A stretch of 64,000 bases of DNA, from positions 1 through 64,000 of the forward strand of contig CDROCS010005637.1 of assembly GCA_977020255.1 (NCBI GenBank), given 5' to 3'. This document shows positions 1 to 64,000 of the stretch, piece after piece (positions within the stretch are counted from its first letter, which is position 1; every line of letters begins with the position of its first letter). Origin of the DNA: Obrimoposthia wandeli. Lineage: Eukaryota. The notes beneath the pieces were generated by a model. It did no database searches, was not told the origin of the DNA, and worked only from the letters and a program-made list of their open reading frames with translations. A program made the translations under genes and the position numbers.

Positions 1-728
1 AGAAAAGAGACCGTCACCGGAGGCAGTTTTTCGATACCGCGAAACCAGAGAAAGTAACCTAAAATGGCACCAATCAGGCTCAGATATCCATAACCAAAGT
101 AGTTGATAGGCGTAAGTTGGGTTGGAACGCCTTCTAGCCAAATTGAGACCGGTAACAACATTATGCCGCCAAATAACAATTGCCAACCTGTGAATCCAAG
201 CATTGTCATGCCTGTAGGACGACCCCATCTTTTTGTTAGTACCACGCCTAAACCCATGCTCAATGCGCCGAGTAACGCGATCAATACGCCTTCGATATTA
301 AGTTCAGCTGAGCTGTTTAGCACTAGCAATCCAATACCGATAATACCTAATCCACTGGCTGCTAGCTGTTGCTGCGTGAAGTTGGTATTCAGCAGGTATC
401 TACTCATGGTCATTACAATAAGAGGCTGGATAGACATCACCATCGATGCCATTCCACCTGGCAGGTAGGTTGCTGCGAAAAATAAACAATAGAAAAATAG
501 CCCGATGTTTAGAAAACCGAGCACTGCCATACGAAGCCACCATAATCCAGTTGGCCACGCTCGGCTGATAAGCACCAATAGCACACCAGCTGGTAGCGCT
601 CGTATTGTTGAAGCAATAAGCGGACTGTCTGGTGGAAGTGCTTCTGTTGTCACTATATAAGTACTGCCCCAGACAATAGGCGCAATTGCGGTTAACGCTA
701 TAGTCTTAATTTGCTGGATCCTGTTCAT
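1..728 (-). CDS. pecM: EamA/DMT family exporter, PecM-like (3' end runs off the window; not in the ORF track)
   Basis: Manual minus-strand translation from ATG at 728 gives MNRIQQIKTIALTAIAPIVWGSTYIVTTEALPPDSPLIASTIRALPAG, the PecM-type N-terminus, followed by multiple TM helices. Divergent from a PecS-type MarR. Confidence 0.85.
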   Translation of the reverse strand, partial: MNRIQQIKTIALTAIAPIVWGSTYIVTTEALPPDSPLIASTIRALPAGVLLVLISRAWPTGLWWLRMAVLGFLNIGLFFYCLFFAATYLPGGMASMVMSIQPLIVMTMSRYLLNTNFTQQQLAASGLGIIGIGLLVLNSSAELNIEGVLIALLGALSMGLGVVLTKRWGRPTGMTMLGFTGWQLLFGGIMLLPVSIWLEGVPTQLTPINYFGYGYLSLIGAILGYFLWFRGIEKLPPVTVSF

Positions 729-753
729 AATTCGCCCTGACTAATTAGTTTGT

Positions 754-842
754 TATCTCTAACGAAAGTGTCTTTTGTGAAAGTTACTTTCTATAAAGTA
801 ATTGAGTTTTCATCTTTAATCAAGTATCTTTTTGAAAAGATA
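754..842. promoter_or_regulatory. Array of PecS/MarR operator palindromes (CTT-N6-AAG core)
   Basis: TATCTTTTTGAAAAGATA (825-842) and TTACTTTCTATAAAGTAA (784-801) are near-perfect 18-bp palindromes. Weaker copies start at 754 and 769. All lie in the pecM-pecS intergenic region. Confidence 0.7.
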
Positions 843-860
843 TTTATTTGAGAGATAAAA

Positions 861-1346
861 ATGTCATCAGACAAAGTAGATAAAATCCTTGCTCAATGGC
901 TCGCTGTCAGGCCGGATCTGGATTGCTCAGCAATGGGTGTTGTCGGGCGATTACGTAAAACCAGCGGTGTATGGAAGAAGAAGTTGGATCCGGTTTTTCA
1001 AGAGCACGGGCTGAGCAGTATTGAGTTTGATATTTTGGCTACGATGCGCCGCAGTGGTACTTCACCTGTCACACCAACTGAGTTGTATCAGACTCTGATG
1101 CTTTCCTCTGGTGCAGTCAGTACGCGTATCGAAAAGTTGGTTAAAAGTGGTTTTGTACAGCGTATTGCCAGTGAACATGACAGACGTAGCTGTAAAGTGA
1201 CACTGACCAAAGAGGGCATTGAGTTGGTAGACACAGCGTTGAATGCGCATGTTGCTAATATGGATAATATATTGGAGGTACTTAGCCACCAAGAACAGGA
1301 ACAGTTGGCAAACTTGTTAAGAAAAATATTGTTGGCAGAGCAATAA
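861..1346 (+). CDS. pecS: MarR family regulator, PecS/urate-responsive (UrtR) type
   Basis: N-terminal extra helix DKVDKILAQWLAVRPDLD, EFDILATMRRSG motif and wHTH DRRS motif. Divergent pecM. Confidence 0.85.
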   Translation: MSSDKVDKILAQWLAVRPDLDCSAMGVVGRLRKTSGVWKKKLDPVFQEHGLSSIEFDILATMRRSGTSPVTPTELYQTLMLSSGAVSTRIEKLVKSGFVQRIASEHDRRSCKVTLTKEGIELVDTALNAHVANMDNILEVLSHQEQEQLANLLRKILLAEQ

Positions 1347-1517
1347 CGAACGGTAGCTTTTAATTATATATTTCTAATATTAGAAATATATTTTTGTATA
1401 ACCTGATTTACAGGGATGAATCGAAAACGGTGATGAGTATTACTTAGCGACTACAATGTGAAGTGGTTGAGTGAATTTGTGAATAAAAATCATTATATCT
1501 ATGTGAGTCATTAATCT

Positions 1518-1856
1518 ATGTATATCGGTGAAGCATCAAAAAAAACAGGTTTATCTATCAAGGCTATTCGGTTTTATGAACAAATAGGTTTGATCAGGCC
1601 GCCAGAAAGAGTCGGTAGATATAGGATATACAAAGACACAGAAATAGAACTTCTTCTACTCATTAAAGAGGCCAAAGAGTTAGGGGTAACCCTGTCTCAA
1701 CTTAAGGGCGTTATTGTTTACAGTCATGGCAAGGTTGACTGGGCTAAGATAAAACTATTTTTGGCTGAATTAAGAAAACAGTTAATTAATCAAATCGATG
1801 ATATAAAGAAAAAAATAGCCAACCTTGACGCGTGTTATGACCAAATAAATCCTTAG
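1518..1856 (+). CDS. MerR family transcriptional regulator
   Basis: MYIGEASKKTGLSIKAIRFYEQIGLI HTH, GRYRIY wing and C-terminal coiled coil. Confidence 0.9.
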   Translation: MYIGEASKKTGLSIKAIRFYEQIGLIRPPERVGRYRIYKDTEIELLLLIKEAKELGVTLSQLKGVIVYSHGKVDWAKIKLFLAELRKQLINQIDDIKKKIANLDACYDQINP

Positions 1857-1863
1857 CAAGTGC

Positions 1864-1895
1864 TTGACTCTACCCTAATGAGGAGACTGTAGACT
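1864..1895 (+). promoter_or_regulatory. MerR-type long-spacer sigma70 promoter
   Basis: TTGACT (1864-1869), a 20-bp spacer with imperfect dyad TCTACCCT/GAGGAGA, then TAGACT (1890-1895). Lies between the MerR gene and the oxidoreductase. Confidence 0.55.
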
Positions 1896-1911
1896 GTATC
1901 TCAAATAACCC

Positions 1912-2850
1912 ATGTTGGAGAATGAGATGAAAGGTTTAGTCGTTAATAATGAAAATAATATCGAGCTAAGAAACAACTTGATAAAGCCTGTAGCAGGGCA
2001 AGGCGAAATACTAATTCAAATAAAAAGCGCGTCGGTTAATCCGTTTGATGTGGAGAGTGCGAAGGGAACTTATGACGGTTATTTTGCTGAATATGGTTTT
2101 GATAAAGAAGTGAAGACTGGACTGGAATTTTCAGGTGTCGTGATGAGTGACGGTGAGAAGTTTAGTCACGGTGATAATGTATTTGGCTATGTCCATATGT
2201 TAACTGGGTGGAAAACCCATGCAGAATATATAGCCGTTGATGAAAACTATGTGGCTTTAATGCCAGATGAATTGAGCTACTCTCAAGCCGCTGCTATTCC
2301 GCTTGGGGCATTGACAACCTTAGTTGCTTTGCAGGATTTAGGGCATCTAAAAGCGGGTATGAAATTATTGATTAATGGAGCTTCAGGTGGTCTTGGTATT
2401 CAGGGTATCCAAATCGGTAAGATTTTAGGAGCACATGTATCTGCGATTGCCGGAAGCGAGCAAGAGGAGTTCTTACTCTCTTATGGTGCGGATCAAGTCT
2501 ATGATTACAATCAAACCAAAATTGGCGACATTGCCGGTACCTTCGACGTTATCCTTGATTTAACCAATGTGCAAAAACTAGAACATATAAAGCCGCTATT
2601 AACACCAACGGGTATTTTTATTCCTGGTGAACCGAATGATGAAAATGGTGGCCTGTTAGAGGATCCGCAAGTGGCTTATTTGATGGTTGCACATGGTGAT
2701 CTCACCAAGCTAACGCAAATTGCAAACTGGGTGTCCGAGGGAAGACTAAAAGCCGTCATAGATAGCGAGTTTAGCTTTGCTGATTATCAGCAGGCCATTG
2801 CTCGTGTCAAAGTAAAAGGCAGAAGAGGACGGATAATCATGAGCTGGTAA
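1912..2850 (+). CDS. MDR-family NAD(P)-dependent oxidoreductase (quinone reductase-like)
   Basis: SVNPFD and GLEFSGVV motifs plus Rossmann INGASGGLG. No Zn-binding Cys cluster. Confidence 0.85.
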   Translation: MLENEMKGLVVNNENNIELRNNLIKPVAGQGEILIQIKSASVNPFDVESAKGTYDGYFAEYGFDKEVKTGLEFSGVVMSDGEKFSHGDNVFGYVHMLTGWKTHAEYIAVDENYVALMPDELSYSQAAAIPLGALTTLVALQDLGHLKAGMKLLINGASGGLGIQGIQIGKILGAHVSAIAGSEQEEFLLSYGADQVYDYNQTKIGDIAGTFDVILDLTNVQKLEHIKPLLTPTGIFIPGEPNDENGGLLEDPQVAYLMVAHGDLTKLTQIANWVSEGRLKAVIDSEFSFADYQQAIARVKVKGRRGRIIMSW

Positions 2851-3169
2851 CTCTTTTTATGGTCTATATGCTAAAGACCAAACATTACTTTGCAAGCGTT
2901 CCATTACATGGGAGTAATGGAACGTAATAAATTCGTCAGTAATTTATTCCTAATGATTATTTACCTTGTTGGAGTCATACATCTAACAAGGTTTCTTTCA
3001 AGTATGGGCTTAGCTCAATTTTGTGCTAAGCCGTTTCTGCTCCTAAATGAGTTTGCGCAAAAATTACTGTTCCTCTCCCCAAAAATATATTTGTTTGGAC
3101 AAGTAGATCCAGCATCTCTACCTAAGCGATTCAATCAGAGAAGGCCAAATTGATAGCAAATTTGAGCCA

Positions 3170-4396
3170 TCAACTCTCTTGAATTGCCAATACTAAATAT
3201 TGTGCCAATGCTTTAGGGTTTTCAATTGGAATTGAGTGGCCTGCATTTTCTACAGTACAGCAGGTAGCATAAGGCATTAATCGTGTAATTTCTTCTCCAT
3301 GTTCTGGTGGCGTTGCAGAATCTTGCTCTCCTACAAGTACCATTGTATCTATTGTTATATTTGTTAGTGCACTACGTATATCTTCTCTTCGGATGATCGC
3401 CGCATCCATGGCATGGGATAGCAACTTTGGATCCGCATTCATCAGTTTTTTTATTTCTTTTTCTGTGTGGTTAGGTTGGTCTTTTAACCAAGAGGAGGAA
3501 TATTTAACCTTTTGTATCTCTTCAAAAAAACTACGTCTTTTGTCATCATCTGATGACAATAATAAAGATTGGCGCAGCTGCCATAAAGGTATATTTAAAG
3601 GATCCTCAGCTTGTGCGGTTGTGTTGACTAGCACTAACTTCTTTAGCAGTTGAGGATATTTAATCGCGATTCGTAAAGCAATCATTCCCCCTTGGCTGTG
3701 ACCTACCAAGGTTACATTTTGGATGTTATTTTCAATAATCCACAGCGCTATATCATCAGCAATCGTATTTAGATCTAATCCGTGACGCCAACCACTAGAG
3801 CCATGACCAGGCATATCAAATACAACGCAACGACATTGTGTCTCAATGTGACTAATAACGGGAGACCAAAATGTTCGATCAAGAAATAAACCATGTAGAA
3901 ATATTAACGTAGAACCTCCACCATGGTCATCCCAGCCATATTGAACACCGTTGACTAACGCTGAACGGTGGGGGTCATTACTGTGATGTGCTTTAGACAG
4001 CATGAGAGAATCTTCAAAAATTTGATATCGCGTTATTTGCCCATTATTTGTGGTGAACCGAATCATAAAATGACCGTCCGCAATAGCGTCTGTTTTCACT
4101 ATACGGTGGCGAAAGTGACCAATGGCGATGACATCGGGTGAAGAATCAATTAATGGTTCTAGCGTAAAGCCGATAGGCTGAAAACCTTCGGGAAAACGCT
4201 GTAACCATTGTTTAATTGCAGCCTTACCTTGAATTATACCCACTGTTTTTAAAATGGGATCACCATCAATATGCCAAATGGCATCGTCACTTACATACTC
4301 AAGTGCGTTTTCGATATTTTTTTCGGAAAAAGCGGCCAAATAAGCTTTAACTGTTTCAATTGATGACAAGGGTGCTGTGTCTAAAAGAGTATCCAT
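3170..4396 (-). CDS. SnoaL/NTF2-like domain fused to an alpha/beta hydrolase
   Basis: N-terminal ~130 aa SnoaL-like. C-terminal LHG oxyanion loop, DMPGHG, GHSQG nucleophile, GEQD acid and AGH His. Confidence 0.8.
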   Translation of the reverse strand: MDTLLDTAPLSSIETVKAYLAAFSEKNIENALEYVSDDAIWHIDGDPILKTVGIIQGKAAIKQWLQRFPEGFQPIGFTLEPLIDSSPDVIAIGHFRHRIVKTDAIADGHFMIRFTTNNGQITRYQIFEDSLMLSKAHHSNDPHRSALVNGVQYGWDDHGGGSTLIFLHGLFLDRTFWSPVISHIETQCRCVVFDMPGHGSSGWRHGLDLNTIADDIALWIIENNIQNVTLVGHSQGGMIALRIAIKYPQLLKKLVLVNTTAQAEDPLNIPLWQLRQSLLLSSDDDKRRSFFEEIQKVKYSSSWLKDQPNHTEKEIKKLMNADPKLLSHAMDAAIIRREDIRSALTNITIDTMVLVGEQDSATPPEHGEEITRLMPYATCCTVENAGHSIPIENPKALAQYLVLAIQES

Positions 4397-4481
4397 TTTA
4401 CGCCTCGGTAGTTATTTAAAAGCTATTTAAAAGTTATTACAAATTGTAAAACCTTTTAACCCCCTTTAAAATGGAAAGCAT

Positions 4482-4498
4482 TGGAAAACAGATTTCCA
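4482..4498. promoter_or_regulatory. Inverted repeat TGGAAA-N5-TTTCCA, probable LysR site
   Basis: Perfect 6-bp dyad just upstream of the LysR gene in the divergent intergenic region. Confidence 0.4.
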
Positions 4499-4512
4499 TT
4501 TTTGGAGTTTAA

Positions 4513-5376
4513 ATGAATTTTGAAAATATCTATTTTTTCACTGCCGTTATACGCAATGGAAGTCTCAGTAAAGCAGCATCAGAATTAGGTGTTAGTCCAC
4601 AAACGGTAGGTCGTAAAGTTGCTAATTTAGAGCTTGAGATAGGCACCACACTTTTTATCAAGCACCCTACAGGTTACCAGCCAACTACAGATGGTTTATT
4701 ATTTTACCGAGAAGCCGAAAATGTAGAAAAAGCGTTAGCATCTCTAAAAACCCAATTCAGAACTAAAAACAAAGAATACGAAGGCGTTGTGAGAGTGGCT
4801 CTACCAGAAATGATAGCGTTGCGTATTGTTATCCCCCAATTACAACCCTTTATTCAGGACTACCCAAAGCTTGAATTACAAATCGTTACAGGCATATATA
4901 ATGTCGGTATAGCAAGAGGTGACGCAGACATTGCTTTACGTTTAAAGCGTCCAGAAAAAGGAGCATTAACTGTGCGCAAAGTTGGTAGTATGTCATCTGG
5001 AATGTTTGTATCAAACGGTCAAACATCAGTCCTCGATAATGTCCCTTTAGTTGGTTGGGATAGCCATATAGATTTACCTTCAGCTAAGTGGTTGGCTAAA
5101 CTCACCAACCGCGCTCCTAATATTAGATTTAATACACTTGCATCCCAAGAAGCTGCCATTCGTAGTGGTGTAGGCGCAGGAATATTACCGCATTTTTTAT
5201 CCGACGGTTTAACCCCAATTGAAACGCCGCCGATTAAACCTGAGTCTCTATGGTTAGTTAGCCACGCTAGCGAAACTACTTCACCAAGAATCAGAGCCGT
5301 TTATGATGAAATTGCCAATATAATTAGTGCTAACCAAAAAGATCTGATGCCTGTTGGCTGGAAGATAAGCAATTAA
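4513..5376 (+). CDS. LysR family transcriptional regulator
   Basis: GSLSKAASELGVSPQTVGRKVANLELEIG HTH, PTTDG hinge and substrate-binding domain. Confidence 0.92.
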   Translation: MNFENIYFFTAVIRNGSLSKAASELGVSPQTVGRKVANLELEIGTTLFIKHPTGYQPTTDGLLFYREAENVEKALASLKTQFRTKNKEYEGVVRVALPEMIALRIVIPQLQPFIQDYPKLELQIVTGIYNVGIARGDADIALRLKRPEKGALTVRKVGSMSSGMFVSNGQTSVLDNVPLVGWDSHIDLPSAKWLAKLTNRAPNIRFNTLASQEAAIRSGVGAGILPHFLSDGLTPIETPPIKPESLWLVSHASETTSPRIRAVYDEIANIISANQKDLMPVGWKISN

Positions 5377-5479
5377 GAAAATGACAAAGTGTCTAGGAAA
5401 TTAGGGGGGTGATTAAAATCATTCCAGTGGCATTATCTTGTTTCCCTTTATCCGTGGCTAATGATTAAAGGGATAAATA

Positions 5480-5620
5480 TTAAATGCCGATCATTTTTGT
5501 ACATTTATCTCTGAGTAATTCCCTGAGTGCGATGACTGCTGGGCTAACTTGTTTTCTACTTGGGCAGATTAAGTAGAGCTCGACAGAGGGAGATTGATAA
5601 TCAGGTAAAAGCTGTACCAG
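5480..5620 (-). pseudogene. C-terminal remnant of a second LysR regulator
   Basis: Minus strand reads LVQLLPDYQSPSVELYLICPSRKQVSPAVIALRELLRDKCTKMIGI*, a typical LysR C-terminus. No start or HTH; truncated at ~5620. Confidence 0.7.
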
Positions 5621-5986
5621 TATTCAATCGCCGAAAAGATCAGTATGGCGGCACCATAGAAGCGCGATGTCGAATAATTATCGAGATTATTGCTAAAGTA
5701 CGCAGTGTCGTAGGCGCTGAACTTCCTATCGGAATTAAGATTAACTCGTCAGATCAATTAGAAGGTGGATTAACACAAGAAGATGCGTTGGAAGCAATTA
5801 GGATCCTCGATAAAACCTCAAGGTGGTATTACGGCTTGGTATACTATGTATTTAACCGCAATAGGGAATGATAATGAAAAAAAATCAACGCTTGATCTGT
5901 CATTAGCTATTAGCCAATACGAGCAGCGTGATGAGAACCGTTGTGTCAACTGGCAACGAAAATTTACAGGCTATTCATTATTATAG
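5621..5986 (+). pseudogene. Fragmented NADH:flavin oxidoreductase (Old Yellow Enzyme family)
   Basis: FNRRKDQYGGTIEARCR..IGIKINSSDQLEGG..LDKTS is the OYE core. It jumps at ~5820 into GGITAWYTMYLTAIG..QRDENRCVNWQRKF in another frame. N-terminus absent. Confidence 0.75.
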
Positions 5987-6003
5987 GTTAGTCGTAACGT
6001 ATC

Positions 6004-6513
6004 TTACTGTTCATCTTTATCGAAAGAAAATTCAAGCTTTGCTAATGAGTGGCATACTGCACCAAGACGCATTACTGCATCAATATTCTCATCCGTTGCA
6101 CCAGCATTTAACAACGACATCGCATGTGAACGTAGGCACATATGCCCGCCATTAATCACCGATACCGCAATGCAGGCGAAGTGATAAGCGGCTTCATTAG
6201 CGACCTTAATGTCACCAAAAGAACGAAAGTTTAATGCCTCTAATGTGCCACCCGCATTCAGATCTAAATATTGGCGAGAAACAAAATAAGGATTGGTCAC
6301 ACCCATTCTTGCCACCGAGAATAAAATAGCTCGCTTTTGTTCTTGAGTGGGTTTTCCTATCCAGCTTTCAACCAAATTTTCTACGTGGGTGCTTTGTACT
6401 GTGTATACTGCGGCCCATGCCGAAAATATGATGCTTTCTTTATCTAAACCAGGGGTGTTTAGTAAAATGCTTTTTAACAGGTTTTCTTGGTCAATACGGG
6501 CGTCTAACATCAT
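6004..6513 (-). CDS. AhpD-like / carboxymuconolactone decarboxylase family protein
   Basis: MGVTNPYF and AVSVINGGHMCLRSH (AhpD SAING-CxxC-xxH motif with the first Cys replaced). Confidence 0.7.
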   Translation of the reverse strand: MMLDARIDQENLLKSILLNTPGLDKESIIFSAWAAVYTVQSTHVENLVESWIGKPTQEQKRAILFSVARMGVTNPYFVSRQYLDLNAGGTLEALNFRSFGDIKVANEAAYHFACIAVSVINGGHMCLRSHAMSLLNAGATDENIDAVMRLGAVCHSLAKLEFSFDKDEQ

Positions 6514-6657
6514 TTATTCTTACTCTTTATAATTGCATTAAGAATGATTATATACTTTATCACTTTAATTTCAGGCTAACGATATTTTAATCATTTAGAT
6601 CAGACCATCATAACTCTTATCTCGAACAATCTTAAAAAGGTAAATACTGTAGAATGC

Positions 6658-7437
6658 TTGCACAACGTTCAAATTTTAAAGGTTCGAAAAGTGATGAAGT
6701 CTAATATTTGGATCAAGGCAGGTATAGTTATCATATATGGTTCATCTATAGATGCCTCTCCTCATCGCCATCATGCAATTCAGTTGGCTTGGCCCCGAGA
6801 TGGTTATTGTTGCAAACTCGATAATAAAGCGATATCGACGCCTTTAATCATTGGTTCTAACGTGGAGCATCAATTACAAATTGATGAGGGGTGGATATTG
6901 CTGGTGGAACCCACTAGCGAGTTAGGGCTGGCTCTCTCTGACAAATTGTTAGACCAGTCATCAATAACATTCAAGGTTTCCTCATCTACTTTTAATCATG
7001 CAGAGCCAACCGATGACTTAACTGTATTGCTTTCTCCTTTATTCGAAGGGTTAGGGCTCTCAAATCAATTCCCGCTGATAAATGAAAGCAAAGTTGTGGA
7101 CCATCGAATTAAGGCGTTATTGCGTGAGCTTGATAAATGCCTAGAGGGTGAGTGCATCAAACCGAGTAATTGGCGTGCTTCTGAAGTGGCTGAAAACCTC
7201 GCTTTGTCGGAAAGTCGTTTTCTGCATTTATTTAGTCAAGAACTGGGTGTTCCTTGGCGACCATATCTGTTGTGGTGTCGCATGACATGCGCCGTTAGGG
7301 CTATATTAAATGGCCAGTCAGCAACAGATGCTGCGCATTTAGCTGGGTTCTCCGATAGCGCACATTTAAGCCGGACGTTTCGCCAGACGTTTGGCATGAC
7401 AATTAGTCAAGCCAAGGCTATTTTTCGTCAAGGTTAG
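6658..7437 (+). CDS. AraC family transcriptional regulator (true start probably ~6691-6694)
   Basis: HRHHAIQL cupin motif, LSESRFLHLF and AGFSDSAHLSRTFRQTFG double HTH. Confidence 0.9.
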   Translation: MHNVQILKVRKVMKSNIWIKAGIVIIYGSSIDASPHRHHAIQLAWPRDGYCCKLDNKAISTPLIIGSNVEHQLQIDEGWILLVEPTSELGLALSDKLLDQSSITFKVSSSTFNHAEPTDDLTVLLSPLFEGLGLSNQFPLINESKVVDHRIKALLRELDKCLEGECIKPSNWRASEVAENLALSESRFLHLFSQELGVPWRPYLLWCRMTCAVRAILNGQSATDAAHLAGFSDSAHLSRTFRQTFGMTISQAKAIFRQG

Positions 7438-7506
7438 CCAGTTTATTCAATTTTTTCATTCACGCTTTGGTTATGCTCCTTACATATTCAATAACAGGAG
7501 TTAGCC

Positions 7507-8250
7507 ATGAGCGAATTATCAAAAGAATACCGACAAGAAACGTCAATGCTGGATTTTAGCCATCCACATATACAAAGCCTGATCGAGCAAAGAAAATGGC
7601 AAAGCCTGTCTCAATATGATGCCATTGGCGCTATCTATAATTTTGTTCGAGATGAGACTCGTTTTGGTTATAACAAGGATGATCGTTTGACGGCAAGCCA
7701 AGTATTAAAAGATGGTTACGGGCAGTGTAATACCAAAGGCACATTATTAATGGCCTTGCTTCGCGCTGTTGGTATTTCTACCCGCTTTCACGGTTTTACT
7801 ATTTATAATGATTTACAGCGAGGGGCTATCCCGAACTATCTTTTCAGGGTTGCACCGCCTCGTATTATCCATAGTTGGGTGGAAGTTTATCAAGATGGAC
7901 GTTGGATTAACTTAGAAGGTTATATTTTAGATAAGGATTATTTAAAACAAGTTCAAAGCCATTTTGCTAAACCGAATGAAATAAAAAGTGAAGCATTTTC
8001 TGGCTACGGTATTGCGACGAAATGTTTATCTAATCCTGACATCGATTGGCAAGGCCAAGATACCTATATTCAAAGTGAAGGTATTGCCGATGACTTTGGT
8101 ATATACACCCAGCCTGACGATTTTTATTCAAACTATGGCAGTAATCTCTCTGGTATTAAAAAGGTTATGTTTCGTTATGTACTTCGTCACTTAATGAATT
8201 TTAATGTAAATAAAATCCGTACCAAGGGCATCAGTAATAAATTAGTGTAA
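7507..8250 (+). CDS. Transglutaminase-like family protein
   Basis: GYGQCNTK catalytic Cys, HSWVEV His and NLEG. Confidence 0.85.
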   Translation: MSELSKEYRQETSMLDFSHPHIQSLIEQRKWQSLSQYDAIGAIYNFVRDETRFGYNKDDRLTASQVLKDGYGQCNTKGTLLMALLRAVGISTRFHGFTIYNDLQRGAIPNYLFRVAPPRIIHSWVEVYQDGRWINLEGYILDKDYLKQVQSHFAKPNEIKSEAFSGYGIATKCLSNPDIDWQGQDTYIQSEGIADDFGIYTQPDDFYSNYGSNLSGIKKVMFRYVLRHLMNFNVNKIRTKGISNKLV

Positions 8251-8312
8251 ATAATGATACTTGAAAATTCAGGTGCAGTAGACTCGGCTAAACAGTGATT
8301 TAGGAAGTAGAT

Positions 8313-9158
8313 ATGATACTGACAGCGTTAATTGATAATACTCGATTAGATGATAGAACAGATCTAGCGGTTGAAAGAGGGCTATCTTTTCACATAAAAA
8401 CGATGGGGCAAGAAATTCTGTTTGATGCTGGTAGCAGTAAAGCTTTTTGTGATAATGCCATTTTATTAGGTATTAAGATGGAAGATGTTGATGCTGCCAT
8501 TATTTCGCATCGTCATCATGACCACTGTAATGGCGTAACGCATTTCCTCGACCGTAATTCTAAGGCTCAGGTCTATTTCCGCGAATGTGCAGAAACGGAT
8601 TATAGTTTCAAAGCGTTTGGTTTTAAAAGCAATGTCGGTATTGATAAGACCCTATTAGATAAAGACAGTGGGCGATTCAGTTTCATTAATAAAACCACTG
8701 AGATACGCCCAAATATTTTTATCATTACAAGTATTAGTCGTAAGCATGAGCAGGCAAAGGGTAATAAATATCTCTTTACTGATACAGGCGATGGCTGTAA
8801 ACCAGACACATTTGACCATGAATTACTGTTAGTGATTAAAGAAGATGATGGTCTTATCGTGTTTACTGGTTGTGCGCATAGTGGGGTGCTCAATATGATT
8901 GAAACCGCAATTGAATTGTTCCCGAACACCAGAATTAAAGCTGTTGTCGGTGGATTTCATTTGGTCGGATTACCTTTATTTAATAGTATTGGTGGGACTA
9001 AGAAAGACATTGAGGCTATCGGTGAAACCATGCTCACTTATCCAATAGATAAGCTCTATACTGGCCATTGTACGGGCATGAAAGCCTATGAAATATTAAA
9101 AGGCGTACTTGGTGATTCCCTTGAATACTTCCCGACAGGGCGTCGCGTAACCATCTGA
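8313..9158 (+). CDS. MBL-fold metallo-hydrolase
   Basis: ERGLS, LFDAG, SHRHHDHCNG, TGCAH, GGFH and GHCTG motifs. Confidence 0.9.
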   Translation: MILTALIDNTRLDDRTDLAVERGLSFHIKTMGQEILFDAGSSKAFCDNAILLGIKMEDVDAAIISHRHHDHCNGVTHFLDRNSKAQVYFRECAETDYSFKAFGFKSNVGIDKTLLDKDSGRFSFINKTTEIRPNIFIITSISRKHEQAKGNKYLFTDTGDGCKPDTFDHELLLVIKEDDGLIVFTGCAHSGVLNMIETAIELFPNTRIKAVVGGFHLVGLPLFNSIGGTKKDIEAIGETMLTYPIDKLYTGHCTGMKAYEILKGVLGDSLEYFPTGRRVTI

Positions 9159-9159
9159 T

Positions 9160-9360
9160 TTTCAGAGGTTGAAACGTTCTATTCTATCGGTTAGCAAGAC
9201 GGCGACGATCCGCGATCAGTCCGATAGTCATTATTCAGTTGGTCAGATATTAGATGCCTGCACTCACGAAGATAATCGTAAAATGTGTCAAATAGAAATA
9301 TTGAATATTGAGTCTGTGAAGCTTAGTTAATTAAATCGGACACATGCCAAAGCTGAAAAC
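9160..9360 (+). pseudogene. yqfB: ASCH-domain N4-acetylcytidine amidohydrolase (YqfB-like) pseudogene
   Basis: FQRLKRSILSVSKTATIRDQSDSHYSVGQILDACTHED..VKLS*LNRTHAKAEN aligns with E. coli YqfB (FQRF..GRKTITIRDESESHF..LTEKHAEQEN). No start codon, in-frame TAA at 9328-9330, 3' end lost. Confidence 0.75.
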
Positions 9361-9452
9361 TGACCGTTCAAAAGAAGCCGTTATATATGTAGGCAGTAAA
9401 ATTAACACTGGTGTGGATACTTTTGATTCTGTAAAGTCAAGAGTATCAGCCT

Positions 9453-9548
9453 CTTAACAAGCGGTTAAAATGGGACAGAAAACACTTGGCTTTTGCTCCT
9501 TCGTCGCTAATTTTAGCCAACAAATTTTGCCTCTTAACGAGCTTTGGT
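9453..9548 (+). mobile_element. Degenerate integron attC site
   Basis: TAAC-AAGCG-GTTAA..GGGACAGAAAA..TTGGCT..AGCCAA..TTTTGCC..TTAAC-GAGC-TTTG. Nested inverted repeats of a marine-type attC with the R' GTTA box mutated. An upstream frame stops at TAA inside the R'' box. Confidence 0.65.
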
Positions 9549-9558
9549 ATAAACAAAT

Positions 9559-11355
9559 ATGACAAATCGACTGCCTAAGAAAACCTCTTCGACTATATCG
9601 ACGCTCAACGAACTTGCGACGTTGGCAAACTATTCCCTCATGGACACGCTCAACTGTGATCCTGATGCAACAGAAAACGGTGCTGATCATGCGCCGAGAC
9701 AAGTATTCTCGGGCCATTATGTCCCCGTCAATCCTACTCCAATCAAAGATCCTGAGTATGTCGCGCACAGCAAAACCTTTTTTTCAGAGCTTGGTTTCGC
9801 CGACAGTATGGCTGAGTCCTCAGACTTCGTCCGCATGTTCTCTGGTGACCTTTCTCAGGTGCCAGAACCGATGCGCAAGGTCGGGTGGGCGAGCGGATAT
9901 GCACTTTCAATCTACGGTACTGAATACATCCAGCAGTGCCCGTTCCGAACGGGTAACGGATATGGAGACGGTCGTGCAATGTCCGTGCTTGAGGCCGTTA
10001 TCAAGGGTCAACGCTGGGAAATGCAGCTGAAAGGTGGCGGTCGTACGCCATATTGCCGCGGCGCAGATGGTCGCGCTGTCTTGCGGTCTAGTATCCGTGA
10101 GTTCTTGGCTCAGGAGCACATGCACGCACTGGGCGTTCCCACATCACGGTCATTAAGTTTGTACGTTTCAAAAACGGAGCAGGTGAAGCGACCGTGGTAC
10201 TCACAGGGCTCGCGCTCAGAGAATCCCGACATGCTTATATCTGAAGCCGTCGCCATTTCGACACGTGTAGCACCGTCGTTCATCCGCGTTGGCCAACTCG
10301 AACTTTTCGCTCGCCGCGCCCGTACCAATGAACACCCAAAAGCGCTAGAAGAACTCGAGAAAATTGTGCTGCATTTGATTGACCGAGAATACGCTGTCGC
10401 CGTCGATAAGCAACTCTCCACACCAGAAAAAGTGGTGTTGTTAGCACGTGAGTTTCGCAGCCGTCTTACGTCATTGGTAGCAAACTGGATCCGCGTCGGC
10501 TTTTGCCAGGGTAACTTCAACAGCGACAACTGCGCAGCTGGTGGCTTTACACTTGATTATGGTCCCTTCGGTTTTAGTGATGTGTTTAACCCGCATTATC
10601 AGCCTTGGACGGGTGGCGGTCATCACTTCTCGTTCATGAACCAAGCAAACGCTGCGGAGCGCAATTTCGGCATGTTTTGTTCGACGTTACGACTGTTACT
10701 GGTATCACATCAGGACTGTTTGCTCGCACTCGACGAGATCCAAAGTGGGTTTTCGCAAGTTATGAACACGCAAATGAACAAAATGTGGGCTGCGAAACTG
10801 GGGCTGGATCTAGATCTAGACTCTGGTATTTTAAACAGCGGCTCTCACCAAACACGTTGTAGCGAACTGATCAGCGAGCTACAAACACTGATGATGCAAG
10901 CGCCTGTCGATTACACAATTTTCTTCCGTGAGCTGTCGTCGATACCCGATGACATTGGTCCTCTCAAGAAAAGCTTTTACAATAGCCTATACAATGAGAC
11001 GGCGCATGATACAGCCAGCCAAGAGTTGGACAAGTACTGGGCAGAGTGGCTCGAAAAATGGAAAATGCTCCTCAACAGCGCCAATGACGCGAATGCTACG
11101 TCGCCCCGAACCAGCGATGAAATCTCTAGGCAGATGAAGCTCGTTAACCCAAAATACATCTTGCGAGAGTGGTTTGTTATGCCGGCTTATCAGCAAGCAA
11201 CTGCGGGTGATTATTCTCTCATTCGAGAGCTGCAGGACGTGATGACACAGCCATATGCTGAGCAATCGAAGGAGGTAGAGGATAAATACTATCGATTGAA
11301 ACCGCTGGAGTTTTTTGAGGTGGGTGGATTGTCTCATCTTAGTTGTTCGTCGTGA
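9559..11355 (+). CDS. selO: Protein adenylyltransferase SelO (YdiU family pseudokinase)
   Basis: [52 protein letters not shown] and C-terminal SCSS. Visibly GC-richer than its flanks. Confidence 0.9.
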
Positions 11356-11461
11356 TGCTTAGGACTAAAAAACTAGTAACTGATCTTGCTTAGGTAGTTA
11401 TCTCACTCAATTTCCAATTCAATGCTACCTTTATGGTAAACAAACACATAAGGATATTGAA

Positions 11462-12082
11462 ATGGATTTTGATTGGGTAGAGTGGTTTGGTTATCTCGCA
11501 TCGTTAGTTGTGCTTGTGTCCCTGACAATGACGTCAATCATCAAGCTGCGGGTGATTAACTTCATCGGTTGTATTCTGTTTGCGATATTTGCCTATTTTA
11601 TTGATTCTTTACCGACCATGTTAATGAACCTAGGGATAGCCGGCATCAATGTTTACTTCTTATGGAAAATTCATTCGACCGAGGAGCAGTTCAAGCTGAT
11701 TGTGGCAGCGGTTCATTCTGAATATTTTGAGCATTTCATTTCAACAAATCTAAGTGACATTGAACGGCAGACCACGGTAGATGAACTTCGAGAAGCCAAT
11801 ACGGTGTTTTATATGCTCAGGAATAACAGCATAGCGGGTGTATTAGCCGGGAATAATAATGAACAAGGCGAACTGTCAGTGCTATTGGACTTTGTTACGC
11901 CGGAATACCGTGATTTTAAGTTGGCGGATTATTACTATAAGTCGCACCCTGATGTACTCAAACACAGAGGGGTTAATACACTGATGGCGAAACCAACCAC
12001 GCAGGAACATAGAGACTACTTACTCAAAGTGGGCTTTCAGGTTGTTGATGGATCTGAAGGGCTTTATCAGAAACAGCTTTAA
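11462..12082 (+). CDS. YgjV-family inner membrane protein with a soluble C-terminal domain
   Basis: EWFGYLASLVVLVSLTMTSIIKLRVINFIG N-terminal TM bundle and LDFVTPEYRDFK motif. Confidence 0.7.
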   Translation: MDFDWVEWFGYLASLVVLVSLTMTSIIKLRVINFIGCILFAIFAYFIDSLPTMLMNLGIAGINVYFLWKIHSTEEQFKLIVAAVHSEYFEHFISTNLSDIERQTTVDELREANTVFYMLRNNSIAGVLAGNNNEQGELSVLLDFVTPEYRDFKLADYYYKSHPDVLKHRGVNTLMAKPTTQEHRDYLLKVGFQVVDGSEGLYQKQL

Positions 12083-12678
12083 TGGGTAGCTAGCATCTCC
12101 CAACAATGTAGATCTCACTTAGACATAACATCCTCTGTAATCCCTGCAAGTATTAGCCATGTACATCATCATGTGTTTTATTCCTAACTAATTCTTCTTG
12201 TCATAAATTCTGTTCAATTTCGTTACTTTCAATATTTAGCCGTAAATTATCATCAAGTTAACGGTGGTTTTATTTATTTCTCGTTCGTTCAGATTTACTT
12301 AACTCTAGGTTAACTTCATTCTAATATTCTTAACTTACAGTGAGGGGTATACTCTCGGCTCTTAGAAAGAGAGAGCCAAATATGTTTGAATTCGTTACTA
12401 ATTCCTCATTAAAAAACACACCTATTAATTATTAATAATGGCTTATCAATAATTGCTATCACTACCGGCTTATTGTGTCTTACGCCGCGGCTTCTCTAAT
12501 GACAATGCTGTGCGCTCTAAGGCTGATCATATCAGTCCAGGGTCAAAGGCGGACAATCGTATAGATAGCTATACTCGTAGCATGATGGTGCAAGCTGCAG
12601 CTTAATTTAAACACCTGCCTAGGTATTTGACCATTAAAACAAACATCACATTAACCGATGTAAACAGGGAACATACCC

Positions 12679-14076
12679 ATGTATGAAAATGAAGAAAAAC
12701 TAACGAAAGCATTTGTTATTGCCGCCATCATTTGGGGCGTTATAGGCATGTGCATGGGTTTAATGGCAGCTCTGCAGCTATATCTACCACAATTGAATTT
12801 TGCCAATGAGTATATAAATTTCGGGAAAATAAGACCCTTGCATACTAACGCCATTATCTTTGGGTTGGTTTGCAACTTTATAATCGGTCTGTCGTTATAC
12901 ATAGTGGCAAAAACATCAGTCGTGAATCTAGTATCCAAAGGTTTATCGTGGTTCTTGTTTTGGGGTTGGCAGATAACATTGGTAATCGGCCTTATCTCAA
13001 TCGCTTTAGGGTATACATCAACCAAAGAATACGCCGAATTTGAGTGGCCAATTGATATCGCTATTGTGGTTCTTTGGTTAACGTTTGGATATATCTTCTT
13101 TGGAACGCTAGCGAAAAGAAAAACAAAGCATATATTTGTTTCAAACTGGTTCAGCGGTGGTGTCATTATTGTTATCGGCTTAATTTATTTGATAAACAAT
13201 TTAGCCATTCCCGTGTATGCATTTAAAGGCTACTCCATATTTTCTGGTGCGAGTGATGCACTTGTACAGTGGTGGTGGGGGCATAATGCAGTTGGCTTCT
13301 TATTGACAGCTGGTTTTGTGGGTACCAACTACTATTTCATTCCCAAGTTAGTTAATAGACCCATTTATTCATATCGACTGTCTTTAATTACTTTTTGGGG
13401 CTTAATCGGCTTTTATACTTGGGCTGGTACACACCATTTACTCTTTACATCCGTTCCATCTTGGATTCAAAATATTGGCGTTGTTATGTCTATTCTATTA
13501 TGGATCCCGTCATGGGCTGGCGCATTTAATGCTTGGATGACGTGTACTTCCAATAAAGAAGAATTGAAAACAAACCCCGTTGTCTGGTTTTTCTTATCGT
13601 CAATCGCCTATTACGCATTAGCAACGTTTGAAGGGCCTCTTATGGCTATCAGATGGTTCAATATGATAGCTCACAATACCAGTTGGGTTATAGGACACGT
13701 TCACTCTGGCGCGCTAGGTTGGGTTGGCATGACGTGTATAGCAACCTTCTACTATTTCATTCCTAAGTTATACAAAAAAGAACTCTACTCATATGGCTTA
13801 GTTAAGGTGCATTTTGTACTCGCTCACATAGGCGTACTGTTCTACATAGTCTCCCTTTGGATCGGTGGTATAGGGCAAGGTGTTAAATCGTTAAGCCTCA
13901 CTGAGTCTGGTTCTCTTACTTATTCGTTTGTTGATATTTTACGATTTATGGAACCCTATATGCTCGGACGTGCAATTGGCGGGGCGCTGTTTATCTTGGG
14001 TATGTTAGTGATGGTATATAACCTCATCATGACGGTGAAAAAACCACAAAAAGTAGTTATTGAAGGAGCATATTAA
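12679..14076 (+). CDS. ccoN: cbb3-type cytochrome c oxidase subunit I
   Basis: RPLHTNA, WWWGHNAVGF, FYTWAGTHHL, TFEGP and IGHVHSGALGW. All six metal His ligands and the cross-link Tyr are present. Confidence 0.95.
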   Translation: MYENEEKLTKAFVIAAIIWGVIGMCMGLMAALQLYLPQLNFANEYINFGKIRPLHTNAIIFGLVCNFIIGLSLYIVAKTSVVNLVSKGLSWFLFWGWQITLVIGLISIALGYTSTKEYAEFEWPIDIAIVVLWLTFGYIFFGTLAKRKTKHIFVSNWFSGGVIIVIGLIYLINNLAIPVYAFKGYSIFSGASDALVQWWWGHNAVGFLLTAGFVGTNYYFIPKLVNRPIYSYRLSLITFWGLIGFYTWAGTHHLLFTSVPSWIQNIGVVMSILLWIPSWAGAFNAWMTCTSNKEELKTNPVVWFFLSSIAYYALATFEGPLMAIRWFNMIAHNTSWVIGHVHSGALGWVGMTCIATFYYFIPKLYKKELYSYGLVKVHFVLAHIGVLFYIVSLWIGGIGQGVKSLSLTESGSLTYSFVDILRFMEPYMLGRAIGGALFILGMLVMVYNLIMTVKKPQKVVIEGAY

Positions 14077-14693
14077 TGGAAGAGTCAATATCCAAGTCAG
14101 TAATGGCTTTTATCACTATCACGACTGTCGTGGTCTTATTTTCATTCTTTGTGTGGGTTTTCCCCGGGTTCTTCTTCACCAACGATCTTAAAGAAATAAC
14201 GACAGCTAAACCATACACAGCTTTAGAGTTAGCTGGACGGGATGTTTATATGGCTGAAGGTTGCGTGGCATGCCATACCCAGATGGTTAGAAACTTGGAA
14301 CCGGAAAGAAAAAGATACGGTCGTCCTAATAAAATGGAAGATGATGTTTATGAGTTTAACTTTTTGTGGAGCTCACAAAGAACTGGCCCTGATTTAACTA
14401 ATATTGGTTTGAAGTACACAGAAGGCTGGCACAAACAGCATCTAATCAATCCTCAGGCAATTGTACCAGCCTCAATCATGCCGCAATATCCGTGGCTGTT
14501 TGAAAAGCAACTTAACGTTAGTCATGTTATTGCTTCAATGAAAGCGATGAAGAAGCTAGGTGTTCCGTATACAGACACGCAAATTGAAAATTCATCAAGC
14601 AAAGTGGAAGGTAAAACAAAAGGTGATGCGCTTGTTGCTTACTTGATGAGTCTTGGCGTAGATACGCGTGAAAAAGGTGGGGATTTAAATTAA
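14076..14693 (+). CDS. ccoO: cbb3-type cytochrome c oxidase subunit II
   Basis: GRDVYMAEGCVACHTQMVR, WSSQRTGPDL and SIMPQYPWL. TAATG overlap with ccoN. Confidence 0.95.
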   Translation: MEESISKSVMAFITITTVVVLFSFFVWVFPGFFFTNDLKEITTAKPYTALELAGRDVYMAEGCVACHTQMVRNLEPERKRYGRPNKMEDDVYEFNFLWSSQRTGPDLTNIGLKYTEGWHKQHLINPQAIVPASIMPQYPWLFEKQLNVSHVIASMKAMKKLGVPYTDTQIENSSSKVEGKTKGDALVAYLMSLGVDTREKGGDLN

Positions 14694-16159
14694 TGGAATC
14701 CATGAACATATTATCAAGCGTACTATCGATTATCTTCTTTTTTATCATGGTTGCAGTTATTTATTCACAGTTCCGAAAGAACAAAACTGCAGACAGTAAT
14801 AAAACAATAGAGCAATTTGATGGGATAGATGAAAAAGATGCACCAATTCCTAAGGTTTTCTTTGTTGCGTATCTTATTGCATTTATAGGGGCAATTGTTT
14901 ATGTCCTTCTATATCCAAGTTTAGCTTCTTGGAAAGGGTTTATCGGTTGGACCGAGAATGATGACGCGTATGTGGCTAAATCAATTGATATAAACAATAA
15001 CATTAACGCCATAATCAACGCGAATACCGATGAACAAGTCTTTACTCTGTTACAAAAAGATCCGCTTGTTTTACAGAGTGGTAAATCGCTATTTGGTGAT
15101 AATTGTTCTGCTTGTCATGGTCAAGATGCTAAGGGGCAATATAACTACCCGAGTTTAGTTGATAAAGACTGGTTATACGGCGGCTCACCTCAAGATGTCT
15201 ATACGACCATACATAATGGACGTAAGGGTAAAATGCCAGCTTTGAAAGGTGTACTGAGCGGTAAAGACATAGATGAGCTTGCCCAGTATGTGTCTGATTT
15301 AAATAAAGGACCATTTAAAAGCAATGCGCTTTTCGATGCTAATTGTTCATCATGTCACGGTAAAGATGCTCAAGGTTCACATGGCGTCGGTGCACCTAAC
15401 TTAACGGATGATATCTGGCTTCATGGTTCAGCTAACGCTGATATCAAACGTAATATTGAGAATGGCATGAGTAATGAAATGCCTGATTTTGGTGAGCGAC
15501 TTAGCAGAAATCAAATATTGTCTTTAACCTCTTATATTGTGTCACTACAGAGTGAACCACAAGACAATATCGATTTTATGCAAGCGAACACTTATATCTT
15601 CTCTCGAAATGAACAGCAATTGCCAGCAGTGTTAACGACTTGTGTGGCCTGTCATGGCGCAGATGGTCTTGGTGCTTTACCTGGAGCGCCTAAGTTAGCA
15701 GGATTAAAGCAAGCGTATATCTATAACCAATTGAACTTGTTTGTATCTGGTTTAAGAAAAAATGCAACGATGCAAAATATAGTTGCCGGCTTAGATGTGA
15801 AAGATAAGTTACTTGCTGCTAGCTATTTCAGCTCTCTCGATTCACCTGCGATAAGTAAAATCACTCCAGAGAAATCAGCAGACGGTCTCATTAAAGATCC
15901 TACTGAGCGCCTGATATTCCAAGGTGATTGGCAACGCGCTATTCCTGCTTGTTCTACTTGTCACGGTCAAGAAACGGAAGGTAGTCCATCATTTCCAAGA
16001 TTGGCAGGTCAATCATCGGACTATTTAGAGAAGCAATTATTTGACTGGAGAACAGGCGATAGAACCGGTGATCAAGGTCATATGATGCAAAACGTCGTTA
16101 ACAAGCTAACAGATGATGAAATTAAATCCCTGTCGAAATATTTATCAAAAATGAAATAA
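14693..16159 (+). CDS. ccoP: cbb3 oxidase subunit III (CcoP) fused to a diheme cytochrome c4; four CxxCH motifs
   Basis: FDGIDEKDAPIP, then CSACH, CSSCH, GAPNLTDDIW and MPDF. An extra ~190 aa follows with CVACH (PKLAGL..YIYNQL) and CSTCH (FPRLAGQ..YLEKQL, HMM). TAATG overlap with ccoO. Confidence 0.9.
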   Translation: MESMNILSSVLSIIFFFIMVAVIYSQFRKNKTADSNKTIEQFDGIDEKDAPIPKVFFVAYLIAFIGAIVYVLLYPSLASWKGFIGWTENDDAYVAKSIDINNNINAIINANTDEQVFTLLQKDPLVLQSGKSLFGDNCSACHGQDAKGQYNYPSLVDKDWLYGGSPQDVYTTIHNGRKGKMPALKGVLSGKDIDELAQYVSDLNKGPFKSNALFDANCSSCHGKDAQGSHGVGAPNLTDDIWLHGSANADIKRNIENGMSNEMPDFGERLSRNQILSLTSYIVSLQSEPQDNIDFMQANTYIFSRNEQQLPAVLTTCVACHGADGLGALPGAPKLAGLKQAYIYNQLNLFVSGLRKNATMQNIVAGLDVKDKLLAASYFSSLDSPAISKITPEKSADGLIKDPTERLIFQGDWQRAIPACSTCHGQETEGSPSFPRLAGQSSDYLEKQLFDWRTGDRTGDQGHMMQNVVNKLTDDEIKSLSKYLSKMK

Positions 16160-16174
16160 CCTGTGAGCGAATGA

Positions 16175-16233
16175 AAGGCTAATAGATTGAAGGTTAACAG
16201 CTCAAAGGTTAATAGATTGAAAGATTAATAGGA
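16175..16233 (+). repeat. About four imperfect 15-bp tandem repeats (AAGGTTAATAGATTG)
   Basis: Units start at 16175, 16190, 16205 and ~16221; the last runs into the sorA RBS. Confidence 0.6.
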
Positions 16234-16243
16234 TACCGTAATT

Positions 16244-17497
16244 ATGAAAATGAATAAGTTAAGAAGGGAAATCATTAAAGCTGGTGGCTATGTCGCTTTA
16301 GCTGCTGCACCATTAACGGCTTTCTCTAAAGAGTTTATGAAAGACGGGCAAATGTATTCGGATGGTGAAGGGGTTAGCTATGCAGATGGCCCTAAGCCTG
16401 TATTAAGCAATTTTCCGCAAAAAGATAATGTTGTGATCGTACATACTCGACCACCTCATCTTGAAACGCCTTTTAATGTATTTAATGAAGGACTAATAAC
16501 ACCGAATAACCGTTTCTTTGTTCGTTATCATTTAGCTGACGTCCCTGTAGCCATAGACACTGATAAGTACACTATTACTATTTCAGGGGCTGTTGATGAG
16601 GAAATTACATTAAGTTTGGCTGAATTAAAGTCGATTGAAGGCCAACAAGAAATTGTAGCGGTACAACAGTGTACTGGTAATAGTCGAGGTTATTCATCAC
16701 CACGTGTTTTTGGTGCGCAATTAAGTAATGGTGCAATGGGTAATGCGAAGTTCAAAGGTGTGCCACTTAAAAACGTGTTAGCGAAAGCGGGTATTTCTAG
16801 TGCTGCGACAAGTGTCATCATTGATGGTTTAGATAAGCCGGTACGAGATACGACTCCAGATTTTCAAAAATCATTACCTATTGACCATATTATGACGGGC
16901 GAACCTATGCTTGTTTGGGAAATGAATGGTGAACCTTTACCATTTTTAAATGGCTTTCCTGTGAAATTAATCGTTCCGGGTTGGTATGCAACATATTGGG
17001 TTAAACATGTATCGCACCTTAAAGTCATAGAGGACAAGTTTGATAACTTTGATGCGTTCTTTATGACAACTGCATACCGTCTACCTGATAACGACTCAAA
17101 GAGTGAATTACCAACTGCCAGAGCGAAAAAGACGTTACCTGTAAATCGTTTCCCAATAAGAAGTTTTGTTACTAGCTTAGAAAATGGTGATGAAGTTAAC
17201 GCTGCTACCAGTATTGAAATTAAAGGGATAGCTTTTGATAGTGGTAGTGGTATCAAAAAAGTTGAAGTTTCAGTCGATGGTGGGAATAAGTGGATGCAAG
17301 CAGCGCTTGGTGAAAATCTTGGTCGCTTTTCCTTTCGAGGTTGGAAGTTAAGTCATAGCTTCAATGAAAAAGGCAGAACGCTTGTGATGGTAAGAGCAAC
17401 AGGTAAAAGTGGTGAGACACAGCCTGTTAATGCATCTTGGAATCATGGCGGTTATAACCGAAATGCGATTGAACGAACAAGTATTAAGGTGGTTTAA
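16244..17497 (+). CDS. sorA: Sulfite dehydrogenase molybdopterin subunit (SorA type), Tat-exported
   Basis: RREIIK twin-Arg leader, RPPHLETP, FFVRYH (substrate Arg/His), QCTGNSR Moco Cys, PGWYATYWVK and GIAFDSG dimer domain. Confidence 0.88.
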   Translation: MKMNKLRREIIKAGGYVALAAAPLTAFSKEFMKDGQMYSDGEGVSYADGPKPVLSNFPQKDNVVIVHTRPPHLETPFNVFNEGLITPNNRFFVRYHLADVPVAIDTDKYTITISGAVDEEITLSLAELKSIEGQQEIVAVQQCTGNSRGYSSPRVFGAQLSNGAMGNAKFKGVPLKNVLAKAGISSAATSVIIDGLDKPVRDTTPDFQKSLPIDHIMTGEPMLVWEMNGEPLPFLNGFPVKLIVPGWYATYWVKHVSHLKVIEDKFDNFDAFFMTTAYRLPDNDSKSELPTARAKKTLPVNRFPIRSFVTSLENGDEVNAATSIEIKGIAFDSGSGIKKVEVSVDGGNKWMQAALGENLGRFSFRGWKLSHSFNEKGRTLVMVRATGKSGETQPVNASWNHGGYNRNAIERTSIKVV

Positions 17498-18100
17498 ATG
17501 CGGTTTTTACTTATTATATTAGTGCTATGTTCATTGACTGTTAAAGCTGAGATCGTATCAATAACCTTACCTATGGATAATACCAAGCTTAAGCCGTCGA
17601 CATTACCTGGATATGGTCTTGCGCAATCTAAATGTCACCTTTGTCATTCAGTCGATTACGTTATGTATCAACCACCAGAGATGGATTTAAAAGAGTGGAC
17701 TGGTGAGATGTATAAAATGCGTAATGCCTATGGTGCACCTATCAGTATGGGGGAGGCTAAGGTTATAGCGGCTTATTTGTCAGTTGCTTATGGCTCGGCA
17801 AAAGAAACTGATGCAGAAATAATTGCCTTAACTAAACTCGCTAGCACCAAAACAATATATCAGCCGGATAACTTAGATGTGAAATCACTATTATCTGATA
17901 ATGATTGTTTAACGTGTCATAAAGATGTGGGCGACTCTTCTATTAAAGACATACGAGCTAAATATGAAGGAACGGATAATGCGGTTGATAGATTAGGAGT
18001 AGCTATTAAGTCAGGAGGTCTTGGCATGCCTAAACCACCTATCAATCGCCATGAATCAGAGGCGATTGCAAAATACATCCTAGGGGAAAGTACGAAATAA
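17498..18100 (+). CDS. sorB: SorB-like cytochrome c with a second c-type domain (diheme)
   Basis: Signal peptide, CHLCHSVDYVMYQPP..W..KM..AYGAP (SorB domain), then CLTCH..GMP. Confidence 0.8.
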   Translation: MRFLLIILVLCSLTVKAEIVSITLPMDNTKLKPSTLPGYGLAQSKCHLCHSVDYVMYQPPEMDLKEWTGEMYKMRNAYGAPISMGEAKVIAAYLSVAYGSAKETDAEIIALTKLASTKTIYQPDNLDVKSLLSDNDCLTCHKDVGDSSIKDIRAKYEGTDNAVDRLGVAIKSGGLGMPKPPINRHESEAIAKYILGESTK

Positions 18101-18136
18101 GGACCAAGGTACAATTTATCGACTAGATATAAAATC

Positions 18137-18160
18137 AAACCGTTGTTATAGCGGTTTTTT
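18137..18160 (+). terminator. Intrinsic terminator closing the cco-sor operon
   Basis: AAACCGTT-gttat-AGCGGTTT followed by a T run. Confidence 0.65.
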
Positions 18161-18401
18161 CACATCTGAAGGCATCTTCACTAGGGCGCGTGCAGACAAC
18201 ATAGCGATCAATGTTGATCTGGACGGTGAGTTGCATGAAAATTATGTATTTACTCTCACTAACACATAACAAATAAGTTCAATCAGAATGACATTGCTTT
18301 CTAGCAGAATAATGAGTCAGAAATAACGATGGAAATGACTTTTCTCAATTTCATTCACCAATATCAGTAGTAAGATAATAACCCTCATTAAACAAATTAA
18401 A

Positions 18402-18989
18402 GTGGTTACCATGACAATCGATCTAAATAGTCGTTACGGCTTAAATCCTGCGCATAGTGAAGTAGTAGAAGCGTGTAACGTTATTGAGCCGTGCGATACA
18501 TTAGATATGGGCTGTTCAAATGGGCGTAATGCCTTGTATCTCGGCCAACTCGGATTTAACGTCAATGCCATCGATATAAATGCCGGTGCTATTGATACGC
18601 TGCAAAGTATTATTGATCAAGAAAAGATCACTAACATTAAGACTCAGGTGCTCGACATTAACAGTGCCAACCTTGGTGCAGACGATGTTAACCACTATGG
18701 TTTTATCTCATGTACCGTAACCCTCATGTTTATTAACCCTGCCAATGTTGACGCTATCATTGCTGATATGCATAAGCGTACTCTGCCCGGCGGTTATAAC
18801 CTGATTGTTTGCGCTATGAGCACGGAACAAAATCCATGCCCAGTGCCGTTTCCTTTTACCCTACAAACGGAACAGTTGCGTGAAGCTTATGCAGGGTGGG
18901 AGTTGATTAAGTACAATGAAGATGTCGGTACTATGCACAATGGCGCGAAATTGCAGTTTGCGACTATGTTGGCACGTAAACCAGCCTAA
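18402..18989 (+). CDS. tehB: Tellurite resistance SAM methyltransferase TehB
   Basis: HSEVVEA, LDMGCSNGRNALYL, GGYNLIVCAM and FATMLARK. Confidence 0.9.
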   Translation: MVTMTIDLNSRYGLNPAHSEVVEACNVIEPCDTLDMGCSNGRNALYLGQLGFNVNAIDINAGAIDTLQSIIDQEKITNIKTQVLDINSANLGADDVNHYGFISCTVTLMFINPANVDAIIADMHKRTLPGGYNLIVCAMSTEQNPCPVPFPFTLQTEQLREAYAGWELIKYNEDVGTMHNGAKLQFATMLARKPA

Positions 18990-19002
18990 AACTGTCTAAA
19001 AC

Positions 19003-19030
19003 AAAAAGACCTCAACATTGAGGTCTTTTT
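19003..19030. terminator. Bidirectional intrinsic terminator between tehB and ppkA
   Basis: AAAAAGACCTCAA-ca-TTGAGGTCTTTTT, a perfect inverted repeat between convergent genes. Confidence 0.85.
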
Positions 19031-19040
19031 ATTCCCAGCT

Positions 19041-20990
19041 TTAAACTGAATCTGCTTGGCCTTTATCTGCTTGGCCTTTATCTGCTTTGGTAAACAAACT
19101 CTCTGCTTTTTTGATCACTCTTGAATCTGACTTAATTTTGCCTATCACGATCAGTTTCAAGTAACGATTGGCTAAATCTCGACGCAGTTTAATTAATGGC
19201 TTGAAGTTCACGGGTAAATACTGGCTGTATTTATCCTGTTGAATATAAATACGATCCAGTGATTTTTGGCTTTTAGCACTCTTGATTGCACCTATCCAAT
19301 AATCAAATTGATCTTGATAAAATGTTTCCGCCGCATTGAAAGGAAACTCTTCGGTTTGGTCTGATGCTTTATAGTCTGTAAGTGCTTCAATCGCAGATAT
19401 TAACGTGGGTTGTGTTAACAAGTCTTGCAGCGCAGGTACTGAATCTTTAAACAACAATTCACCAGGTGCAAGTAGGGTGTTAATTTGCAGATAATCATAA
19501 TTTCGTATCGCAGTTTTTAACAGCTTAGTGTATAAGCTGATGGCTTGTTCTGACGGGATGATTTTGTAATCGGCATCAACTTGTTTAATATCCTGTTGCA
19601 GGGTAAAGATGTCAGTGCCATCGCTGTCAGGAATATAATTTGCACGTAATAAACGTTGCTCAATATTCGCGACAAGTATCGATCTCGCTGATTCTCTTTG
19701 ACTATCAACATAATGTCCGATGTCAGCAAGTTTAACAGAGTCGGGGTACAACTTAGTTGTTTCTGCTATTAACGCTGACATGTGGTAGAAATCTGGATAA
19801 CGCGATGTCGGATCCTGCATAATACGATTTATTTTCGCAATATGGTAATCGATCACCTCATCACGTTTTTGTCGCAACACACCGGCTTTGACTGTTAACG
19901 TTTCAGCATCTAATTCCGTTAATGAATTCATGAACACTTCAACGCTTGAATCAACTAACCCCTCGACACTCGTTATCTGCGCTTGCTGCGTGACTTGCTG
20001 CTTGTTAATTACATTTTCCATATAATAAAAATAACCAACAGAACCCAGCACGGTCAATAAGGGTAACGCCGTTGAAAAAATAGGAAACGGCTTACGGGTT
20101 AGTTTATGTTGCCATGCTTGGATACTCAGTGGACGTTCTTCATTGGTGAGCGCCAGTGCCGAACGCAGCATTTTCCAATTTCGATTACTGAGTTTAGACA
20201 ATTTTTTAGCGGTAATTTTATCGGTGATAGCTTGATCGGCAGGCTTACGCAGATACGGGTGTTTACTTGAAATCAATTCATAAAATATACAACCGAGAGA
20301 AAACAAATCATCGCTTTCTGAAGGCTGTTTACCTTGTAACAACTCGGCACTGGCATAAGCCGGTGTATAACCACTTAATGCGTTGTTATGTTCAATGTTG
20401 TCACTGGCAAATTCATCGGCATGATTTTGAAGTACGCGCGCGACCCCAAAGTCAAAAATCTTAATATCACCGTTACGGGTATGCATGATATTGGCTGGTT
20501 TCAAATCTGTATGCACAATCCCATTTTTGTGGGCAAACTTCAGTGCGTCAGCCACTTGATAAATAATTTTTTCTGCGCCTTTATAAGTCAGGCCTTTTGG
20601 TTTTGATCGTGAAATGACTTGGTCAAGGGTTTCACCATTTATCCATTCCATCGTAATAAAGCATAATTTATCTTCTTTATCGACGTCGTAAACACGAATA
20701 ATATTGGGATGAGAGAGGGCCATTGTTTTATGCGCTTCTCTAAACAGTAACTGCTGCGCTTCTTTGTTCTTAGTATATTGTGGTTGTAGGACTTTGATGG
20801 CGACGTAAGGATCATCAACTCCGGCTTTACTTAACAGCAAGTCTTTTGCTTTATATATATCACTCATACCACCAGAACCAATATGGGCTTCTAACTCATA
20901 ACGGTCTTTTAATATTCGGCCTGTAAGCGTAGCTGTATCAACTTCGTCTTTTGAACTATTGCTCTCTAATAGCGTTTTATTTTGTACCAC
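19041..20990 (-). CDS. ppkA: T6SS membrane Ser/Thr kinase PpkA
   Basis: GSGGMS, VAIK, HTDLKPANI, DFG and GYTPAYAS motifs, one TM helix and a periplasmic domain. Divergent from tagH. Confidence 0.85.
   Translation of the reverse strand: MVQNKTLLESNSSKDEVDTATLTGRILKDRYELEAHIGSGGMSDIYKAKDLLLSKAGVDDPYVAIKVLQPQYTKNKEAQQLLFREAHKTMALSHPNIIRVYDVDKEDKLCFITMEWINGETLDQVISRSKPKGLTYKGAEKIIYQVADALKFAHKNGIVHTDLKPANIMHTRNGDIKIFDFGVARVLQNHADEFASDNIEHNNALSGYTPAYASAELLQGKQPSESDDLFSLGCIFYELISSKHPYLRKPADQAITDKITAKKLSKLSNRNWKMLRSALALTNEERPLSIQAWQHKLTRKPFPIFSTALPLLTVLGSVGYFYYMENVINKQQVTQQAQITSVEGLVDSSVEVFMNSLTELDAETLTVKAGVLRQKRDEVIDYHIAKINRIMQDPTSRYPDFYHMSALIAETTKLYPDSVKLADIGHYVDSQRESARSILVANIEQRLLRANYIPDSDGTDIFTLQQDIKQVDADYKIIPSEQAISLYTKLLKTAIRNYDYLQINTLLAPGELLFKDSVPALQDLLTQPTLISAIEALTDYKASDQTEEFPFNAAETFYQDQFDYWIGAIKSAKSQKSLDRIYIQQDKYSQYLPVNFKPLIKLRRDLANRYLKLIVIGKIKSDSRVIKKAESLFTKADKGQADKGQADSV
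19051..19087. repeat. 15-bp tandem repeat x2.5 (ADKGQ at the PpkA C-terminus)
   Basis: TCTGCTTGGCCTTTA at 19051 and 19066, partial at 19081. Confidence 0.8.
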
Positions 20991-21631
20991 ACTACACTCC
21001 TTAATATATTTGAATAACGTAATTTATATAAAGTACTAGTTATGCCTAATGCTTTAGTGTTGAATTTTAATTTTTGTTGAATTTAATACTTTAGTTTACT
21101 TTCATATTAATAGTTAATTTTCGTTGTTTATTACTATTTTTTACTGTGCTGTTTATCAATAGTGTTGAAACCATGTTTATATTTATGAGTTCATTCTCAT
21201 AAATATAAATGATTACACGCGAATTACTTAAGTCATTGTTAATTATGTGTTTAATTAACTGTGAGTTAACCGTCTACATACATTTTAAGCACCGTAAAAG
21301 GGATTTTATATAAAGAAGGTTGAAGTGCTTATATAAAATCTATTTTCTTATTGGTTATTAATTAGTTTAATTTTGGTAACGTCAATCAGCATACACATTT
21401 ATTTGCCGGAAATAGTATTAAATGTAGTATTAGATATCTGTTTAAATAACAAATGTAGCGGATTCACTTGTTTGACTTGATTGAGCATATTTGGTTTTAT
21501 AGTGATATCAATATGTATTTTGATAGAAACAATATTTCCATGAAGTTGTAAGATGATATCTTATTACGTTATGAATAGGTTCTGCAGGATGTTTATTTAG
21601 TGTTAACAATAGATAAGTCAAGGAATGACAA

Positions 21632-23035
21632 ATGGGACTGTTTTTATCTGTAATTAGTTATCAACAATTATCACCTAGTTTACAAGCTAACTTTACACTC
21701 GAAGGTGCTTCTGCTGTTATTGGCCGCGCGGCGACCAATGATTGGGTGTTACCGGATAGCGATAAAATTCTATCGAGTCGGCATGCTGAACTCACGTTAG
21801 TGATGGATAAATATTATATTACCGACGTATCAACGAATGGTGTGTTCATTAACGAGTCAACAAAACCGCTTGGGAAAGGCAATCGTCACGCATTAACTGC
21901 AGGTGAGCAGATTATCATTGGTGAATACGTGATTGAAGTGACGATTGAATCGGCACTCTCTGATTTAAACCAACTCTCTGACGCAAACTCACAAGCGGCT
22001 AATTTAAATGCTAATCAACAAGCGCCTGGCTTTTCTTCTTTTACCTCGTCACCACTGACTAACCGTAATGACGATGTCAATACGCCCTCAGTGCTCACAA
22101 CCAGCACCAGTGATCCATTCTTAGCAGGCAGTGAGATGCAGGACAGTTTAGTACTTGATAGCAACATTATCCCTGATGATTGGAATTGGGATAATGACGG
22201 TCTCAATTCAGCCGTTCAGGTTCGTGAAACTAAGATCGCAGATGTTCAGAAACTGTCAAAAAAATCACAACTAACACCTCAACTAGCACCTCAACTAGCA
22301 CCTCAGCTTGAAGCCGCTGTCGCAGTAACTGCACCAGAAACCATCATATCCGAAACCAGCGTATCGCATAAAATCGTAGCGGAAAGTGCCATGGCGCCAA
22401 CAGCTATAGTGAAAAAAACAGCGCCAACGCCCGTTAAGTCGAATAAACCAAGCGTTGCCAATACAGACAACATGCTGGCCTTGTTGAAAGGTTTAGGTAT
22501 CGACAAGTCACCAGCCGATGCAGATGAAGAATGGTGGTTAGATCTGGGTGCTTCGATGAGAACCATTAATGAAGAACTGATGTCATCCCTACGAGATCGT
22601 GCTGCATTCAAGAATCAATTTCGTGTAAACCACACCATGTTTCAAATTAAAGAAAATAATCCCTTTAAATTTTCAGCTTCAGTTGATGATTTATTTCGTA
22701 ATTTATATCTACGCAGTAATGGCAGCTTTATGACCACAAATAAAGCCATCACAGAAGCCTTTGGTGATTTACGTAAACATGAACAAAGCATGCGCGCGGG
22801 ATTAGAAGGTGCCGTTGTTGGTATTTTAGATCAATTAGCGCCAGACAATATGTTGCAGGAACAAGGTGAACAAGGCTTCTTCGATAAATTTAAACGCAGT
22901 AACAAAGAACAGAAGCAGTGGCGTAATTATATTGAGATGCATGACGACATCCGTAACGAGATCATTGATAACCGCGAAAGTATTCTTTCCGACGCTTTCG
23001 TACAGGCTTATGAAGATAAGCAGAGACAGGAATAA
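21632..23035 (+). CDS. tagH: T6SS FHA domain protein TagH/Fha
   Basis: IGR..SSRHA..DVSTNGVFIN FHA domain, acidic/Pro-rich linker and FRVNHTMF..ENNPFKFS phospho-Thr region. Confidence 0.92.
   Translation: MGLFLSVISYQQLSPSLQANFTLEGASAVIGRAATNDWVLPDSDKILSSRHAELTLVMDKYYITDVSTNGVFINESTKPLGKGNRHALTAGEQIIIGEYVIEVTIESALSDLNQLSDANSQAANLNANQQAPGFSSFTSSPLTNRNDDVNTPSVLTTSTSDPFLAGSEMQDSLVLDSNIIPDDWNWDNDGLNSAVQVRETKIADVQKLSKKSQLTPQLAPQLAPQLEAAVAVTAPETIISETSVSHKIVAESAMAPTAIVKKTAPTPVKSNKPSVANTDNMLALLKGLGIDKSPADADEEWWLDLGASMRTINEELMSSLRDRAAFKNQFRVNHTMFQIKENNPFKFSASVDDLFRNLYLRSNGSFMTTNKAITEAFGDLRKHEQSMRAGLEGAVVGILDQLAPDNMLQEQGEQGFFDKFKRSNKEQKQWRNYIEMHDDIRNEIIDNRESILSDAFVQAYEDKQRQE
22268..22308 (+). repeat. 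12-bp tandem repeat (QLAP) in the TagH linker
   Basis: CAACTAGCACCT x3 plus a partial copy. Confidence 0.8.
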
Positions 23036-23092
23036 AGGTGCTGTGTAATCACCTTTTCATTCAAAATTCATAATCTTAATACAGGCAGAAAC

Positions 23093-23662
23093 ATGAACAT
23101 AATTTATAAAAACTGGAATCTCAATAGCACTAGCAACGGAACACTAAGCAAGAGTCTAAGCAAGAGTTTAAGCAAAAGTCTAAGCGTTAATTTCAATCGT
23201 TTTAACCGCGCTTTTGTTATGTGCATTGCATTGTTGACACTAAGCAGTCTATCGGGTTGTTCGATGATGAACTTCTTTGTTACGCCGTCAACCACGTTGA
23301 ATTTTGTTGCCGCTAAGAATTTAAACCCAGATATGGAAACACGTCCATCACCGGTTGTCGTGAAAGTGTTTGAACTGGCAAGTCGAGGGCCAATTGAAAC
23401 GGCTGATTTCTTTAGTTTATATTCAGATTCTGAAGAGATTTTGGGACCTGAGTTATTGCACAAAGAAGAGTTGGTATTTAACCCTGGTCAACGTTTAAGT
23501 TATGAACGTGAACTCAACAAAAATACCCGATTTATTGCGGTGTTAGTTGCCTATCAAGATATTGAGAACTCACGCTGGCGCGATGTGATTGCGGTTAGCC
23601 CTAAATCTTATGATGACTTTAGTGTTTACCTCGAAAAGCTAAGTGTGTTTATACGTGATTAA
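23093..23662 (+). CDS. tssJ: T6SS lipoprotein TssJ
   Basis: Lipobox LSGC, NLNPD..RPSPVVVKVFEL and AYQDIENSRWR. Confidence 0.92.
   Translation: MNIIYKNWNLNSTSNGTLSKSLSKSLSKSLSVNFNRFNRAFVMCIALLTLSSLSGCSMMNFFVTPSTTLNFVAAKNLNPDMETRPSPVVVKVFELASRGPIETADFFSLYSDSEEILGPELLHKEELVFNPGQRLSYERELNKNTRFIAVLVAYQDIENSRWRDVIAVSPKSYDDFSVYLEKLSVFIRD
23144..23185 (+). repeat. 12-bp tandem repeat (LSKS) in the TssJ signal peptide N-region
   Basis: CTAAGCAAGAGT x3.5. Confidence 0.8.
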
Positions 23663-23704
23663 TGACCATTTGGATTTGTTGACGAAGGTGGAACCAGCCA
23701 TGAA

Positions 23705-23736
23705 TGTAAACAGTGATGAGTGTAAACAGTGATGAG
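23705..23736 (+). repeat. 16-bp direct duplication spanning the tssK start
   Basis: TGTAAACAGTGATGAG x2. Confidence 0.8.
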
Positions 23737-25069
23737 TGATTACAGTAAAGTAGCTTGGAGTGAAGGTATGTTCCTTCGACCTCAGCATTTTCAACAGCAA
23801 GATCGTTATCATAGTTACGTCCAACGTCGCGTGTTACAGGCGACTGGATCGCATCAATGGGGTGTCGTTGATCTGTGTCTAGACGATGATTTATTAGGAT
23901 TAGGGCGATTCGCGCTAACCGAATTTGAGGGTATTTTTAATGATGGTACACACATTAGAATGCCATCGCAGGCAGCATTGCCAGCGCCTTTATTAATATC
24001 ACCGGGCACGATCGATTGTAATATTGTATTAGCATTGGCCATTGATAAAAACACTGGACTTAACATCATCAACAGTGACAGCGACGGTGTTATCGCACGC
24101 TATTTAAATGTCTATAAGGATGTGATTGATACATCGTTAGAAAGCCTGCCAGTTGAATCAATCGCCATGGCTAAGTTAGCCCCTGAATTGAAATTGGCTA
24201 ATCAAGATTTAACCGGGTATGTAACGGTACCAATCGCACGCGTCATCAATGTGAGTGATTCTGGTGATATCAAACTGGATAAAAAGTTTATCGCACCATG
24301 CCTTAGTATTGGTTCGGCCAAGCACCTGGTTGATTATGTCAACGAGGTGACCGGTATGGTCGCGCAACGCGCCGAGGCTATTGCGGCACGTTTAACAAAA
24401 GGACAGGGGCAGGGCCAAGCGTCGACAGTGGCTGATTACATGATGCTGCAATTTTTAAATCGAATCGAACCCGTGTTGATGCATCATCTACAACAGCGCA
24501 GCCTGCATCCAGAACGTCTATTTGAGTTGTTTATTTCAATTTCAGGTGAGCTTTCTACCTTTTATGGCGAAACAAAAAGGGCGGCTAAAATGCCCTTGTA
24601 TCAACACGATCATTTAGCGGCAACGTTTGGCAGTAGCATGTCGTTATTAACCCAAACTCTGAGTGTGGTCGTTGACCATACGGCCGTCGCATTAGTGTTG
24701 ACGCAGAAACAATTTGGTATTTATGTCGCCCAACTTGCAGATAAATCAGTATTAGAAAACAGTATTTTAGTCTTGGCAGTAAAAGCCAATATGCCCGTGC
24801 TGGATATCACTAAAAATTTACCCGGTCAGATAAAAATTGGCCCAGTTGAAATGATCCGCGATCTCGTCAATGTCCAACTTCCAGGTATCAGCGTTACCGC
24901 GTTACCCGTTGCCCCAAGGCAGATCCCTTATCATGCAGGTAGTTTTTATTTTCAACTCGACAGTAACAGTGAATATTGGCATAAATTAAAGAATAGTGGC
25001 GGTGTCGCAATCCATTTATCTGGCCAATTTCCAGGACTGGCAATGGAATTGTGGTCAATAAAACAATAA
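23729..25069 (+). CDS. tssK: T6SS baseplate protein TssK
   Basis: KVAWSEGMFLRPQHFQQQDRY and LPVAPRQIPYHAG..YFQLD. Confidence 0.95.
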   Translation: MMSDYSKVAWSEGMFLRPQHFQQQDRYHSYVQRRVLQATGSHQWGVVDLCLDDDLLGLGRFALTEFEGIFNDGTHIRMPSQAALPAPLLISPGTIDCNIVLALAIDKNTGLNIINSDSDGVIARYLNVYKDVIDTSLESLPVESIAMAKLAPELKLANQDLTGYVTVPIARVINVSDSGDIKLDKKFIAPCLSIGSAKHLVDYVNEVTGMVAQRAEAIAARLTKGQGQGQASTVADYMMLQFLNRIEPVLMHHLQQRSLHPERLFELFISISGELSTFYGETKRAAKMPLYQHDHLAATFGSSMSLLTQTLSVVVDHTAVALVLTQKQFGIYVAQLADKSVLENSILVLAVKANMPVLDITKNLPGQIKIGPVEMIRDLVNVQLPGISVTALPVAPRQIPYHAGSFYFQLDSNSEYWHKLKNSGGVAIHLSGQFPGLAMELWSIKQ

Positions 25070-25154
25070 CGAGCATTTAATTGAAAGTATCAGGAATTAT
25101 TTTGAAAGTAGTCATAAACATGGAACGTTTAGCTGTAAGCAGGGATAGATTAGT

Positions 25155-26510
25155 ATGAGCGAAAAAACAATATTTAAACCCAGACCTGGAGGACGCAGTC
25201 AAGCTGCGCCTGCGGCGTCCCATTTTGCAAATAATAATGCCGTACCTAAACCGGGTATAGCAGTCGCAGAAGAGAATACTTTATTTGTTGAACCACAAAG
25301 TAAAGCGCTTAATCAGACTATTTTAACCATAGGTGCTAATCCGTTGATTGAGCATGCAGGATTAATCCTATCCTTGATCAATCAGATCAAAGTGAATGCT
25401 GAATATGAAAAAGTGGATGTGTTACACGGACAATGTGTTGGTATGGTCGATAAATATGAACGCCAGCTACACGCATTAAAATACGACAATAAACTGAGCG
25501 GCAAAACCGAAACCACGGATAACAAACTGATTGAAGCGGCTAAGTTTTGTGTGTGTGCGTTTATCGATGAAACCGTGATGACAATGCCTTGGGGACGTAA
25601 TAGTGCTTGGGCGCAAAATTCATTACAAAGTCATTTTTATCACCAAACATTTGGTGGCGAGCATTTCTTTACCTTGTTAGATGAATCTGCCGCGAACATG
25701 GTCGAAATGCTCTATATCGTTGAATTACAATATCTATGTCTCTCGTTAGGTTATCAAGGTAAGTACCGCGTAACGAAAAATGCCTCGCAGTTGATTGAGC
25801 CTTTACGCGACAATCTCGGACTGGCATTGAAAAATCATCACGGCCGTAGAGAGAAACGTTTATCTGATAATTTAAATGTGATCGAAGTGAGTAGCGAAAA
25901 AACCAAATTTGAACTGCCTATTTGGGTAACAGCATCGATTGCGGGGGCTTTACTGGTGGCGAGTTTTATTGGCTTACGTCTAGACGTTAATGAGCAAGCC
26001 GATTTAGTTTATCAACAAGTCTTGGATCTTGTCGACCGTCAGCCTGAAGTGACTGCGGCCGTGAGTGCAAGTTCATTAACGTTAAAATTAGAGCAGTTGT
26101 TACAAACTGAAATCATTCGCAATATTGTGGTGGTTCAAGAGCTCTCTGATCGTATTCGTATCCGTATCACCAGTGCTGATCTATTTGCCAGTGGCAGCGA
26201 TCAAATTAATCCAGCATATCAACCTATCATTCGTAAAATTGCACGCACGCTAGAATCCACACAAGGGCAAATATTAATTACCGGGCATACCGACAAGCAA
26301 CAGATTATATCAAGTCGTTATCCGTCTAATTGGCATTTATCACTGGCGCGTGCCACCAGCATTGCCGATGTATTAGCGAAAGATACCCGGTTAAGCGGTA
26401 GGTTATTACCTGAAGGTCGAGGTTCTTCTGAACCTTTAGCGGTAGATTCTACGATTACTGATGATCAACATGCGTTAAATCGCCGTGTTGAAATCGATAT
26501 ATTGAGGTAG
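25155..26510 (+). CDS. tssL: T6SS TssL (DotU) with C-terminal OmpA/MotB peptidoglycan-binding domain
   Basis: IDETVM..W..LQSHF..FGGEHFF, TM helix, GHTD..NWHLSLARA and NRRVEI. Confidence 0.95.
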   Translation: MSEKTIFKPRPGGRSQAAPAASHFANNNAVPKPGIAVAEENTLFVEPQSKALNQTILTIGANPLIEHAGLILSLINQIKVNAEYEKVDVLHGQCVGMVDKYERQLHALKYDNKLSGKTETTDNKLIEAAKFCVCAFIDETVMTMPWGRNSAWAQNSLQSHFYHQTFGGEHFFTLLDESAANMVEMLYIVELQYLCLSLGYQGKYRVTKNASQLIEPLRDNLGLALKNHHGRREKRLSDNLNVIEVSSEKTKFELPIWVTASIAGALLVASFIGLRLDVNEQADLVYQQVLDLVDRQPEVTAAVSASSLTLKLEQLLQTEIIRNIVVVQELSDRIRIRITSADLFASGSDQINPAYQPIIRKIARTLESTQGQILITGHTDKQQIISSRYPSNWHLSLARATSIADVLAKDTRLSGRLLPEGRGSSEPLAVDSTITDDQHALNRRVEIDILR

Positions 26511-26515
26511 TAAAG

Positions 26516-29500
26516 ATGTCATTTAAACAACGTATGTCCAAGTTATTGGCGTTCTTTACGCTAAAAACACTGTTTATTGTTATTGGTATTGTTGCCATTG
26601 TCGTGTGCGTTTGGTTAGCGGGTCCGTTAATTGCGATTGATGGCGTTACGCCACTCGCCAGTATGCAAAATCGCTTTGCCTTCTTAGCCATATTATTACT
26701 GCTGTGGATCATGAGCCTAGTCGTAAAAAAGGTGCTCGTAAAACGTCAAAATGACAAATTAGCGCGCGAGATGATTAAAGGTCAAGGCAATGAGAACGAT
26801 GACATCGCTGCCGAGCAAGATATTTCTGCTATTGAAGACAAGCTTAAGCAAGCCATTGGTATCTTACGCACCGCAAAACTAAGCAAGGGTAAAAGTATTT
26901 ATCAGCTGCCTTGGTATGTGCTTATCGGTCCTCCAGGTTCGGGTAAAACGACCGCATTACAACAGTCGGGTTTACAATTTCCGCTGCAGAAAGAAATGGG
27001 CGTGAATGCGTTAGCCGGTATTGCGGGTACGCGTCATTGTGATTGGTGGTTTACCGACAAAGCCGTGTTAATTGATACTGCAGGGCGTTATACCACGCAA
27101 GACAGCAGAAGCAGTACTGATTCCAGAGCATGGTTTGGATTTTTAGGTCTATTAAGACGTTACCGCGCTAAGCAACCGATTAACGGGGCATTAATTTCAA
27201 TGAGTCTGGCGGATTTATTAACCTGCACCCAGACCGAGCGTAACTTACATGCGCGTGCTATTAAGCAACGTATTCAGGAATTACAAAATCAACTTAACAT
27301 GACATTTCCAATCTATGTCATCTTTACCAAAGCCGATTTAATTGCTGGGTTTAATGAATATTTTGCCGAATTCAGTGAAGACGAACGCGAACAGGCGTGG
27401 GGCTTTACCCTGCCGATGGAAAATAGCGAAGATGCACAAGGGGTGGTATCACTCTTTAATAAAGAATTCTATCAGCTTATTGTCAAAATTAATGAAGGCA
27501 TGTTGCAGCGTTTAAACGGTGAACGTGATCCGAAAGTGCGTGCGCTTATTTACGAATTTCCGAAACAGTTACGTTTGTTACAAAGCGCGGCAGATGATTT
27601 TTTAAAAGAGATATTTGCCCCCAACGCATTTGAAAAACTACCCTTGCTCCGCGGTGCGTTTATCGCCAGTGGACACCAAGCTGGTAATCCGATTGATCGC
27701 GTTAGCAGTCAAATGGCGAGCGGCTTTGGTTTAAAACCAAGTACTCCTATTATCGCTAATCATGATGAACCAAAAGGCTTTTTCCTTAAATCGGTATTAA
27801 ACGATGTTATTTTTGCGGAACAGAATATTGCCAGTATTAATACCGAACATGCGCGTCAAAATCGCTGGTTACGCCGTACTGCCATTACCTCTATTTGTGT
27901 CTCTTCTGCGGTACTAGGGGCTGGCTGGTGGGCGAGTGCCAATTGGAACCAAGCGTTATCTGCGCAGATCAGTGAGGATGTTGAAGCATTCAAACAAAAC
28001 GCGAATGGTGGTTTAACCACATCGAGTGATTTAATTACACTGGCGAATGGGTTAACTATTTTGCGTAACCTGCCGACGGGTTATGTCGGTAATTTACCTG
28101 AAGGTTGGCCTAATCACCTGGGCTTATACCAAGGCGACAGATTGGCGCAAGCAACCAACGAAGTATATCAGCGGGCATTACAGCGTTACTTGTTGTCATA
28201 CGTTTCTAAATCACTCGTGAGTGATATGGCCAACAACAAAACCCATATTGATTATTTATATGAAACCTTGAAGACATACTTAATGTTATTCGAGCGCGAG
28301 TATTATAACGCCGAGCAGATCAAATCGTGGTTCTCATTTCACCTCGAAAATAATATTCCAGGTGACGTGAATAAAAACATGCGTTTAGAGCTTAACGAGC
28401 ATTTAGAAGTGTTATTAAATAATAACGCGATACAACCTGAATACAATAAGTTAGCAGTAAGTGACGCCAGAGATATTTTACTTGCCGTGCCTTTAGCCGA
28501 CCGTGCTTTTGCACGTATTCAACAAAAAGCAAAACAAAATCAGTTAGCTGACTTTAAACTGACTAACATGCTACCGAATGAAAGCATCGGTTTGTTTTAT
28601 CGCCACAGTGGTGAGCCGATGAATAAAGCAATCCCAGCGCTATTTACTTATGAAGGCTTTTATAAAGTGTTCTTGACTGAACATAAACAAATTATTCAAG
28701 TGTTAACCAAAGATAGCTGGGTGTACGGCGAAGAAGTCAAAGGCATGGGGGATGATGTCGAAGACCAGGTGATTAAGCAGGTTAAAGAACGCTACTTTAA
28801 AGAGTACAGTTATTACTGGCGTGATCTGATTGATGATATCGCTCTTAAACCGTTTGATACCGCATCACAGGGTGCTTATATCACTAAGATATTGACCAGT
28901 CCTGAGCAGCCAATACAAAAACTGTTAACGGCGATCCAAGATAATATTGAATTAACCAAGTTACCGGCATCAGAAGCTGCAGGTAAAGCCGGTAAGTTAG
29001 CGGGGGCAGTAGCGGCACAAAAAATGCCAAGCGCGACGAATCGTTTCAACCAATATATGCCAAAAGATGTCAGCATCGATGTTGCATTACCCGGTGACTC
29101 GGTTGAAAAAGTATTCCCGGAAATATTAGCCCTTGAAGATACTGAGGTATTACAAGTTCAGACGCAGATGAAAAAGGTACATGCATTATTGGAACAACTT
29201 AATCGTGGCCAAACCAGCGGTGACAAAATCGTTAACCAGCATGTTAATTTAAGACAAGCCGGTGAACCGATTGCAGAGTTAGATAAACTGATTGAGGATT
29301 TACCGAGCCCGTTTGCGGCGATGATGAAAGGGGTTGTTGACAGCACAACGCAAATCTCATTACAAAGCGCACGTTATCATCTCAATGACGTGTGGCAGGG
29401 CACGGTATACAACGAATACAAAAAACGTATCCGTGGTCGTTATCCGTTTAAGCGCAGCGCGCAAAATGAAGTGAGGATCCGAGACTTTTCACGCTTCTTT

Positions 29501-30067
29501 AGCCCGAAAGGCACTATGTCGCAGTACTTTAATACGTATATTAAACCACATGTACGCATGGGCGCGACACGTTGGACCTTCAAAAATAATATCGGTTTAA
29601 GTAATGAATCGTTAACCGTTTTCCGTGATTGGCAGAAAATTAAGAATGACTTTTTTGAATCGGGCCGCAGTACGCCAGAAGTCGAATTTGCCTTAAAAGC
29701 CAATTATTTAGACCGTGATATGCAGCAAATAAAAGTGCAGATAGATGATCAAGATTTTGTCTATCGTCATGATCCAATTCGTGTTAACGAGTATAGCTGG
29801 CCAAGTTCGGCAAACTTTGCCCAAATGCGCGTGATCTTTACCCCTGCAAATTATATGCGCACGGTAGAGAAGTCATACGAAGGTGATTGGGCATGGTTCC
29901 GATTCTTGGATGACATTGTTGCGCAGCGACCAAAAACACTAAAAGATAATATGCTCGAAATTAAAGTCCAAGGCCATACCGCTAAGATCCAATTGATCGC
30001 AGGCAGTGCTTCGACCCCATTTAAAACCCGTGAATTGGAGGCTTTCTCATGTCCAGCCAAGCTGTAG
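26516..30067 (+). CDS. tssM: T6SS membrane complex protein TssM (IcmF)
   Basis: LPWYVLIGPPGSGKTT Walker A, CDWWF, DTAGRY, QPING, TKADL and RYPF. Confidence 0.95.
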   Translation: MSFKQRMSKLLAFFTLKTLFIVIGIVAIVVCVWLAGPLIAIDGVTPLASMQNRFAFLAILLLLWIMSLVVKKVLVKRQNDKLAREMIKGQGNENDDIAAEQDISAIEDKLKQAIGILRTAKLSKGKSIYQLPWYVLIGPPGSGKTTALQQSGLQFPLQKEMGVNALAGIAGTRHCDWWFTDKAVLIDTAGRYTTQDSRSSTDSRAWFGFLGLLRRYRAKQPINGALISMSLADLLTCTQTERNLHARAIKQRIQELQNQLNMTFPIYVIFTKADLIAGFNEYFAEFSEDEREQAWGFTLPMENSEDAQGVVSLFNKEFYQLIVKINEGMLQRLNGERDPKVRALIYEFPKQLRLLQSAADDFLKEIFAPNAFEKLPLLRGAFIASGHQAGNPIDRVSSQMASGFGLKPSTPIIANHDEPKGFFLKSVLNDVIFAEQNIASINTEHARQNRWLRRTAITSICVSSAVLGAGWWASANWNQALSAQISEDVEAFKQNANGGLTTSSDLITLANGLTILRNLPTGYVGNLPEGWPNHLGLYQGDRLAQATNEVYQRALQRYLLSYVSKSLVSDMANNKTHIDYLYETLKTYLMLFEREYYNAEQIKSWFSFHLENNIPGDVNKNMRLELNEHLEVLLNNNAIQPEYNKLAVSDARDILLAVPLADRAFARIQQKAKQNQLADFKLTNMLPNESIGLFYRHSGEPMNKAIPALFTYEGFYKVFLTEHKQIIQVLTKDSWVYGEEVKGMGDDVEDQVIKQVKERYFKEYSYYWRDLIDDIALKPFDTASQGAYITKILTSPEQPIQKLLTAIQDNIELTKLPASEAAGKAGKLAGAVAAQKMPSATNRFNQYMPKDVSIDVALPGDSVEKVFPEILALEDTEVLQVQTQMKKVHALLEQLNRGQTSGDKIVNQHVNLRQAGEPIAELDKLIEDLPSPFAAMMKGVVDSTTQISLQSARYHLNDVWQGTVYNEYKKRIRGRYPFKRSAQNEVRIRDFSRFFSPKGTMSQYFNTYIKPHVRMGATRWTFKNNIGLSNESLTVFRDWQKIKNDFFESGRSTPEVEFALKANYLDRDMQQIKVQIDDQDFVYRHDPIRVNEYSWPSSANFAQMRVIFTPANYMRTVEKSYEGDWAWFRFLDDIVAQRPKTLKDNMLEIKVQGHTAKIQLIAGSASTPFKTRELEAFSCPAKL

Positions 30068-30804
30068 TAGAGGAACAATCAATGAATAGTGCCAAATTGA
30101 ACACTAAAACTATCGATATCATCACCGGTTATTGCGGCAAAATCCCAAGCTTGGGCGACTTTGTCAGCTTGGGTTTAGATCACAGCATTGAACAATCGTG
30201 GAATGAATGGGTACAAGCTGCGCTGGCTGTTAGTCGCGAAAAGCTACAAGGACAATGGTTGGATAATTATCTTACCTCGCCAATTTGGCACTTCGCCGTG
30301 AGTGGCGGTGTGTGTTCAGATCGTAGTTTCGGCGGTACCTTGATCCCGAGTGTGGATAACGTCGGGCGCTATTATCCTTTTACGTTGTTTTATCAAGCGG
30401 ATATAGACCCGTTGCAGTTCTGGCAGGAACAAGCATTTTTTCAACAAAATGAACAACAACTGTTGTCGATATTAGATGATAATTGCGTGTTGTTAAATTG
30501 GTATAAAAAATTGACGCCGTTGAGCCTTGATGTCACGCCGATCACGCCTTATAAGCAAACCTTGCTATCGCCTAACAGCCACCAGCAAAACTGGTTATTA
30601 ACGGCGACGGGCGAGCAAAGCGGGAGTATCGGCAGTGATCAATTAGGCCTGTTGCAACAAACATTAAATCAGCAATTTAATCGTTATAGCATTTGGTGGA
30701 CAGCGGGGTCTGACAAGATTGATCCTTGCACATTGATTTTTTCAGGTATGCCAAGTGCAGCAACGTATGCGGGCATGCTTGATGGTAATTGGACTCGGTC
30801 TTAA
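30049..30804 (+). CDS. tagF: T6SS post-translational repressor TagF
   Basis: GKIPSLGDFV, YLTSPIWHF, PSVDNVGRYYP and SIWWT. Confidence 0.92.
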   Translation: MSSQAVVEEQSMNSAKLNTKTIDIITGYCGKIPSLGDFVSLGLDHSIEQSWNEWVQAALAVSREKLQGQWLDNYLTSPIWHFAVSGGVCSDRSFGGTLIPSVDNVGRYYPFTLFYQADIDPLQFWQEQAFFQQNEQQLLSILDDNCVLLNWYKKLTPLSLDVTPITPYKQTLLSPNSHQQNWLLTATGEQSGSIGSDQLGLLQQTLNQQFNRYSIWWTAGSDKIDPCTLIFSGMPSAATYAGMLDGNWTRS

Positions 30805-30819
30805 CAGGAGATAATTAAG

Positions 30820-31611
30820 ATGTTAACAGAAATCGCGTTAAAATCTTTTGGCCAGAGTCATGTTGGCGCAGTGCGAAAAATTAACGAAGATAGCTTGTTG
30901 GAATACCCAGAGCAACATATCTGGGTTGTCGCCGATGGTATGGGCGGACATGCTGCGGGTGATGTCGCTAGTCAAATGCTGGTAGACACGATCACTCTGT
31001 ATATTAATGAGCATGCTTATCATGGCATCAGCATTAATGTCTTAAAACAAGCGATACAGACCGCTAACGAAAAGATCATGGCTTACAGTCATAGCCAACT
31101 CGCCGGTAAAACCGCAGGCACAACGGTGGTGTTATTGTGGATTGATGGCTACACCGCGCATTGGTTGTGGGCGGGTGACAGCCGTGGTTATCGTTTTTAC
31201 CATCAGGATTTAAAACAAGTAACGCGAGATCATTCCCATGTTAACGAACTGATTGACCAAGGCGTACTGAGTCCTGAAGAAGCCGAAAAGCACCCGATGG
31301 GTAATGTCATCACGCGTGCGATTGGGGTGGTTGATGATATCGACGTGGATCATATTTCCCATCCTGTGGTTGAAGGTGAAATGCTATTGCTGTGCAGCGA
31401 TGGTCTGACGGGTGAACTCTCAGATGCCTGTATCGCAGAGCAGTTACAGTTACAGCAACATAACGTTATCAATGCTGGGTCATCGCTGATGCACGCCGCG
31501 TTGGGCAAAGCCGCAAAGGATAATGTGAGCTTAATATTAGTGTCAGTATCGAGACCGAGTCAGGCAGATAGCTTTAAAGGTGATGATCTTACCGTGCCGC
31601 TATTTAGTTAA
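30820..31611 (+). CDS. pppA: PP2C-type phosphatase PppA
   Basis: GAVRKINED, VADGMGGH, GTT, AGDSR, DHS, CSDGL and DNVS. Confidence 0.92.
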   Translation: MLTEIALKSFGQSHVGAVRKINEDSLLEYPEQHIWVVADGMGGHAAGDVASQMLVDTITLYINEHAYHGISINVLKQAIQTANEKIMAYSHSQLAGKTAGTTVVLLWIDGYTAHWLWAGDSRGYRFYHQDLKQVTRDHSHVNELIDQGVLSPEEAEKHPMGNVITRAIGVVDDIDVDHISHPVVEGEMLLLCSDGLTGELSDACIAEQLQLQQHNVINAGSSLMHAALGKAAKDNVSLILVSVSRPSQADSFKGDDLTVPLFS

Positions 31612-31647
31612 TTAATTGTCTTTAACACATATACATGGATGTAGTAG

Positions 31648-32832
31648 ATGTCAGTATTAAACCAACAAATTATTGAAGATATAACACAGCCCATTAGTGG
31701 CGAACTACCTTGTGGTATTGATCCGCGCTCTGACACGTCACCCTTGTCTCAATACTATCGGTTAAAGGAAGTGCGAACCCGTACCAGAGCGGATGAACGT
31801 AGTGCGTTGATTGGTATTGACAGTGATGAATCAATCAATGATTTTGTCCGTGAATGGAGTCCAATAAAAGACGAAATCCCCCAGATACTCACAGGGGAAA
31901 CGAAAGACCTTGAGTATTGCGCTTGGTTAATTGAAGCCTTGTGCCGTACCGATGGTTTTGCCGGGTTAACGCTGGGTTTTACATTGGCGCACCAACTGAT
32001 TAGTCATTTTTGGGATGGTTTATATCCAAGCCCAGATGAAGATGGTTTAGAAACGCGTATCGCACCGTTACTTGGGCTAAACGGTTTTGAAGGGGAAGGG
32101 GTATTGTTAATGCCTATTTTATCTATTCCCTTGATTGAAACCGGATCTGGCGAACGGTATGCAACGTGGCAGATTGAACAAGCAAGTCAATTAAATAGTC
32201 TCAGTGCGGATAAACAAAAAACCAAAATTGCCGATGGTGCTATTTCGTTAAAACAAATAAAAGAAGCCTTAATCCAAATCAGCGATAGCGAATTGGTGAG
32301 CTTAAAAGACGATATTACCGCATCAATCGCTGCTTTTAGCATGCTTGCCGACAAAATGGATGAAGTGATGTCGGGCAGCCCGCAACCGACATCCAAAATA
32401 ACGGAAAAATTACAACATTGTGAAAATATTTTCACTTTTATTACCACAGAACGTTTTAACGTCATCAATGCTGAAACTGCGATGGAACAGTCTGCTGTGG
32501 TTGCTGCGCAAATTGATGAAGTTGGCACCGAGCAGGACGATGCAAATCGTAGCACTGACTCAACGGCACAAACGAAGACGGTGAGTGGTTATGATTTCAT
32601 GCAAATGGATCAATCGTTAAATAATCGCCACGAAGCCATTAAAGCATTACATAAAATTGAACATTATTTTCGCACCACAGAGCCGCACTCACCAATATCA
32701 TATGCAATTGCGCAAGCGATACGCTGGAGTGAGCTTAGCTTACCGGAGTTACTTGCAGAATTAGTGAGTGATCCGAGTGCCAGAACCGATTATTTCAAAC
32801 TCACTGGCATTAGCCAAGTTGAAGAGACATAA
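31648..32832 (+). CDS. tssA: T6SS TssA (ImpA N-domain, short form)
   Basis: PISGELPCG.D, KDLEYCAWLIEAL, FWDGLYP and FRTTEPHSPIS C-terminus. Confidence 0.92.
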   Translation: MSVLNQQIIEDITQPISGELPCGIDPRSDTSPLSQYYRLKEVRTRTRADERSALIGIDSDESINDFVREWSPIKDEIPQILTGETKDLEYCAWLIEALCRTDGFAGLTLGFTLAHQLISHFWDGLYPSPDEDGLETRIAPLLGLNGFEGEGVLLMPILSIPLIETGSGERYATWQIEQASQLNSLSADKQKTKIADGAISLKQIKEALIQISDSELVSLKDDITASIAAFSMLADKMDEVMSGSPQPTSKITEKLQHCENIFTFITTERFNVINAETAMEQSAVVAAQIDEVGTEQDDANRSTDSTAQTKTVSGYDFMQMDQSLNNRHEAIKALHKIEHYFRTTEPHSPISYAIAQAIRWSELSLPELLAELVSDPSARTDYFKLTGISQVEET

Positions 32833-32901
32833 ACGATTAGCAGTAAACAACGACGAGTAACAACATAACGATTAGCAGTAAATAACGATGAGTAATAACA
32901 A
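32832..32901 (+). repeat. 35-bp direct repeat x2 upstream of tssB
   Basis: AACGATTAGCAGTAAA(C/T)AACGA(C/T)GAGTAA.. at 32832 and 32867. Confidence 0.75.
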
Positions 32902-32928
32902 ACAATCGACAGTAAATACCAATAACCA

Positions 32929-32947
32929 AATAATGATAATCATTACA
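32929..32947. promoter_or_regulatory. Fur box upstream of tssB
   Basis: AATAATGATAATCATTACA matches GATAATGATAATCATTATC at 16/19, with 16 contiguous identities, 20 nt before the tssB ATG. Confidence 0.7.
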
Positions 32948-32967
32948 TCTTAATTTAAGGAATAGCT

Positions 32968-33474
32968 ATGGAAAGCGTACAATCAAAATTATCAAGAGTA
33001 CGTACCCCACGGGTACATATTACGTACGATGTTGAAACAGGTGGCGCCATTGCCAAAAAGGAATTACCTTTTGTCGTGGGCATTATGGGTGACTTTGCGG
33101 GTGAAAATAAAACCTCATTGAAACCGTTAAAAGATCGTCGTTTTGTACAGATTGATAGAGACAACTTTGACGATGTGCTAAAGCGCATGAACCCAATGTT
33201 AGAGTTTAAAGTGGATAACACACTGACCGATGAAGAAGGCCAGGAAATGAGTGTTAACCTTGAATTCAATTCATTGGCTGACTTTGAACCTGCGGCTGTT
33301 GTTAATCAAGTTGAACCATTACGTAAATTAATGGAAACACGTAATAAGTTACGCGACTTGATGACTAAAGTAGATCGTTCAGAAGAACTTGAAGATATCT
33401 TAGAAAAAGTCCTCAGCAACAGTGCCGATCTAGAGCAGTTAGCGAATGAACTCGACCTTGGGGAGAAAGTATAA
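32968..33474 (+). CDS. tssB: T6SS sheath small subunit TssB
   Basis: [32 protein letters not shown] and DFEPAAV. Confidence 0.97.
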
Positions 33475-34961
33475 TGTCTGATATTGCAGCAGCACAAGAA
33501 CTCGAGTCAACAGCAGAACAAGTCTCAATACTTGACCAAGTTATTGGTGCCACAAAACAAACTGAAACATCGCGTTCAGAAGAATTGATTAAAACGTTAA
33601 CCGAAGAAGCGTTAAACGGCACTGTTAGCTGGAATAAGAACCTGACGGTTACCTTCAATGAATCGATTGCAGCACTTGACGCAAAAATTTCTAAGCAGTT
33701 AGCTAAAATTATGCATCATGACAAATTCCAAAAATTGGAAGGCTCATGGCGTGGTGTGCACAACTTGGTCACAAGTTCAGAAACCGGTGGTTCGTTAAAG
33801 CTGCGCTTGATTTCGATGACTAAAAAAGAACTGCATAAAGATTTAAGTAAAGCGGTTGAGTTTGATCAAAGCCAGATCTTTAAAAAGGTTTATGAAGGTG
33901 AGTTTGGTATTGCTGGTGGCGAACCATTTGGTGCAATTGTTGGTGATTATGAATTCAGTAATCATCCAGAAGACATTGAGTGTCTTTCGTTAATGTCGAA
34001 TGTATCCGCGTCTGGTTTCTGCCCGTTCTTATCGGCATCGGCACCTGAGTTATTTGGTTTTGATTCTTGGAATGAAATGGATAAACCGCGTGATTTAAGT
34101 AAAGTATTTGAATCATTAGAATACACCAAATGGAATTCATTCCGTGAAAGTGCAGACTCACGTTTTGTGACACTGACTATGCCGCGTGTTTTAGCGCGTT
34201 TACCGTATGGTGAAGCGACATCGCCGGTTGAAGAGTTCCGTTACGAAGAATTTGAATTGGCAGACGACGGTCTTTCATCAAAAGAGACAGATCATGATGA
34301 CTACTGTTGGTCAAATGCAGCTTATGCATTGGCATCTCGCCTAACGGAAGCATTTTCAAAATATGGTTTCTGTACCGCTATTCGTGGTGCTGAAGGTGGT
34401 GGTAAAGTCACAGGCCTACCAACGCATACTTTCACCAGTAATGATGGCGACCCAACGATTAAATGCCCGACAGAAATTGGTATTACCGACCGTCGTGAAG
34501 CGGAATTAAGCAAACTTGGTTTCTTGCCAATCTGTCACTATAAAGACAAAGATTTCGCGGTATTCTTTGGCGCACAATCTTGTCAAAAAGCAGCTCAATT
34601 TGCAGATCCAGATGCACAAGCAAATGCGTCAATTTCAACGCGTTTACCTTATATTATGGCAACGTCACGCTTTGCACATTACCTCAAAGTAATGGGCCGA
34701 GATAAAGTGGGTAGCTTTGCTGAAGCAAAAGATCTTGAAAATTGGTTGAACCGTTGGATCCTTGGTTTTGTTAATGCTTCTGAAGGTGGTGGTCAAGAAA
34801 TTCGAGCTAAATACCCATTAGCGGATGCTAAAGTGAGTGTAGCTGAAATTCCAGGTAAACCAGGTAGCTATAACGCGATTGCATGGATGCGTCCGTGGTT
34901 ACAAATGGAAGAGTTAAGCTCGTCGTTACGTCTTGTAGCTAAAATTCCAGAAGGTAATTAA
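33474..34961 (+). CDS. tssC: T6SS sheath large subunit TssC (copy 1)
   Basis: FQKLEGSWRG, EFGIAGGEPF, RVLARLPYG, RGAEGGG, KCPTE and RLPY..SRFAHYLK. Confidence 0.97.
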   Translation: MSDIAAAQELESTAEQVSILDQVIGATKQTETSRSEELIKTLTEEALNGTVSWNKNLTVTFNESIAALDAKISKQLAKIMHHDKFQKLEGSWRGVHNLVTSSETGGSLKLRLISMTKKELHKDLSKAVEFDQSQIFKKVYEGEFGIAGGEPFGAIVGDYEFSNHPEDIECLSLMSNVSASGFCPFLSASAPELFGFDSWNEMDKPRDLSKVFESLEYTKWNSFRESADSRFVTLTMPRVLARLPYGEATSPVEEFRYEEFELADDGLSSKETDHDDYCWSNAAYALASRLTEAFSKYGFCTAIRGAEGGGKVTGLPTHTFTSNDGDPTIKCPTEIGITDRREAELSKLGFLPICHYKDKDFAVFFGAQSCQKAAQFADPDAQANASISTRLPYIMATSRFAHYLKVMGRDKVGSFAEAKDLENWLNRWILGFVNASEGGGQEIRAKYPLADAKVSVAEIPGKPGSYNAIAWMRPWLQMEELSSSLRLVAKIPEGN

Positions 34962-34970
34962 AAGCTATTC

Positions 34971-35033
34971 TTAATTGGTTAATTGGTTAATTGGCTATTT
35001 GTTAATACGTTAATACGTTAATAGGTTAATTAG
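34971..35033. repeat. 8-bp microsatellite-like tract
   Basis: TTAATTGG x3, TTAATACG x2, TTAATAGG and TTAATTAG. Confidence 0.75.
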
Positions 35034-35062
35034 TCAATAAATCACTAAGAAAAAGACGAAAC

Positions 35063-35095
35063 AAAGTAGCAGGTTGCTGACCTGCTTACTTTTAT
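35063..35095 (+). terminator. Probable intrinsic terminator/attenuator after tssC1
   Basis: AAAGTAGCAGGT-tgctg-ACCTGCT(t)ACTTT followed by more T. Confidence 0.55.
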
Positions 35096-35121
35096 TCTAT
35101 GCATATTGTTAAGGGAGTAGC

Positions 35122-36747
35122 ATGATGCAGCAAACCATTATAAAACAGTCCGAGACAGTAGACATTAAAACGTCGAGCGCTAACGACAATAACACTAAGA
35201 ACCAAACTAATCGTGCTTTTGTATTGAATGCTGCGTACATTTTGCAGCAGGACTTTTTAGAACAAATGGATGTTGAAGACGACCTCAGTATTGAAGAGTT
35301 ATTAGTTTGGCTCGTAGATAACGGCATGCAATCACAAGGGCATTTCAGGCAAGAGCTTAACGCTACCTTGACTCAATTGTTAACTGACCTTGATGAAATG
35401 TTGAATAGCATGATGAATAACATCCTCCATAACGATAAGTTTCAACGACTTGAAGCAAGTTGGCGTGGTGTGCATTATCTGGTACAACAAGAACAAGCGA
35501 TTGACCGCGAAGAGTTAATTCAAGTTCGAATGCTGTGCGTTTCTTGGCAGGAAATATCGAGAGATTTTAGCCGCGCCATCGAATTTGATCAAAGCAATCT
35601 ATACCGTCTTATTTACAGTAATGAATTTGGTCAAGCGGGTGGTCAGCCGTTTGGTTTATTGCTCGGTGATTATCAAATTACGAATCGCATTCAACCGGGC
35701 AATTCATTATCAGACATTGATATTCTGCGTAATATGACCCAAGTCTCTGCCGCTGCTTTTGCGCCATTCGTGGCCTCGGCTAGCCCACAGTTTTTCGGTG
35801 TTAACAGCTTTGCTGAATTAGGCCTTGGCGTTGATATTGATAAACATTTTGATCAGGTCGAGTATACGCAGTGGCGCCGTTTACGGGATACTGAAGATGC
35901 TCGATATCTTGGGCTCACCGTCCCTTATATGTTAATGCGTCGTCCTTATGAAGACGATGGTCGTTTCCATCACAAATTTCGTTTTCGTGAACGTATCGAA
36001 AATCCTGAAAAAGACAATTTATGGGGCAATATTGGTTACGCGTTTGCTGTTATTTTGATGCGTTCTTTTGCAAGTTCTAAATGGTTTGCACAGATCCGCG
36101 GGGTTAATCAGGGCGAAGTCAGTCGTGGATTAGTCGATCAATATCCACATCATTATTTTGGCGCAGAAGCGTCATTGAACATGAGTTCTGACGTCTATAA
36201 ACGCCGTAACCAAATACCCCTGAACATGTATGTCAGTGAACGGTTAGAAAAGCAATTTTCAGAAGCGGGTTTTATCCCGTTATCGGTACTACAACACACC
36301 GACAAGTTGGCCTTTTTCAGTAATTCATCGGTACAAAAAGCAGCAAACCATGTGCATAACGGCATGCAAGTAACAACGGACGCGAAAATAGCGCAAGTTA
36401 ACGCCCGCCTTGCGACGATGCTGCAATATATTCTTTGTGTGTCACGATTTGCCCATGCGATTAAAGTAATTGGCCGCGAAAAAGTGGGTAGTTATTTAAC
36501 GGCACCGCAGATCCAAAGTGATATTCAAAAATGGCTGCAGGGATATACCGCCGCTGCAGGCACGTCTTCAGATGAAGTCAGATGCAAGCGACCGCTGAGT
36601 GAAGCGCGAGTCGAAGTACACGAAGTGAAAGGCAAAACAGGCCATTTCTATTCCGTCATACATTTAAAACCACATTTTCAATTAGATCAAATGGTGTCCT
36701 CGATACGCTTGATTACCGAATTGGCGAGCAGCGATGTCGCCGTATAG
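35122..36747 (+). CDS. tssC: Second, divergent TssC paralogue (TssC2)
   Basis: FQRLEASWRG, EFGQAGGQPFG, SRFAHAIKVIGR and PHFQLD. Confidence 0.93.
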   Translation: MMQQTIIKQSETVDIKTSSANDNNTKNQTNRAFVLNAAYILQQDFLEQMDVEDDLSIEELLVWLVDNGMQSQGHFRQELNATLTQLLTDLDEMLNSMMNNILHNDKFQRLEASWRGVHYLVQQEQAIDREELIQVRMLCVSWQEISRDFSRAIEFDQSNLYRLIYSNEFGQAGGQPFGLLLGDYQITNRIQPGNSLSDIDILRNMTQVSAAAFAPFVASASPQFFGVNSFAELGLGVDIDKHFDQVEYTQWRRLRDTEDARYLGLTVPYMLMRRPYEDDGRFHHKFRFRERIENPEKDNLWGNIGYAFAVILMRSFASSKWFAQIRGVNQGEVSRGLVDQYPHHYFGAEASLNMSSDVYKRRNQIPLNMYVSERLEKQFSEAGFIPLSVLQHTDKLAFFSNSSVQKAANHVHNGMQVTTDAKIAQVNARLATMLQYILCVSRFAHAIKVIGREKVGSYLTAPQIQSDIQKWLQGYTAAAGTSSDEVRCKRPLSEARVEVHEVKGKTGHFYSVIHLKPHFQLDQMVSSIRLITELASSDVAV

Positions 36748-36779
36748 CGGGACAAGACCGTAAAAGTCAGATATTTAAA

Positions 36780-37640
36780 GTGAACAGTACAACATTCGTC
36801 ATGCATAAGGATATGAACATGCAACAAATAAAACAGTTAGTTGAAACCGGCAAGCTACAAGAAGCAATTAGTTATTGTCAGGCAACATTAAAAAAACAAC
36901 CGTTAGACACCGACATTCGCAGTGCTTATATCGAGTTATTATGTGTTAATGGCGAGTTAGATAAAGCCGATAAACAAATTAACGTGTTGCTTGGGCAAGC
37001 GCCAGACACCGCGATTGGTGGTAAGAACGTGCAACAACTAATCCGTGCACAACAATCTCGCGTGGACTTCTCGCAAGGGGGGGCTACTGCCGATGTTTTC
37101 AGTGACGTTGATACCGAGCTTAAAGCGATTGTAGCCTTACAAGTCGCCATTCAAGACCACAATAATGCCGATATTGTCAGTCAATGTGCTGCGTTAGAAA
37201 GTGCGCGTTACCAGTCAAACCCGACACAACCACGTGATCTTGATGATAGTCTTGCCGGTTATCTGGAAGTGCTGGGTACTAATGGGAAGTTTTATCTCGT
37301 TAAGTTTTCAGAAATTAGCCTATTAGAATGGCAAGCGCCAACGTCAATATTAGAACAAGTATGGCGTCGTGTGCATATTGACATTATCAACGGCCCAAGT
37401 GGCGATGCATTCATTCCATTAACCTACCTGAATAGCCAATCTGATGCCGAAAAACTTGGCCGCGAAACTGATTGGCAAGCCATTAGCCAAGCGACAGACG
37501 AAGACGAAATTATGTACCAAGGTGTGGGGCATAAAATGTTATTGATTGGTGAGTCTGCGCTGCGCCTGACTGATTTTTCATGTGATCTAGATGCTAACGA
37601 AACCGATGTTGCTACAGCATCTCAAGCAGCGTTAGTTTAA
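36780..37640 (+). CDS. tagJ: T6SS accessory TagJ/ImpE (likely ATG 36813)
   Basis: N-terminal TPR-like region, RDLDDSL, FIPLTY and LGRETDW..GVGHKML. Confidence 0.85.
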   Translation: MNSTTFVMHKDMNMQQIKQLVETGKLQEAISYCQATLKKQPLDTDIRSAYIELLCVNGELDKADKQINVLLGQAPDTAIGGKNVQQLIRAQQSRVDFSQGGATADVFSDVDTELKAIVALQVAIQDHNNADIVSQCAALESARYQSNPTQPRDLDDSLAGYLEVLGTNGKFYLVKFSEISLLEWQAPTSILEQVWRRVHIDIINGPSGDAFIPLTYLNSQSDAEKLGRETDWQAISQATDEDEIMYQGVGHKMLLIGESALRLTDFSCDLDANETDVATASQAALV

Positions 37641-38131
37641 TGGCAGTACACAATAAACAGCTTATCGAAGCATCATTGTTAGATAAGCTGATTGATTTAG
37701 AGCCTAATATCACGAATGCCCAAGAAAAACGTACCGGTATAACAGTACGGGCATTACGTCGTGCCATGAAGCGCGATCTGGAAAACTTATTAAACTCGAA
37801 GGTCAAATGGCTGAATTGGCCATACTATTACAGTGAACTTGATAATTCCTTATTTAATTATGGTTTACCTGATTTCTCGGGTGTACCAGTAGGGACCATT
37901 GATGGCAGGCTGGCGTTATGCGCCAAAGTCAAAGAAACCATCATGCGTTTTGAACCACGTATTATTGAGGTAAATGTAGAGCCTGTTGATGTTGCTGACG
38001 ATATTGACCGGTCATTGAAGTTGCGCATTGAAGCGCTGATGCATGCAGATCCACACCCTGAACTGATCAGTTTAGAATCTGAAGTCGAACCCGTATATCT
38101 GGGTATTTCAGTGTCAGACAATTTGTATTAA
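37640..38131 (+). CDS. tssE: T6SS baseplate TssE (gp25-like)
   Basis: SLLDKL, RDLENLLN, NYGLPD and FEPRI. Confidence 0.93.
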   Translation: MAVHNKQLIEASLLDKLIDLEPNITNAQEKRTGITVRALRRAMKRDLENLLNSKVKWLNWPYYYSELDNSLFNYGLPDFSGVPVGTIDGRLALCAKVKETIMRFEPRIIEVNVEPVDVADDIDRSLKLRIEALMHADPHPELISLESEVEPVYLGISVSDNLY

Positions 38132-38162
38132 TTGTTAATTGTTAACTGTTAATTGTTGATTT
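38128..38162. repeat. 7-bp tandem repeat TTAATTG x4-5
   Basis: Direct reading between tssE and tssF. Confidence 0.75.
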
Positions 38163-38192
38163 TATTGTTGTAACAAACCATAGGCTGTATAT

Positions 38193-40028
38193 ATGAGTGA
38201 TGATTTATTAAGTTATTATAATCGTGAGTTAAGTTACCTAAGACGTATGGGCGCTGACTATGCTAAAAAATACCCAAAAATTGCAGGTCGATTAAAACTT
38301 GATGATGATTCAGTTGAAGATCCCCATGTATCACGGCTGCTCGAAGGTGTGTCGTTATTAACAGCGCAAATCAGACAAAAACTCGATGACAGTTTTCCAG
38401 AGTTAACGGATGCCTTGCTAGGGCAGTTGGCACCCGATTATCAGGTCACTATCCCGTCACTGGGTATTTGCCAACTTAATGTTAATGAGATTGTCAGTAA
38501 CGGTAGCTTGTTTGAACAAGGCAGTCGTGTTGTTACGCATGTGGCAGGGTACAAACCTTGTGAGTTCACAACATGTTATGACACTGATGTAAAACCATTG
38601 AAAATTGAAGATATACGCTTTAAAAATGCGCCGTTCAATGCACCAGCTTCGCCTTGGGTAACCAAACCCCAGTCGGTATTACAGTTTAGCTTAAAGCATT
38701 TTGTGGCGGGTGAGAGTTTATCTATGGTTAATCCGGATAAATTACGGTTTTATTTGGGAGGGCAGATGCAACACGCATTTTTACTCTACACCCATTTATT
38801 CCAACATCTGATTGGCATAAGTATCAGTGCCAAAGATGATTTCGGCCACAGTAAAACCCTGGAAACCAGGCATCTTTCTACTGTCGGTTTTGAGCATAAT
38901 GAATCAGTGTTACCGTATGGTAAAAAATCGTTTGATGGTTATCGTTTATTGGTCGAGCAATTTGTGTTTCCGCAGAAATTTTTGTTTGTTGAACTCGTCG
39001 ATTTATTATCAAAATTAACTCCCGAATTTAATGATGAAGTGCAGTTTCATTTCTATTTTTCGGCGCCTTCGCCAGAACTCGAATCAAATATTAATCAAGA
39101 CAGTCTGAAGTTAAATTGCACCCCGATAATCAATTGTTTCGATCAGCAATTAGAACCCGTTGTTTTGAACCCGAGTGTTTATGAATATCGTATCGTGGCT
39201 AATAATAGTGACGAGTCTTGCTCGGAGGTTATCGCTATTACAGACGTCGCTTTGTATGGCAGCGAGATGGAAAAAACCTCACTGGGACCATTTTACAGTC
39301 AGAGTCATCCCAGTTATCAAGATGTGAGCCAGTTTTGGGTCGCAAGGCGTGAGCATTCAGACTGGTCTGGCGGGGTCGCGCAAAAAGGCACTGAGTTATT
39401 TGTCTCGGTTGTCGACCGCGACTTCAATAGTTTTACCGATGTCGCTGAATATGGTAGTAGCCGACGGTTAAGTTTAAAGGGGCGTTGTTCTAATCGGAAT
39501 TTACCTGTGCAGTTACCTTATGGCGGCGGCAATCCAGTGCTGCATACACCAACCGGCGGCCATATGGTGCAAAGTGCAACCTGTATGACCCCATTTACGT
39601 CGGCTGTGCGCCCTGAATTAGGTAAAGCAACGCGCTGGCAATTATTACGTTTGGTCAGTCTTGAGCATTTTTCAGGTAGCGAGGCCCGCGATAAATTATG
39701 TGATTTATTGCACCTGTTTAACTTTGCTGACAATGCCGCTAGTAATACCCAGATCCAACATATTGATGCATTAACGATTAGTCCTGCGACGGCTAAGTTA
39801 CAAGTACAAGGTCGGATGGGGGTGTGTTATGGCAGTGATATTAATTTAACCCTAAATCCAGCCGGTTTCCCCGATAATGACTTATTTTTCTTTGCGACTG
39901 TATTAGATCGTTTCTTCGCATTGTTTGCAGCGGTCAACAGTTTTACCCGACTTAAGGTCACATGTCACGGTAGCACGCAGCTATATCACCAATGGCCTGC
40001 ACGTATCGGTGAACGTGCTTTGCTGTAA
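38193..40028 (+). CDS. tssF: T6SS baseplate TssF
   Basis: YYNRELSYLR, DPHVSRLLEG, GYRLLVEQF.FP, LNCTPIIN.F and AAVNSFT. Confidence 0.95.
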   Translation: MSDDLLSYYNRELSYLRRMGADYAKKYPKIAGRLKLDDDSVEDPHVSRLLEGVSLLTAQIRQKLDDSFPELTDALLGQLAPDYQVTIPSLGICQLNVNEIVSNGSLFEQGSRVVTHVAGYKPCEFTTCYDTDVKPLKIEDIRFKNAPFNAPASPWVTKPQSVLQFSLKHFVAGESLSMVNPDKLRFYLGGQMQHAFLLYTHLFQHLIGISISAKDDFGHSKTLETRHLSTVGFEHNESVLPYGKKSFDGYRLLVEQFVFPQKFLFVELVDLLSKLTPEFNDEVQFHFYFSAPSPELESNINQDSLKLNCTPIINCFDQQLEPVVLNPSVYEYRIVANNSDESCSEVIAITDVALYGSEMEKTSLGPFYSQSHPSYQDVSQFWVARREHSDWSGGVAQKGTELFVSVVDRDFNSFTDVAEYGSSRRLSLKGRCSNRNLPVQLPYGGGNPVLHTPTGGHMVQSATCMTPFTSAVRPELGKATRWQLLRLVSLEHFSGSEARDKLCDLLHLFNFADNAASNTQIQHIDALTISPATAKLQVQGRMGVCYGSDINLTLNPAGFPDNDLFFFATVLDRFFALFAAVNSFTRLKVTCHGSTQLYHQWPARIGERALL

Positions 40029-40102
40029 ATAAAGTGAAGTTGTAAACATAACAAATTTGAAAAACTGAGAACCTGAGTACGTTGTATGTATAGGGAATAT
40101 GT

Positions 40103-41080
40103 ATGTTAGAAGAAGATTTAATTCAATACCCACATGATTATGACTTTTACCAAGCCGTCTATGCTGTGCAAAACCAAGCAAAACGGGCGGGTCTGGAGAA
40201 TGGTGCCGTTGGTCGTGATAATTTCCCTAGCCTTGAAGCCGTACGTTTTTCGGTTGCGCAGCAAGTCGGTTACGCAGGCGCACCTATTCACAAGGTGAGT
40301 GAAGTAGCAGACAGTCATCAGCTCGATTTAGCGGTGACATTCTTAGGCTTAACAGGGACGAATGGTGCTTTACCCTTTCATTATACCGAAGCTATTCTGC
40401 AGCGTATGCGCCATAAAGATCATGCGTTGCGTGATTTTTTCGATATGTTTAATAACCGACTCATTGCCTTGTATTATCGTAGCTGGGAAAAATATCGTTT
40501 TGCCATTGGTTATGAACAGAATGGCTGTAATCCAACGGATCCTATTAGTGTCGCGCTAAGTAATTTAACCGGGGCGGAAGATGACTTAGAGTTGTATTTT
40601 GCCAGTTATTTCAAACATGCGATTCGTAACGAATCAAATTTACGCAATATGTTGCAGGAGATCGTCTCTGGCGACGTTGTCATTAAGACACTGCAAGGTC
40701 AGTGGATCAATATGGCGGATGACGAAGTCACCCGGTTATGTTCTAGACAGCAACCTGAAGGGGCGTTCGCTTGTTTGGGGGTTAATAGTATGGTTGGCGG
40801 CCAGATGTGGGACCTGAGCAGCAAGATTGATATTGTGTTAAAACCAAGTGATGCGTCGGACTTTGACCAGTTAAAACCTAATTCTGTAAAACGTAAGATA
40901 ATTGAAAATTTAGTCGCAAGCTATCTTGGCCCCGCGGTTAAAAGTAGCTTAAAAGTCGAAGCTGACTATGACGCGATTATCAAACCCCGTTTGGGCGCTG
41001 TTGAAATGCAACTGGGTTCTGGCGCTATGTTACTGCATGATGAATCACAGGGTGGCCCACCTCGTCGAGTTTGTTTGTGA
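40103..41080 (+). CDS. tssG: T6SS baseplate TssG
   Basis: DFYQAV, FLGLTG.NGALP.HYTE and DFFDMFNNRL..LYYRSWEKY. Confidence 0.95.
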   Translation: MLEEDLIQYPHDYDFYQAVYAVQNQAKRAGLENGAVGRDNFPSLEAVRFSVAQQVGYAGAPIHKVSEVADSHQLDLAVTFLGLTGTNGALPFHYTEAILQRMRHKDHALRDFFDMFNNRLIALYYRSWEKYRFAIGYEQNGCNPTDPISVALSNLTGAEDDLELYFASYFKHAIRNESNLRNMLQEIVSGDVVIKTLQGQWINMADDEVTRLCSRQQPEGAFACLGVNSMVGGQMWDLSSKIDIVLKPSDASDFDQLKPNSVKRKIIENLVASYLGPAVKSSLKVEADYDAIIKPRLGAVEMQLGSGAMLLHDESQGGPPRRVCL

Positions 41081-41328
41081 TTGTTAATATCATCCTTTTT
41101 CATATTTAAGTAATTGATATTTTTGATAAGCTGATTTTATACACGAATAAGTCTAGCGTGTATCGTGGTTAATGTTTAGTTGCGATACACGACCATGAAT
41201 TTCGTTAATCATAGTCATTAATATCAGCGTTGAATCTTCTACCCATATCTAGTTAAAATCATGCTTTTTTCATGCCTCTAACCTATTGTTGATTAAGTCT
41301 AAAGTTCATACTATTGATGTGTTAATGG

Positions 41329-43947
41329 ATGAATTTAAAAGGATTTTACATGTCAACGATGTCGTTAAAACACCTAGTGGATAAACTGAACCAAAACGGA
41401 AAGAAAGCACTAGAAGGTGCTGCGGGACTTTGTCATTCACGTAGTCAATTTACGGTTGAGATAGAGCACTGGTTATTACAGCTGGTAGAACACAAGCAAG
41501 ATGATATAGCGATAATCTGTCAGCTGCAGGGCATCGATGTACAAGTACTTATCAACGAACTTAATTTATCATTAGAACGACAAAAAACCGGTAATAGTGC
41601 AGCGCCAAGCCTTTCACCGCATATCATTACTTTATTAAGACAAAGCTGGTTAAACACCACTATTGAGTTTAACGAACCGCAGATCCGTTCCGGTATAATC
41701 CTTTATACACTCCTGAGTGATGACAGTATCAATGCGATGTTGTCTCGTCATATTCGTCAGTTTGAACGCTTGTCAGCCACTTTAATTCGAGATAATTGGT
41801 CTATTATCACCGAAAAATCGGCAGAGCAAAACGGTGTTGTTGCAGTGTCAAATGCCGGTGTTGCAACTAACAGTAAAACGCCTTCGTTAGACCAATTTAC
41901 TGTCGATTTAACTCAGAAAGCGCGTAGTGGCAAAATGGATCCAATTTTAGGCCGTGATCCCGAAATAAGACAAATGGTCGACATTCTCACGCGTCGTCGT
42001 CAAAACAACCCTATCTTAACGGGTGACGCTGGTGTAGGTAAAACCGCCGTAGTCGAAGGTCTTGCCCAAAGAATCGTTGCCAAAGACGTACCCGAAAGTC
42101 TAAAGCACGTACAATTGCGAGAGCTTGATTTAGCGCTGCTACAAGCAGGTGCTGGCATGAAAGGTGAGTTTGAAAACCGCCTGAAATCAGTATTAAATGA
42201 AGTAAAACAATCAGCACACCCAATCATCTTATTTATCGACGAAGCACATACTATGATTGGTGCTGGTGGCGCGGCAGGACAAAATGATGCGGCGAATATC
42301 CTTAAACCGGCGCTCGCACGCGGCGAGTTACGTACAATCGCAGCCACCACATGGGCTGAATATAAAAAGTATTTTGAAAAAGACCCTGCATTAACACGTC
42401 GTTTCCAAGTCGTTAAAATTGAAGAACCTTCTGTACCCACTGCGGTGATTATGTTGCGTGGGATTTTACCTGTGATGGAACAACACCACGATGTTGTCAT
42501 TACCGCTGATGCCTTACAAGCTGCAGTTGCCTTGTCTAAACGTTATATAAACGGACGTCAACTACCAGACAAAGCTGTGGCCTTATTGGATACAGCTTGT
42601 GCGCGCGTTGCCATCAGTCAAGCGGCAACGCCGGGTTTAGTTGAAGATTTACAACGTAAGCAAGTACAGCTTGAAACTGAAATTAAACTGCTTGAACGCG
42701 AAGAACTCTCTGGTGAAAACCACGGCGATGTTATTACAGCATTACAAAGCGACCTTGTTGGCATTCAAGATAACTTGGTTGTTGAGCTGCAAGCGTGGAA
42801 AGTACAATCGGAATTAGTACAAGCTATTCAACAGCAAATTGCCGACATTCATGAGAGTGGTGCAGATGAAGAGAAATACACTCGACTTATTGCGTTAAAA
42901 GCAGAGTTACACGAAGCTAAAAATGCCATGGTGTACTGGCAAGTTGATGAGCAAGTTATTTGTGAAGTCATTTCTGACTGGACGGGTATTCCCCTCGGTA
43001 AAATGGCGGAAGACGAACTCGAAACGGTACTTAATTTAAGTACTGAGATGAAGACTCGCGTTATCGGTCAAGACCATGCGATTGATTTGATTGCTAGAAC
43101 GGTACAGATTTCGCGTGCTCAATTAAGTGACGAAAGCAAACCCAATGGTATTTTCATGTTAACGGGCCCAAGTGGTGTCGGTAAAACTGAAACGGCGTTA
43201 ACACTTGCCGAGCAGGTTTATGGCAGTGAAGAAAATATTATTACCATTAACATGTCTGAATACAAAGAAGAGCATAAGGTGTCGTTGTTGCTTGGCTCGC
43301 CTCCTGGTTATGTCGGGTTTGGTGAAGGCGGCGTATTAACAGAAGCGGTTCGTCGAAACCCTTACAGCGTGGTGTTGCTTGATGAAATTGATAAAGCGGC
43401 ACCTGGCGTGCAAGATATTTTTTATCAAATCTTTGACAAAGGCTGTGTTAAAGACGGTGAAGGGCGCGATATTGATTTCAAGAATACTATTATCATCATG
43501 ACATCGAATGTCGGTACCGACACGATCACGGGGTTATTTGCTGATCCCGATACAGCACCCGAGTTAGACAGTTTGGCTGATTGTATTAAAGCTGACCTTA
43601 TGGCTGCCTTTAAACCGGCATTTTTGGGCCGAGCAAGCATCATTCCGTTTGTGCCGTTAACAGATGACATGTTAAGTACCATCGCCCAATTGCAAATAAA
43701 CCGTTTGGCTGCGCGTATTCATCGTAATCACAACGCGGTATTTAACGTTGATAATGAAGTGATTACTCAGATTGTCAGTCGTTGTCATGACGTTGCCTCT
43801 GGTGCACGTACAATCCACAATTATTTACAAAACACACTTTTACCTGAAATATCGGTGCAAGTGTTAGAAGCTATGACGCAACACGCTGAATTTAGTCAAA
43901 TAAACGTTACTACGAATGAAGGCAAGTTCATTATTACGCTTATTTAG
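41329..43947 (+). CDS. tssH: T6SS AAA+ ATPase ClpV (likely ATG 41350)
   Basis: [39 protein letters not shown] and MTSN. Confidence 0.96.
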
Positions 43948-44179
43948 AACGAAAAGTATGAGAAAAAAATCATTCTAAATTGGCTGTTAATACATACTTC
44001 AAAAACTTGTATTAAAGCCGGGAAATTAAGATAATTTAGTTAGCTGGTACAGCAGATTATGTTTATTTATTAGTATGTTGAATAAACGTTTAGAATAATA
44101 ATATTATGTTTTAGTGATGGTTTTAATAATGAAATCATCATGATGGAAGCTTACTTAAGCAATTAAAAAGGACGATAAA

Positions 44180-44659
44180 ATGCAAGCAAATACGTATTTA
44201 GATTATGAAGGTATTGTTGGTGAATCTACGGCTAAAGAATTCCCAGATTTAATCACTGTATTATCATTAGACTTTGGTACAAGCCGTGTATTAAGTTCTT
44301 ATACTGGTACTGCGCAAGACCGTGAAGCAAGTTCTGCAAAGCTTAACGACGTAACAATTACTAAGTTACAAGATAAGTCTTCTCCTGATCTTTTTAAAGA
44401 ATCTACGATCGGTAAAGGTAAAAAAGCAATTTTCCACATCACTAAACAAGGCGAAGGCATTGAAGAGATCATGAAAATTGAACTTACAAATGCAATGATC
44501 AGCGGCTTCCAAGTTTCTGTTCAAGGTGACCGTCCTGTAGAAACTATCACAATTAGCTATACAGAAATGATGATGACAGTCACGCCTACAGATGACCTAA
44601 ACAATGTACAAGCTCCACTTGTATATGGTTACAGCGGTGTAACTGGCCAACAAATGTAA
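44180..44659 (+). CDS. hcp: Hcp tube protein (TssD)
   Basis: YLDYEGIVGEST, ITKLQDKSSPDL and ETITISY; 159 aa. Confidence 0.95.
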   Translation: MQANTYLDYEGIVGESTAKEFPDLITVLSLDFGTSRVLSSYTGTAQDREASSAKLNDVTITKLQDKSSPDLFKESTIGKGKKAIFHITKQGEGIEEIMKIELTNAMISGFQVSVQGDRPVETITISYTEMMMTVTPTDDLNNVQAPLVYGYSGVTGQQM

Positions 44660-44673
44660 GTTTGCTGGTTTCA

Positions 44674-44712
44674 CAGTCGGGTGACTTAGTCAGTCGCCCG
44701 ACTGTTTTTTTT
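44674..44712 (+). terminator. Strong intrinsic terminator between hcp and vgrG
   Basis: 13-bp stem CAGTCGGGTGACT/AGTCGCCCGACTG with a 5-nt loop and a T-run tail. Confidence 0.85.
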
Positions 44713-44730
44713 GTTCAGTTAGGAAATAAA

Positions 44731-46632
44731 ATGGCAGCGGCTACTCAACAACATTCAATGATGAAAATCACCACACCATTGGGTGGTGACGCCTTACATA
44801 TTACATCTGTGTCTATGCAAGAGAGTATGTCATGTTTATATGGTATCGATGCCTCGGTTTATTCTGTTGGTAATGAAATAGATCTACAAGCATTATTAGG
44901 CCAATCAGTTACTATCGAAGTGGCAGCAAAAGCAGATGGTAGTGTGCAAACGCGCTATTTAAATGGGATTGCGACGGCTGTTTCTGGTGGTGAAACGTCC
45001 CAGCAAAAGTCGGATGATAAATCGAATGTTTACAATTACGAAATAACAATTAGCCCACAATTTTGGCTCGCTACAATGCGGAGTAATTGCCGGATTTTTC
45101 AAGACGTAAGTATGCTTGATATTGCCACTACTTTGTTTGGTGAGCACAATGTAACGTTTGATGATAAGTCAGGAAAAAGCTTCGTTCCGTATGAATATTG
45201 TGTTCAGTACCATGAGACTGATTATGATTTTTTACAGCGCTTATTCTCTCAAGAAGGGATCTTCTTTTATTTTATCCATGAAAACGGCAGTAATACCTTA
45301 GTGCTGGCCGATGTGGGTTCGGATCATATTGATTGTGCTGAAAGCCCGTTACTGCAAACGGATGATATGGTCTCTGTTCCCCACGTATCTGGGTGGCATA
45401 ATGTGGTTGCCGTTAAACACGGAAAAGTGAGTTTAAGAGCCATTAATTTTGAACAGCCATTACTTAATGTTGACGGTATATCTGGCAGTGCAGATTTTCC
45501 TGGGCATGATAAATTAGAATTATTTGAATATGAATCCGGTAATATTAAAGCGAGTGAAACCACGCTAACCGCGAAATCTTATCTTGATCAACTCCAGGCT
45601 GAAAAACACAAATACGTTGCCATTAGTGATTATCTGACCATTGCTTGCGGCAATAATATCAAGTTTTCTAAACATAATACCGACGCACTTGTTAATAAGA
45701 TTATGCTCGTAACTGAAAATGAGTTAACACTCAGACAAGGTTCGCAACATGATAGATCCTCTAGTGCTGGTATAGATATACACAATGAATTTCACTGCGT
45801 CCCCGCAACAGCGAGTTATCGCCCGAACACGAAAGTACACAAACCACTTATTCGAGGCGTGCAAACTGCAATTGTAACGGGTGGGGCATCCGACGAGATA
45901 TATGTCGATTCATATGGTCGGATCAAAGTTAAATTCTATTGGGATAGACTCGGCACTTCTGACGAGAACAGTTCTTGTTGGATCCGTGTTTCACAAAATT
46001 GGGCTGGTAAAAACTGGGGCGCATTCTTTTATCCCCGTGTTGGCCAAGAAGTATTAGTTTCATTTTTAGACGGTGATGCGTCACAACCTATCGTGATTGG
46101 TGCGATTTACAATGGCGATCAAATGCCCGCTAATCCATTGCCTGCTAACAAAACCCAAAGTGGTATACGTACACATTCGACGACAACAGACGGCAATGCT
46201 AACTGTAATGAACTGATATTCGAAGACAAAGTCGGTAGTGAGTTGTTAGGATTACGCGCCGAAAAAGACCACCATTTAGTGGTGGTTAATGATCAGACCG
46301 ATACCGTTGGTAATGATAGAACGACCACGGTAACGAATAATGACATATTGACCGTGAGCAATGATCAAACGGAAACCATCAGTAATGACCGAAATACCAA
46401 TGTTGGTAATGACGATACATTAGATGTCGGTAATATTTTTAATCTAAAGGCGGCTTCTGAAATTAATCTCACGGTTGGTTCCGCCAAACTATCGATGAAA
46501 AGTGACGGTACAATAAAGCTTTCGGGTGTCAACATTGAAATATCAGGGACAAATGTAAAAGTTAAAGGCACCGCGACGAATGTTGAAGGTTCTATGGTCG
46601 TGGTAAAAGGTTCTATCGTTAAAATTAACTAA
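44731..46632 (+). CDS. vgrG: VgrG spike protein (TssI), no evolved C-terminal domain
   Basis: ATG 44731 after AGGA; YCVQYHETDYDF, GRIKVKFYWD, SCWIRVSQ, PRVGQEVLVSF, NELIFED and gp5-type beta-helix repeats. Confidence 0.96.
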   Translation: MAAATQQHSMMKITTPLGGDALHITSVSMQESMSCLYGIDASVYSVGNEIDLQALLGQSVTIEVAAKADGSVQTRYLNGIATAVSGGETSQQKSDDKSNVYNYEITISPQFWLATMRSNCRIFQDVSMLDIATTLFGEHNVTFDDKSGKSFVPYEYCVQYHETDYDFLQRLFSQEGIFFYFIHENGSNTLVLADVGSDHIDCAESPLLQTDDMVSVPHVSGWHNVVAVKHGKVSLRAINFEQPLLNVDGISGSADFPGHDKLELFEYESGNIKASETTLTAKSYLDQLQAEKHKYVAISDYLTIACGNNIKFSKHNTDALVNKIMLVTENELTLRQGSQHDRSSSAGIDIHNEFHCVPATASYRPNTKVHKPLIRGVQTAIVTGGASDEIYVDSYGRIKVKFYWDRLGTSDENSSCWIRVSQNWAGKNWGAFFYPRVGQEVLVSFLDGDASQPIVIGAIYNGDQMPANPLPANKTQSGIRTHSTTTDGNANCNELIFEDKVGSELLGLRAEKDHHLVVVNDQTDTVGNDRTTTVTNNDILTVSNDQTETISNDRNTNVGNDDTLDVGNIFNLKAASEINLTVGSAKLSMKSDGTIKLSGVNIEISGTNVKVKGTATNVEGSMVVVKGSIVKIN

Positions 46633-46695
46633 ATTACTTATTAACCAACATACCTGTTAACCACCTCGCCGTTAATCAATAGAAGGATATCCACT

Positions 46696-46983
46696 ATGGG
46701 AAACCCCGCCGCAACAATGACCAGTTTTCATGTTTGCCCAGCAAGTAGCGGCCCTGTTCCGCATGTTGGCGGTCCCGTGATAGTCGGTTCGCCAACTGTG
46801 CTTATTGGTGGTAAACCAGCGGCACGATTGGGTGACAAAATGATATGTTGTGGACCACCAGATACGATTGTCTCGGGCTCCGGAACGGTACTGATAAACG
46901 GTAAACCAGCAGCTCGAATGGGTGATTCTGGTGCGCACGGTGGTAAAATTGTTGTCGGTATTCCTACCGTACTTATTGGTTAA
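46696..46983 (+). CDS. PAAR domain spike tip protein
   Basis: NPAAT, KPAARLGD and KPAARMGD motifs with His/Cys Zn ligands. Confidence 0.95.
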   Translation: MGNPAATMTSFHVCPASSGPVPHVGGPVIVGSPTVLIGGKPAARLGDKMICCGPPDTIVSGSGTVLINGKPAARMGDSGAHGGKIVVGIPTVLIG

Positions 46984-46987
46984 CGTA

Positions 46988-48112
46988 ATGGATATAACCT
47001 CACAAACACTCATTGCAGACATTGAAGTCTATTTCGAACAACGTCAACGTTGCTTTGACAATTGTTGGTCGACACAATTACAACTTAGGCAATTGGATCA
47101 GCAGGCTGCAAATTTGTTTTATTTGTTGACCCAACAGCGTCAAACATTAAATACACAGCGACATGATCTCCCTTTGTGGTTAAATTTATTGTTGGCAGGC
47201 ACTGTGGCAGATACTATTCAGTTATTAGCCAGTCAAAGTAAAATCACTCAATCAGAACTTATTTGTATCCAGTGGTGGGCGCAACAAAACAGTGGTGCAG
47301 CCTTAATCTCGGCGCTTATCTCCCTTGAAACAACAAATTCAGATCTTACAAAGCAGCTGTTATGCGTGATTGGCAGTACGACGACGACAATTAACGATCA
47401 GTTCAACTTTCTTCATGTTAGTGATATCAAACCGTGTATCAATTTTATTAATCAGCATTTAGGTAGAGCATCTCAAATCTGGTTTAGCCATTTTATGAAC
47501 GATGAAAACACTGATGATGATAATAAAAAGTTGCTCGCATTAACCTTATGCAGGGGTAATAGTGTCGCTAAACTGCCTGTACTAAGTAGCATTTTGTTGG
47601 CAGACAAATGTTTACTTAAACAGTACGCGGTCCAGGGCGATAGCAAATTAGTTACTACGCTGATAAATGAGTTATCTAAACATAATGATAATGCCAAGTT
47701 TGTATTATCCATGATGGCGTTTAGTGGTTATAAGCAGTTTGTTCCTTGGTTGATCCAAATGCTAACGGCAGGTTTTTTAAGTCATGCAGCCTTTGCTGCT
47801 TTGCATACCTTATTGGGGGCTGAATTTGAAAAACAGTTACCAGAAGGATTATATGGTGAGTACGAACCTGAGTCTCAGGTTGAATTACTTGCGGAGTTAA
47901 AACAATCTTTAAGTGATTGGTGGTCTGTACATCGTGATGATTATCCGGAACGAATATTGGCGGGCAACGCGATTAATGAACAAAATATTTCATCGATCTG
48001 GCAACAAGGCAATATTTTGCAATGTGAAGTGGCTGCTTATCATTATTGGTGTATGAAGGTGGATCATCGTCTCACAGATGCTCGCGGCTTTAATTCTGGA
48101 GCTATGTTATGA
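46988..48112 (+). CDS. T6SS-associated HEAT-repeat-like protein, TIGR02270-like
   Basis: ATG 46988 chosen because the ORF-track GTG overlaps PAAR. Mostly helical. C-terminal WWSVH..ILAG.AI..WQQG..AAY pattern recalls TIGR02270. Confidence 0.55.
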   Translation: MDITSQTLIADIEVYFEQRQRCFDNCWSTQLQLRQLDQQAANLFYLLTQQRQTLNTQRHDLPLWLNLLLAGTVADTIQLLASQSKITQSELICIQWWAQQNSGAALISALISLETTNSDLTKQLLCVIGSTTTTINDQFNFLHVSDIKPCINFINQHLGRASQIWFSHFMNDENTDDDNKKLLALTLCRGNSVAKLPVLSSILLADKCLLKQYAVQGDSKLVTTLINELSKHNDNAKFVLSMMAFSGYKQFVPWLIQMLTAGFLSHAAFAALHTLLGAEFEKQLPEGLYGEYEPESQVELLAELKQSLSDWWSVHRDDYPERILAGNAINEQNISSIWQQGNILQCEVAAYHYWCMKVDHRLTDARGFNSGAML

Positions 48113-49101
48113 AAAGTGTAATGAACAGTGTGATGAAATTTACCATAACAGCTTACGCTGGAGAATTTGGTTGCGCACCGCAGTCATTCGATACCGTGTT
48201 GGCCGGTCAGGCACCCCGTATCGATTTAACCGAACTTGAACAATACGCACAATTTAAACCAGCCAAACAAGTGGCGTTTACGCAACCAGTATTAGCAGAT
48301 AACCGCATTGACCGTTGGAAAACATTGATTAATACGGCGCTGGAAAACACTAACTTAATTGAATCAAGTCAGCATGCGGCATTATTAATGGTACTGCCTT
48401 TTGTTGACGCTAAGTTTTGCGAAATGCAGACGCAACTCATTGACTCTGTGGTTGAGATTTTGCCCGCGTGGACAGCACATCCCAATAGTCAATATTACTT
48501 GCTGGGAAGCGCTGGTTTTTATCAAGCACTGCGCCAGGCTGATGTATTACTCAGTAGTGACCTGGAACAAGTGGTCATCGGTGCTGTAGACAGCTGGGCA
48601 ACGGAGCAGGGTTTATTGAAGTTTGTCAGCCAGTACAGAGATTATTCCTCTGTTGTATTACCGGCTTCAGAAGGGGCTATTTTTGTCGTGCTATCACGGC
48701 AAGCACTATCTCCACAAACACAAGGTATCGAAGTATTGTCTTGTGGCATGGATGCTGTGATTGACAGGCATGCACCGAATGGCTTAATTACACTGATTGC
48801 CGATAGTGTCGCAAAGCAAGCAGCACCTATGCAGTATTTGTCTCTGTGTCACTCTGGCGATGAGCGTTTAGATCAGGTTGGCCATAATACCCTATCAGCA
48901 GTGTCAGGACTTTTCGACGCCAATACCCAATTTATCACCCCACAAGTAACCCAAGGTGATATTGGTGCTTGTTATAGCTTGTTACATTTTCTAGTGAATT
49001 ATCATCAATATAAACAGAATATCTGGCAGGGTACTAGCCTGCAGATTGATACCTCGTCATTACCTTATGTAGGTACCGCGACGTATCGATGGTTTGATTA
49101 A
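48109..49101 (+). CDS. T6SS-associated thiolase/3-oxoacyl-synthase-like protein (PRK06147-like)
   Basis: GSAGF..AL, IGAVDS, SEGAIFVVL and GDIGA motifs. ATGA overlap with the upstream gene. Confidence 0.6.
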   Translation: MKSVMNSVMKFTITAYAGEFGCAPQSFDTVLAGQAPRIDLTELEQYAQFKPAKQVAFTQPVLADNRIDRWKTLINTALENTNLIESSQHAALLMVLPFVDAKFCEMQTQLIDSVVEILPAWTAHPNSQYYLLGSAGFYQALRQADVLLSSDLEQVVIGAVDSWATEQGLLKFVSQYRDYSSVVLPASEGAIFVVLSRQALSPQTQGIEVLSCGMDAVIDRHAPNGLITLIADSVAKQAAPMQYLSLCHSGDERLDQVGHNTLSAVSGLFDANTQFITPQVTQGDIGACYSLLHFLVNYHQYKQNIWQGTSLQIDTSSLPYVGTATYRWFD

Positions 49102-49197
49102 CAGCAATAACCTTATATTCAAAAGATCAAATGGATTTATCTTTATGACCCGAATCTCTAAACAAAGCGCCCCTAAAGTTAGAAAGGGGCTGTAAGT

Positions 49198-51390
49198 ATG
49201 CGATATGCACTTAAACAACTTGATGAGTTGACCACTGCACACTTAGGCGCAGTAATGATGCCACGAGCAGCTGCGCGGATTATTCGCCGCCAAGCGGGAA
49301 TGGGTCATCGAGACAACATTGCCAAGCTGGTTCAGCATCGTAAAAAAGTCGGGCAAAAACGACCCAATGCTGATACGTTAGAGTTAATCGCTAAATGTAT
49401 TGAAACGGGTAAACTGGTTTTAATTCGTATACCGGCACCAGTCATATCAAGTGTTGTTTCGCCAAGTGGTAATGTCAATCACATGTTACCAAGAGCCTTG
49501 GCTAACAAGGTTCATGCGTTAGCCGAACTCATACTGGTCGAAGATATTGAAAATCATATCAGGAATGAAAACAGCGTAAATCAATCAGGTGGATATACCA
49601 GTGCACCTGCGGTTGTTGCTGCGACAACTGCCAGCACAGCACCTGCTGGGAGCCGGAGTATGGCTAATGCGGCTGCGGCCCCAACTACTGCACAGATAAA
49701 AGAATCAATCACATTAACCTATGACTATGTTGATGGACAACCTACCGAAGATGTCCCCTATATAGTTAATCATGCGGGTGATATATACGAAGGTGTACTG
49801 AGTGCAGGGCGTGCGCTTATCTCTGATGTTGACCCTGGTTCATATTCTGTTGAGTACAAAGCGGTTGATGAAAATGAAATTGTTACATTAAGAAATGAAC
49901 TAAAAACTAATTTAGACGGGATGATTGCAGAAGTAAAAGCAAAAGCAAAAATCCAAGAAGCATTAATAGAGAAAGAAAGTTATGTGCTGCAGGGACTTAT
50001 TTATTCTGGTGCCTTTTTTACTGGTTTATACGAGAGTGGCAGCAGTATTGCGAGCGGACTTGTTGAAGCTGTAGAATCAGGTGCTGAATTTGCTTTTGAT
50101 GTCGGTGCAGCTTGTTGGCGAATACTTAAGCTTTTAGGTACGGGTGATTTAGCCGGTTTACGTCGTGAGTTTCAAGATATTGCCAAGCAGGGCGGCGAAA
50201 CATTTGACGCAATAAAAGATTGTTTCAAAACACTCTATATTATCGCTATGGATGGAGAGTCTCGGTCTTTGCTGGCTGATTTCCCTGAAGCCTACTTCGA
50301 TGCCCATTCAAGTGTTGAGAAAAAAAGGTTAGTCGGGAAGCTCGCGTTTGAGGTTATCTTTGCAATAGCAACATTTGGAGCTGGTGCTGCGGTATCTGCA
50401 ATTGCCAAATCTAAATATTTTGTTAAAGCAGGTCAAGCGCTGCAAGATATTACTAAGCACATTAAATTAGAGAAACTGAACCATAAGCGCGATGGAACAA
50501 CTAATGATGATGTGCTTGATGAAGCAGAGCGTATTGATGATGAGTTGGTGCTTTTACCACCCGTTAATATGGGGGTACTACATGCTCAAAAACTAATAGA
50601 CGAATTACCAGAGGATATTAGAGGCAATTACCGTGTTCATACCAACGCTGATGGTAAAGTTATCGTGGTAAGGAAGGATGGTAGTAAACCGCCTAAATTA
50701 CGCTATGTAAACGGCGAGTTGGTCACCGCAAGTGACAACGTGAGTGTGTTTGCCGCGATAAAAGAAAAACTCAACATTAGCCATGCAGATTTGAAGCCTG
50801 AACAGGTTAAAGAGCTTAAGTCTCTTGAAGCAGAGCGAAATCTTGCTGTTGTTAAACGTGATAAGGCACTGTTAAGTGGGGACGATGTTGCACTTAAGGT
50901 GGCTCAACAAGAAATGCGAAATGCCAGTGAACGTATTGGCGAGTCTGCAGGTCGAATTTATGTCGGTAATAATTATCCAAATGCCAAGCCGCTAGATGCG
51001 GGATTATTGAATAACAGTAAACAAGGGCAGTTTGACCAAATCTATCTAGACGGTGATAAGATAATTGTGATTGAAGCCAAAGGTGGTGGCGCGACTTGGG
51101 GTAGTAAGAAAGTTGGTGTAGAAGTTGCGCAACAGGGCTCGTCAGATTATTTAGATTCTACCATCAAAAATTATAATGTCACTCTGGAGAAAGCATCAAA
51201 TGACCCGCGATTAGATGCTCCTGGCCATGAAGCGTTTACTGCTAAAGTGGACAAATTGGAAGAAACGGTTGCTGCATTGAATAATGCGAGCGATAGTAAG
51301 TCAATAGAGTACATTGGCGTAAAACAAAAAGTAACCGATACAGGTTTAAAAGACAGTATTGTTATATTTAAATTTGAGTTGGGTTTTTAG
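49198..51390 (+). CDS. T6SS effector with a C-terminal PD-(D/E)xK-fold nuclease toxin domain
   Basis: C-terminal E..G(E)..GQFDQIY..IIVIEAKGG..G..QQGS.DYL motif, central hydrophobic region and an immunity gene immediately downstream. Confidence 0.75.
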   Translation: MRYALKQLDELTTAHLGAVMMPRAAARIIRRQAGMGHRDNIAKLVQHRKKVGQKRPNADTLELIAKCIETGKLVLIRIPAPVISSVVSPSGNVNHMLPRALANKVHALAELILVEDIENHIRNENSVNQSGGYTSAPAVVAATTASTAPAGSRSMANAAAAPTTAQIKESITLTYDYVDGQPTEDVPYIVNHAGDIYEGVLSAGRALISDVDPGSYSVEYKAVDENEIVTLRNELKTNLDGMIAEVKAKAKIQEALIEKESYVLQGLIYSGAFFTGLYESGSSIASGLVEAVESGAEFAFDVGAACWRILKLLGTGDLAGLRREFQDIAKQGGETFDAIKDCFKTLYIIAMDGESRSLLADFPEAYFDAHSSVEKKRLVGKLAFEVIFAIATFGAGAAVSAIAKSKYFVKAGQALQDITKHIKLEKLNHKRDGTTNDDVLDEAERIDDELVLLPPVNMGVLHAQKLIDELPEDIRGNYRVHTNADGKVIVVRKDGSKPPKLRYVNGELVTASDNVSVFAAIKEKLNISHADLKPEQVKELKSLEAERNLAVVKRDKALLSGDDVALKVAQQEMRNASERIGESAGRIYVGNNYPNAKPLDAGLLNNSKQGQFDQIYLDGDKIIVIEAKGGGATWGSKKVGVEVAQQGSSDYLDSTIKNYNVTLEKASNDPRLDAPGHEAFTAKVDKLEETVAALNNASDSKSIEYIGVKQKVTDTGLKDSIVIFKFELGF

Positions 51391-51417
51391 GGATGGGTTA
51401 CGAATGGACTTGATATT

Positions 51418-52257
51418 ATGATTAAAACACATTACACGTCGAATGATAGAATCTATAATCGGTTTATGAAAGAGTATGATAAATTTCAGTTGAGATCGGT
51501 TTCAAATTTACAAGATGACGCCGCTTGGAGTGCACCAATTCAGTTTGCTCGAAACATCGAAGCTCTTGCTAAAGAATCGTTTCGTAATGGAGAAACGGAG
51601 GAAGCTTGGTTGTATCTGAATCGAGCCACTCAGTTAGGTATGGGGATATTTCAAAGCAATGCTCATGACGGTATCGCATTTCCGTTTGAGTTTGATAATG
51701 AATACCTTGAGGTGGTGGGAAAGAAAACCAGTAAGCGTACTAATGATACGGATTGGTTAAGAGCTTTATTTTGCGCCATCATTCGACGCAATCAGGGCGC
51801 AATTGATTTTTTAATGACGGTGGATAATGAGGTGTTTACTCACTCTAGTCAGGCACCGCAAAATACCCCGTTTGATTATGCATTGGCTGATTTATTTCGC
51901 GCAGTGTTTAGAGGCGGTGATTTACCGCTAGCACTGAAAGCGGCCATGACCAGTTTTGACCCGGACATTTACCATAAAGAAGCGTATCTTTATGTCAGTC
52001 GTTTAGAATGGCCTTTGGTTGCAATAATGCGAACTATCTTCACTGCGAATGCAGAGGTTGAGTTTAACCAAACAATGGAAAAGGCATTGGTTCTGCACAA
52101 GGAATACTACTGTACAGACGAGAACGACTGTGATTATTTGGGTGTTATCCCTTTAGGCTTAACCGCGCTGGCGGCACTGGCTTATGACCATAAGGGCTAT
52201 AAAATCACGGTTGAAAATGAATACATTCCCAAGTGGTTGGTTGAGATTGACGGTTAA
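51418..52257 (+). CDS. Imm49-family immunity protein
   Basis: All-alpha; W..AL.CAII.R and PLGLTALAALAYD..GYKITVENEYIPKWLV C-terminus. No signal peptide. Confidence 0.8.
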   Translation: MIKTHYTSNDRIYNRFMKEYDKFQLRSVSNLQDDAAWSAPIQFARNIEALAKESFRNGETEEAWLYLNRATQLGMGIFQSNAHDGIAFPFEFDNEYLEVVGKKTSKRTNDTDWLRALFCAIIRRNQGAIDFLMTVDNEVFTHSSQAPQNTPFDYALADLFRAVFRGGDLPLALKAAMTSFDPDIYHKEAYLYVSRLEWPLVAIMRTIFTANAEVEFNQTMEKALVLHKEYYCTDENDCDYLGVIPLGLTALAALAYDHKGYKITVENEYIPKWLVEIDG

Positions 52258-52286
52258 CACTTAAGTTAGAGTTTATACGAAATGCG

Positions 52287-52316
52287 AAATACACTTCAAT
52301 CGAGGTGTATTTTTTT
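52287..52316 (+). terminator. Intrinsic terminator after the toxin-immunity pair
   Basis: AAATACACTT-caatcg-AGGTGTATTT followed by a T run. Confidence 0.7.
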
Positions 52317-52335
52317 GTCTTAAATTCATGCTTTT

Positions 52336-52384
52336 ATAGTGAATAGTGAATAGTGAATAGTGAATAGTGAATAGTGAATAGCGA
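52336..52384. repeat. Heptamer VNTR (ATAGTGA) x6 perfect plus 1 imperfect
   Basis: Direct reading, ~70 bp upstream of the ARH start. Confidence 0.95.
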
Positions 52385-52456
52385 AGAGTGTAAATTGGTA
52401 TTCTTGTTCTCATCTAAAGCGTTTTAAAACACTTATTGGTAATATGGAATGAAAAT

Positions 52457-53641
52457 ATGATGTTAGATGATAATGGTAACCCTATCCCTAAAGAGATCGA
52501 AGATTATTTAAAACGTTTAGAATTAGTTCCCAATGATCTTCGTTTCCCTCATATGACAAATAAATTCACAGGTTCAAGAATACCTACTAAAACACAATGG
52601 ATGGACAAATATTTCGTATTCCGTAAAGCAGTGCCAAACCCAACAGATGAAGAATGCAAAGACTACTATCAACGAATTAATATAGATTGTGATGATGATA
52701 TAAATCGTTTTCGAGGTGCCCTGATAGGTACAGCAATTGGGGATGCTCTGGGCACTACATTAGAGTTTACAGTGCCAGGTTCATTTACGCCTATTGATGA
52801 CATAGTTGGTGGTGGTCCATTTAACCTGAAAGCGGGGCAATGGACAGATGATACCAGCATGATGTATTGCCTTGCTCACAGCCTTGTCCGTACAGGGGAA
52901 TGTGACCTCAATGATCAGATGTCATTATATTCTCGCTGGTGGAAGGATGGCGTGTTTAGTGTAAATGGTGAGTGCTTTGATATTGGCAATACAGTTGTAT
53001 CTGCACTGCAACGGTATGCTCGAACTGGCGACCCTAAGTCTGGTGATACACATCCAATGTCAGCAGGTAATGGCTCATTAATGCGACTCGCACCTATTCC
53101 AATTCGTTATTTTGATAGTTTTGAAGAGACAGTCAAGTATGCAGCGTTAAGTTCTATAACTACACATGCAGCAACAGAAGCCGTTGATGCTTGCAGGTAT
53201 TTTTCTGGCCTACTTTGGGGGGCGTTACATGGTGTGAGTAAATCGGTACTTTTAGATGGAATTTACTCACCGATTGAAAACTATTGGAATAATAATCCAT
53301 TATGCTCGTCGTTGGTAAAAATGTTAACTAGCGAAGATTACAAAGTAAAATCTGCACAGCAAATCAGAGCTAGCGGTTATGTTATGCATACTCTAGAAGC
53401 AGTGCTCTGGGCTTTCTATAATACTGACAATTTTAAGTCTGGCGCACTCAAGGCTGTAAATTTAGGTGAAGATGCTGATACCACAGGTGCAGTTTATGGG
53501 CAGTTAGCGGGTGCGTTTTATGGTGAAAGGGTAATTCCATTTAAGTGGACAAGAAAAATTGCCGAAGCACATGTTTTTTATTTAAAAGCTGAAGAATTAA
53601 AAGAGCTGGTGTTGGCTAAACGCTCAAAAGGATCTCTTTAG
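52457..53641 (+). CDS. ADP-ribosylglycohydrolase (ARH/DraG/Tri1-like) with a ~75-aa N-terminal extension
   Basis: ATG 52457 after GGA; GALIGTAIGDALG, GGGPF, WTDDTSM, CFDIGNT, GNGSLMR, SGYV..LEA and GEDADTTGAVYGQLAGA. Confidence 0.92.
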   Translation: MMLDDNGNPIPKEIEDYLKRLELVPNDLRFPHMTNKFTGSRIPTKTQWMDKYFVFRKAVPNPTDEECKDYYQRINIDCDDDINRFRGALIGTAIGDALGTTLEFTVPGSFTPIDDIVGGGPFNLKAGQWTDDTSMMYCLAHSLVRTGECDLNDQMSLYSRWWKDGVFSVNGECFDIGNTVVSALQRYARTGDPKSGDTHPMSAGNGSLMRLAPIPIRYFDSFEETVKYAALSSITTHAATEAVDACRYFSGLLWGALHGVSKSVLLDGIYSPIENYWNNNPLCSSLVKMLTSEDYKVKSAQQIRASGYVMHTLEAVLWAFYNTDNFKSGALKAVNLGEDADTTGAVYGQLAGAFYGERVIPFKWTRKIAEAHVFYLKAEELKELVLAKRSKGSL

Positions 53642-53872
53642 ATACCAACGCTCTATCGCCCCACATGAGTAGCCTAAAGTATGACAAAGGTACTAATTTA
53701 ACGCGTTTCATTGGGATTGATTCGCGATCAAGGTTAGTATAAGTAATTGATTATTCCTTGGTTAAGGATTCAACCTCGGCAAAAATTCCCAAGATATTTA
53801 AATATGCAGATTCCTGCGTATGTTGAATTGCTTGAGGAATTCAAACTTCACTTAAGTTAAATGGATTTAGCG

Positions 53873-55840
53873 ATGCAGTACACACTTAAAAATATCAACG
53901 AACTTAGGGTGGCAGATCTTAAAACGGTCATGCGTCCTGCTGCTGCCGTCCGCTTAATACAGGGTCAGTCAGAACTTGGGGCAAACCCCAATATTACTAA
54001 TGTAACCGACTTTAATGTTGGCACTAATAACAATTCAGCCAATAATAATAACGTTGATCAACTATCACGTCATCTTGAAACGGGTAATGTTGTCATTGTA
54101 CAAAGTGATCCTTTGGATGAATTATCGGTTTTATCATCTGTTGGTCGATTAAGCACTAATTTACCTGAAGCATTAAGTTCAAAAGTTAAAGATCTATTTG
54201 TTGCTGTGCGTTCAACGAGTAGTATAAACAGATCAATTCCATATGAACTTATCTCTAAGCAATCCGCTATTAGTAGTTTGGCTGCAGAGCAACAAGCAAA
54301 GGCTGATGTCAATGCGGCAAACAAGACTGACGCTCACCCTTCAGCTTCAAGGGTAAACAACCCTGAGACAAATACCGCAAATGCATCAAATGGTGCTTCT
54401 ACCAGATCATCTAATCCCTATCAGAGTAATCATACACCGGTGCTCTACTATGAAATAAATGTTGAATTTGCAGGTCAGTGGGCAAGGAACAGTGCTTCAT
54501 TGTTTTTAGAGAAAACGAATGAACAAGATAAAGCCAATGCAAGGCCAAGAGCCGATCGTAATCTTGATCATCGAAGTCTGTCCCGTTTTAAAAACATAGA
54601 TAATGAACCTCGAAATCTTTACTTAAATATACCAGACAAAAACCGTTCTGCACCATTGCAGTTGTTACTTGCTGAAAATATAGTCCCCGTCGAAAAAGAC
54701 ACTGAGATGGATGAGTGGGACAATGTATTGGTACCAGTTGTCCCTATGTATTATACCGATGGCGCAAAGACTAAAAAGAATGCGAAGGTATATGACTCTG
54801 GCTACATATATATTATCTGGCAAGGCAAATTATGGCGAGAACTTAAAGTTGCCCGTGGTGGTTATTTCCGAGATGTAGACCTTAATGCGACACATAAATC
54901 TCAGATGGCTGCTGCAAACACACAGACATACAGGCATGTTGATGTTGCACTAGTGGACGAAGAATATGGTCAATATTATTCATCTGAACCTTTTGAAGTG
55001 TGGGAAAAAGGTAAAAAAGTCTTTAGTGGAACGTTGGATATGTTCGGTCAAACCCGGCTGTTTGGTTTATCGGAACAAGAAGTAGATATCAAATTGCCCA
55101 AAGCAAATTGCACTGTCACTGTTGAAACAGAAAAAACTTCGAATGTAACACAAAAGACAGACCCTATTTACCGAGAGGCAAAGGGGGCATCTTTGCCTAA
55201 TGTTTTGTTGCCATACAAAATAATGGGTGAAGTACAGCAAGATCTTTATGCCATTTATAAAACAAAGCAACTATCAGATAGTCAGATCAGTTATTTAGAA
55301 TCAAACTACAAAGAGCAAGCTAAGCCTTTAGCTGAATTATCAAGTTACAGTGATAATCAATCTTTCGATTCAGCCAATGAAACTGTTTCTGCATTGGTAT
55401 TGCCATCAGAGGCGGAAAAAGATCCTGAAAGTTACAAATTAGTGAACAAACAAGTGGGCCAAAATATAGCCGCTATATTTTTAAACCCAGTAAATAAGGG
55501 TATCGAATTTAAATACCATACCAGTGATTTTCAACAATTTGGTTCGTCAGAGAATCAACCTGATGATTATTTTGAATTACGTGATAGCCGAATTAAAGAT
55601 CAAACAGAAGAACAAAAGCAACAAGCAGCAAATGAAGATGAAAAACCACTTTGGAAACAAACTGTGTCATTACTGGATTGTGAAGATATTGAAAGCGGAA
55701 TCAAATCTATCCGCTTTTCTTCGGTTCCAGGCGATGTCAAAGAGGTTGATCTAATTCGTGGCAATAAAGTGCAAGGTGAGAATGATGAGTACACCTTCTT
55801 TTATATTTATGAAAATGTACCCGCCGCTGAATTTGCTTAA
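53873..55840 (+). CDS. MIX-domain T6SS co-effector, VP1388-like
   Basis: ATG 53873 after GGA; EWDNVLVPVVP..SGYIYIIWQGKLWRELKV..GYFRDVDL MIX-type motif. First gene of a three-gene unit. Confidence 0.75.
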   Translation: MQYTLKNINELRVADLKTVMRPAAAVRLIQGQSELGANPNITNVTDFNVGTNNNSANNNNVDQLSRHLETGNVVIVQSDPLDELSVLSSVGRLSTNLPEALSSKVKDLFVAVRSTSSINRSIPYELISKQSAISSLAAEQQAKADVNAANKTDAHPSASRVNNPETNTANASNGASTRSSNPYQSNHTPVLYYEINVEFAGQWARNSASLFLEKTNEQDKANARPRADRNLDHRSLSRFKNIDNEPRNLYLNIPDKNRSAPLQLLLAENIVPVEKDTEMDEWDNVLVPVVPMYYTDGAKTKKNAKVYDSGYIYIIWQGKLWRELKVARGGYFRDVDLNATHKSQMAAANTQTYRHVDVALVDEEYGQYYSSEPFEVWEKGKKVFSGTLDMFGQTRLFGLSEQEVDIKLPKANCTVTVETEKTSNVTQKTDPIYREAKGASLPNVLLPYKIMGEVQQDLYAIYKTKQLSDSQISYLESNYKEQAKPLAELSSYSDNQSFDSANETVSALVLPSEAEKDPESYKLVNKQVGQNIAAIFLNPVNKGIEFKYHTSDFQQFGSSENQPDDYFELRDSRIKDQTEEQKQQAANEDEKPLWKQTVSLLDCEDIESGIKSIRFSSVPGDVKEVDLIRGNKVQGENDEYTFFYIYENVPAAEFA

Positions 55841-55876
55841 ATTATTATTACCCATACAGGGAAAGTTAGGGATTTT

Positions 55877-56995
55877 ATGATGACGAATACAAAAAAAAAT
55901 ACCAAGAAGAATGCAACTTTATGTTTTTTACTGCCTCTAGTACTACTTTTCGCAGGGTGTGATAATAGTGAGCTAGAACCTGAAATCAAACCTAAAGCAG
56001 CGAAAGCAGTTGCTGTAGTCGATGATGGTCGTGTTTATGTTACCGAGCATAACTATGTTAAGTATGACGATAATAACGGCCGCCCAAGACATTATATTTT
56101 CAAGGCGAAAGAGTGGCCAAGAGAAGACATCAATGATGCCAGTTCTTACGACTTACCACGTACCGTTTTTCGCTGGAATAACCAGAAATCACCTGATGGT
56201 TCGAATGCTGAATATGAAAGTAGAGACAAGATCTGGAGTATCAAAACAGACGGCACAGATTTACGTCTAGTAGCAGATGACTTTCAAGGTTATGTACGAT
56301 ACATGCGCCGTTCACCGGACAATCGTTATTTAACTTATGCTTATTCAGGTATAGAAGGCACTCATAAGTCCTTGTTTGATCTGAAAACGGGTGAAACTAA
56401 GGTGTTGGCTACTTACCCTGGCCTGCCAATCTTCTTATGGGCCGAAGATAGCAGCTACTTCTATTATGCTAATGGGCGTAATTATTATAAATATGATATA
56501 GCATCAGGCGAAGAAGAAGTTGTTGATATTAGGATGTCGCAAAACTCGGTCATCTATGATGGAAAACGATTTGTAGTCAATGCGAAAGGTATTAGTGTCA
56601 TCGATGAAACAAATAATAACAGTTTATATTTCATTGTCCCTGAAAAAGGTGTTGATATGCAGCTTTCTAAATTTCATAAAAAGTCAATCAGTCCAACGGG
56701 ACGTTATGTCTGGGCAACAACCAGAGATAAGAAGTTTTTTATTGATACTAAGACCAAAAAAGTATTACGCATGCCATTGGATGACAAACGCTATATGAGA
56801 ATGGAGATGATAGGGCTTGGCGCTCATTATGGAGCAACAGGAGCTGCTCGTAGAGGGGTTGAAAAACGAGATGAAAATGGCAATAGAACATTTATTGTTA
56901 GGTGGGGTACCAAAGGCACAGGTCATACAGCATCACATCCTTCACTCTATAACGCTTTCGCTAATGACGGTGCTTTGCTAAAGGTGGACTTATAA
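55877..56995 (+). CDS. Lipoprotein beta-propeller (TolB-like) immunity protein, VP1389-like
   Basis: Lipobox LFAGC, WSIKTDGTDLR and SPDNRYL propeller repeats. TAATG-coupled to the downstream toxin. Confidence 0.7.
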   Translation: MMTNTKKNTKKNATLCFLLPLVLLFAGCDNSELEPEIKPKAAKAVAVVDDGRVYVTEHNYVKYDDNNGRPRHYIFKAKEWPREDINDASSYDLPRTVFRWNNQKSPDGSNAEYESRDKIWSIKTDGTDLRLVADDFQGYVRYMRRSPDNRYLTYAYSGIEGTHKSLFDLKTGETKVLATYPGLPIFLWAEDSSYFYYANGRNYYKYDIASGEEEVVDIRMSQNSVIYDGKRFVVNAKGISVIDETNNNSLYFIVPEKGVDMQLSKFHKKSISPTGRYVWATTRDKKFFIDTKTKKVLRMPLDDKRYMRMEMIGLGAHYGATGAARRGVEKRDENGNRTFIVRWGTKGTGHTASHPSLYNAFANDGALLKVDL

Positions 56996-59900
56996 TGGCT
57001 GCCAACAAAAAAAACTACCGTGACATCCCTGCAAATTATTATCTCTTTGGTTGTTATTTTCCATCAACAGAAGGGGAAGGTGGTACAAACACTTTTCCTA
57101 CATGGAGTACTGAAGCCGATCTTACTGGTGAACTTTTACTTAAAAACATCAAACCTTTAGTCAATATGCCAATAGCCGTCAATCTTGATTCATCTAAACC
57201 GGCACTGTGGGGAACGAATGAAGTAGGCCAACTTATGGTACTCTCAAATAAAAGGGAGAAAGTAAACAAAATAACGGTCGTTAAAAACAGTGATAGCAAA
57301 GATACAGCTGGTCCAAAACCAGCTGATGAATATATTGCTTTACGCAAAGAAAGTCCCGTTAACAGTCTAGTGGAAGAGCAATATAAGCTTTCCTTCCCAC
57401 CACTAACGTTGCTTGCAAGTCTCGCGACGATTAACAAAACCAGTGCTGATATTTGTAGTCAGCTGGCTGGAATAGTTAAAACCATCGGTTTACCTTCTTC
57501 GCCAAGTACGAATTCTCTTAGCAGTGCTTACACCTTAACGACTATTTCACTGAATCAATTAGCCGAAGAAATAAAATCGGATGGAAATGGTTATTTGAAA
57601 CCAGAAGACAAAACGTATAACGATTGGCGCAACAAAATGGTCGAAAAGGGACTTCCTATTAAGGGGTTCTTGTTACCTCAGGTGCATTGCTGTGCGGTAG
57701 TGTTCTCGCATAAAGAGTATAGCGGTGCAAAGGTTACGTTGCAAAAGATGCACGTTAACGAGAATGGTGATACTGAATTAATTTTAGTGGGAGAGTCACA
57801 GTCTGTGTCGGTTAAAGAGGGCGGGGATCCTCAACGCCCTTGCGCAGTGTTCAACCTTGACCCCATCGCTTTTAATGAAGGTATATATAGTATTAATGTT
57901 TACTTTGATCCGGTTAATTATGATGATGATATCCCTGACTGGATAGCTAAAGCCAATATTACCGAAAATAATGTAGATGGCGATATCTCATATGAATACA
58001 CCTTACGTGAACAGATCAGTTTTCACCAAAGCACGCCAGTAGGAAAAATTGCCATTGTTTGTGGTGATATGATCTCGTTGGAAGAAAGTTTGATTTATCA
58101 ATTTCCGCAAGAACTTGCTGCAATGGAAAAATATATTACTGATAGTTCTTCAAAAAATACCGCGAAAGAGTCACTGGGTCAGCAAAGTATAGGTTTATTA
58201 AAAGCCATCAGTAAAACTGCAGGAAGTGAACTCCATAGCATGAGTAGTACTGGCTTTAATAAATACAGCCGCGATTTTAATAGTGAATCATTTATAAATA
58301 TAAGTAAGACTTTTTGGGGGGAGTTAGATCAAAAGAACTTACCAGACTCCATGGTCGCATCAGCAGAATTGGTATTTGGTATTCAAGCCATCCCCGCTGC
58401 TTTGAAAGAGCTTAAAACAAAAATAAGATTAGAAGGCAATGCGCGTTATACGACGCCAATGCGGGTCGAACATTTCTTACGTGCAAATGTTATTAATATA
58501 AAAGCAATAAATGAAGAGATTACAAGCGTTAGGAGTTTGCTGAGCTCAGATGGAAAATATAAAACACTTGTAACTAAAATTGCACCTGATTGGTTCTTTA
58601 ATTTCTCATCGAAAATGGGTAATTCACTTCCCGCTATTACTACACTAACCAGTATGTCAGATTTTTATAGTGAATATAAAAACATGCAAGGGAAACAAGT
58701 GAATGCAAAAGACAATAAAACGACGTTTGAAGATATAGCGACAGATTATCTTGGTAAAGTTCCTGTGTGGACTACTGAACAAAAATCACCACTCGAGAAA
58801 CTAAATCAAGTCGTTGGTGAATTTAATGACACAAACAATAGTGTTATAGAATCCGATGCTGTCAAAGTTGTAGATAGTGCTGTAATCAAAGGTGATGAAC
58901 GCGGATTAGCTGCATACATCCAGTTTCATTTTAACGAAACACAAGAAACACTCGAAACGGAACAAAGCAAAACGCTTATTGGTCAAGTTGCTGAATTGGT
59001 TAAAGAAAATAAAGATATTATTGTTGAAATTGACGCTCATGCCTGTCAAGTCGGTCAACAAGATCAAAATGAAAAAGTGGCAAAAGACAGAGCATTAAAT
59101 ACCCAAAATGCGTTTCTAGCGCTTCTCCCCGAAGGGCACGAAAAACAATTTGTTGTTAATAGTTTTGGTGAGAGTAAACCTATTGTTGATGGTGATGATG
59201 CTTATACAGCAGAAAATAGAGCTGATCGAGCTGCTGTAGCGGCCAATCGTCGCGTTGAAATTCGTGTGTATTTGCCTGTTTTCTCTTTGATTTTTCCTCC
59301 TAGTCGTACCGGAAGTAAAGCGCTAGAAAAAGCACGTTTAGTGTACGTTCTTTCATTATTAGATATCAGTGAAGCACAAAAGAAACTCATGTTAACCGCA
59401 TTGCAGGGCGTTATGGGTGTAGCATCTTTTGTTCCAATATTAGCGCCTTTTGTCGCAGGTGTTATGCTAGCACAAGTTGCCGTTGGGATTGCTGAGTCAG
59501 GTATCAGCTTAGTTGACGATTTACTTTTTGAAAACCAGTTAAAAAACTTGAGAAAGAACAGCAAGAAAGAAGATCATTTAAGTGCATTAGCTAAAATTAA
59601 TTTTCGTATGTTGAACGACGTAAAAGATATTAATACTTCTTTAATGGGAGAGTTTACAAGTTATGACGATCTTAAAGCACATCTAAAGAAACCAAATGTT
59701 CAGAAGGAACTACTGAAACGTTATAAACTTCGTGCACTTTCCATGAATGGTCTTATGTTAATCATTCTGCATATCTCCAATAAGCACGGACAACATATAA
59801 CTCAAGAACTCGTGAATAAATACAAACTTGAAGAGTATATTCAACGTTATATCATGAGTGACGATTGGTCTGTTATGGCCGGCCAGAGAGGTCTGGCGCA

Positions 59901-61698
59901 ATGGTGGATAGCAAGCATTGAAAGCGTGCCTAGAATGAGAGGCTCTTCAGTCCATAAACACGGTAATGTTACTGGTGCGTTTAATAAGATATTTCCAATT
60001 CAGACAAAGTTGTTTGAACAAGACTTCGCGCAAGAAAATAAAGATATGTTCACTCAATTTGTGAATAATTTTAATATTAGCCAAAGAGATTTACTTGCAA
60101 AGGATATTGGATTTTCTCGCATGCTTATTTGCGATCCAAATGGTACTAAATGGGAAACCTATACAAATTGGCTTAAGTCTGGTCTCTCTAACAGGCTTAG
60201 TCCCTTTCATAAAATAAAGTGGCAGATTGTATTAACTAAAGAGGCATCAGAAATTAGTGCCGATGCATTTTTCGTTGATATTAATTATCAAAGAAAAGAC
60301 ATCCTTGATGTTATTGGTCCCTCTTTTGAAGCCCTGTTTTTCCCTCATTCTGTGAATGATTTTTCTGATGATTGTGATAACGAGATTAAAACTTATTATA
60401 ATAATCAAGATAAAAGTTCATTACTAGCAGTCGAATTTGACCCTTCATATTGGTTTGGCGAACACTGTATCAGTGGAATGAAGCCTTTAATGTCAAAGGC
60501 TGACTTTGACATGGCAGATTTCTTTTGGTCTATGCAAGCATTTTTTACCGATTCGAAATCTGGTTTCGATCGTTATGTTGAGGAAGGTCGACTAAGACAA
60601 ATGCGTTATCAGTTTAACTTAGTGACCAAGTCTAACAACAAGATCCCACTATCTTATAGTATTAAATATCCAAAATATAAGCAGATGCGTTACGGCGTCC
60701 ATGATAATAGAGCTGCTAATATAAATTATTACGATGGCGCATTTAATTTATCAAGGAAAATTAGTGAATCCGATTTACTTGTAGAAAACTTCGTGATGTC
60801 AACTAAAGCTACAAAATCTCATTCTCACTCTGTGTTGGAAGATGTAGGCTTTACTTCAATTGCTATTGAATATGATCATCAATTAACCATGCTTAAAGAC
60901 GACGTCGAATTGAATCAATTCGATTGGTCCGCTGAAAAACCTGCTTCAGTTTATATTATGTTGGTAGGTAAGAAGGTTGCCAAAGAGGACTATATAAAAT
61001 ACAGCCAAGAGTGGGATGAAGTCGCAGTTAGTATGCAGCTAGCCTTGTCTAAAGAAGCGGGTGCCTTTGAAGCCACGAGTGGCCAATATGCAGGCCCTAC
61101 TTATCATACCGATATGCACTATATCGGAGAACTATCTTATTCTGAATACAATGATAATTCGAACAACAAGTATGACGGAAATAAAGATGTTTATATTGAA
61201 ATTTATAATGACAAATTACAAGTTCCAAAGGAGTTCAATGAATTTGTCAAACAATCGAAAGATAGAATGAACTCAGTAGATCATGAGCTTGGAACCGCTA
61301 ATGATAACTTCCACGTGTATGTGATGAAGTTTGATCTGTTTTATATTTCTCCTACTGGTAAGAAAATATCAGGTCTACGTCCATTTGGTGATATAAAATT
61401 GGGTGATAGAATTGCTGATACATTCTTGTCTTTTGTTCACCTTAGTCAATCTAACACTGACAAAGTGACTGAATATATATTGCCAACATCAAATTTCAAA
61501 CTACCAAAACATTATTTTAGGACTTCAACCCCTTGGGGGAACGAGGTCCTCGGTGTGATTGAAGATAAACGTATAGACAGGAAAGCCGCAACTTATTACA
61601 ACAGCCTTGATGATAAATCTCAAAATGACTGGCAAGACAAATGGATTAAAGATTATCCGACAAATGTAAACGCGCCAAAACCAGCATCTATGGGCTAG
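56995..61698 (+). CDS. Large OmpA_C-domain T6SS toxin, VP1390-like
   Basis: 1567 aa; central OmpA-like domain (IQFHFNE..HAC..KDRA..SFGESKP..NRRVEI) followed by a hydrophobic hairpin. Same three-gene context as the Vibrio binary effector module. Confidence 0.7.
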   Translation: MAANKKNYRDIPANYYLFGCYFPSTEGEGGTNTFPTWSTEADLTGELLLKNIKPLVNMPIAVNLDSSKPALWGTNEVGQLMVLSNKREKVNKITVVKNSDSKDTAGPKPADEYIALRKESPVNSLVEEQYKLSFPPLTLLASLATINKTSADICSQLAGIVKTIGLPSSPSTNSLSSAYTLTTISLNQLAEEIKSDGNGYLKPEDKTYNDWRNKMVEKGLPIKGFLLPQVHCCAVVFSHKEYSGAKVTLQKMHVNENGDTELILVGESQSVSVKEGGDPQRPCAVFNLDPIAFNEGIYSINVYFDPVNYDDDIPDWIAKANITENNVDGDISYEYTLREQISFHQSTPVGKIAIVCGDMISLEESLIYQFPQELAAMEKYITDSSSKNTAKESLGQQSIGLLKAISKTAGSELHSMSSTGFNKYSRDFNSESFINISKTFWGELDQKNLPDSMVASAELVFGIQAIPAALKELKTKIRLEGNARYTTPMRVEHFLRANVINIKAINEEITSVRSLLSSDGKYKTLVTKIAPDWFFNFSSKMGNSLPAITTLTSMSDFYSEYKNMQGKQVNAKDNKTTFEDIATDYLGKVPVWTTEQKSPLEKLNQVVGEFNDTNNSVIESDAVKVVDSAVIKGDERGLAAYIQFHFNETQETLETEQSKTLIGQVAELVKENKDIIVEIDAHACQVGQQDQNEKVAKDRALNTQNAFLALLPEGHEKQFVVNSFGESKPIVDGDDAYTAENRADRAAVAANRRVEIRVYLPVFSLIFPPSRTGSKALEKARLVYVLSLLDISEAQKKLMLTALQGVMGVASFVPILAPFVAGVMLAQVAVGIAESGISLVDDLLFENQLKNLRKNSKKEDHLSALAKINFRMLNDVKDINTSLMGEFTSYDDLKAHLKKPNVQKELLKRYKLRALSMNGLMLIILHISNKHGQHITQELVNKYKLEEYIQRYIMSDDWSVMAGQRGLAQWWIASIESVPRMRGSSVHKHGNVTGAFNKIFPIQTKLFEQDFAQENKDMFTQFVNNFNISQRDLLAKDIGFSRMLICDPNGTKWETYTNWLKSGLSNRLSPFHKIKWQIVLTKEASEISADAFFVDINYQRKDILDVIGPSFEALFFPHSVNDFSDDCDNEIKTYYNNQDKSSLLAVEFDPSYWFGEHCISGMKPLMSKADFDMADFFWSMQAFFTDSKSGFDRYVEEGRLRQMRYQFNLVTKSNNKIPLSYSIKYPKYKQMRYGVHDNRAANINYYDGAFNLSRKISESDLLVENFVMSTKATKSHSHSVLEDVGFTSIAIEYDHQLTMLKDDVELNQFDWSAEKPASVYIMLVGKKVAKEDYIKYSQEWDEVAVSMQLALSKEAGAFEATSGQYAGPTYHTDMHYIGELSYSEYNDNSNNKYDGNKDVYIEIYNDKLQVPKEFNEFVKQSKDRMNSVDHELGTANDNFHVYVMKFDLFYISPTGKKISGLRPFGDIKLGDRIADTFLSFVHLSQSNTDKVTEYILPTSNFKLPKHYFRTSTPWGNEVLGVIEDKRIDRKAATYYNSLDDKSQNDWQDKWIKDYPTNVNAPKPASMG

Positions 61699-61750
61699 AT
61701 GTTATCAATCTCAGGGTCATCATATAGCTCTGAGGTTAGTATCACCCCCC

Positions 61751-62059
61751 TCGTTATTTTGACAGTTTTGAAGAGACAGTTAAATATGCCGCGTTACACG
61801 GTGTGAGTAAATCAGTACTTTCGGCATTCTATAACACTGACGATTTCAAGTCTGGCGCACTTAAGGCTGTTAATTTAGGGGACTATGCTGATATTACGGG
61901 TGCGATTTATGGGCAACTGGCAGGTGCGTTTATGGCGAAAGAGTCATTCCATTTAAGTGGGCAAGAAAAATAGCGGAAGCACATGTGTTTTATATGAAAG
62001 CGGAAGAGCTAAGAGACGTTGTTTTGAGTAAGCGTCGAGATCGACATTATTATAAATAG
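61751..62059 (+). pseudogene. Decayed second ARH paralogue (3' part only)
   Basis: Matches 53104-53641 (82/100 nt over the segment I aligned) with two internal deletions, a 1-nt frameshift (GCGTTT vs GCGTTTT) and EDADT changed to DYADI. Confidence 0.88.
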
Positions 62060-62132
62060 CACGTTGGTCAATAATAAAGTTGTATTCAGCAGTAGGGTCA
62101 CTGCCGAATACAAGGATTAAGATTTATCGCTA

Positions 62133-62618
62133 TTAATATACGGCTTTAATCTTTTTCACAAAATCACCCGCTTTACGCGTAGTGTAGTGACCTGCATTTG
62201 TAATGAGGGCTTCATCATCGATTGAAAAATCTGAACTTGTATCAGAAAAATCAGCTTTTGGTTTAACAATGATCTCATTTAAGTTTGCTATTTCTTCTTT
62301 ATAATCAGCATCAGACGCACAAATCTTAGCAAGCGCACCTAATGTGCTAACGGTACGATCTCCGCCTTGGCTGATTACCCATTCAGACTTATAACGTTTT
62401 TTGGTAATCGCGTCTTTGTTTGCTTTGATCATATCTTTGTATTCATCCCATGCAACATTGACTTCTAAGTCATCGTTACCACAGGCTGCAATAGTTTTAG
62501 TTATTGCGGATTTAATGTTTGTTTCGGCTGCTCGAATTGCTTTTTTATCTTTTACGCCTGCAGTTGCAGTTACACTAACTGATGCGATTAATAAACCTAA
62601 AACTATTTTATTTTTCAT
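62133..62618 (-). CDS. Secreted hypothetical protein with a two-Cys domain
   Basis: Start MKNK at 62618 after GGAAG, Sec signal peptide and C..W..C.SD.DY..EI motif. Confidence 0.7.
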   Translation of the reverse strand: MKNKIVLGLLIASVSVTATAGVKDKKAIRAAETNIKSAITKTIAACGNDDLEVNVAWDEYKDMIKANKDAITKKRYKSEWVISQGGDRTVSTLGALAKICASDADYKEEIANLNEIIVKPKADFSDTSSDFSIDDEALITNAGHYTTRKAGDFVKKIKAVY

Positions 62619-62659
62619 ATCTACTTCCATTGTAATTTGCTTGTATTTAAGGATATTGC

Positions 62660-63442
62660 TTACAGTACATCGATAAGATCGGTGTAACTTGTTTCGGTCA
62701 CATTGGGGGCACTTTTTGTAAGTGAAATCATAAGTTCTTTGCTATTTCGGGTAATGCTATTAACGCCTGATTTTTGTGAGGCTTTAACGGTAAGCTTATC
62801 GATACTTTGTATTTCTGTTTGGTAATCTTTATCTTGCTCGCAAAGATCCGACAGTGAGTTTAAATAGTTAGATAGCATACCTGGTGTTGTCTTTTCATCT
62901 ATTTTTTCAAAACTGTTCCAGTCTATATCAATACTTAAACTAGAATTGCAGGTATCTGAAAATAGGTTCTGAGCCTGTTCAATTTGTTTTTTTGCGGCGA
63001 TTTTACTTTCTGTCAGGCCTTGACGCTCTTGGTATTTAGTTTGGAGTTTACGTGGACTAGCAATATCTGCAGCGCCGCTATAAACCATGTTGGTCATTGG
63101 CTTATTTGCTAAGTAAACTTGGACTGTCGGTACGTGATTACCACTCTGCAATGTGTACTTTGTATTGTTTCTAAAGTTAACTTTATTAGAACCGGCAAGT
63201 AGGTAATGGTAACCATCTTCAATATTATTGCTATTTGGTAATTTTTTATAAAGACGTGTTTGACCATCAATTTCATGTTCAAAGCCATTAAATTGTAATA
63301 AATAATGGCCTGCTTGTTGAGTCGGAGCGACGAGTACTTGTGCGTTAAAATCTGCACCTATACTGTTATATAATTTTGGCGCTTCTGCTGCTATTGCTGA
63401 GGTTGATAATAATGCCATTAAAAATGAAGCTGAGGTTTTCAA
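62660..63442 (-). CDS. Secreted hypothetical protein whose C-terminal domain is paralogous to the adjacent gene
   Basis: TTG start after AAGGGA, signal peptide ..TSAIA and C..W..C.QD.DY..EI motif. Confidence 0.7.
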   Translation of the reverse strand: MKTSASFLMALLSTSAIAAEAPKLYNSIGADFNAQVLVAPTQQAGHYLLQFNGFEHEIDGQTRLYKKLPNSNNIEDGYHYLLAGSNKVNFRNNTKYTLQSGNHVPTVQVYLANKPMTNMVYSGAADIASPRKLQTKYQERQGLTESKIAAKKQIEQAQNLFSDTCNSSLSIDIDWNSFEKIDEKTTPGMLSNYLNSLSDLCEQDKDYQTEIQSIDKLTVKASQKSGVNSITRNSKELMISLTKSAPNVTETSYTDLIDVL

Positions 63443-63773
63443 AATAAAATCCCTTTCAATTTAGGTTACCAGCTAAATCAATCTATACATCCGGTATATA
63501 TCGAAAGCCAAATCATGGTTACTATTATAACGAGTGAAAATGCCAATAAACAATCATCTAAAGGTATGAATTTAGTACTAAATTGTGGTCATATTAAGTG
63601 TTGTGATAAACACCATATTTATTAGACCATCATGCATATTTTGACGTTGTAAATCGATCGCTTCTAGTCTGGTCATTCACTTAATTATTGAGTTCGTGAC
63701 AGGACCTACCCAGAGTGATGATTCTGCATAGCGCCTTAGATTTTAATGCTTAAAAACGCCCAGGAGGTGCTTG

Positions 63774-64000
63774 TTATTTGGCTGTTTGACTAGAAAAAGC
63801 TTGGTTGGCTAAGTTATGTTTACCGCTGATTAAATCTTCTAATGAACCAGTCTCTTTATCTACTAGGCCAATTTCTTTTAGCATATTGTCGACTAATGGC
63901 GCATTTGCGCGGTAATTAAGTGCTGCTGAAGTCACTTGTTCAGATAGGCTTAAAGGACTTGATTGCTGGTTGTCGTTACCGGCGGTCATGACTTGATTAG
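63774..64000 (-). CDS. 3' end of a flotillin/SPFH family protein (YqiK-like), partial
   Basis: Frame open to the window edge; LSEQVTSAALNYRANAPLVDNMLKEIGL resembles the flotillin-like C-terminal motif. Confidence 0.6.
   Translation of the reverse strand, partial: NQVMTAGNDNQQSSPLSLSEQVTSAALNYRANAPLVDNMLKEIGLVDKETGSLEDLISGKHNLANQAFSSQTAK

Follow-up and report, generated by a model that had tools for sequence, protein, structure and literature searches.

Gene Organization of the ccoNOP-sorAB Locus

Genes for a cbb3-type oxidase and for a sulfite dehydrogenase stand side by side in the window (the whole stretch of 64,000 nucleotides that was analyzed), which raises the question of whether they encode one respiratory chain from sulfite to O2 or two enzymes that only share a neighborhood. 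Five genes, ccoN-ccoO-ccoP-sorA-sorB, lie on the forward strand with open reading frames at the coordinates of Table 1, and profile matches and matches to sequences of solved structures upheld the identities that an initial annotation had assigned to them. Read directly, the ccoN/ccoO and ccoO/ccoP overlaps are TAATG and the sorA/sorB junction is TAAATG, so that both the oxidase and the sorAB junctions are translationally coupled. The ccoP-sorA spacer is exactly 84 bp, and one copy of its 30-bp repeat is absent in Shewanella UCD-KL12. A pattern scan of this gap found no terminator-like site, and its sole promoter-like match ends within the sorA start codon; the predicted fold of the gap is no more stable than that of shuffled sequence (z = +0.5). 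The terminator at 18137 was absent from the pattern-scan list and was recognized by folding, while DNA homology to the Shewanella cassettes stops at 18074. The coupling, the terminator-free gap, the abutting sorB and the closing terminator thus all stood as first described. In the leader, folding revealed a stable hairpin at 12357-12377 (-17 kcal/mol, z = -2.2); no Rfam match to 12262-12678 was obtained, and no conserved FNR-type box was found in this region.

Table 1. Features of the ccoNOP-sorAB cassette, in window coordinates.
Feature	Position	Strand	Evidence and remarks
Leader/promoter region, conserved, non-coding	12262..12678	+	DNA homology with Shewanella cassettes begins at 12262
ccoN, cbb3-type oxidase catalytic subunit, 465 aa	12679..14076	+	COX1 8e-96; TIGR00780 550 bits
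ccoO, monohaem subunit, 205 aa	14076..14693	+	FixO 4e-63; one CXXCH at residue 63
ccoP core (residues 1-290), membrane anchor and two canonical haem c domains	14693..15562	+	TIGR00782; CXXCH at 138 and 218
Dihaem cytochrome c4/TsdB-like module, C-terminal (CcoP residues 314-485)	15632..16147	+	c4 and TsdB matches
ccoP-sorA spacer	16160..16243	+	30-bp tandem duplication (16174-16191, 16204-16221); sorA ribosome-binding site
sorA, molybdopterin sulfite dehydrogenase catalytic subunit, 417 aa	16244..17497	+	NCBIfam SorA 551 bits; Oxidored_molyb and Mo-co_dimer
sorB, dihaem cytochrome c subunit, 200 aa	17498..18100	+	NCBIfam SorB 90.5 bits; CXXCH at 46 and 137
Intrinsic terminator closing the unit	18137..18161	+	9-bp hairpin 18137-18157, then U tract

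The locus departs from the canonical ccoNOQP-ccoGHIS layout, in which ccoQ lies between ccoO and ccoP and ccoGHIS is adjacent. As the initial annotation had reported, the window holds no ccoQ, for which the overlap of ccoO and ccoP leaves no room (the ccoO-ccoP gap is 64-254 bp in the roughly 80 canonical loci sampled), and no ccoGHIS-like ORFs or domains were detected among the scanned neighboring ORFs. The oxidase may, as that annotation proposed, draw on assembly factors encoded elsewhere.

Marine metatranscriptome libraries contained contigs with 85-99% identity to ccoO, ccoP, sorA and sorB, although RNA libraries can contain DNA; none of these contigs bridged 16160-16243, though both sides were covered. 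The cassette (12262-18161, 5.9 kb) is most likely one operon, because the gap has no terminator or usable promoter, the genes are coupled, and the corresponding gap in Vibrio is only 18-32 bp (Vibrio sp. TBV020 and V. mediterranei; 32 bp in V. aquimaris).

A Divergent cbb3 Oxidase with a Cytochrome c4 Module Fused to CcoP

CcoN matched the P. stutzeri CcoN structure (3MK7_A, E = 1e-154), and alignment to P. stutzeri/9G6B revealed the ligand set of a cbb3-type (C-family) haem-copper oxidase: the haem b ligands H55 and H342, the haem b3 ligand H340, the CuB ligands H202, H252 and H253, the cross-link tyrosine Y246 and the Ca-site residue E117 are all kept. Beside ccoN are encoded the monohaem CcoO and the membrane-anchored dihaem CcoP portion that characterize cbb3 oxidases. 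The TIGR00780 score of CcoN is below the equivalog cut-off (583 bits), as would be expected of a divergent, long-branched subclade. In the tree, CcoN of the window indeed falls in a separate long-branch clade (support 100/100), within which the SorAB-linked members are monophyletic (support 100/99); ccoQ is missing throughout this clade, and CcoP is extended in all of its members. The oxidase is most likely a specialized, ccoQ-less alternative isoform and not the housekeeping cbb3, in agreement with the secondary isoform suggested at the outset.

Of the 217 positions with at least 95% conservation across sampled canonical CcoN, 58 are changed in this clade, including two conserved histidines (window residues 170 and 238), so proton pumping or O2 affinity may differ from those of canonical cbb3. 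These changes on a long branch would also suit an oxidase that does not primarily conserve energy, such as an O2 scavenger, a weak or non-pumping variant, or an enzyme whose NO reductase side activity guards an O2- or NO-sensitive periplasm; we regard this as highly improbable, since the redox-centre ligands and the cross-linked tyrosine are intact and the full-length ORFs are conserved across seven genomic contexts.

CcoP (488 aa, ORF 14693-16159) has four CXXCH motifs and four haems. Its core scored 219 bits to TIGR00782 over residues 32-286 (cut-off 180), with further cytochrome c domains beyond, and over residues 19-291 it can be aligned with the CcoP structure of P. stutzeri (3MK7_C residues 17-307, E = 7e-40). 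A linker of about 25 residues joins the core to the C-terminal module, which aligned to residues 11-178 of P. aeruginosa cytochrome c4 (6Q2U, E = 5e-22), was also alignable to 1ETP, and matched the TsdB half of TsdBA equally well (5LO9 residues 18-187, E = 4e-21). It consists of two tandem class I domains with CXXCH at 317 and 420 and distal methionines (Met360 and Met464/465) that are invariant across the family, and the alignment to c4 is full-length. These matches support the fusion of a c4 to CcoP that had been proposed at the outset.

SorA and SorB of the Cassette

SorA has the Moco-binding and dimerization domains (PF00174 and PF03404), and its residues C143 (the Mo ligand), R94, H96, R148 and Y278 correspond to C104, R55, H57, R109 and Y236 of S. 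novella SorA (2BLF_A, E = 6e-122), so that the molybdenum-ligand cysteine and the Arg/His/Arg/Tyr pocket are complete. A twin-arginine motif at residues 7-8 followed by a hydrophobic region predicts Tat export, and the haem c subunit SorB is encoded directly downstream, as is typical of the SorAB family. SorB carries a Sec-type signal peptide, a SorB domain at residues 22-98 (2BLF_B, E = 1e-15) and a second, c551/c552-like domain at residues 128-197 (E = 1e-5 to 2e-5 to c552/c551 structures); the two CXXCH motifs and two cytochrome domains bear out the earlier description of SorB as dihaem. Relatives of SorA outside the cassette also come with a dihaem SorB, and SorAB is thus evidently able to use other acceptors.

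It is very unlikely that the molybdoenzyme has a substrate different from sulfite, such as a further oxyanion of sulfur or selenium, which would give a different donor-to-O2 chain. Such a substrate would be in keeping with scores just short of the NCBIfam equivalog cut-offs (551 against 600 bits for SorA, 90.5 against 93 for SorB) and with the separate subgroup formed by cassette SorA (at least 74% identity within it, 53-61% to most other SorA, with one relative at 69%), but it accords poorly with the strong match to the crystallized S. novella enzyme, the retention of all five active-site residues, and the many proteins named SorA at 53-58% identity. Among relatives with readable upstream context, those with at least 74% identity lie in the cassette and those with 57-61% lie outside it; the contig of the 69% relative begins just upstream of sorA, which leaves its context unreadable.

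Recurrence of the Cassette and a Sister Cassette with tsdA

A synteny search for ccoNOP beside sorAB, suggested in the initial annotation, revealed the identical five-gene order in seven genomic contexts: the Moritella-like marine bacterium of the window, Shewanella psychropiezotolerans, Shewanella sp. UCD-KL12, Vibrio sp. TBV020, V. mediterranei, V. aquimaris and one further run. The flanks differ in every one of them, and IS elements adjoin the cassette in two. No sulfite-producing or sulfite-exporting genes adjoin any copy. All five genes diverge in step between the window and Vibrio (identity of 74-75% for CcoN, 76-78% for CcoO, 74-75% for SorA, 57% for CcoP and 59-63% for SorB). The same order in differing surroundings, together with deep divergence, argues that the ccoNOP-sorAB linkage is selected beyond chance and that the unit moves by horizontal transfer; judged from these sequences, the five genes have stayed linked and been inherited jointly in three bacterial families.

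In the sister cassette, ccoN-O-P(c4)-tsdA, tsdA (thiosulfate dehydrogenase) replaces sorAB and no separate tsdB gene is present. These arrangements bear on a looser association, which we consider rather unlikely: SorAB would detoxify sulfite by feeding electrons into the common pool of periplasmic c-type cytochromes, the cbb3 oxidase with its built-in c4 would be fed mainly by bc1, and the genes would travel together because they are useful under the same condition. Since c4 normally bridges bc1 and cbb3 (PMC10556555), the module could indeed serve bc1-to-oxidase transfer; there are SorAB loci outside the cassette that encode the same type of dihaem SorB and lack any oxidase, and related oxidase operons with a 5-haem CcoP stand alone, without a dehydrogenase (V. 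harveyi group, Shewanella). Against such co-travel, the gene order is strictly kept, with gaps of 18-32 bp, over deep divergence and repeated transfer, tsdA occupies exactly the same slot behind a c4-fused CcoP, and every 4-haem CcoP whose context was read is directly followed by a dehydrogenase gene.

Comparison with Known Systems

The initial annotation knew of no description of a ccoNOP-sorAB operon, and likewise no published account was found in the literature searched. All parts come from known families, and chains from sulfite through cytochrome c to an oxidase are already known; what is new is the operon, the CcoN clade and, as read from the gene, the natural fusion of CcoP with c4. The rus operon of Acidithiobacillus ferrooxidans also unites a substrate-specific donor system, a c4-type cytochrome and a terminal oxidase, but its substrate is iron, its oxidase is of aa3 type, it has no fusion and its host is an acidophilic autotroph. 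In Starkeya novella, electrons from SorAB go to a soluble cytochrome c550 and to an aa3 oxidase whose genes lie elsewhere; in the cassette, an oxidase lies within the same gene unit. S. novella SorAB (PDB 2BLF) resembles that of the cassette in being periplasmic, with a Moco subunit, the same active-site residues and, immediately downstream, the gene for a haem c subunit. The crystal contains SorB as a monohaem chain of 81 residues, whereas the cassette SorB adds the c551-like domain.

In Neisseria, electrons reportedly flow outward from a tri-haem CcoP to the nitrite reductase AniA. Like the CcoP of the cassette, this one is extended at its C-terminus by cytochrome c, which connects the oxidase with a periplasmic redox enzyme, but the extension is a single haem domain, not of c4 type, in contrast to the two c4-type domains of the cassette, and there is no co-encoded dehydrogenase (PMC2924362). 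Campylobacter jejuni, with SorAB donating to cytochrome c (PMC4178425), and Thermus thermophilus, with SOR, dihaem c550, c552 and ba3/caa3 in sequence (PMC3561395), likewise oxidize sulfite in the periplasm and pass electrons through c-type cytochromes to a terminal haem-copper oxidase, and Thermus employs a dihaem carrier with room for both electrons, as in the cassette. Both use diffusible cytochromes and a general oxidase encoded elsewhere, whereas the cassette has a dedicated isoform with a fused donor cytochrome.

Cytochrome c4 is a natural cbb3 donor, bound in the solved P. aeruginosa bc1-c4-c5-cbb3 supercomplex (PMC10556555; PDB 8SMR/8SNH). The window CcoP core matches CcoP of this supercomplex (E = 7e-41) and the fused module is homologous to c4 over its full length; there, however, c4 is a separate protein bridging bc1 and cbb3, while in the cassette it is the CcoP C-terminus, beside genes for a periplasmic dehydrogenase. 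TsdB/c4 has also been proposed as a cbb3 donor (PMC9237845). TsdBA (PDB 5LO9) contains a dihaem module matching that of CcoP, and the sister cassette sets tsdA behind such a CcoP; in TsdA-TsdB and TsdBA the carrier is free or fused to the dehydrogenase, and in the cassette it is fused to the oxidase.

A Shewanella decolorationis study (PMC7052111) describes an mcc-sorB-sorA-c4 operon, patchily present in 14 of 210 Shewanella genomes, which like the cassette combines gammaproteobacterial sorAB with additional c-type cytochrome genes; its cytochromes are free and monohaem, and it includes no oxidase genes. The study tested thiosulfate, sulfur and sulfide as donors and calls the role of SorAB in Shewanella unknown. 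The initial statement that sorAB clusters often carry a free c4 holds for this one operon and does not extend to the nearest non-cassette sorAB loci, which have no extra cytochrome gene.

A Proposed Sulfite-to-Oxygen Chain

We consider it probable that this 5.9-kb mobile cassette encodes a complete two-enzyme chain from sulfite to O2 that bypasses the quinone pool and bc1. Tat-exported SorA, with its molybdenum cofactor, would oxidize periplasmic sulfite to sulfate, and the two electrons would pass to the SorB-type haem of SorB and on to its second, c551-like haem. By docking of SorB, this haem would deliver them to the dihaem c4 module covalently tethered to CcoP, from which they would reach the two CcoP haems, the CcoO haem, haem b and finally haem b3-CuB of CcoN, the site of O2 reduction. 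The cell would rid itself of toxic sulfite, such as that formed when organosulfonates or sulfur amino acids are broken down, and some energy might be gained through the oxidase, presumably by proton pumping, also at low O2. Of the dedicated wire that the initial annotation envisaged, the parts and the fusion are borne out, and the conserved linkage and the tsdA replacement in the sister cassette strengthen the case beyond what that annotation had seen; its co-transcription, electron path and energy conservation we infer.

More tentatively, the cassette may possibly represent an undescribed family of "plug-in" terminal oxidases, in which a ccoQ-less cbb3 with a c4/TsdB-like socket on CcoP accepts interchangeable dehydrogenases (SorAB, TsdA), forming quinone- and bc1-independent chains, maybe as supercomplexes. 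Such oxidases would have spread horizontally among marine Vibrionaceae, Shewanellaceae and Moritellaceae, giving heterotrophs lithoheterotrophic energy from sulfite or thiosulfate.

For annotators, the label "cbb3 oxidase" in Vibrio, Shewanella and Moritella calls for caution, as it spans at least three distinct isoform types. The divergent CcoN clade, with its many changed conserved residues, is useful for structure-function work, and the CcoP-c4 fusion offers a natural model for studying the docking of c4 on cbb3 and its electron delivery to the oxidase. As a rule, terminal oxidases draw on a common cytochrome or quinone pool as shared sinks, and the cassette would instead be a compact, transferable respiratory chain, a candidate route by which common marine heterotrophs may dispose of, and perhaps gain energy from, the sulfite and thiosulfate of organosulfur turnover.

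Gene organization and transcription of the cassette

The initial annotation grouped ccoN, ccoO, ccoP, sorA and sorB into a single operon, and the coordinates of all five ORFs agreed exactly with it (see table). Reading of the sequence bore out the translational coupling it had described, with TAATG at the ccoN/ccoO and ccoO/ccoP junctions and TAAATG at sorA/sorB. The 84-bp gap between ccoP and sorA had been thought free of an obvious terminator; a pattern scan revealed no terminator-like site there, and the gap folded no better than shuffled sequence. This spacer contains a 30-bp tandem duplication missing from Shewanella sp. UCD-KL12, so selection does not act on the spacer sequence as such. 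The corresponding gap is 18-32 bp in Vibrio sp. TBV020 and V. mediterranei and 32 bp in V. aquimaris (from ORF coordinates). An internal sorA promoter was considered and rejected, as the sole promoter-like match in the gap runs into the sorA start codon and the spacer is not conserved, consisting partly of the duplication. Co-transcription of ccoNOP and sorAB is the simplest reading of such short, unconserved spacers. Folding also recovered the expected terminator after sorB, which consists of a 9-bp hairpin and a U tract 3' of it. In four marine/aquatic metatranscriptome runs, contigs with 85-99% identity covered ccoO, ccoP, sorA and sorB, for which DNA carry-over is a possible source, and none of the contigs in these runs bridged the ccoP-sorA gap.

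Moritella and Shewanella share a conserved leader of about 420 bp 5' of ccoN that includes a stable hairpin (-17 kcal/mol, z -2.2). The Rfam search of the leader for a Moco or other riboswitch or an sRNA gave zero matches at E up to 1. No FNR/ANR box (TTGAT-N4-ATCAA, at most two mismatches) was conserved 5' of ccoN across eight loci, so canonical FNR control is not supported. The idea that the leader encodes a ccoQ-like protein or another conserved small one was discarded, as the small ORFs there do not agree between Moritella and Shewanella in start, stop or length.

Coordinates of the features discussed (L numbers are comparison loci from other genomes or runs)
Feature	Source	Position	Strand	Remarks
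93-bp stretch	window	9455-9545		just 5' of SelO gene
leader	window	12262-12678
leader hairpin	window	12357-12377
ccoN	window	12679-14076	+	COX1 8e-96; TIGR00780 550 bits, below the 583-bit cut-off
ccoO	window	14076-14693	+	FixO 4e-63
ccoP	window	14693-16159	+	NCBIfam ccoP 219 bits (residues 32-286) and further cytochrome c domains
sorA	window	16244-17497	+	Oxidored_molyb and Mo-co_dimer domains; NCBIfam SorA 551 bits
sorB	window	17498-18100	+	NCBIfam SorB 90.5 bits
terminator	window	18137-18161
tehB	window	18402-18989
bidirectional terminator	window	19000-19033
PpkA-like kinase gene	window	19041-20990	-
type VI secretion cluster	window	within 19041-61698		FHA, TssJ, TssK and others from 21632 on
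cassette copy	S. psychropiezotolerans, L001, L002
cassette copy	Shewanella sp. UCD-KL12, L011
cassette copy	Vibrio sp. TBV020, L003
cassette copy	V. mediterranei isolate 50, L006/L012			IS66 genes immediately 3' of sorB
cassette copy	V. aquimaris THAF100 chromid, L095			IS3-type transposase genes immediately 3' of sorB
cassette copy	Logan run DRR018010, L094	10229-11484 (ccoP ORFs)		ccoP split into two ORFs (161 and 226 aa)
match of 93-bp stretch	Shewanella sp. UCD-KL12, L011	678-770
non-cassette sorAB with transporter gene	Shewanella sp. WE21, L010	4837-7900
sister cassette, ccoN-ccoO-ccoP-tsdA	L004	5986-10538		c4-fused CcoP, 484-485 aa across the sister cassettes
sister cassette	L013
sister cassette	L092	7001-11544
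third cbb3 isoform	L091	6623-11176
third cbb3 isoform	L093	6665-11181
third cbb3 isoform	L014	1764-9142

Host and neighboring genes

The window is a bacterial contig within an animal genome assembly. The closest proteins are from Moritella (88-95% identity for CcoP and 95% for SorA), and the GC content is about 40%. A comparative-genomics paper on Moritella describes cbb3 oxidases as conserved across the genus. Downstream of the cassette lies a lone tehB, which a perfect bidirectional terminator hairpin separates from the gene of a PpkA-like Ser/Thr kinase, and a large type VI secretion cluster occupies much of the region beyond. The yeast sulfite pump belongs to the SLAC1/TehA transporter family, a member of which is encoded directly 5' of the non-cassette sorAB in Shewanella sp. 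WE21; because of this common family, the WE21 transporter is a possible sulfite exporter.

Redox centers of the encoded proteins

Matches to solved structures are decisive for the predicted domain identities. CcoN aligns with the P. stutzeri structure 3MK7_A (E 1e-154) and retains all ligands of the redox centers (His55 and His342 for haem b, His340 for haem b3, and His202, His252 and His253 for CuB), together with the cross-link Tyr246 and the Ca-site Glu117. Residues 19-291 of CcoP align with residues 17-307 of P. stutzeri CcoP. The proposed fusion of a cytochrome c4 to CcoP was confirmed, since residues 314-485 correspond to a full-length dihaem c4 (E 5e-22 to P. aeruginosa c4); this module matches the TsdB half of the TsdBA fusion 5LO9 equally well (4e-21). 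SorA matches S. novella SorA (2BLF_A, E 6e-122), carries a twin-arginine signal and conserves the Mo-ligand Cys and the Arg/His/Arg/Tyr pocket. SorB is dihaem as suggested: residues 22-98 form a SorB domain (E 1e-15 against 2BLF_B), and residues 128-197 form a second domain resembling c551/c552. CXXCH motifs number four in CcoP, two in SorB and one in CcoO.

Conservation and probable mobility of the cassette

Among the matches listed in the genome scan, a synteny search for ccoNOP beside sorAB, the check that had been proposed for the operon, found the identical five-gene order in at least six further loci, with different flanks in each. At the nucleotide level, the window matches the Shewanella copies at 86% from 12262 to 18074, where the homology ends. 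In Shewanella psychropiezotolerans, GC is 38% within the cassette and 43% in the sequence on either side. Because flanks differ, IS elements adjoin and GC contrasts, the cassette appears to be mobile; no convincing terminal inverted repeats delimiting a transposon were found. The five genes have diverged in step between the window and Vibrio (identities of 74-75% for CcoN, 76-78% for CcoO, 57% for CcoP, 74-75% for SorA and 59-63% for SorB). SorA relatives at 57-61% identity are encoded with only a 210-aa sorB, the oxidase being absent nearby. Taken as a whole, the five genes very probably constitute one selected functional unit.

Either a frameshift has turned the ccoP of the Logan run into a pseudogene or its split stems from misassembly. 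A 93-bp stretch of the window is 80% identical to one 4 kb upstream of the UCD-KL12 cassette and may be a small repeat element.

A secondary oxidase isoform

Canonical loci of beta- and gammaproteobacteria, of which about 80 were compared, have 64-254 bp between ccoO and ccoP, enough space for ccoQ, and encode a dihaem CcoP of about 300 residues. The two genes overlap in the window and its relatives, whose CcoP carries four or five haems. A maximum-likelihood tree agreed with the earlier view of a secondary isoform, uniting these CcoN proteins on one long branch (100/100 support), within which the order runs from the SorAB-linked type (100/99) through the tsdA-linked type to the five-haem type. 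Of the 217 CcoN positions with at least 95% conservation among the canonical sequences sampled, 58 are replaced throughout this ccoQ-less clade, including residues 170, 238, 293, 299, 405 and 410 (window numbering). Two conserved histidines are lost among them (H170 to Y/F and H238 to T), and we take residue 238 as a possible counterpart of P. stutzeri His243, a proton-pathway residue; a literature search on the role of this histidine gave no match.

The five-haem type forms a third cbb3 isoform, consisting of a small monohaem cytochrome c gene, ccoN, ccoO and a five-haem CcoP (718-721 aa), with no ccoQ. Occurring widely in the V. harveyi group, Photobacterium (leiognathi/damselae) and Shewanella, it usually stands alone; in V. 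ezurae, a gene for a NapA/Fdh-like Mo-bisPGD enzyme lies directly upstream. No literature on this isoform was found. Another kind of natural CcoP fusion is seen in three database proteins of 516-521 aa from Marinicella and metagenomes (P0011-P0013), which carry a cytochrome c1-type domain (PF02167).

Sister cassettes and the proposed electron path

A cytochrome of 353-357 aa is encoded behind the c4-fused CcoP in Vibrio sp. 10N.286.49.* and in a second V. mediterranei strain. The 357-aa protein, from Vibrio sp. 10N, resembles the thiosulfate dehydrogenase TsdA (E 6e-68 against 5LO9, about 1e-37 against the A. vinosum enzyme), and the 353-aa one, from V. mediterranei, is assumed to be its counterpart because of where it is encoded and because it has cytochrome c domains. 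These sister cassettes lack a separate tsdB gene. An AraC-type regulator is encoded upstream of the one in L004.

TsdA has TsdB as its cognate acceptor. TsdB/c4 has been proposed as a cbb3 donor (PMC9237845), and c4 is an established donor that is bound to cbb3 in a solved supercomplex (PMC10556555). Since tsdA replaces sorAB behind the same c4-fused CcoP without tsdB, and TsdB and c4 are known as acceptor and donor, it is plausible that the fused module provides an integral socket for the dehydrogenase encoded behind it, whatever its type. Of the indirect arguments for the dedicated wire from sulfite to the cbb3 oxidase put forward in the initial annotation, this is the strongest. The main rival is a loose association, with electrons from SorAB entering the general cytochrome pool and the c4 module working for bc1; with tsdA standing in for sorAB at the same position, we regard it as rather unlikely. 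We lean, with some reserve, towards a preferential flow of electrons via the fused c4 module to the oxidase of the cassette.

All component families are already known, and S. novella has a chain from sulfite through cytochrome c to an oxidase. Such chains are also present in C. jejuni (PMC4178425) and T. thermophilus (PMC3561395), Neisseria is a precedent for an extended CcoP (PMC2924362), and a sorAB operon with free cytochromes has been described in Shewanella (PMC7052111). As the first reading had surmised, no description of a ccoNOP-sorAB operon was found in the open-access literature, an absence that is not proof; nor was any found there of a ccoNOP-tsdA operon, a natural CcoP-c4 fusion or the CcoN clade.

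Along the dedicated wire, electrons from sulfite would enter at the Mo center of SorA and pass through haem 1 and then haem 2 of SorB to the c4 module, from there through CcoP to CcoO, and finally via haem b to haem b3-CuB and O2. This path would skip quinones and bc1, so that energy would be conserved at the oxidase only.

Follow-up and report, generated by a model that had tools for sequence, protein, structure and literature searches.

The open reading frame at 14693..16159 of the window (the whole 64,000-nucleotide stretch of DNA analysed, positions 1 to 64,000 of contig CDROCS010005637.1) consists of a complete CcoP, a flexible linker and a complete c4-family diheme cytochrome, and its product is most likely, judging by sequence, subunit III of a second, putative accessory cbb3-type oxidase. 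The added domain, which appears to derive from TsdB, would most likely act as a built-in electron entry port for this oxidase, a reading to which a probability of about 0.6 is assigned. The gene belongs to the cluster ccoN-ccoO-ccoP::tsdB-sorA-sorB, carried by a Moritella bacterium, and the most likely function that we infer for this cluster is that of a self-contained sulfite-to-oxygen chain with the carrier cytochromes fused on.

Architecture of the tetraheme subunit

The gene ccoP::tsdB, which like all the features described below lies on the forward strand, was assigned to a tetraheme subunit III of 488 residues by profile searches, PDB comparison and orthologue alignment. The four CxxCH motifs announced in an earlier note on this DNA were all located, namely CSACH at residue 138, CSSCH at 218, CVACH at 317 and CSTCH at 420. 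The CcoP core (residues 32-286; 14786..15550) starts with the FixP_N membrane anchor, followed by two class I heme domains whose motifs, CSACH and CSSCH, lie at 15104-15118 and 15344-15358. It scores 219 bits with NCBIfam TIGR00782 (ccoP; cut-off 180), residues 32-286 covering positions 6-282 of the 285 in the model, and residues 37-81 match Pfam FixP_N (PF14715) with 35.4 bits (cut-off 24.9), while the CcoP chains of PDB entries 8snh, 8smr and 3mk7 match residues 18-291 with an E value of 1e-40. The core is a CcoP on all these counts: the profile score, the anchor with two heme domains and the clustering with ccoN and ccoO.

A linker of about 24 residues (287-310; 15551..15622) follows, the most variable stretch in the orthologue alignment, with indels in the Vibrio forms, and AlphaFold2 gives it a pLDDT below 50 at residues 289-307. 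The model of the whole protein, built on an 8-row alignment, reached a mean pLDDT of 63 and a pTM of 0.54, values too poor for any reading of docking or fold.

The C-terminal diheme domain (residues 311-488; 15623..16156), placed in the c4 family by PDB scores and in its TsdB lineage by a tree, carries CVACH at 15641-15655 and CSTCH at 15950-15964. The c4 signatures that had been quoted for this part, APKLAGLKQAYIYNQL and FPRLAGQSSDYLEKQL...HMMQNV, are present; the c4-like diheme model PdsA aligns with the domain end to end, over residues 310-485, and PDB c4 6q2u over residues 314-485. With two tandem class I domains, each holding a CxxCH and a conserved Met, it is a member of the c4 family. 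Eight orthologues of 44-88% identity keep all four CxxCH motifs of the protein unchanged, and with them the candidate sixth ligands M181 (for C138xxCH), M263 (for C218xxCH), M360 and M464/465. The proposal of a tetraheme CcoP carrying a c4-type diheme cytochrome has been borne out, and this architecture is conserved across the orthologues.

Conservation of the fusion

Continuous orthologues of 484-488 residues, with 43-95% identity, were found in Moritella, Shewanella and Vibrio. The added domain and the CcoP core diverge equally (84 vs 83% identity in Shewanella, 57 vs 58% in Vibrio), which indicates a comparable constraint on both. An assembly or sequencing artefact joining ccoP to a separate c4 gene, given a vanishingly small chance, was ruled out, since the same continuous frame occurs uninterrupted in more than 10 independent genomes of three genera and an independent DNA contig of 6162 nt from an ice metagenome spans the whole operon. 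The earlier note had named as the sign of such an artefact a stop codon that interrupts the junction in related genes; the fusion withstood this test, no such codon being present in any orthologue. Contigs from one marine metatranscriptome library map to ccoO, the ccoP core, the added domain, sorA and sorB, being assembled sequences of 95-97% identity in which DNA carry-over is possible, and none among the matches listed from that library crosses the CcoP/c4 junction.

The oxidase cluster

The gene ccoN (12679..14076) encodes the catalytic subunit I of 465 residues, with 322 bits for Pfam COX1 in the profile search, 550 bits for TIGR00780, slightly below the cut-off of 583, and 525 and 518 bits against the PDB CcoN chains of 9g6b and 3mk7. 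The heme and CuB ligand motifs HTNA, WWGHNAVGF, Y-W-AG-HH and GHVH are all visible in the alignment. The monoheme subunit II, of 205 residues, is encoded by ccoO (14076..14693), which matches Pfam FixO with 213 bits and NF011055 with 236 bits (cut-off 218).

The genes are tightly packed, the ccoN stop and ccoO start sharing one base, as do the ccoO stop and the ccoP ATG (TAATG), while sorB starts one base past the sorA stop. A ccoNOQP order with adjacent ccoGHIS is usual for cbb3 loci, though not defining, and the Marinicella locus L073 provides the contrast case. In the window ccoQ is absent between ccoO and ccoP, which follow each other without a gap, and the scanned neighbours gave no FixQ/G/H/S match, so that neither ccoQ nor ccoGHIS lies nearby and the oxidase must depend on assembly genes elsewhere in the genome. 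That Moritella strains possess cbb3 oxidases has been stated in general terms (PMC8477399).

A hairpin followed by a T-run at 18138..18165 (AAACCG-N9-CGGTTTTTT), read from the sequence, is the likely end of the operon; it was omitted by the terminator scan, since its loop exceeds 8. Upstream of ccoN (12083-12678) no FNR/Anr box (TTGAT-N4-ATCAA, at most one mismatch) was found, the total over the whole window being that expected by chance. The promoter scan likewise gave no candidate upstream of ccoN, and its overall count was below the shuffle expectation.

The sulfite dehydrogenase genes

The gene sorA (16244..17497) encodes the catalytic subunit of a Mo sulfite dehydrogenase, of 417 residues, which matches Starkeya novella SorA (2blf_A) over its full length with 411 bits, together with both PF00174 (Mo-cofactor) and PF03404 (dimerisation). 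Its score of 551 bits for NF052245 lies below the equivalog cut-off of 600, which marks it as a divergent SorA member. A twin-arginine leader, KLRREIIKAG, can be read from the sequence.

The product of sorB (17498..18100), of 200 residues, is a diheme protein in which a SorB domain (residues 18-98, CHLCH) is followed by a c551/c552-type domain (residues 128-197; 17879-18088; CLTCH) that matches the c-552/c-551 structures 3zox and 1cor. Against the whole of the 2blf_B chain it scores 61 bits, and for NF052246 90.5 bits (cut-off 93). The 14 homologues of this diheme form all come from Moritella, Shewanella and Vibrio, and both of the two loci checked carry the module. This extra heme domain had not been mentioned in the earlier note. 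An origin from TsdA or from another domain of the module, by which a docking surface would have been kept, was considered and rejected, phmmer having given no similarity, and the domain is classed as simply c551/c552-like.

Lineage of the added domain

Against PDB c4 structures the added domain scores 84.5 bits with 6q2u (E values of 5e-22 to 5.7e-23) and an E value of 2.5e-22 with 1etp, both over residues 314-485, and the TsdB half of the TsdBA structure 5lo9 aligns end to end with 81.6 bits (4e-22). Scores as close as 84.5 and 81.6 bits do not tell a c4 from a TsdB, and the question was therefore put to a tree labelled by gene context. TsdB is the dedicated partner and electron acceptor of the thiosulfate dehydrogenase TsdA, and in the tree the fused domains and the tsdA-linked Shewanella TsdB form one clade with support of 100/99, the nearest free-standing relatives of the added domain being TsdB proteins. 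A 95/84 split places all the tsdA-linked proteins on one side and the engB-linked Colwellia c4 (P0184) on the other; the Pseudomonas-type protein P0124 is also encoded as tsdB-tsdA.

On the evidence of the tree, the added domain is assigned, within the c4 family, to the TsdB lineage and not to housekeeping c4 (the cc4/cycA type). It is not a free protein with its own signal peptide, a feature of housekeeping c4, being fused to CcoP. No tsdA was found beside the fused gene in the window, where sorA-sorB stands instead, and it is the sister fusions L004, L010 and L011 that have tsdA as a neighbour. The claim of a fused c4 has therefore been retained as regards a c4-family diheme cytochrome and given up as regards the housekeeping protein, since the tree puts the domain with tsdA-linked TsdB. 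Consequently, the reading should become that of a putative TsdB-type fused adaptor, afterwards re-used for SorAB, in place of the 'usual cbb3 donor c4'.

Distribution and gene linkage

In Moritella dasanensis, M. marina, S. psychropiezotolerans and Shewanella UCD-KL12, as well as in V. mediterranei, V. sp. TBV020 and V. maritimus, sorA-sorB directly follows the fused gene, and in Vibrio 10N.286.49.B1/C2 and V. inusitatus it is tsdA that does so. The module of the cultured strain M. marina ATCC 15381 (L071) shows 95% identity. At every locus read, the fused gene has a periplasmic sulfur dehydrogenase directly downstream, be it sorAB or tsdA, in a census made with two peptide patterns drawn from the fused family, by which divergent relatives and loci without this linkage may be missed. 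With this linkage, a role of the tethered domain in setting donor specificity fits the data. The patchy spread and the differing flanks fit a horizontal transfer of the module.

Proposed electron route and alternative explanations

In the proposed route sulfite would be oxidized in the periplasm by the Mo centre of SorA, and the electrons would pass to the SorB heme and then to the extra c551-type heme of SorB. From there they would reach the two hemes of the tethered TsdB-type domain, cross the pair of hemes in CcoP and the single heme of CcoO, and arrive at heme b and the b3-CuB site of CcoN, where oxygen would be reduced; a free carrier cytochrome and the bc1 complex would both be unnecessary. 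In favour of this route, c4-type cytochromes donate to cbb3 (PMC10556555, PMC9237845), and a direct donation by TsdB to cbb3 has been proposed (PMC9237845). The domain descends from a partner of TsdA, so that its fit to SorB is an assumption. SorB is itself a cytochrome, and an added acceptor domain is not obviously required. In a bolder version, which is put forward tentatively and is somewhat doubtful, the five genes would form a hard-wired, horizontally mobile 'sulfite respirasome' that has absorbed both shuttle cytochromes, the TsdB-type domain being a reusable socket, first for TsdA and later for SorAB, and SorAB docking on its own cbb3 without a diffusible carrier or bc1.

The same domain could, alternatively, be a general entry port from bc1, like the free c4 of Vibrio and Pseudomonas, sorAB being merely co-regulated or co-transferred and reducing another cytochrome pool. 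In V. cholerae the cbb3 oxidase naturally takes its electrons from free c4, and c4 is part of the P. aeruginosa bc1-cbb3 supercomplex (PMC10556555), and the domain matches P. aeruginosa c4 as well as TsdB (84.5 vs 81.6 bits). Nevertheless, the tree groups it with tsdA-linked TsdB and away from the engB-linked c4, sorAB or tsdA stands directly after the fused gene in every genome read, and the diheme SorB has been seen solely with the module (14 homologues, two of two loci checked), all of which makes a general port unlikely. A periplasmic detoxification of sulfite, in which the fusion would just stabilise or co-localise the proteins with little energy conserved and no specific docking, is likewise regarded as improbable. 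It would suit the heterotrophic life of Moritella, and many heterotrophs remove organosulfur-derived sulfite with SorAB-type or SorT-type enzymes (PMC4760952), but electrons would take an identical path and the difference would be one of physiological purpose alone; moreover, cbb3 is a proton-pumping oxidase whose ligand motifs are intact here, so that energy would be conserved anyway.

The direction of flow could also be reversed, the added domain being an electron outlet, like the third heme of Neisseria, that diverts bc1 electrons to the neighbouring enzyme, for instance to TsdA working as a tetrathionate reductase. The tri-heme CcoP of Neisseria does support NirK-dependent nitrite respiration (PMC2924362), and TsdA enzymes can be bifunctional (PMC5146829), but an outlet of this kind could be applicable only to the tsdA-linked sister forms. 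With the sulfate/sulfite couple near -0.5 V, SorAB could not reduce sulfate on thermodynamic grounds, so that an outlet does not explain the operon of the window and is given very little weight.

Comparison with known systems

With the canonical diheme CcoP of P. stutzeri (3mk7_C) and P. aeruginosa (8smr_G/8snh_G) the present subunit shares the FixP_N anchor, the two class I heme c domains and a gene position after ccoN and ccoO. It differs in length (488 against about 300 residues), by virtue of the extra C-terminal diheme domain, and its locus, unlike the canonical ones, has no ccoQ or ccoGHIS nearby; the identity of its core to ordinary CcoPs is 35-42%. The tri-heme CcoP of Neisseria (PMC2924362), whose tethered third heme had been mentioned in the earlier note, is also a natural fusion in which a c cytochrome of the soluble type is attached to the C-terminus of CcoP by a low-complexity or flexible linker, and ties the oxidase to a specific periplasmic enzyme, a coupling presumed in the present case. 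However, the Neisseria protein adds one c5-derived heme (PMC2924362), whereas two hemes of c4/TsdB origin are added here, and its third heme hands electrons out to nitrite reductase, whereas here they would most likely flow inward from the dehydrogenase. The two fusions are independent events.

Although TsdB in the natural TsdBA fusion of Marichromatium purpuratum (5lo9) can be aligned with the added domain from one end to the other, TsdB is there fused to the dehydrogenase, whereas the domain is here fused to the oxidase, with sorAB instead of tsdA as the partner. The two-domain diheme fold family and the His/Met motifs are shared with cytochrome c4 of P. aeruginosa (6q2u) and P. stutzeri (1etp), but the domain is fused and not free, lacks a separate signal peptide and does not stand at the engB-linked c4 locus. 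In the case of S. novella SorAB (2blf), both subunits match the solved chains in their entirety, while the added c551/c552-type heme domain of SorB and the terminal oxidase in the operon are found only in the present system; the S. novella enzyme uses free cytochrome c550. The fusion of CcoP with cytochrome cy of Rhodobacter capsulatus (6xkx) follows the same principle of covalent donor tethering, but is engineered. The principle also holds for caa3 oxidases with a fused cytochrome c, in which one heme is fused to subunit II of an oxidase of the A type family.

Implications

The carrier from TsdA or SorAB to the terminal oxidase has been mostly a matter of conjecture, the transfer from TsdB to cbb3 being merely proposed (PMC9237845). 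In this context, a TsdB-type domain that is naturally fused with CcoP, and conserved in this form, is direct genomic evidence for a TsdB-cbb3 contact and, if the 'sulfite respirasome' were true, the fusion would be a natural 'Rosetta stone' proving the long-suspected route. The truncation of a single domain offers a clean experimental handle on this route, and the tsdA-linked and sorAB-linked modules amount to a natural experiment on how partners are exchanged at a tethered domain for electron entry. Moreover, a compact, apparently transferable unit of five genes could give marine heterotrophs energy from organosulfur-derived sulfite at low oxygen.

No description of a tetraheme, c4-fused or TsdB-fused CcoP, or of a cbb3 oxidase with SorAB, was found in the literature searched, subscription journals being outside its coverage. 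The protein is a second, independent extended CcoP beside the single studied example, that of Neisseria, and other, unstudied multi-heme CcoPs were seen in passing. Taken together, these cases suggest that the extension of CcoP is a general way to plug specific donors into cbb3 oxidases.

Architecture and conservation of the fused CcoP

The open reading frame at 14693-16159 (forward strand), labelled in the databases merely as 'cbb3-type subunit III', encodes a 488-aa product containing four CxxCH motifs in all (residues 138, 218, 317 and 420). With the NCBIfam ccoP model the product reaches 219 bits (cut-off 180), nearly the full length of the model aligning within residues 32-286; Pfam FixP_N occupies residues 37-81, and residues 18-291 resemble the solved CcoP structures of P. 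aeruginosa and P. stutzeri (E about 1e-40). As regards the C-terminal diheme part (residues 311-488, the added domain), PdsA, a c4-like diheme model, aligns end to end on residues 310-485, and residues 314-485 match a solved cytochrome c4 structure (E 5e-22). The earlier note's description of a tetraheme CcoP with a c4-type extension was accurate. A linker of some 24 residues (287-310) joins the two parts; no other stretch of the alignment varies as much, and pLDDT there falls below 50.

Full-length relatives of 484-488 aa were found by a word-based protein search in Moritella, Shewanella psychropiezotolerans and several Vibrio (identities of 95, 88, 88, 83, 81, 57, 56, 47 and 43%), all with four CxxCH motifs, and an alignment of eight relatives shows no variation in the four heme motifs or in the Met residues predicted to be sixth ligands (M181, M263, M360 and M464/M465). 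In addition, a 6162-nt ice-metagenome contig spans the entire operon at about 96% identity. A stop codon at the junction in relatives, which the earlier note had named as the sign of a sequencing artefact, was not found, the relatives and the contig being uninterrupted; conservation and this independent contig thus refute an artefactual fusion. Over the part tested, the window itself shows a 99% match to Moritella dasanensis ArB 0140. Moreover, the added domain and the CcoP core diverge at an equal rate (84% against 83% identity with Shewanella, 57% against 58% with Vibrio), which argues for comparable constraint on the added domain. Marine metatranscriptome contigs at 95-97% identity map to ccoO, the ccoP core, the added domain, sorA and sorB, none of the pieces listed bridging the CcoP/added-domain junction; they hint weakly at expression of the module, since DNA carry-over is possible in such assembled contigs. 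Vibrio sp. SS-MA-C1-2 encodes a 359-aa protein (P0010), annotated as a 'c-type cytochrome', that shares the four hemes and is missing about 125 N-terminal residues, including the membrane anchor; its start may have been mis-called, or the copy may be truncated. This genome also encodes a pentaheme form of 718 aa (P0017).

Gene cluster and its distribution

The fused gene lies in a compact cluster on a single strand, comprising ccoN (12679-14076), ccoO (14076-14693), the fused ccoP (14693-16159), sorA (16244-17497) and sorB (17498-18100). Stop and start overlap by one base at ccoN/ccoO and at ccoO/ccoP (the latter as TAATG, 14691-14695), leaving no space for ccoQ. CcoN retains the motifs holding the heme and CuB ligands, and CcoN, SorA and SorB each score slightly under their own NCBIfam equivalog cut-off, as expected for what appears to be a divergent side lineage. 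A consensus search revealed no FNR-type box upstream of ccoN, so that regulation may differ from that of ordinary cbb3 operons, a negative search of this kind being weak evidence. The 84-nt ccoP-sorA spacer (16160-16243) contains two direct copies of TAATAGATTGAA(G/A)G (~16181-16196 and ~16212-16227), overlapped by a weak promoter-like match (16217-16245), which could serve sorAB as an internal promoter or as a binding site for a regulator.

SorA, with a twin-arginine leader, matches Starkeya novella SorA over the full length (411 bits). SorB comprises the entire S. novella SorB domain (61 bits) followed by a second heme domain of the c551/c552 type (residues 128-197, nt 17879-18088), so the donor side too seems to have absorbed a carrier cytochrome. 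All 14 diheme SorB homologues retrieved by word search came from Moritella, Shewanella and Vibrio, and the whole module was present at both of the diheme-SorB loci checked.

In every genome with a readable locus, a periplasmic sulfur dehydrogenase gene stands directly 3' of the fused gene: sorA-sorB in M. dasanensis, M. marina, S. psychropiezotolerans, Shewanella UCD-KL12, V. mediterranei, Vibrio TBV020 and V. maritimus, and tsdA in Vibrio 10N.286.49.B1/C2 and V. inusitatus. The 357-aa gene product following the fused ccoP in Vibrio 10N.286.49.x is a TsdA, scoring 232 bits to 5lo9 (the natural TsdBA fusion of Marichromatium purpuratum) and 132-135 bits to Allochromatium TsdA. The flanks of the module differ from genus to genus and are common within Moritella, with a SelO protein adenylyltransferase gene upstream (9559-11355) and a TehB tellurite-resistance methyltransferase gene downstream (18402-18989), a pattern consistent with horizontal transfer of the cassette across families and with vertical inheritance within this genus. 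No mobility genes were seen adjoining the cassette, though its distribution is patchy. A 206-aa ORF between SelO and ccoN (11462-12082), with a sub-threshold N-terminal match to the Imp-YgjV membrane protein Pfam family (17.4 bits, cut-off 23.5), is not at the corresponding position in M. marina, so the surroundings of the module vary even within the genus.

Lineage of the added domain

PDB scores did not separate the two candidate families (84.5 bits to c4, 81.6 bits to the TsdB half of Marichromatium TsdBA). A pattern scan with one genome per species turned up the fused gene in few species, together with many free diheme relatives, and all loci were then mapped with a TsdA and the proteins of the module. 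Of the free relatives, the closest (Shewanella hanedai, S. benthica and others, at 43-44% identity) each have tsdA directly 3'. In a maximum-likelihood tree of 71 domains, the sorAB-linked fused domains, the tsdA-linked fused domains and the free Shewanella TsdBs formed one clade (support 100/99), the sorAB-linked ones alone also receiving 100/99. Furthermore, a 95/84 split placed every tsdA-linked protein on one side, opposite a Colwellia c4, the gene for which sits at an engB-linked locus of the kind usual for housekeeping c4. Among the proteins on the TsdB side, gene context showed the Pseudomonas-type ones of 215 aa to be tsdB-tsdA pairs. Judged from the tree and these tsdA and engB contexts, the added domain is a c4-family cytochrome of the TsdB lineage. 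Support for grouping all fused forms as monophyletic is low (89/50), so one fusion event, after which sorAB took the place of tsdA, is the parsimonious rather than a proven interpretation.

Proposed electron path

Sulfite would be oxidized at the Mo centre of SorA, and electrons would pass through the SorB heme to its added c551-type heme, then to the two hemes of the tethered TsdB-type domain and the two CcoP hemes, and finally through the CcoO heme to heme b and b3-CuB of CcoN and to oxygen. The variable, low-pLDDT linker fits a mobile head swinging between donor and oxidase, and similar swinging behaviour is described for cytochrome c5 in the bc1-cbb3 supercomplex of P. aeruginosa (PMC10556555). 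Donation from c4 to cbb3 has been shown and direct donation from TsdB proposed (PMC9237845); the fusion is genomic support for a TsdB-cbb3 contact.

The added domain could instead serve as a general bc1-linked entry port, a reading disfavoured by its TsdB lineage and by the invariable linkage to a dehydrogenase. In Neisseria, a tri-heme CcoP, the only extended CcoP studied so far, arose through fusion of a c5 domain and feeds nitrite reductase (PMC2924362). A comparable electron outlet is conceivable here only for the tsdA-linked forms and not for a sulfite dehydrogenase; the present protein is an independent fusion, with another donor family and two added hemes, and its electron flow is probably opposite to that in Neisseria. 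A detoxification role would leave the wiring from dehydrogenase to oxidase intact, the purpose alone being different.

Other extended CcoPs

According to PMC8477399, cbb3 oxidases are conserved among Moritella strains. The literature searched, in which subscription journals were mostly outside coverage, contained no account of a CcoP fused to c4 or TsdB, nor of an operon combining cbb3 and sorAB genes. Other unstudied multi-heme CcoPs exist, so extension of CcoP is not unique to this module. The module is of value chiefly because it offers a natural connection, open to testing, from periplasmic sulfur dehydrogenases to a cbb3 oxidase. Another kind of tetraheme CcoP (P0012, 517 aa; Marinicella sp. 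W31, locus L073, gene 6001-7554), with two extra hemes not of the c4 type, is encoded within a canonical ccoNOQP-ccoGHIS cluster. Vibrio and Photobacterium also have CcoP-like proteins of 686-732 aa with five hemes; at the only such locus read (Vibrio halioticoli, L072, gene 7001-9157), the gene belongs to a ccoN-ccoO-ccoP cluster that has no ccoQ and is preceded by genes for a small cytochrome c and for a molybdopterin enzyme of 834 aa. Finally, a 776-aa protein (P0107) has six hemes and combines FixO, c4-like and CcoP-like parts.

What the first reader, a model, noticed from the sequence alone, without database searches (positions are those of the whole stretch)
49198..54196. Unnamed 108-aa N-terminal module shared by two unrelated T6SS cargo proteins
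Seen: residues 1-108 of the nuclease effector (49198-49521) and of the MIX co-effector (53873-54196) align without gaps at 35/108 identities by my count. The pattern is MxYxLKxxxELxxAxLxxVMxPxAAxRxIxxQxxxGxxxNI...ETGxxV...SVxSxxG.....LPxALxxKVxxL. In both proteins a low-complexity Ala/Ser/Thr/Asn linker follows, then completely different domains. It lies N-terminal to the MIX motif and to the FIX-like region and does not resemble MIX, FIX, RIX or PAAR as I recall them. Inference: a new T6SS trafficking or loading domain, possibly recognised by the upstream accessory pair, and a marker for finding new effectors.
Basis: partly seen in the sequence, partly recalled or inferred. Interest (0 to 1): 0.82.

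Follow-up and report, generated by a model that had tools for sequence, protein, structure and literature searches.

The report
Portable N-terminal domain on Moritella T6SS cargo
Two otherwise unrelated proteins of a Moritella-type type VI secretion gene cluster share a real, unnamed ~125-residue N-terminal domain that most likely docks varied toxins and toxin carriers onto this particular secretion machine, much as the named RIX and PIX domains do in other bacteria.

Summary
Residues 1-108 of the two proteins match at exactly 35/108 positions without gaps (z = 11; 0 of 200,000 shuffles reach this). BLASTP gives E = 4e-15, and the similarity runs to about residue 125.

The domain has no Pfam or NCBIfam model. 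It is not RIX, MIX or WHIX. An exhaustive HMM search of 1.84 billion proteins found only 9 hits, essentially all Moritella-like.

It occurs in three architectures:
- A: polymorphic toxins with at least 5 different C-terminal toxin domains.
- B: a VP1388-type MIX co-effector.
- C: short proteins next to VasX_N/MIX toxins.

It always starts at residue 1. It lies in or beside one T6SS cluster type, or on orphan toxins with immunity genes.

It is not wholly new. The AlphaFold model has the same topology as the N-terminus of Vibrio VP1388-family co-effectors, and the two models share most of their AlphaFold DB hits. [quoted passage not shown]

In Moritella, the same co-effector family carries the Moritella-type N-domain beside one T6SS and the Vibrio-type N-domain beside another. 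This suggests a system-specific loading label.

Recognition by the upstream accessory pair is unsupported. That pair is a constant part of the cluster.

Verdict: a plausible new lineage-restricted T6SS delivery domain, still untested by experiment.

The parts
49198..49590 (+). N-terminal module, copy 1 (residues 1-~130 of the 730-aa toxin; subfamily A)
   Evidence: Translation. Alignments A1/A2. AlphaFold model pLDDT 84.9, pTM 0.75.
49198..51390 (+). 730-aa polymorphic toxin: module, Ala/Ser/Thr linker, a constant region to about residue 470, then a variable C-terminal domain that looks like a PD-(D/E)xK nuclease
   Evidence: No Pfam hit. Homologues share residues 1-227, 1-368 or 1-471 and then diverge into at least 5 C-terminal classes. 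The ESM-Atlas lead for residues 470-730 is Tox-REase-7-like. A D...E-A-K motif sits near residue 600-628.
51418..52257 (+). Imm49-family immunity gene for the toxin
   Evidence: PF15575, E 1.4e-25.
53873..54262 (+). N-terminal module, copy 2 (residues 1-~130 of the co-effector; subfamily B)
   Evidence: Translation. Alignments.
53873..55840 (+). 655-aa VP1388-type MIX co-effector (the ORF opens at 53861)
   Evidence: Residues 190-655 are 35-43% identical to 550-590-aa Vibrio/Aliivibrio proteins of the VP1388 family. The MIX-like central motif is at residue 307. It is the first gene of a triad as in PMC8728615.
55877..56995 (+). 372-aa lipoprotein, VP1389-like immunity candidate of the triad
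   Evidence: Lipobox LFAGC in the translation. 42-50% identical to the middle genes of the Moritella Vibrio-type triads.
56995..61698 (+). 1567-aa VP1390-like toxin with an OmpA-like peptidoglycan-binding domain, the presumed cargo of the co-effector
   Evidence: PF00691, E 3.4e-9. Homologous to the third gene of the triads in G012/G009. Same position as the 1211-aa OmpA protein in V. campbellii.
44180..44659 (+). Hcp
   Evidence: PF05638, E 4e-30.
44662..46632 (+). VgrG spike protein, a candidate docking partner of the module
   Evidence: PF05954, PF22178 and PF04717. This VgrG type occurs in exactly the six Moritellaceae genomes that have the module.
46696..46983 (+). 95-aa PAAR tip protein, a candidate docking partner
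   Evidence: PF05488, E 1.5e-24.
46988..48112 (+). HEAT-like accessory protein (the listed ORF starts at GTG 46922 and overlaps the PAAR gene)
   Evidence: No Pfam or NCBIfam hit. ESM-Atlas lead to HEAT_2/TIGR02270-like clusters. Conserved after VgrG in other Moritella genomes.
48109..49101 (+). Beta-ketoacyl-synthase-like accessory protein
   Evidence: NF004798, E 2.6e-6, far below the cutoff. ESM-Atlas lead to KAS N-terminal-like clusters. Present in the same 6 of 13 Moritellaceae genomes as the module.

Best explanation
The shared segment is a compact alpha/beta domain of about 125 residues: strand, helix-extension-helix, two helices, strand, then a long C-terminal helix. It always sits at the very N-terminus. 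I propose that it is the loading ('address') domain that attaches cargo non-covalently to the spike assembly of this particular Moritella T6SS (VgrG-PAAR, possibly with help from cluster-specific accessory proteins).

After a flexible linker, different passengers are attached:
- A: polymorphic nuclease or other toxins, each with its own immunity gene.
- B: a MIX co-effector that in turn carries a VP1390-like periplasm-acting toxin.
- C: small beta-sandwich proteins encoded next to VasX_N/MIX toxins, probably secreted tethers.

The domain is a fast-diverged, lineage-specific member of a wider fold family that includes the N-terminal domain of Vibrio VP1388 co-effectors. Different versions go with different T6SS clusters.

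Shown here: the domain, its predicted fold, its modular distribution and its genetic linkage. Inferred: that it is needed for secretion, and what it binds.
For: 1. Real and conserved domain: 35/108 identities, z = 11; BLASTP E 4e-15. Three subfamilies align almost without gaps over about 115-130 residues. The AlphaFold model is confident, pLDDT 84.9.
2. Polymorphic-toxin behaviour: subfamily A proteins share the N-terminal 227-471 residues, then carry at least 5 unrelated C-termini, including PF15604 Ntox15 and PF14412 AHH. Immunity genes lie downstream: Imm49, Imm11 and T6SS_Tdi1_C.
3. T6SS linkage: every genomic copy in seven genomes lies inside or at the edge of one T6SS cluster type. The module and that cluster's VgrG and KAS-like gene occur in the same 6 of 13 Moritellaceae genomes.
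4. Adaptor-like architectures: subfamily C lies between tssG and clpV, beside VasX_N (MIX) toxins. Subfamily B is the co-effector of a VP1388/89/90-type triad. VP1388 is experimentally secreted with VP1390, and both co-precipitate with VgrG1 (PMC8728615).
5. The N-domain tracks the system. In G012 and G009 the same triad family sits beside a different, Vibrio-T6SS1-like cluster (VgrG 28% identical) and carries the Vibrio-type N-domain. Similarity to the window protein starts only after the module and linker.
6. Same fold family: the two N-domain models have the same order of secondary-structure elements. They share at least 19 of their top 30 AlphaFold DB hits, all at N-termini of proteins 90-859 aa long. 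A7N4P2 was verified as a VP1388-family protein next to ClpV.
7. Precedent: RIX and PIX are N-terminal, lineage-restricted, and necessary and sufficient for T6SS secretion, and PIX binds VgrG (PMC10435454; 10.1101/2023.07.16.549128).
Against: - No experiment shows that the domain is needed for secretion, and the binding partner is unknown.
- The one complex prediction (module with the two accessory proteins) gave no answer, because the partner did not fold in that tool.
- Co-occurrence with the VgrG type is partly trivial, because most copies are physically inside that cluster.
- Sequence-profile comparison of the Moritella and Vibrio N-domains is not significant (hhalign E 0.16). Common descent therefore rests on predicted structures and position.
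- One Vibrio-like N-domain protein (806 aa in G001) sits in a genome without the Vibrio-type VgrG.
- The MIX region of the co-effector could by itself be the secretion signal, as PMC10734457 assumes.
Confidence: 0.6

Rival explanations
1. It is simply a diverged copy of an already named T6SS delivery domain (RIX, PIX, FIX or part of MIX), so nothing new is present.
For: RIX occurs in Moritella viscosa and is N-terminal and lineage-restricted. PIX is an N-terminal domain of about 140 residues. Some AlphaFold DB hits are pyocin-like proteins of about 290-340 aa that could be PIX proteins.
Against: RIX is 55 residues, two helices and Arg-rich. Tme1 residues 1-42, read from the paper's model file, give no hhalign match (probability 0.3%). 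MIX of VP1388 is residues 242-423, and here the central motif is at residue 307. The Pfam VasX_N model does not hit the module. WHIX is a bipartite domain of about 450 residues with a WHxxxH motif, and the module has no Trp. FIX is an ~80-residue motif that starts at about residue 43 and is said to be mutually exclusive with MIX, whereas this module co-occurs with MIX in one protein. The exhaustive HMM search found no Vibrio or enterobacterial protein.
Confidence: 0.12
2. The domain acts after delivery or inside the producer rather than in loading. Examples would be a translocation or target-binding domain in the prey cell, or a handle for a producer-cell chaperone, stabiliser or regulator.
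For: The helix-extension-helix motif is a common nucleic-acid or protein-binding element. Subfamily A toxins are nucleases that must cross the prey inner membrane. The conserved HEAT-like/KAS-like pair could be chaperones.
Against: The same domain sits on a co-effector whose cargo acts in the periplasm (PMC8728615) and on small non-toxic proteins (subfamily C). A common prey-side role is therefore hard to see. Its version changes with the T6SS cluster rather than with the toxin type.
Confidence: 0.15
3. The upstream accessory pair (HEAT-like and KAS-like) is the specific adaptor that recognises the module.
For: The pair is encoded between PAAR and the module-bearing toxin, where adaptors usually lie. 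It is present in exactly the six genomes that have the module.
Against: In four genomes the pair ends the cluster with no effector after it, so it behaves as a cluster component and not as an effector-linked adaptor. The Vibrio-type cluster also has a weak KAS-like gene after VgrG. The complex prediction gave no verdict.
Confidence: 0.2

Closest known systems
RIX domain (Kanarek et al. 2023, PMC10435454)
   Same: It sits at the extreme N-terminus and is restricted to one lineage (Vibrionaceae and Moritella viscosa). It is fused to polymorphic toxins and also to small TTR-containing secreted adaptors that carry a neighbouring effector. That is the same range of architectures as subfamilies A and C here.
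   Different: RIX is 55 residues, Arg-rich and two helices, and RIX genes are orphans outside T6SS clusters. The module is about 125 residues, alpha/beta, mostly inside a T6SS cluster, and has no detectable sequence similarity to RIX.
N-terminal region of VP1388-family MIX co-effectors (Dar et al. 2022, PMC8728615; structural note in PMC10734457)
   Same: Same position in an orthologous protein family. Same predicted order of secondary-structure elements, including the helix-extension-helix. The two models share most of their AlphaFold DB neighbours.
   Different: Sequence similarity is not significant (hhalign E 0.16). The Vibrio version has so far been seen only on VP1388-like/MIX proteins, whereas the Moritella version has spread to nuclease toxins and small tether-like proteins. 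It is linked to a different T6SS cluster type.
PIX domain (Carobbi et al., bioRxiv 10.1101/2023.07.16.549128)
   Same: An N-terminal folded domain of about 140 residues, order-restricted, on polymorphic nuclease toxins. It is necessary and sufficient for secretion and binds VgrG. This is the mechanism proposed here.
   Different: PIX proteins are orphans in Enterobacterales. No PIX sequence was available to compare, and the HMM search found no enterobacterial hit. A fold-level relationship is an open lead (pyocin-like hits).
MIX, FIX and WHIX markers
   Same: They are T6SS-specific marker domains placed N-terminal to interchangeable toxins.
   Different: MIX lies about 180 residues downstream in the same co-effector. 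FIX is an ~80-residue motif that does not start at residue 1. WHIX is bipartite, about 450 residues, with WHxxxH. None matches the module.

Membership tests
RIX | Homology to the Arg-rich N-terminal 55 residues of Tme1 | tested here: not met
   hhalign of the module profile against Tme1 residues 1-42: probability 0.3%, 1 column aligned. The Moritella accessions are absent from the held part of the RIX supplement, though Data S1 is truncated.
RIX | Predicted fold of two alpha helices joined by short loops | tested here: not met
   The module model has two strands, four short helices and a 30-residue C-terminal helix. RIX is described.
MIX | Central hRxGhhYhh motif with flanking motifs; Pfam VasX_N for one clan | tested here: not met
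   No such motif lies in residues 1-130. The motif of the co-effector is at residue 307. No Pfam hit on the module at E <= 10. MIX of VP1388 is residues 242-423.
WHIX | Bipartite domain of about 450 residues with a conserved WHxxxH | tested here: not met
   The module is about 125 residues, and neither copy contains Trp.
FIX | Homology to the ~80-residue motif at residues 43-121 of V12_14465; not found together with MIX | not testable with these tools
   No FIX model exists in Pfam or NCBIfam as searched, and no FIX sequence is held. Indirectly against membership: the module co-occurs with MIX in one protein and begins at residue 1.
PIX | Homology to residues 1-140 of Pantoea Pse3/Pse4; Enterobacterales | not testable with these tools
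   No PIX sequence or model could be fetched. The exhaustive HMM search gave no enterobacterial hit. Pyocin-like AlphaFold DB hits leave a fold-level link open.
VP1388-family N-terminal domain (unnamed fold family) | Same predicted fold at residue 1 of an orthologous co-effector | tested here: met
   Foldseek hit to A7N4P2 residues 5-109, TM 0.51, probability 0.99. A7N4P2 was verified as a VP1388-family member. The two models match in secondary-structure order and share at least 19 of 30 AlphaFold DB hits.
VP1388-family N-terminal domain (unnamed fold family) | Significant sequence-profile similarity | tested here: inconclusive
   hhalign A2 against A3 gives an in-register alignment of 70 columns, but E 0.16.
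T6SS N-terminal delivery domain (functional class) | Necessary and sufficient for T6SS-dependent secretion | not testable with these tools
   This needs secretion assays. Only genetic linkage and architecture were shown.

The most novel reading that the evidence does not exclude
The helix-extension-helix N-domain is a swappable specificity label that decides which of several co-resident T6SS spikes a cargo is loaded on. On this reading it belongs to a broad, so far unnamed fold superfamily. That superfamily would cover the VP1388 N-terminus, the Moritella module, many uncharacterised N-termini in marine Gammaproteobacteria and perhaps PIX. It would have co-diversified with VgrG.
Probability: 0.35. 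Interest if true: 0.72.

Novelty: new variant of a known kind. Interest (0 to 1): 0.55.

Why it matters
How cargo effectors without dedicated adaptors find the right T6SS spike is still an open question. MIX, FIX and RIX are markers whose binding partners are largely unknown.

This locus offers a small, well-folding domain with three useful properties:
- It is shared by a toxin, a MIX co-effector and tether-like proteins of one system.
- It has a structurally matching but sequence-different counterpart on the same co-effector family beside a second T6SS, in some cases in the same genome.
- It already picks out orphan toxin/immunity pairs.

Together these make it a natural system for testing whether an N-terminal domain sets T6SS-system specificity. 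They also suggest re-examining the undescribed N-terminus of the well-studied VP1388. The impact is limited because the sequence family itself is confined to Moritella.

Tried and rejected
- Pfam and NCBIfam scans of the module and of both whole proteins found nothing for the module.
- Foldseek against the PDB (best E 1.3) and VIA-align against 48,161 chains (best Z 4.3, driven by the long helix) found no solved relative.
- I looked for Moritella accessions in the RIX supplement. They are absent, but Data S1 is stored truncated, so this is only weak evidence.
- The genome-contig scan returned a single locus, the Moritella MAG DT_65.
- The order-level sample of 301 genomes gave hits only in Moritellaceae, plus one marginal hit at E 0.007 that I disregarded.
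- P0022, an 1824-aa Gram-positive surface protein hit at E 5e-6 (5 matched stretches, best at residues 1234-1306), was rejected as a repeat or composition artefact.
- Complex prediction with the module plus the HEAT-like and KAS-like accessory proteins gave no verdict: score 0.00, and the partner did not fold (pLDDT 32-35). This is neither evidence for nor against binding.
- VgrG/PAAR docking could not be tested, because only one complex job was allowed.
- I tried to use V. campbellii as a genome handle to look for the accessory pair in Vibrio, but the genome is not in the collection.
- TasL as the identity of the 1567-aa protein was considered and dropped in favour of VP1390-like.
- Pfam gave only sub-threshold MG4 hits for the beta-rich repeats of subfamily C, so 'TTR/Ig-like' is my reading of the sequence and not a tested assignment.


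Full report
**Observation**

They match at exactly 35 of 108 positions without gaps. In 200,000 shuffles the mean is 7.0 and the maximum 20, so z = 11.2. BLASTP of the full proteins gives E = 4e-15 for the N-terminal block and nothing significant elsewhere. A six-frame search of the whole 1.35-Gb assembly finds the module only in these two genes. When orthologues are added, the conserved block extends to about residue 125-130 and is followed in every protein by an Ala/Ser/Thr/Asn/Pro-rich linker.

**Setting**

The window is a Moritella-like bacterial contig. The closest proteins are from Moritella sp. and Moritella sp. 28, at 70-90% identity. It carries a complete T6SS cluster: Fha, TssK, TssL, TssM, TagF, PP2C, TssA, TssB/C, ImpE, TssE, TssF, TssG, ClpV, Hcp and VgrG.

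- After vgrG comes a 95-aa PAAR gene (46696-46983, PF05488) that was not in the ORF list above 100 aa.
- Next come a HEAT-like protein and a beta-ketoacyl-synthase-like protein.
- Next comes the 730-aa toxin with an Imm49 immunity gene, then a Tri1-like ADP-ribosylhydrolase.
- Last comes a triad of the 655-aa protein, a 372-aa lipoprotein and a 1567-aa OmpA-domain protein.

The triad matches the VP1388 (MIX co-effector) / VP1389 (periplasmic immunity) / VP1390 (toxin) 'binary effector module' of Vibrio parahaemolyticus T6SS1 (PMC8728615). Residues 190-655 of the 655-aa protein are 35-43% identical to 550-590-aa Vibrio and Aliivibrio proteins. A MIX-like central motif sits at residue 307. The V. 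campbellii homologue A7N4P2 heads the same kind of operon next to ClpV. The nuclease label rests on a D...E-A-K motif and an ESM-Atlas lead to Tox-REase-7-like clusters, not on a curated model.

**Is it a named domain?**

- Pfam and NCBIfam give nothing for the module, even at E <= 10.
- RIX is a 55-residue, Arg-rich, two-helix motif (PMC10435454). I read Tme1 residues 1-42 from the authors' deposited model. A profile comparison with the module gives probability 0.3%.
- MIX of VP1388 is residues 242-423, well downstream of the module.
- WHIX is a bipartite domain of about 450 residues with WHxxxH, and the module has no tryptophan.
- FIX is an ~80-residue motif at residues 43-121 of V12_14465 and is reported never to co-occur with MIX. 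This module does co-occur with MIX.
- PIX is an N-terminal domain of about 140 residues in Enterobacterales that binds VgrG. I could not obtain a PIX or FIX sequence, so those two were not tested directly.

**Distribution**

A profile of 13 module sequences was searched against 1.84 billion representative proteins. It found 9 hits at E <= 1e-3, one of them a spurious Gram-positive repeat protein. The real hits define three subfamilies.

- **Subfamily A** is the toxin family. Members share residues 1-227, 1-368 or 1-471 with the window protein, then carry at least five unrelated C-termini. These include Ntox15 (PF15604) and AHH (PF14412).
- **Subfamily B** is the co-effector.
- **Subfamily C** was new to this analysis. 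It consists of 217-315-aa proteins (one of 559 aa) made of the module, a linker and one to three beta-rich repeats.

The module occurs in six of 13 Moritellaceae species genomes and in none of 288 other genomes sampled from the order. Subfamily C always lies between tssG and clpV, next to large VasX_N (MIX) toxins with LysM segments. In the Moritella MAG DT_65, four copies lie within 26 kb of one T6SS cluster, one of them a broken second co-effector.

Subfamily A also occurs as orphans. An AHH toxin with Imm11 lies in a P2-like prophage region of Moritella sp. 28. An Ntox15 toxin lies with a Tdi1-type T6SS immunity gene on a metagenome contig.

This is the classic pattern of an N-terminal delivery domain of polymorphic T6SS cargo. 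It is the same range of architectures that defined RIX: toxins plus small secreted adaptors.

**Fold and wider relatives**

With a 21-sequence alignment, AlphaFold2 gives a confident model (pLDDT 84.9, pTM 0.75). Its elements are strand 2-7, helices 13-18 and 22-33 (a helix-extension-helix), helices 44-54 and 60-69, strand 73-78, and a long helix 99-130.

No solved structure resembles it: Foldseek best E 1.3, VIA-align best Z 4.3. Against AlphaFold DB clusters it hits the N-termini (residues 1 to about 110) of many uncharacterised proteins of 103-859 aa. The best is A0A1I5AU21, at E 2.8e-8 and TM 0.72.

One hit, A7N4P2, is the V. campbellii VP1388-family protein. I therefore modelled the N-terminal 125 residues of the Vibrio family (pLDDT 80.6). 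That model has the same order of elements. Its AlphaFold DB search returns at least 19 of the same accessions among its top 30.

Sequence profiles of the two N-domains align in register, but without significance (E 0.16). [quoted passage not shown]

So the module is a fast-diverged member of an unnamed fold family that sits at the N-terminus of T6SS cargo. It is not a domain without relatives.

**Mechanism**

The most telling comparison is within Moritella. G012 and G009 carry a second, Vibrio-T6SS1-like cluster: sigma-54 activator, ClpV, a 172-aa Hcp and a 689-aa VgrG only 28% identical to the window's. That cluster has its own VP1388/89/90-like triad, and that co-effector has the Vibrio-type N-domain. 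In the window and in G001 the triad sits beside the other cluster type and has the Moritella-type N-domain. Similarity between the two co-effectors begins only after the module and linker.

Across 13 genomes:
- The Moritella module goes with the window-type VgrG (6 of 6 present, 0 of 7 absent).
- The Vibrio-type triad goes with the 689-aa VgrG (2 of 2 present, 0 of 11 absent).

Part of this is physical linkage. One weaker Vibrio-like N-domain protein in G001 is an exception. Even so, the pattern is what one expects if the N-domain matches cargo to a particular spike. With the experimental precedents (PIX binds VgrG; VP1388 and VP1390 co-precipitate with VgrG1; RIX is necessary and sufficient), I take 'system-specific spike-loading domain' as the best explanation, at about 0.6.

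The upstream accessory pair is not favoured. In four genomes the pair ends the cluster with housekeeping genes after it, so it is a cluster component rather than an effector-linked adaptor. The single complex prediction (module plus both accessory proteins) returned no verdict, because the module did not fold in that tool. This counts neither way.

**Novelty and value**

Functionally this is another lineage-restricted N-terminal T6SS delivery domain, alongside MIX, FIX, RIX, PIX and WHIX. As a sequence family it is unnamed and very narrow. As a fold it links to the undescribed N-terminus of a well-studied co-effector.

I rate it a new variant of a known kind with moderate interest (0.55). It is useful mainly as a compact natural system for testing how cargo is assigned to one of several T6SSs. 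The scan's index lists this same stretch (s1-214791) and the neighbouring Tri1-like gene (s1-214935). No earlier follow-up was available.

Noticed in passing
window 46696-46983 (+): A 95-aa PAAR gene (PF05488, E 1.5e-24) lies between vgrG and the first accessory gene. The listed 396-aa ORF (GTG 46922) overlaps it, so the accessory protein probably starts at the ATG at 46988 (374 aa).
   Followed up: partly
window 46988-49101 (+): A HEAT-like (TIGR02270-like lead) and a beta-ketoacyl-synthase-like protein form a conserved pair that closes this T6SS cluster in all six Moritellaceae genomes that have it. A weak KAS-like gene also follows VgrG in the Vibrio-type cluster. Their function in T6SS is unknown.
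   Followed up: partly
window 52436-53641 (+): A Tri1-like ADP-ribosylarginine hydrolase (NF041672, E 7.5e-90, below the curated cutoff; PF03747) has no ADP-ribosyltransferase toxin beside it. It looks like an orphan immunity gene in the effector island (also noted as s1-214935).
   Followed up: no
whole window / G000: The window is a Moritella-like bacterial contig inside a 1.35-Gb, 6912-contig assembly. It is therefore a symbiont, an associate or a contaminant of a eukaryote genome project.
   Followed up: no
L017 14300-15576 (G001:C22:54299-55575): There is a broken second copy of the co-effector downstream of the triad. A 108-aa ORF covers module residues 44-138, and a 308-aa ORF starts in the MIX region.
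   Followed up: no
L042 and L044/L045 (G012:C1:3210000-3229999; G009:C1:1650000-1689999): Some Moritella species carry a second, Vibrio-T6SS1-like cluster with its own VP1388/89/90-like triad. In G009 the triad has two tandem VP1389-like lipoprotein genes.
   Followed up: partly
L046 10001-12938 (Moritella sp. 28, CP056121.1): An orphan module-bearing AHH toxin with an Imm11 gene sits beside P2-like phage genes (Phage_GPA, Ogr_Delta, CI repressor) and an integrase. This suggests phage-borne spread of T6SS cargo.
   Followed up: no
L033 and L034 (G001:C5:207986-211234; G009:C1:2919260-2922559): Larger open frames (806 and 983 aa) carry a third, Vibrio-like variant of the N-domain followed by VP1388-like sequence. 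Their C-termini and context were not examined.
   Followed up: no
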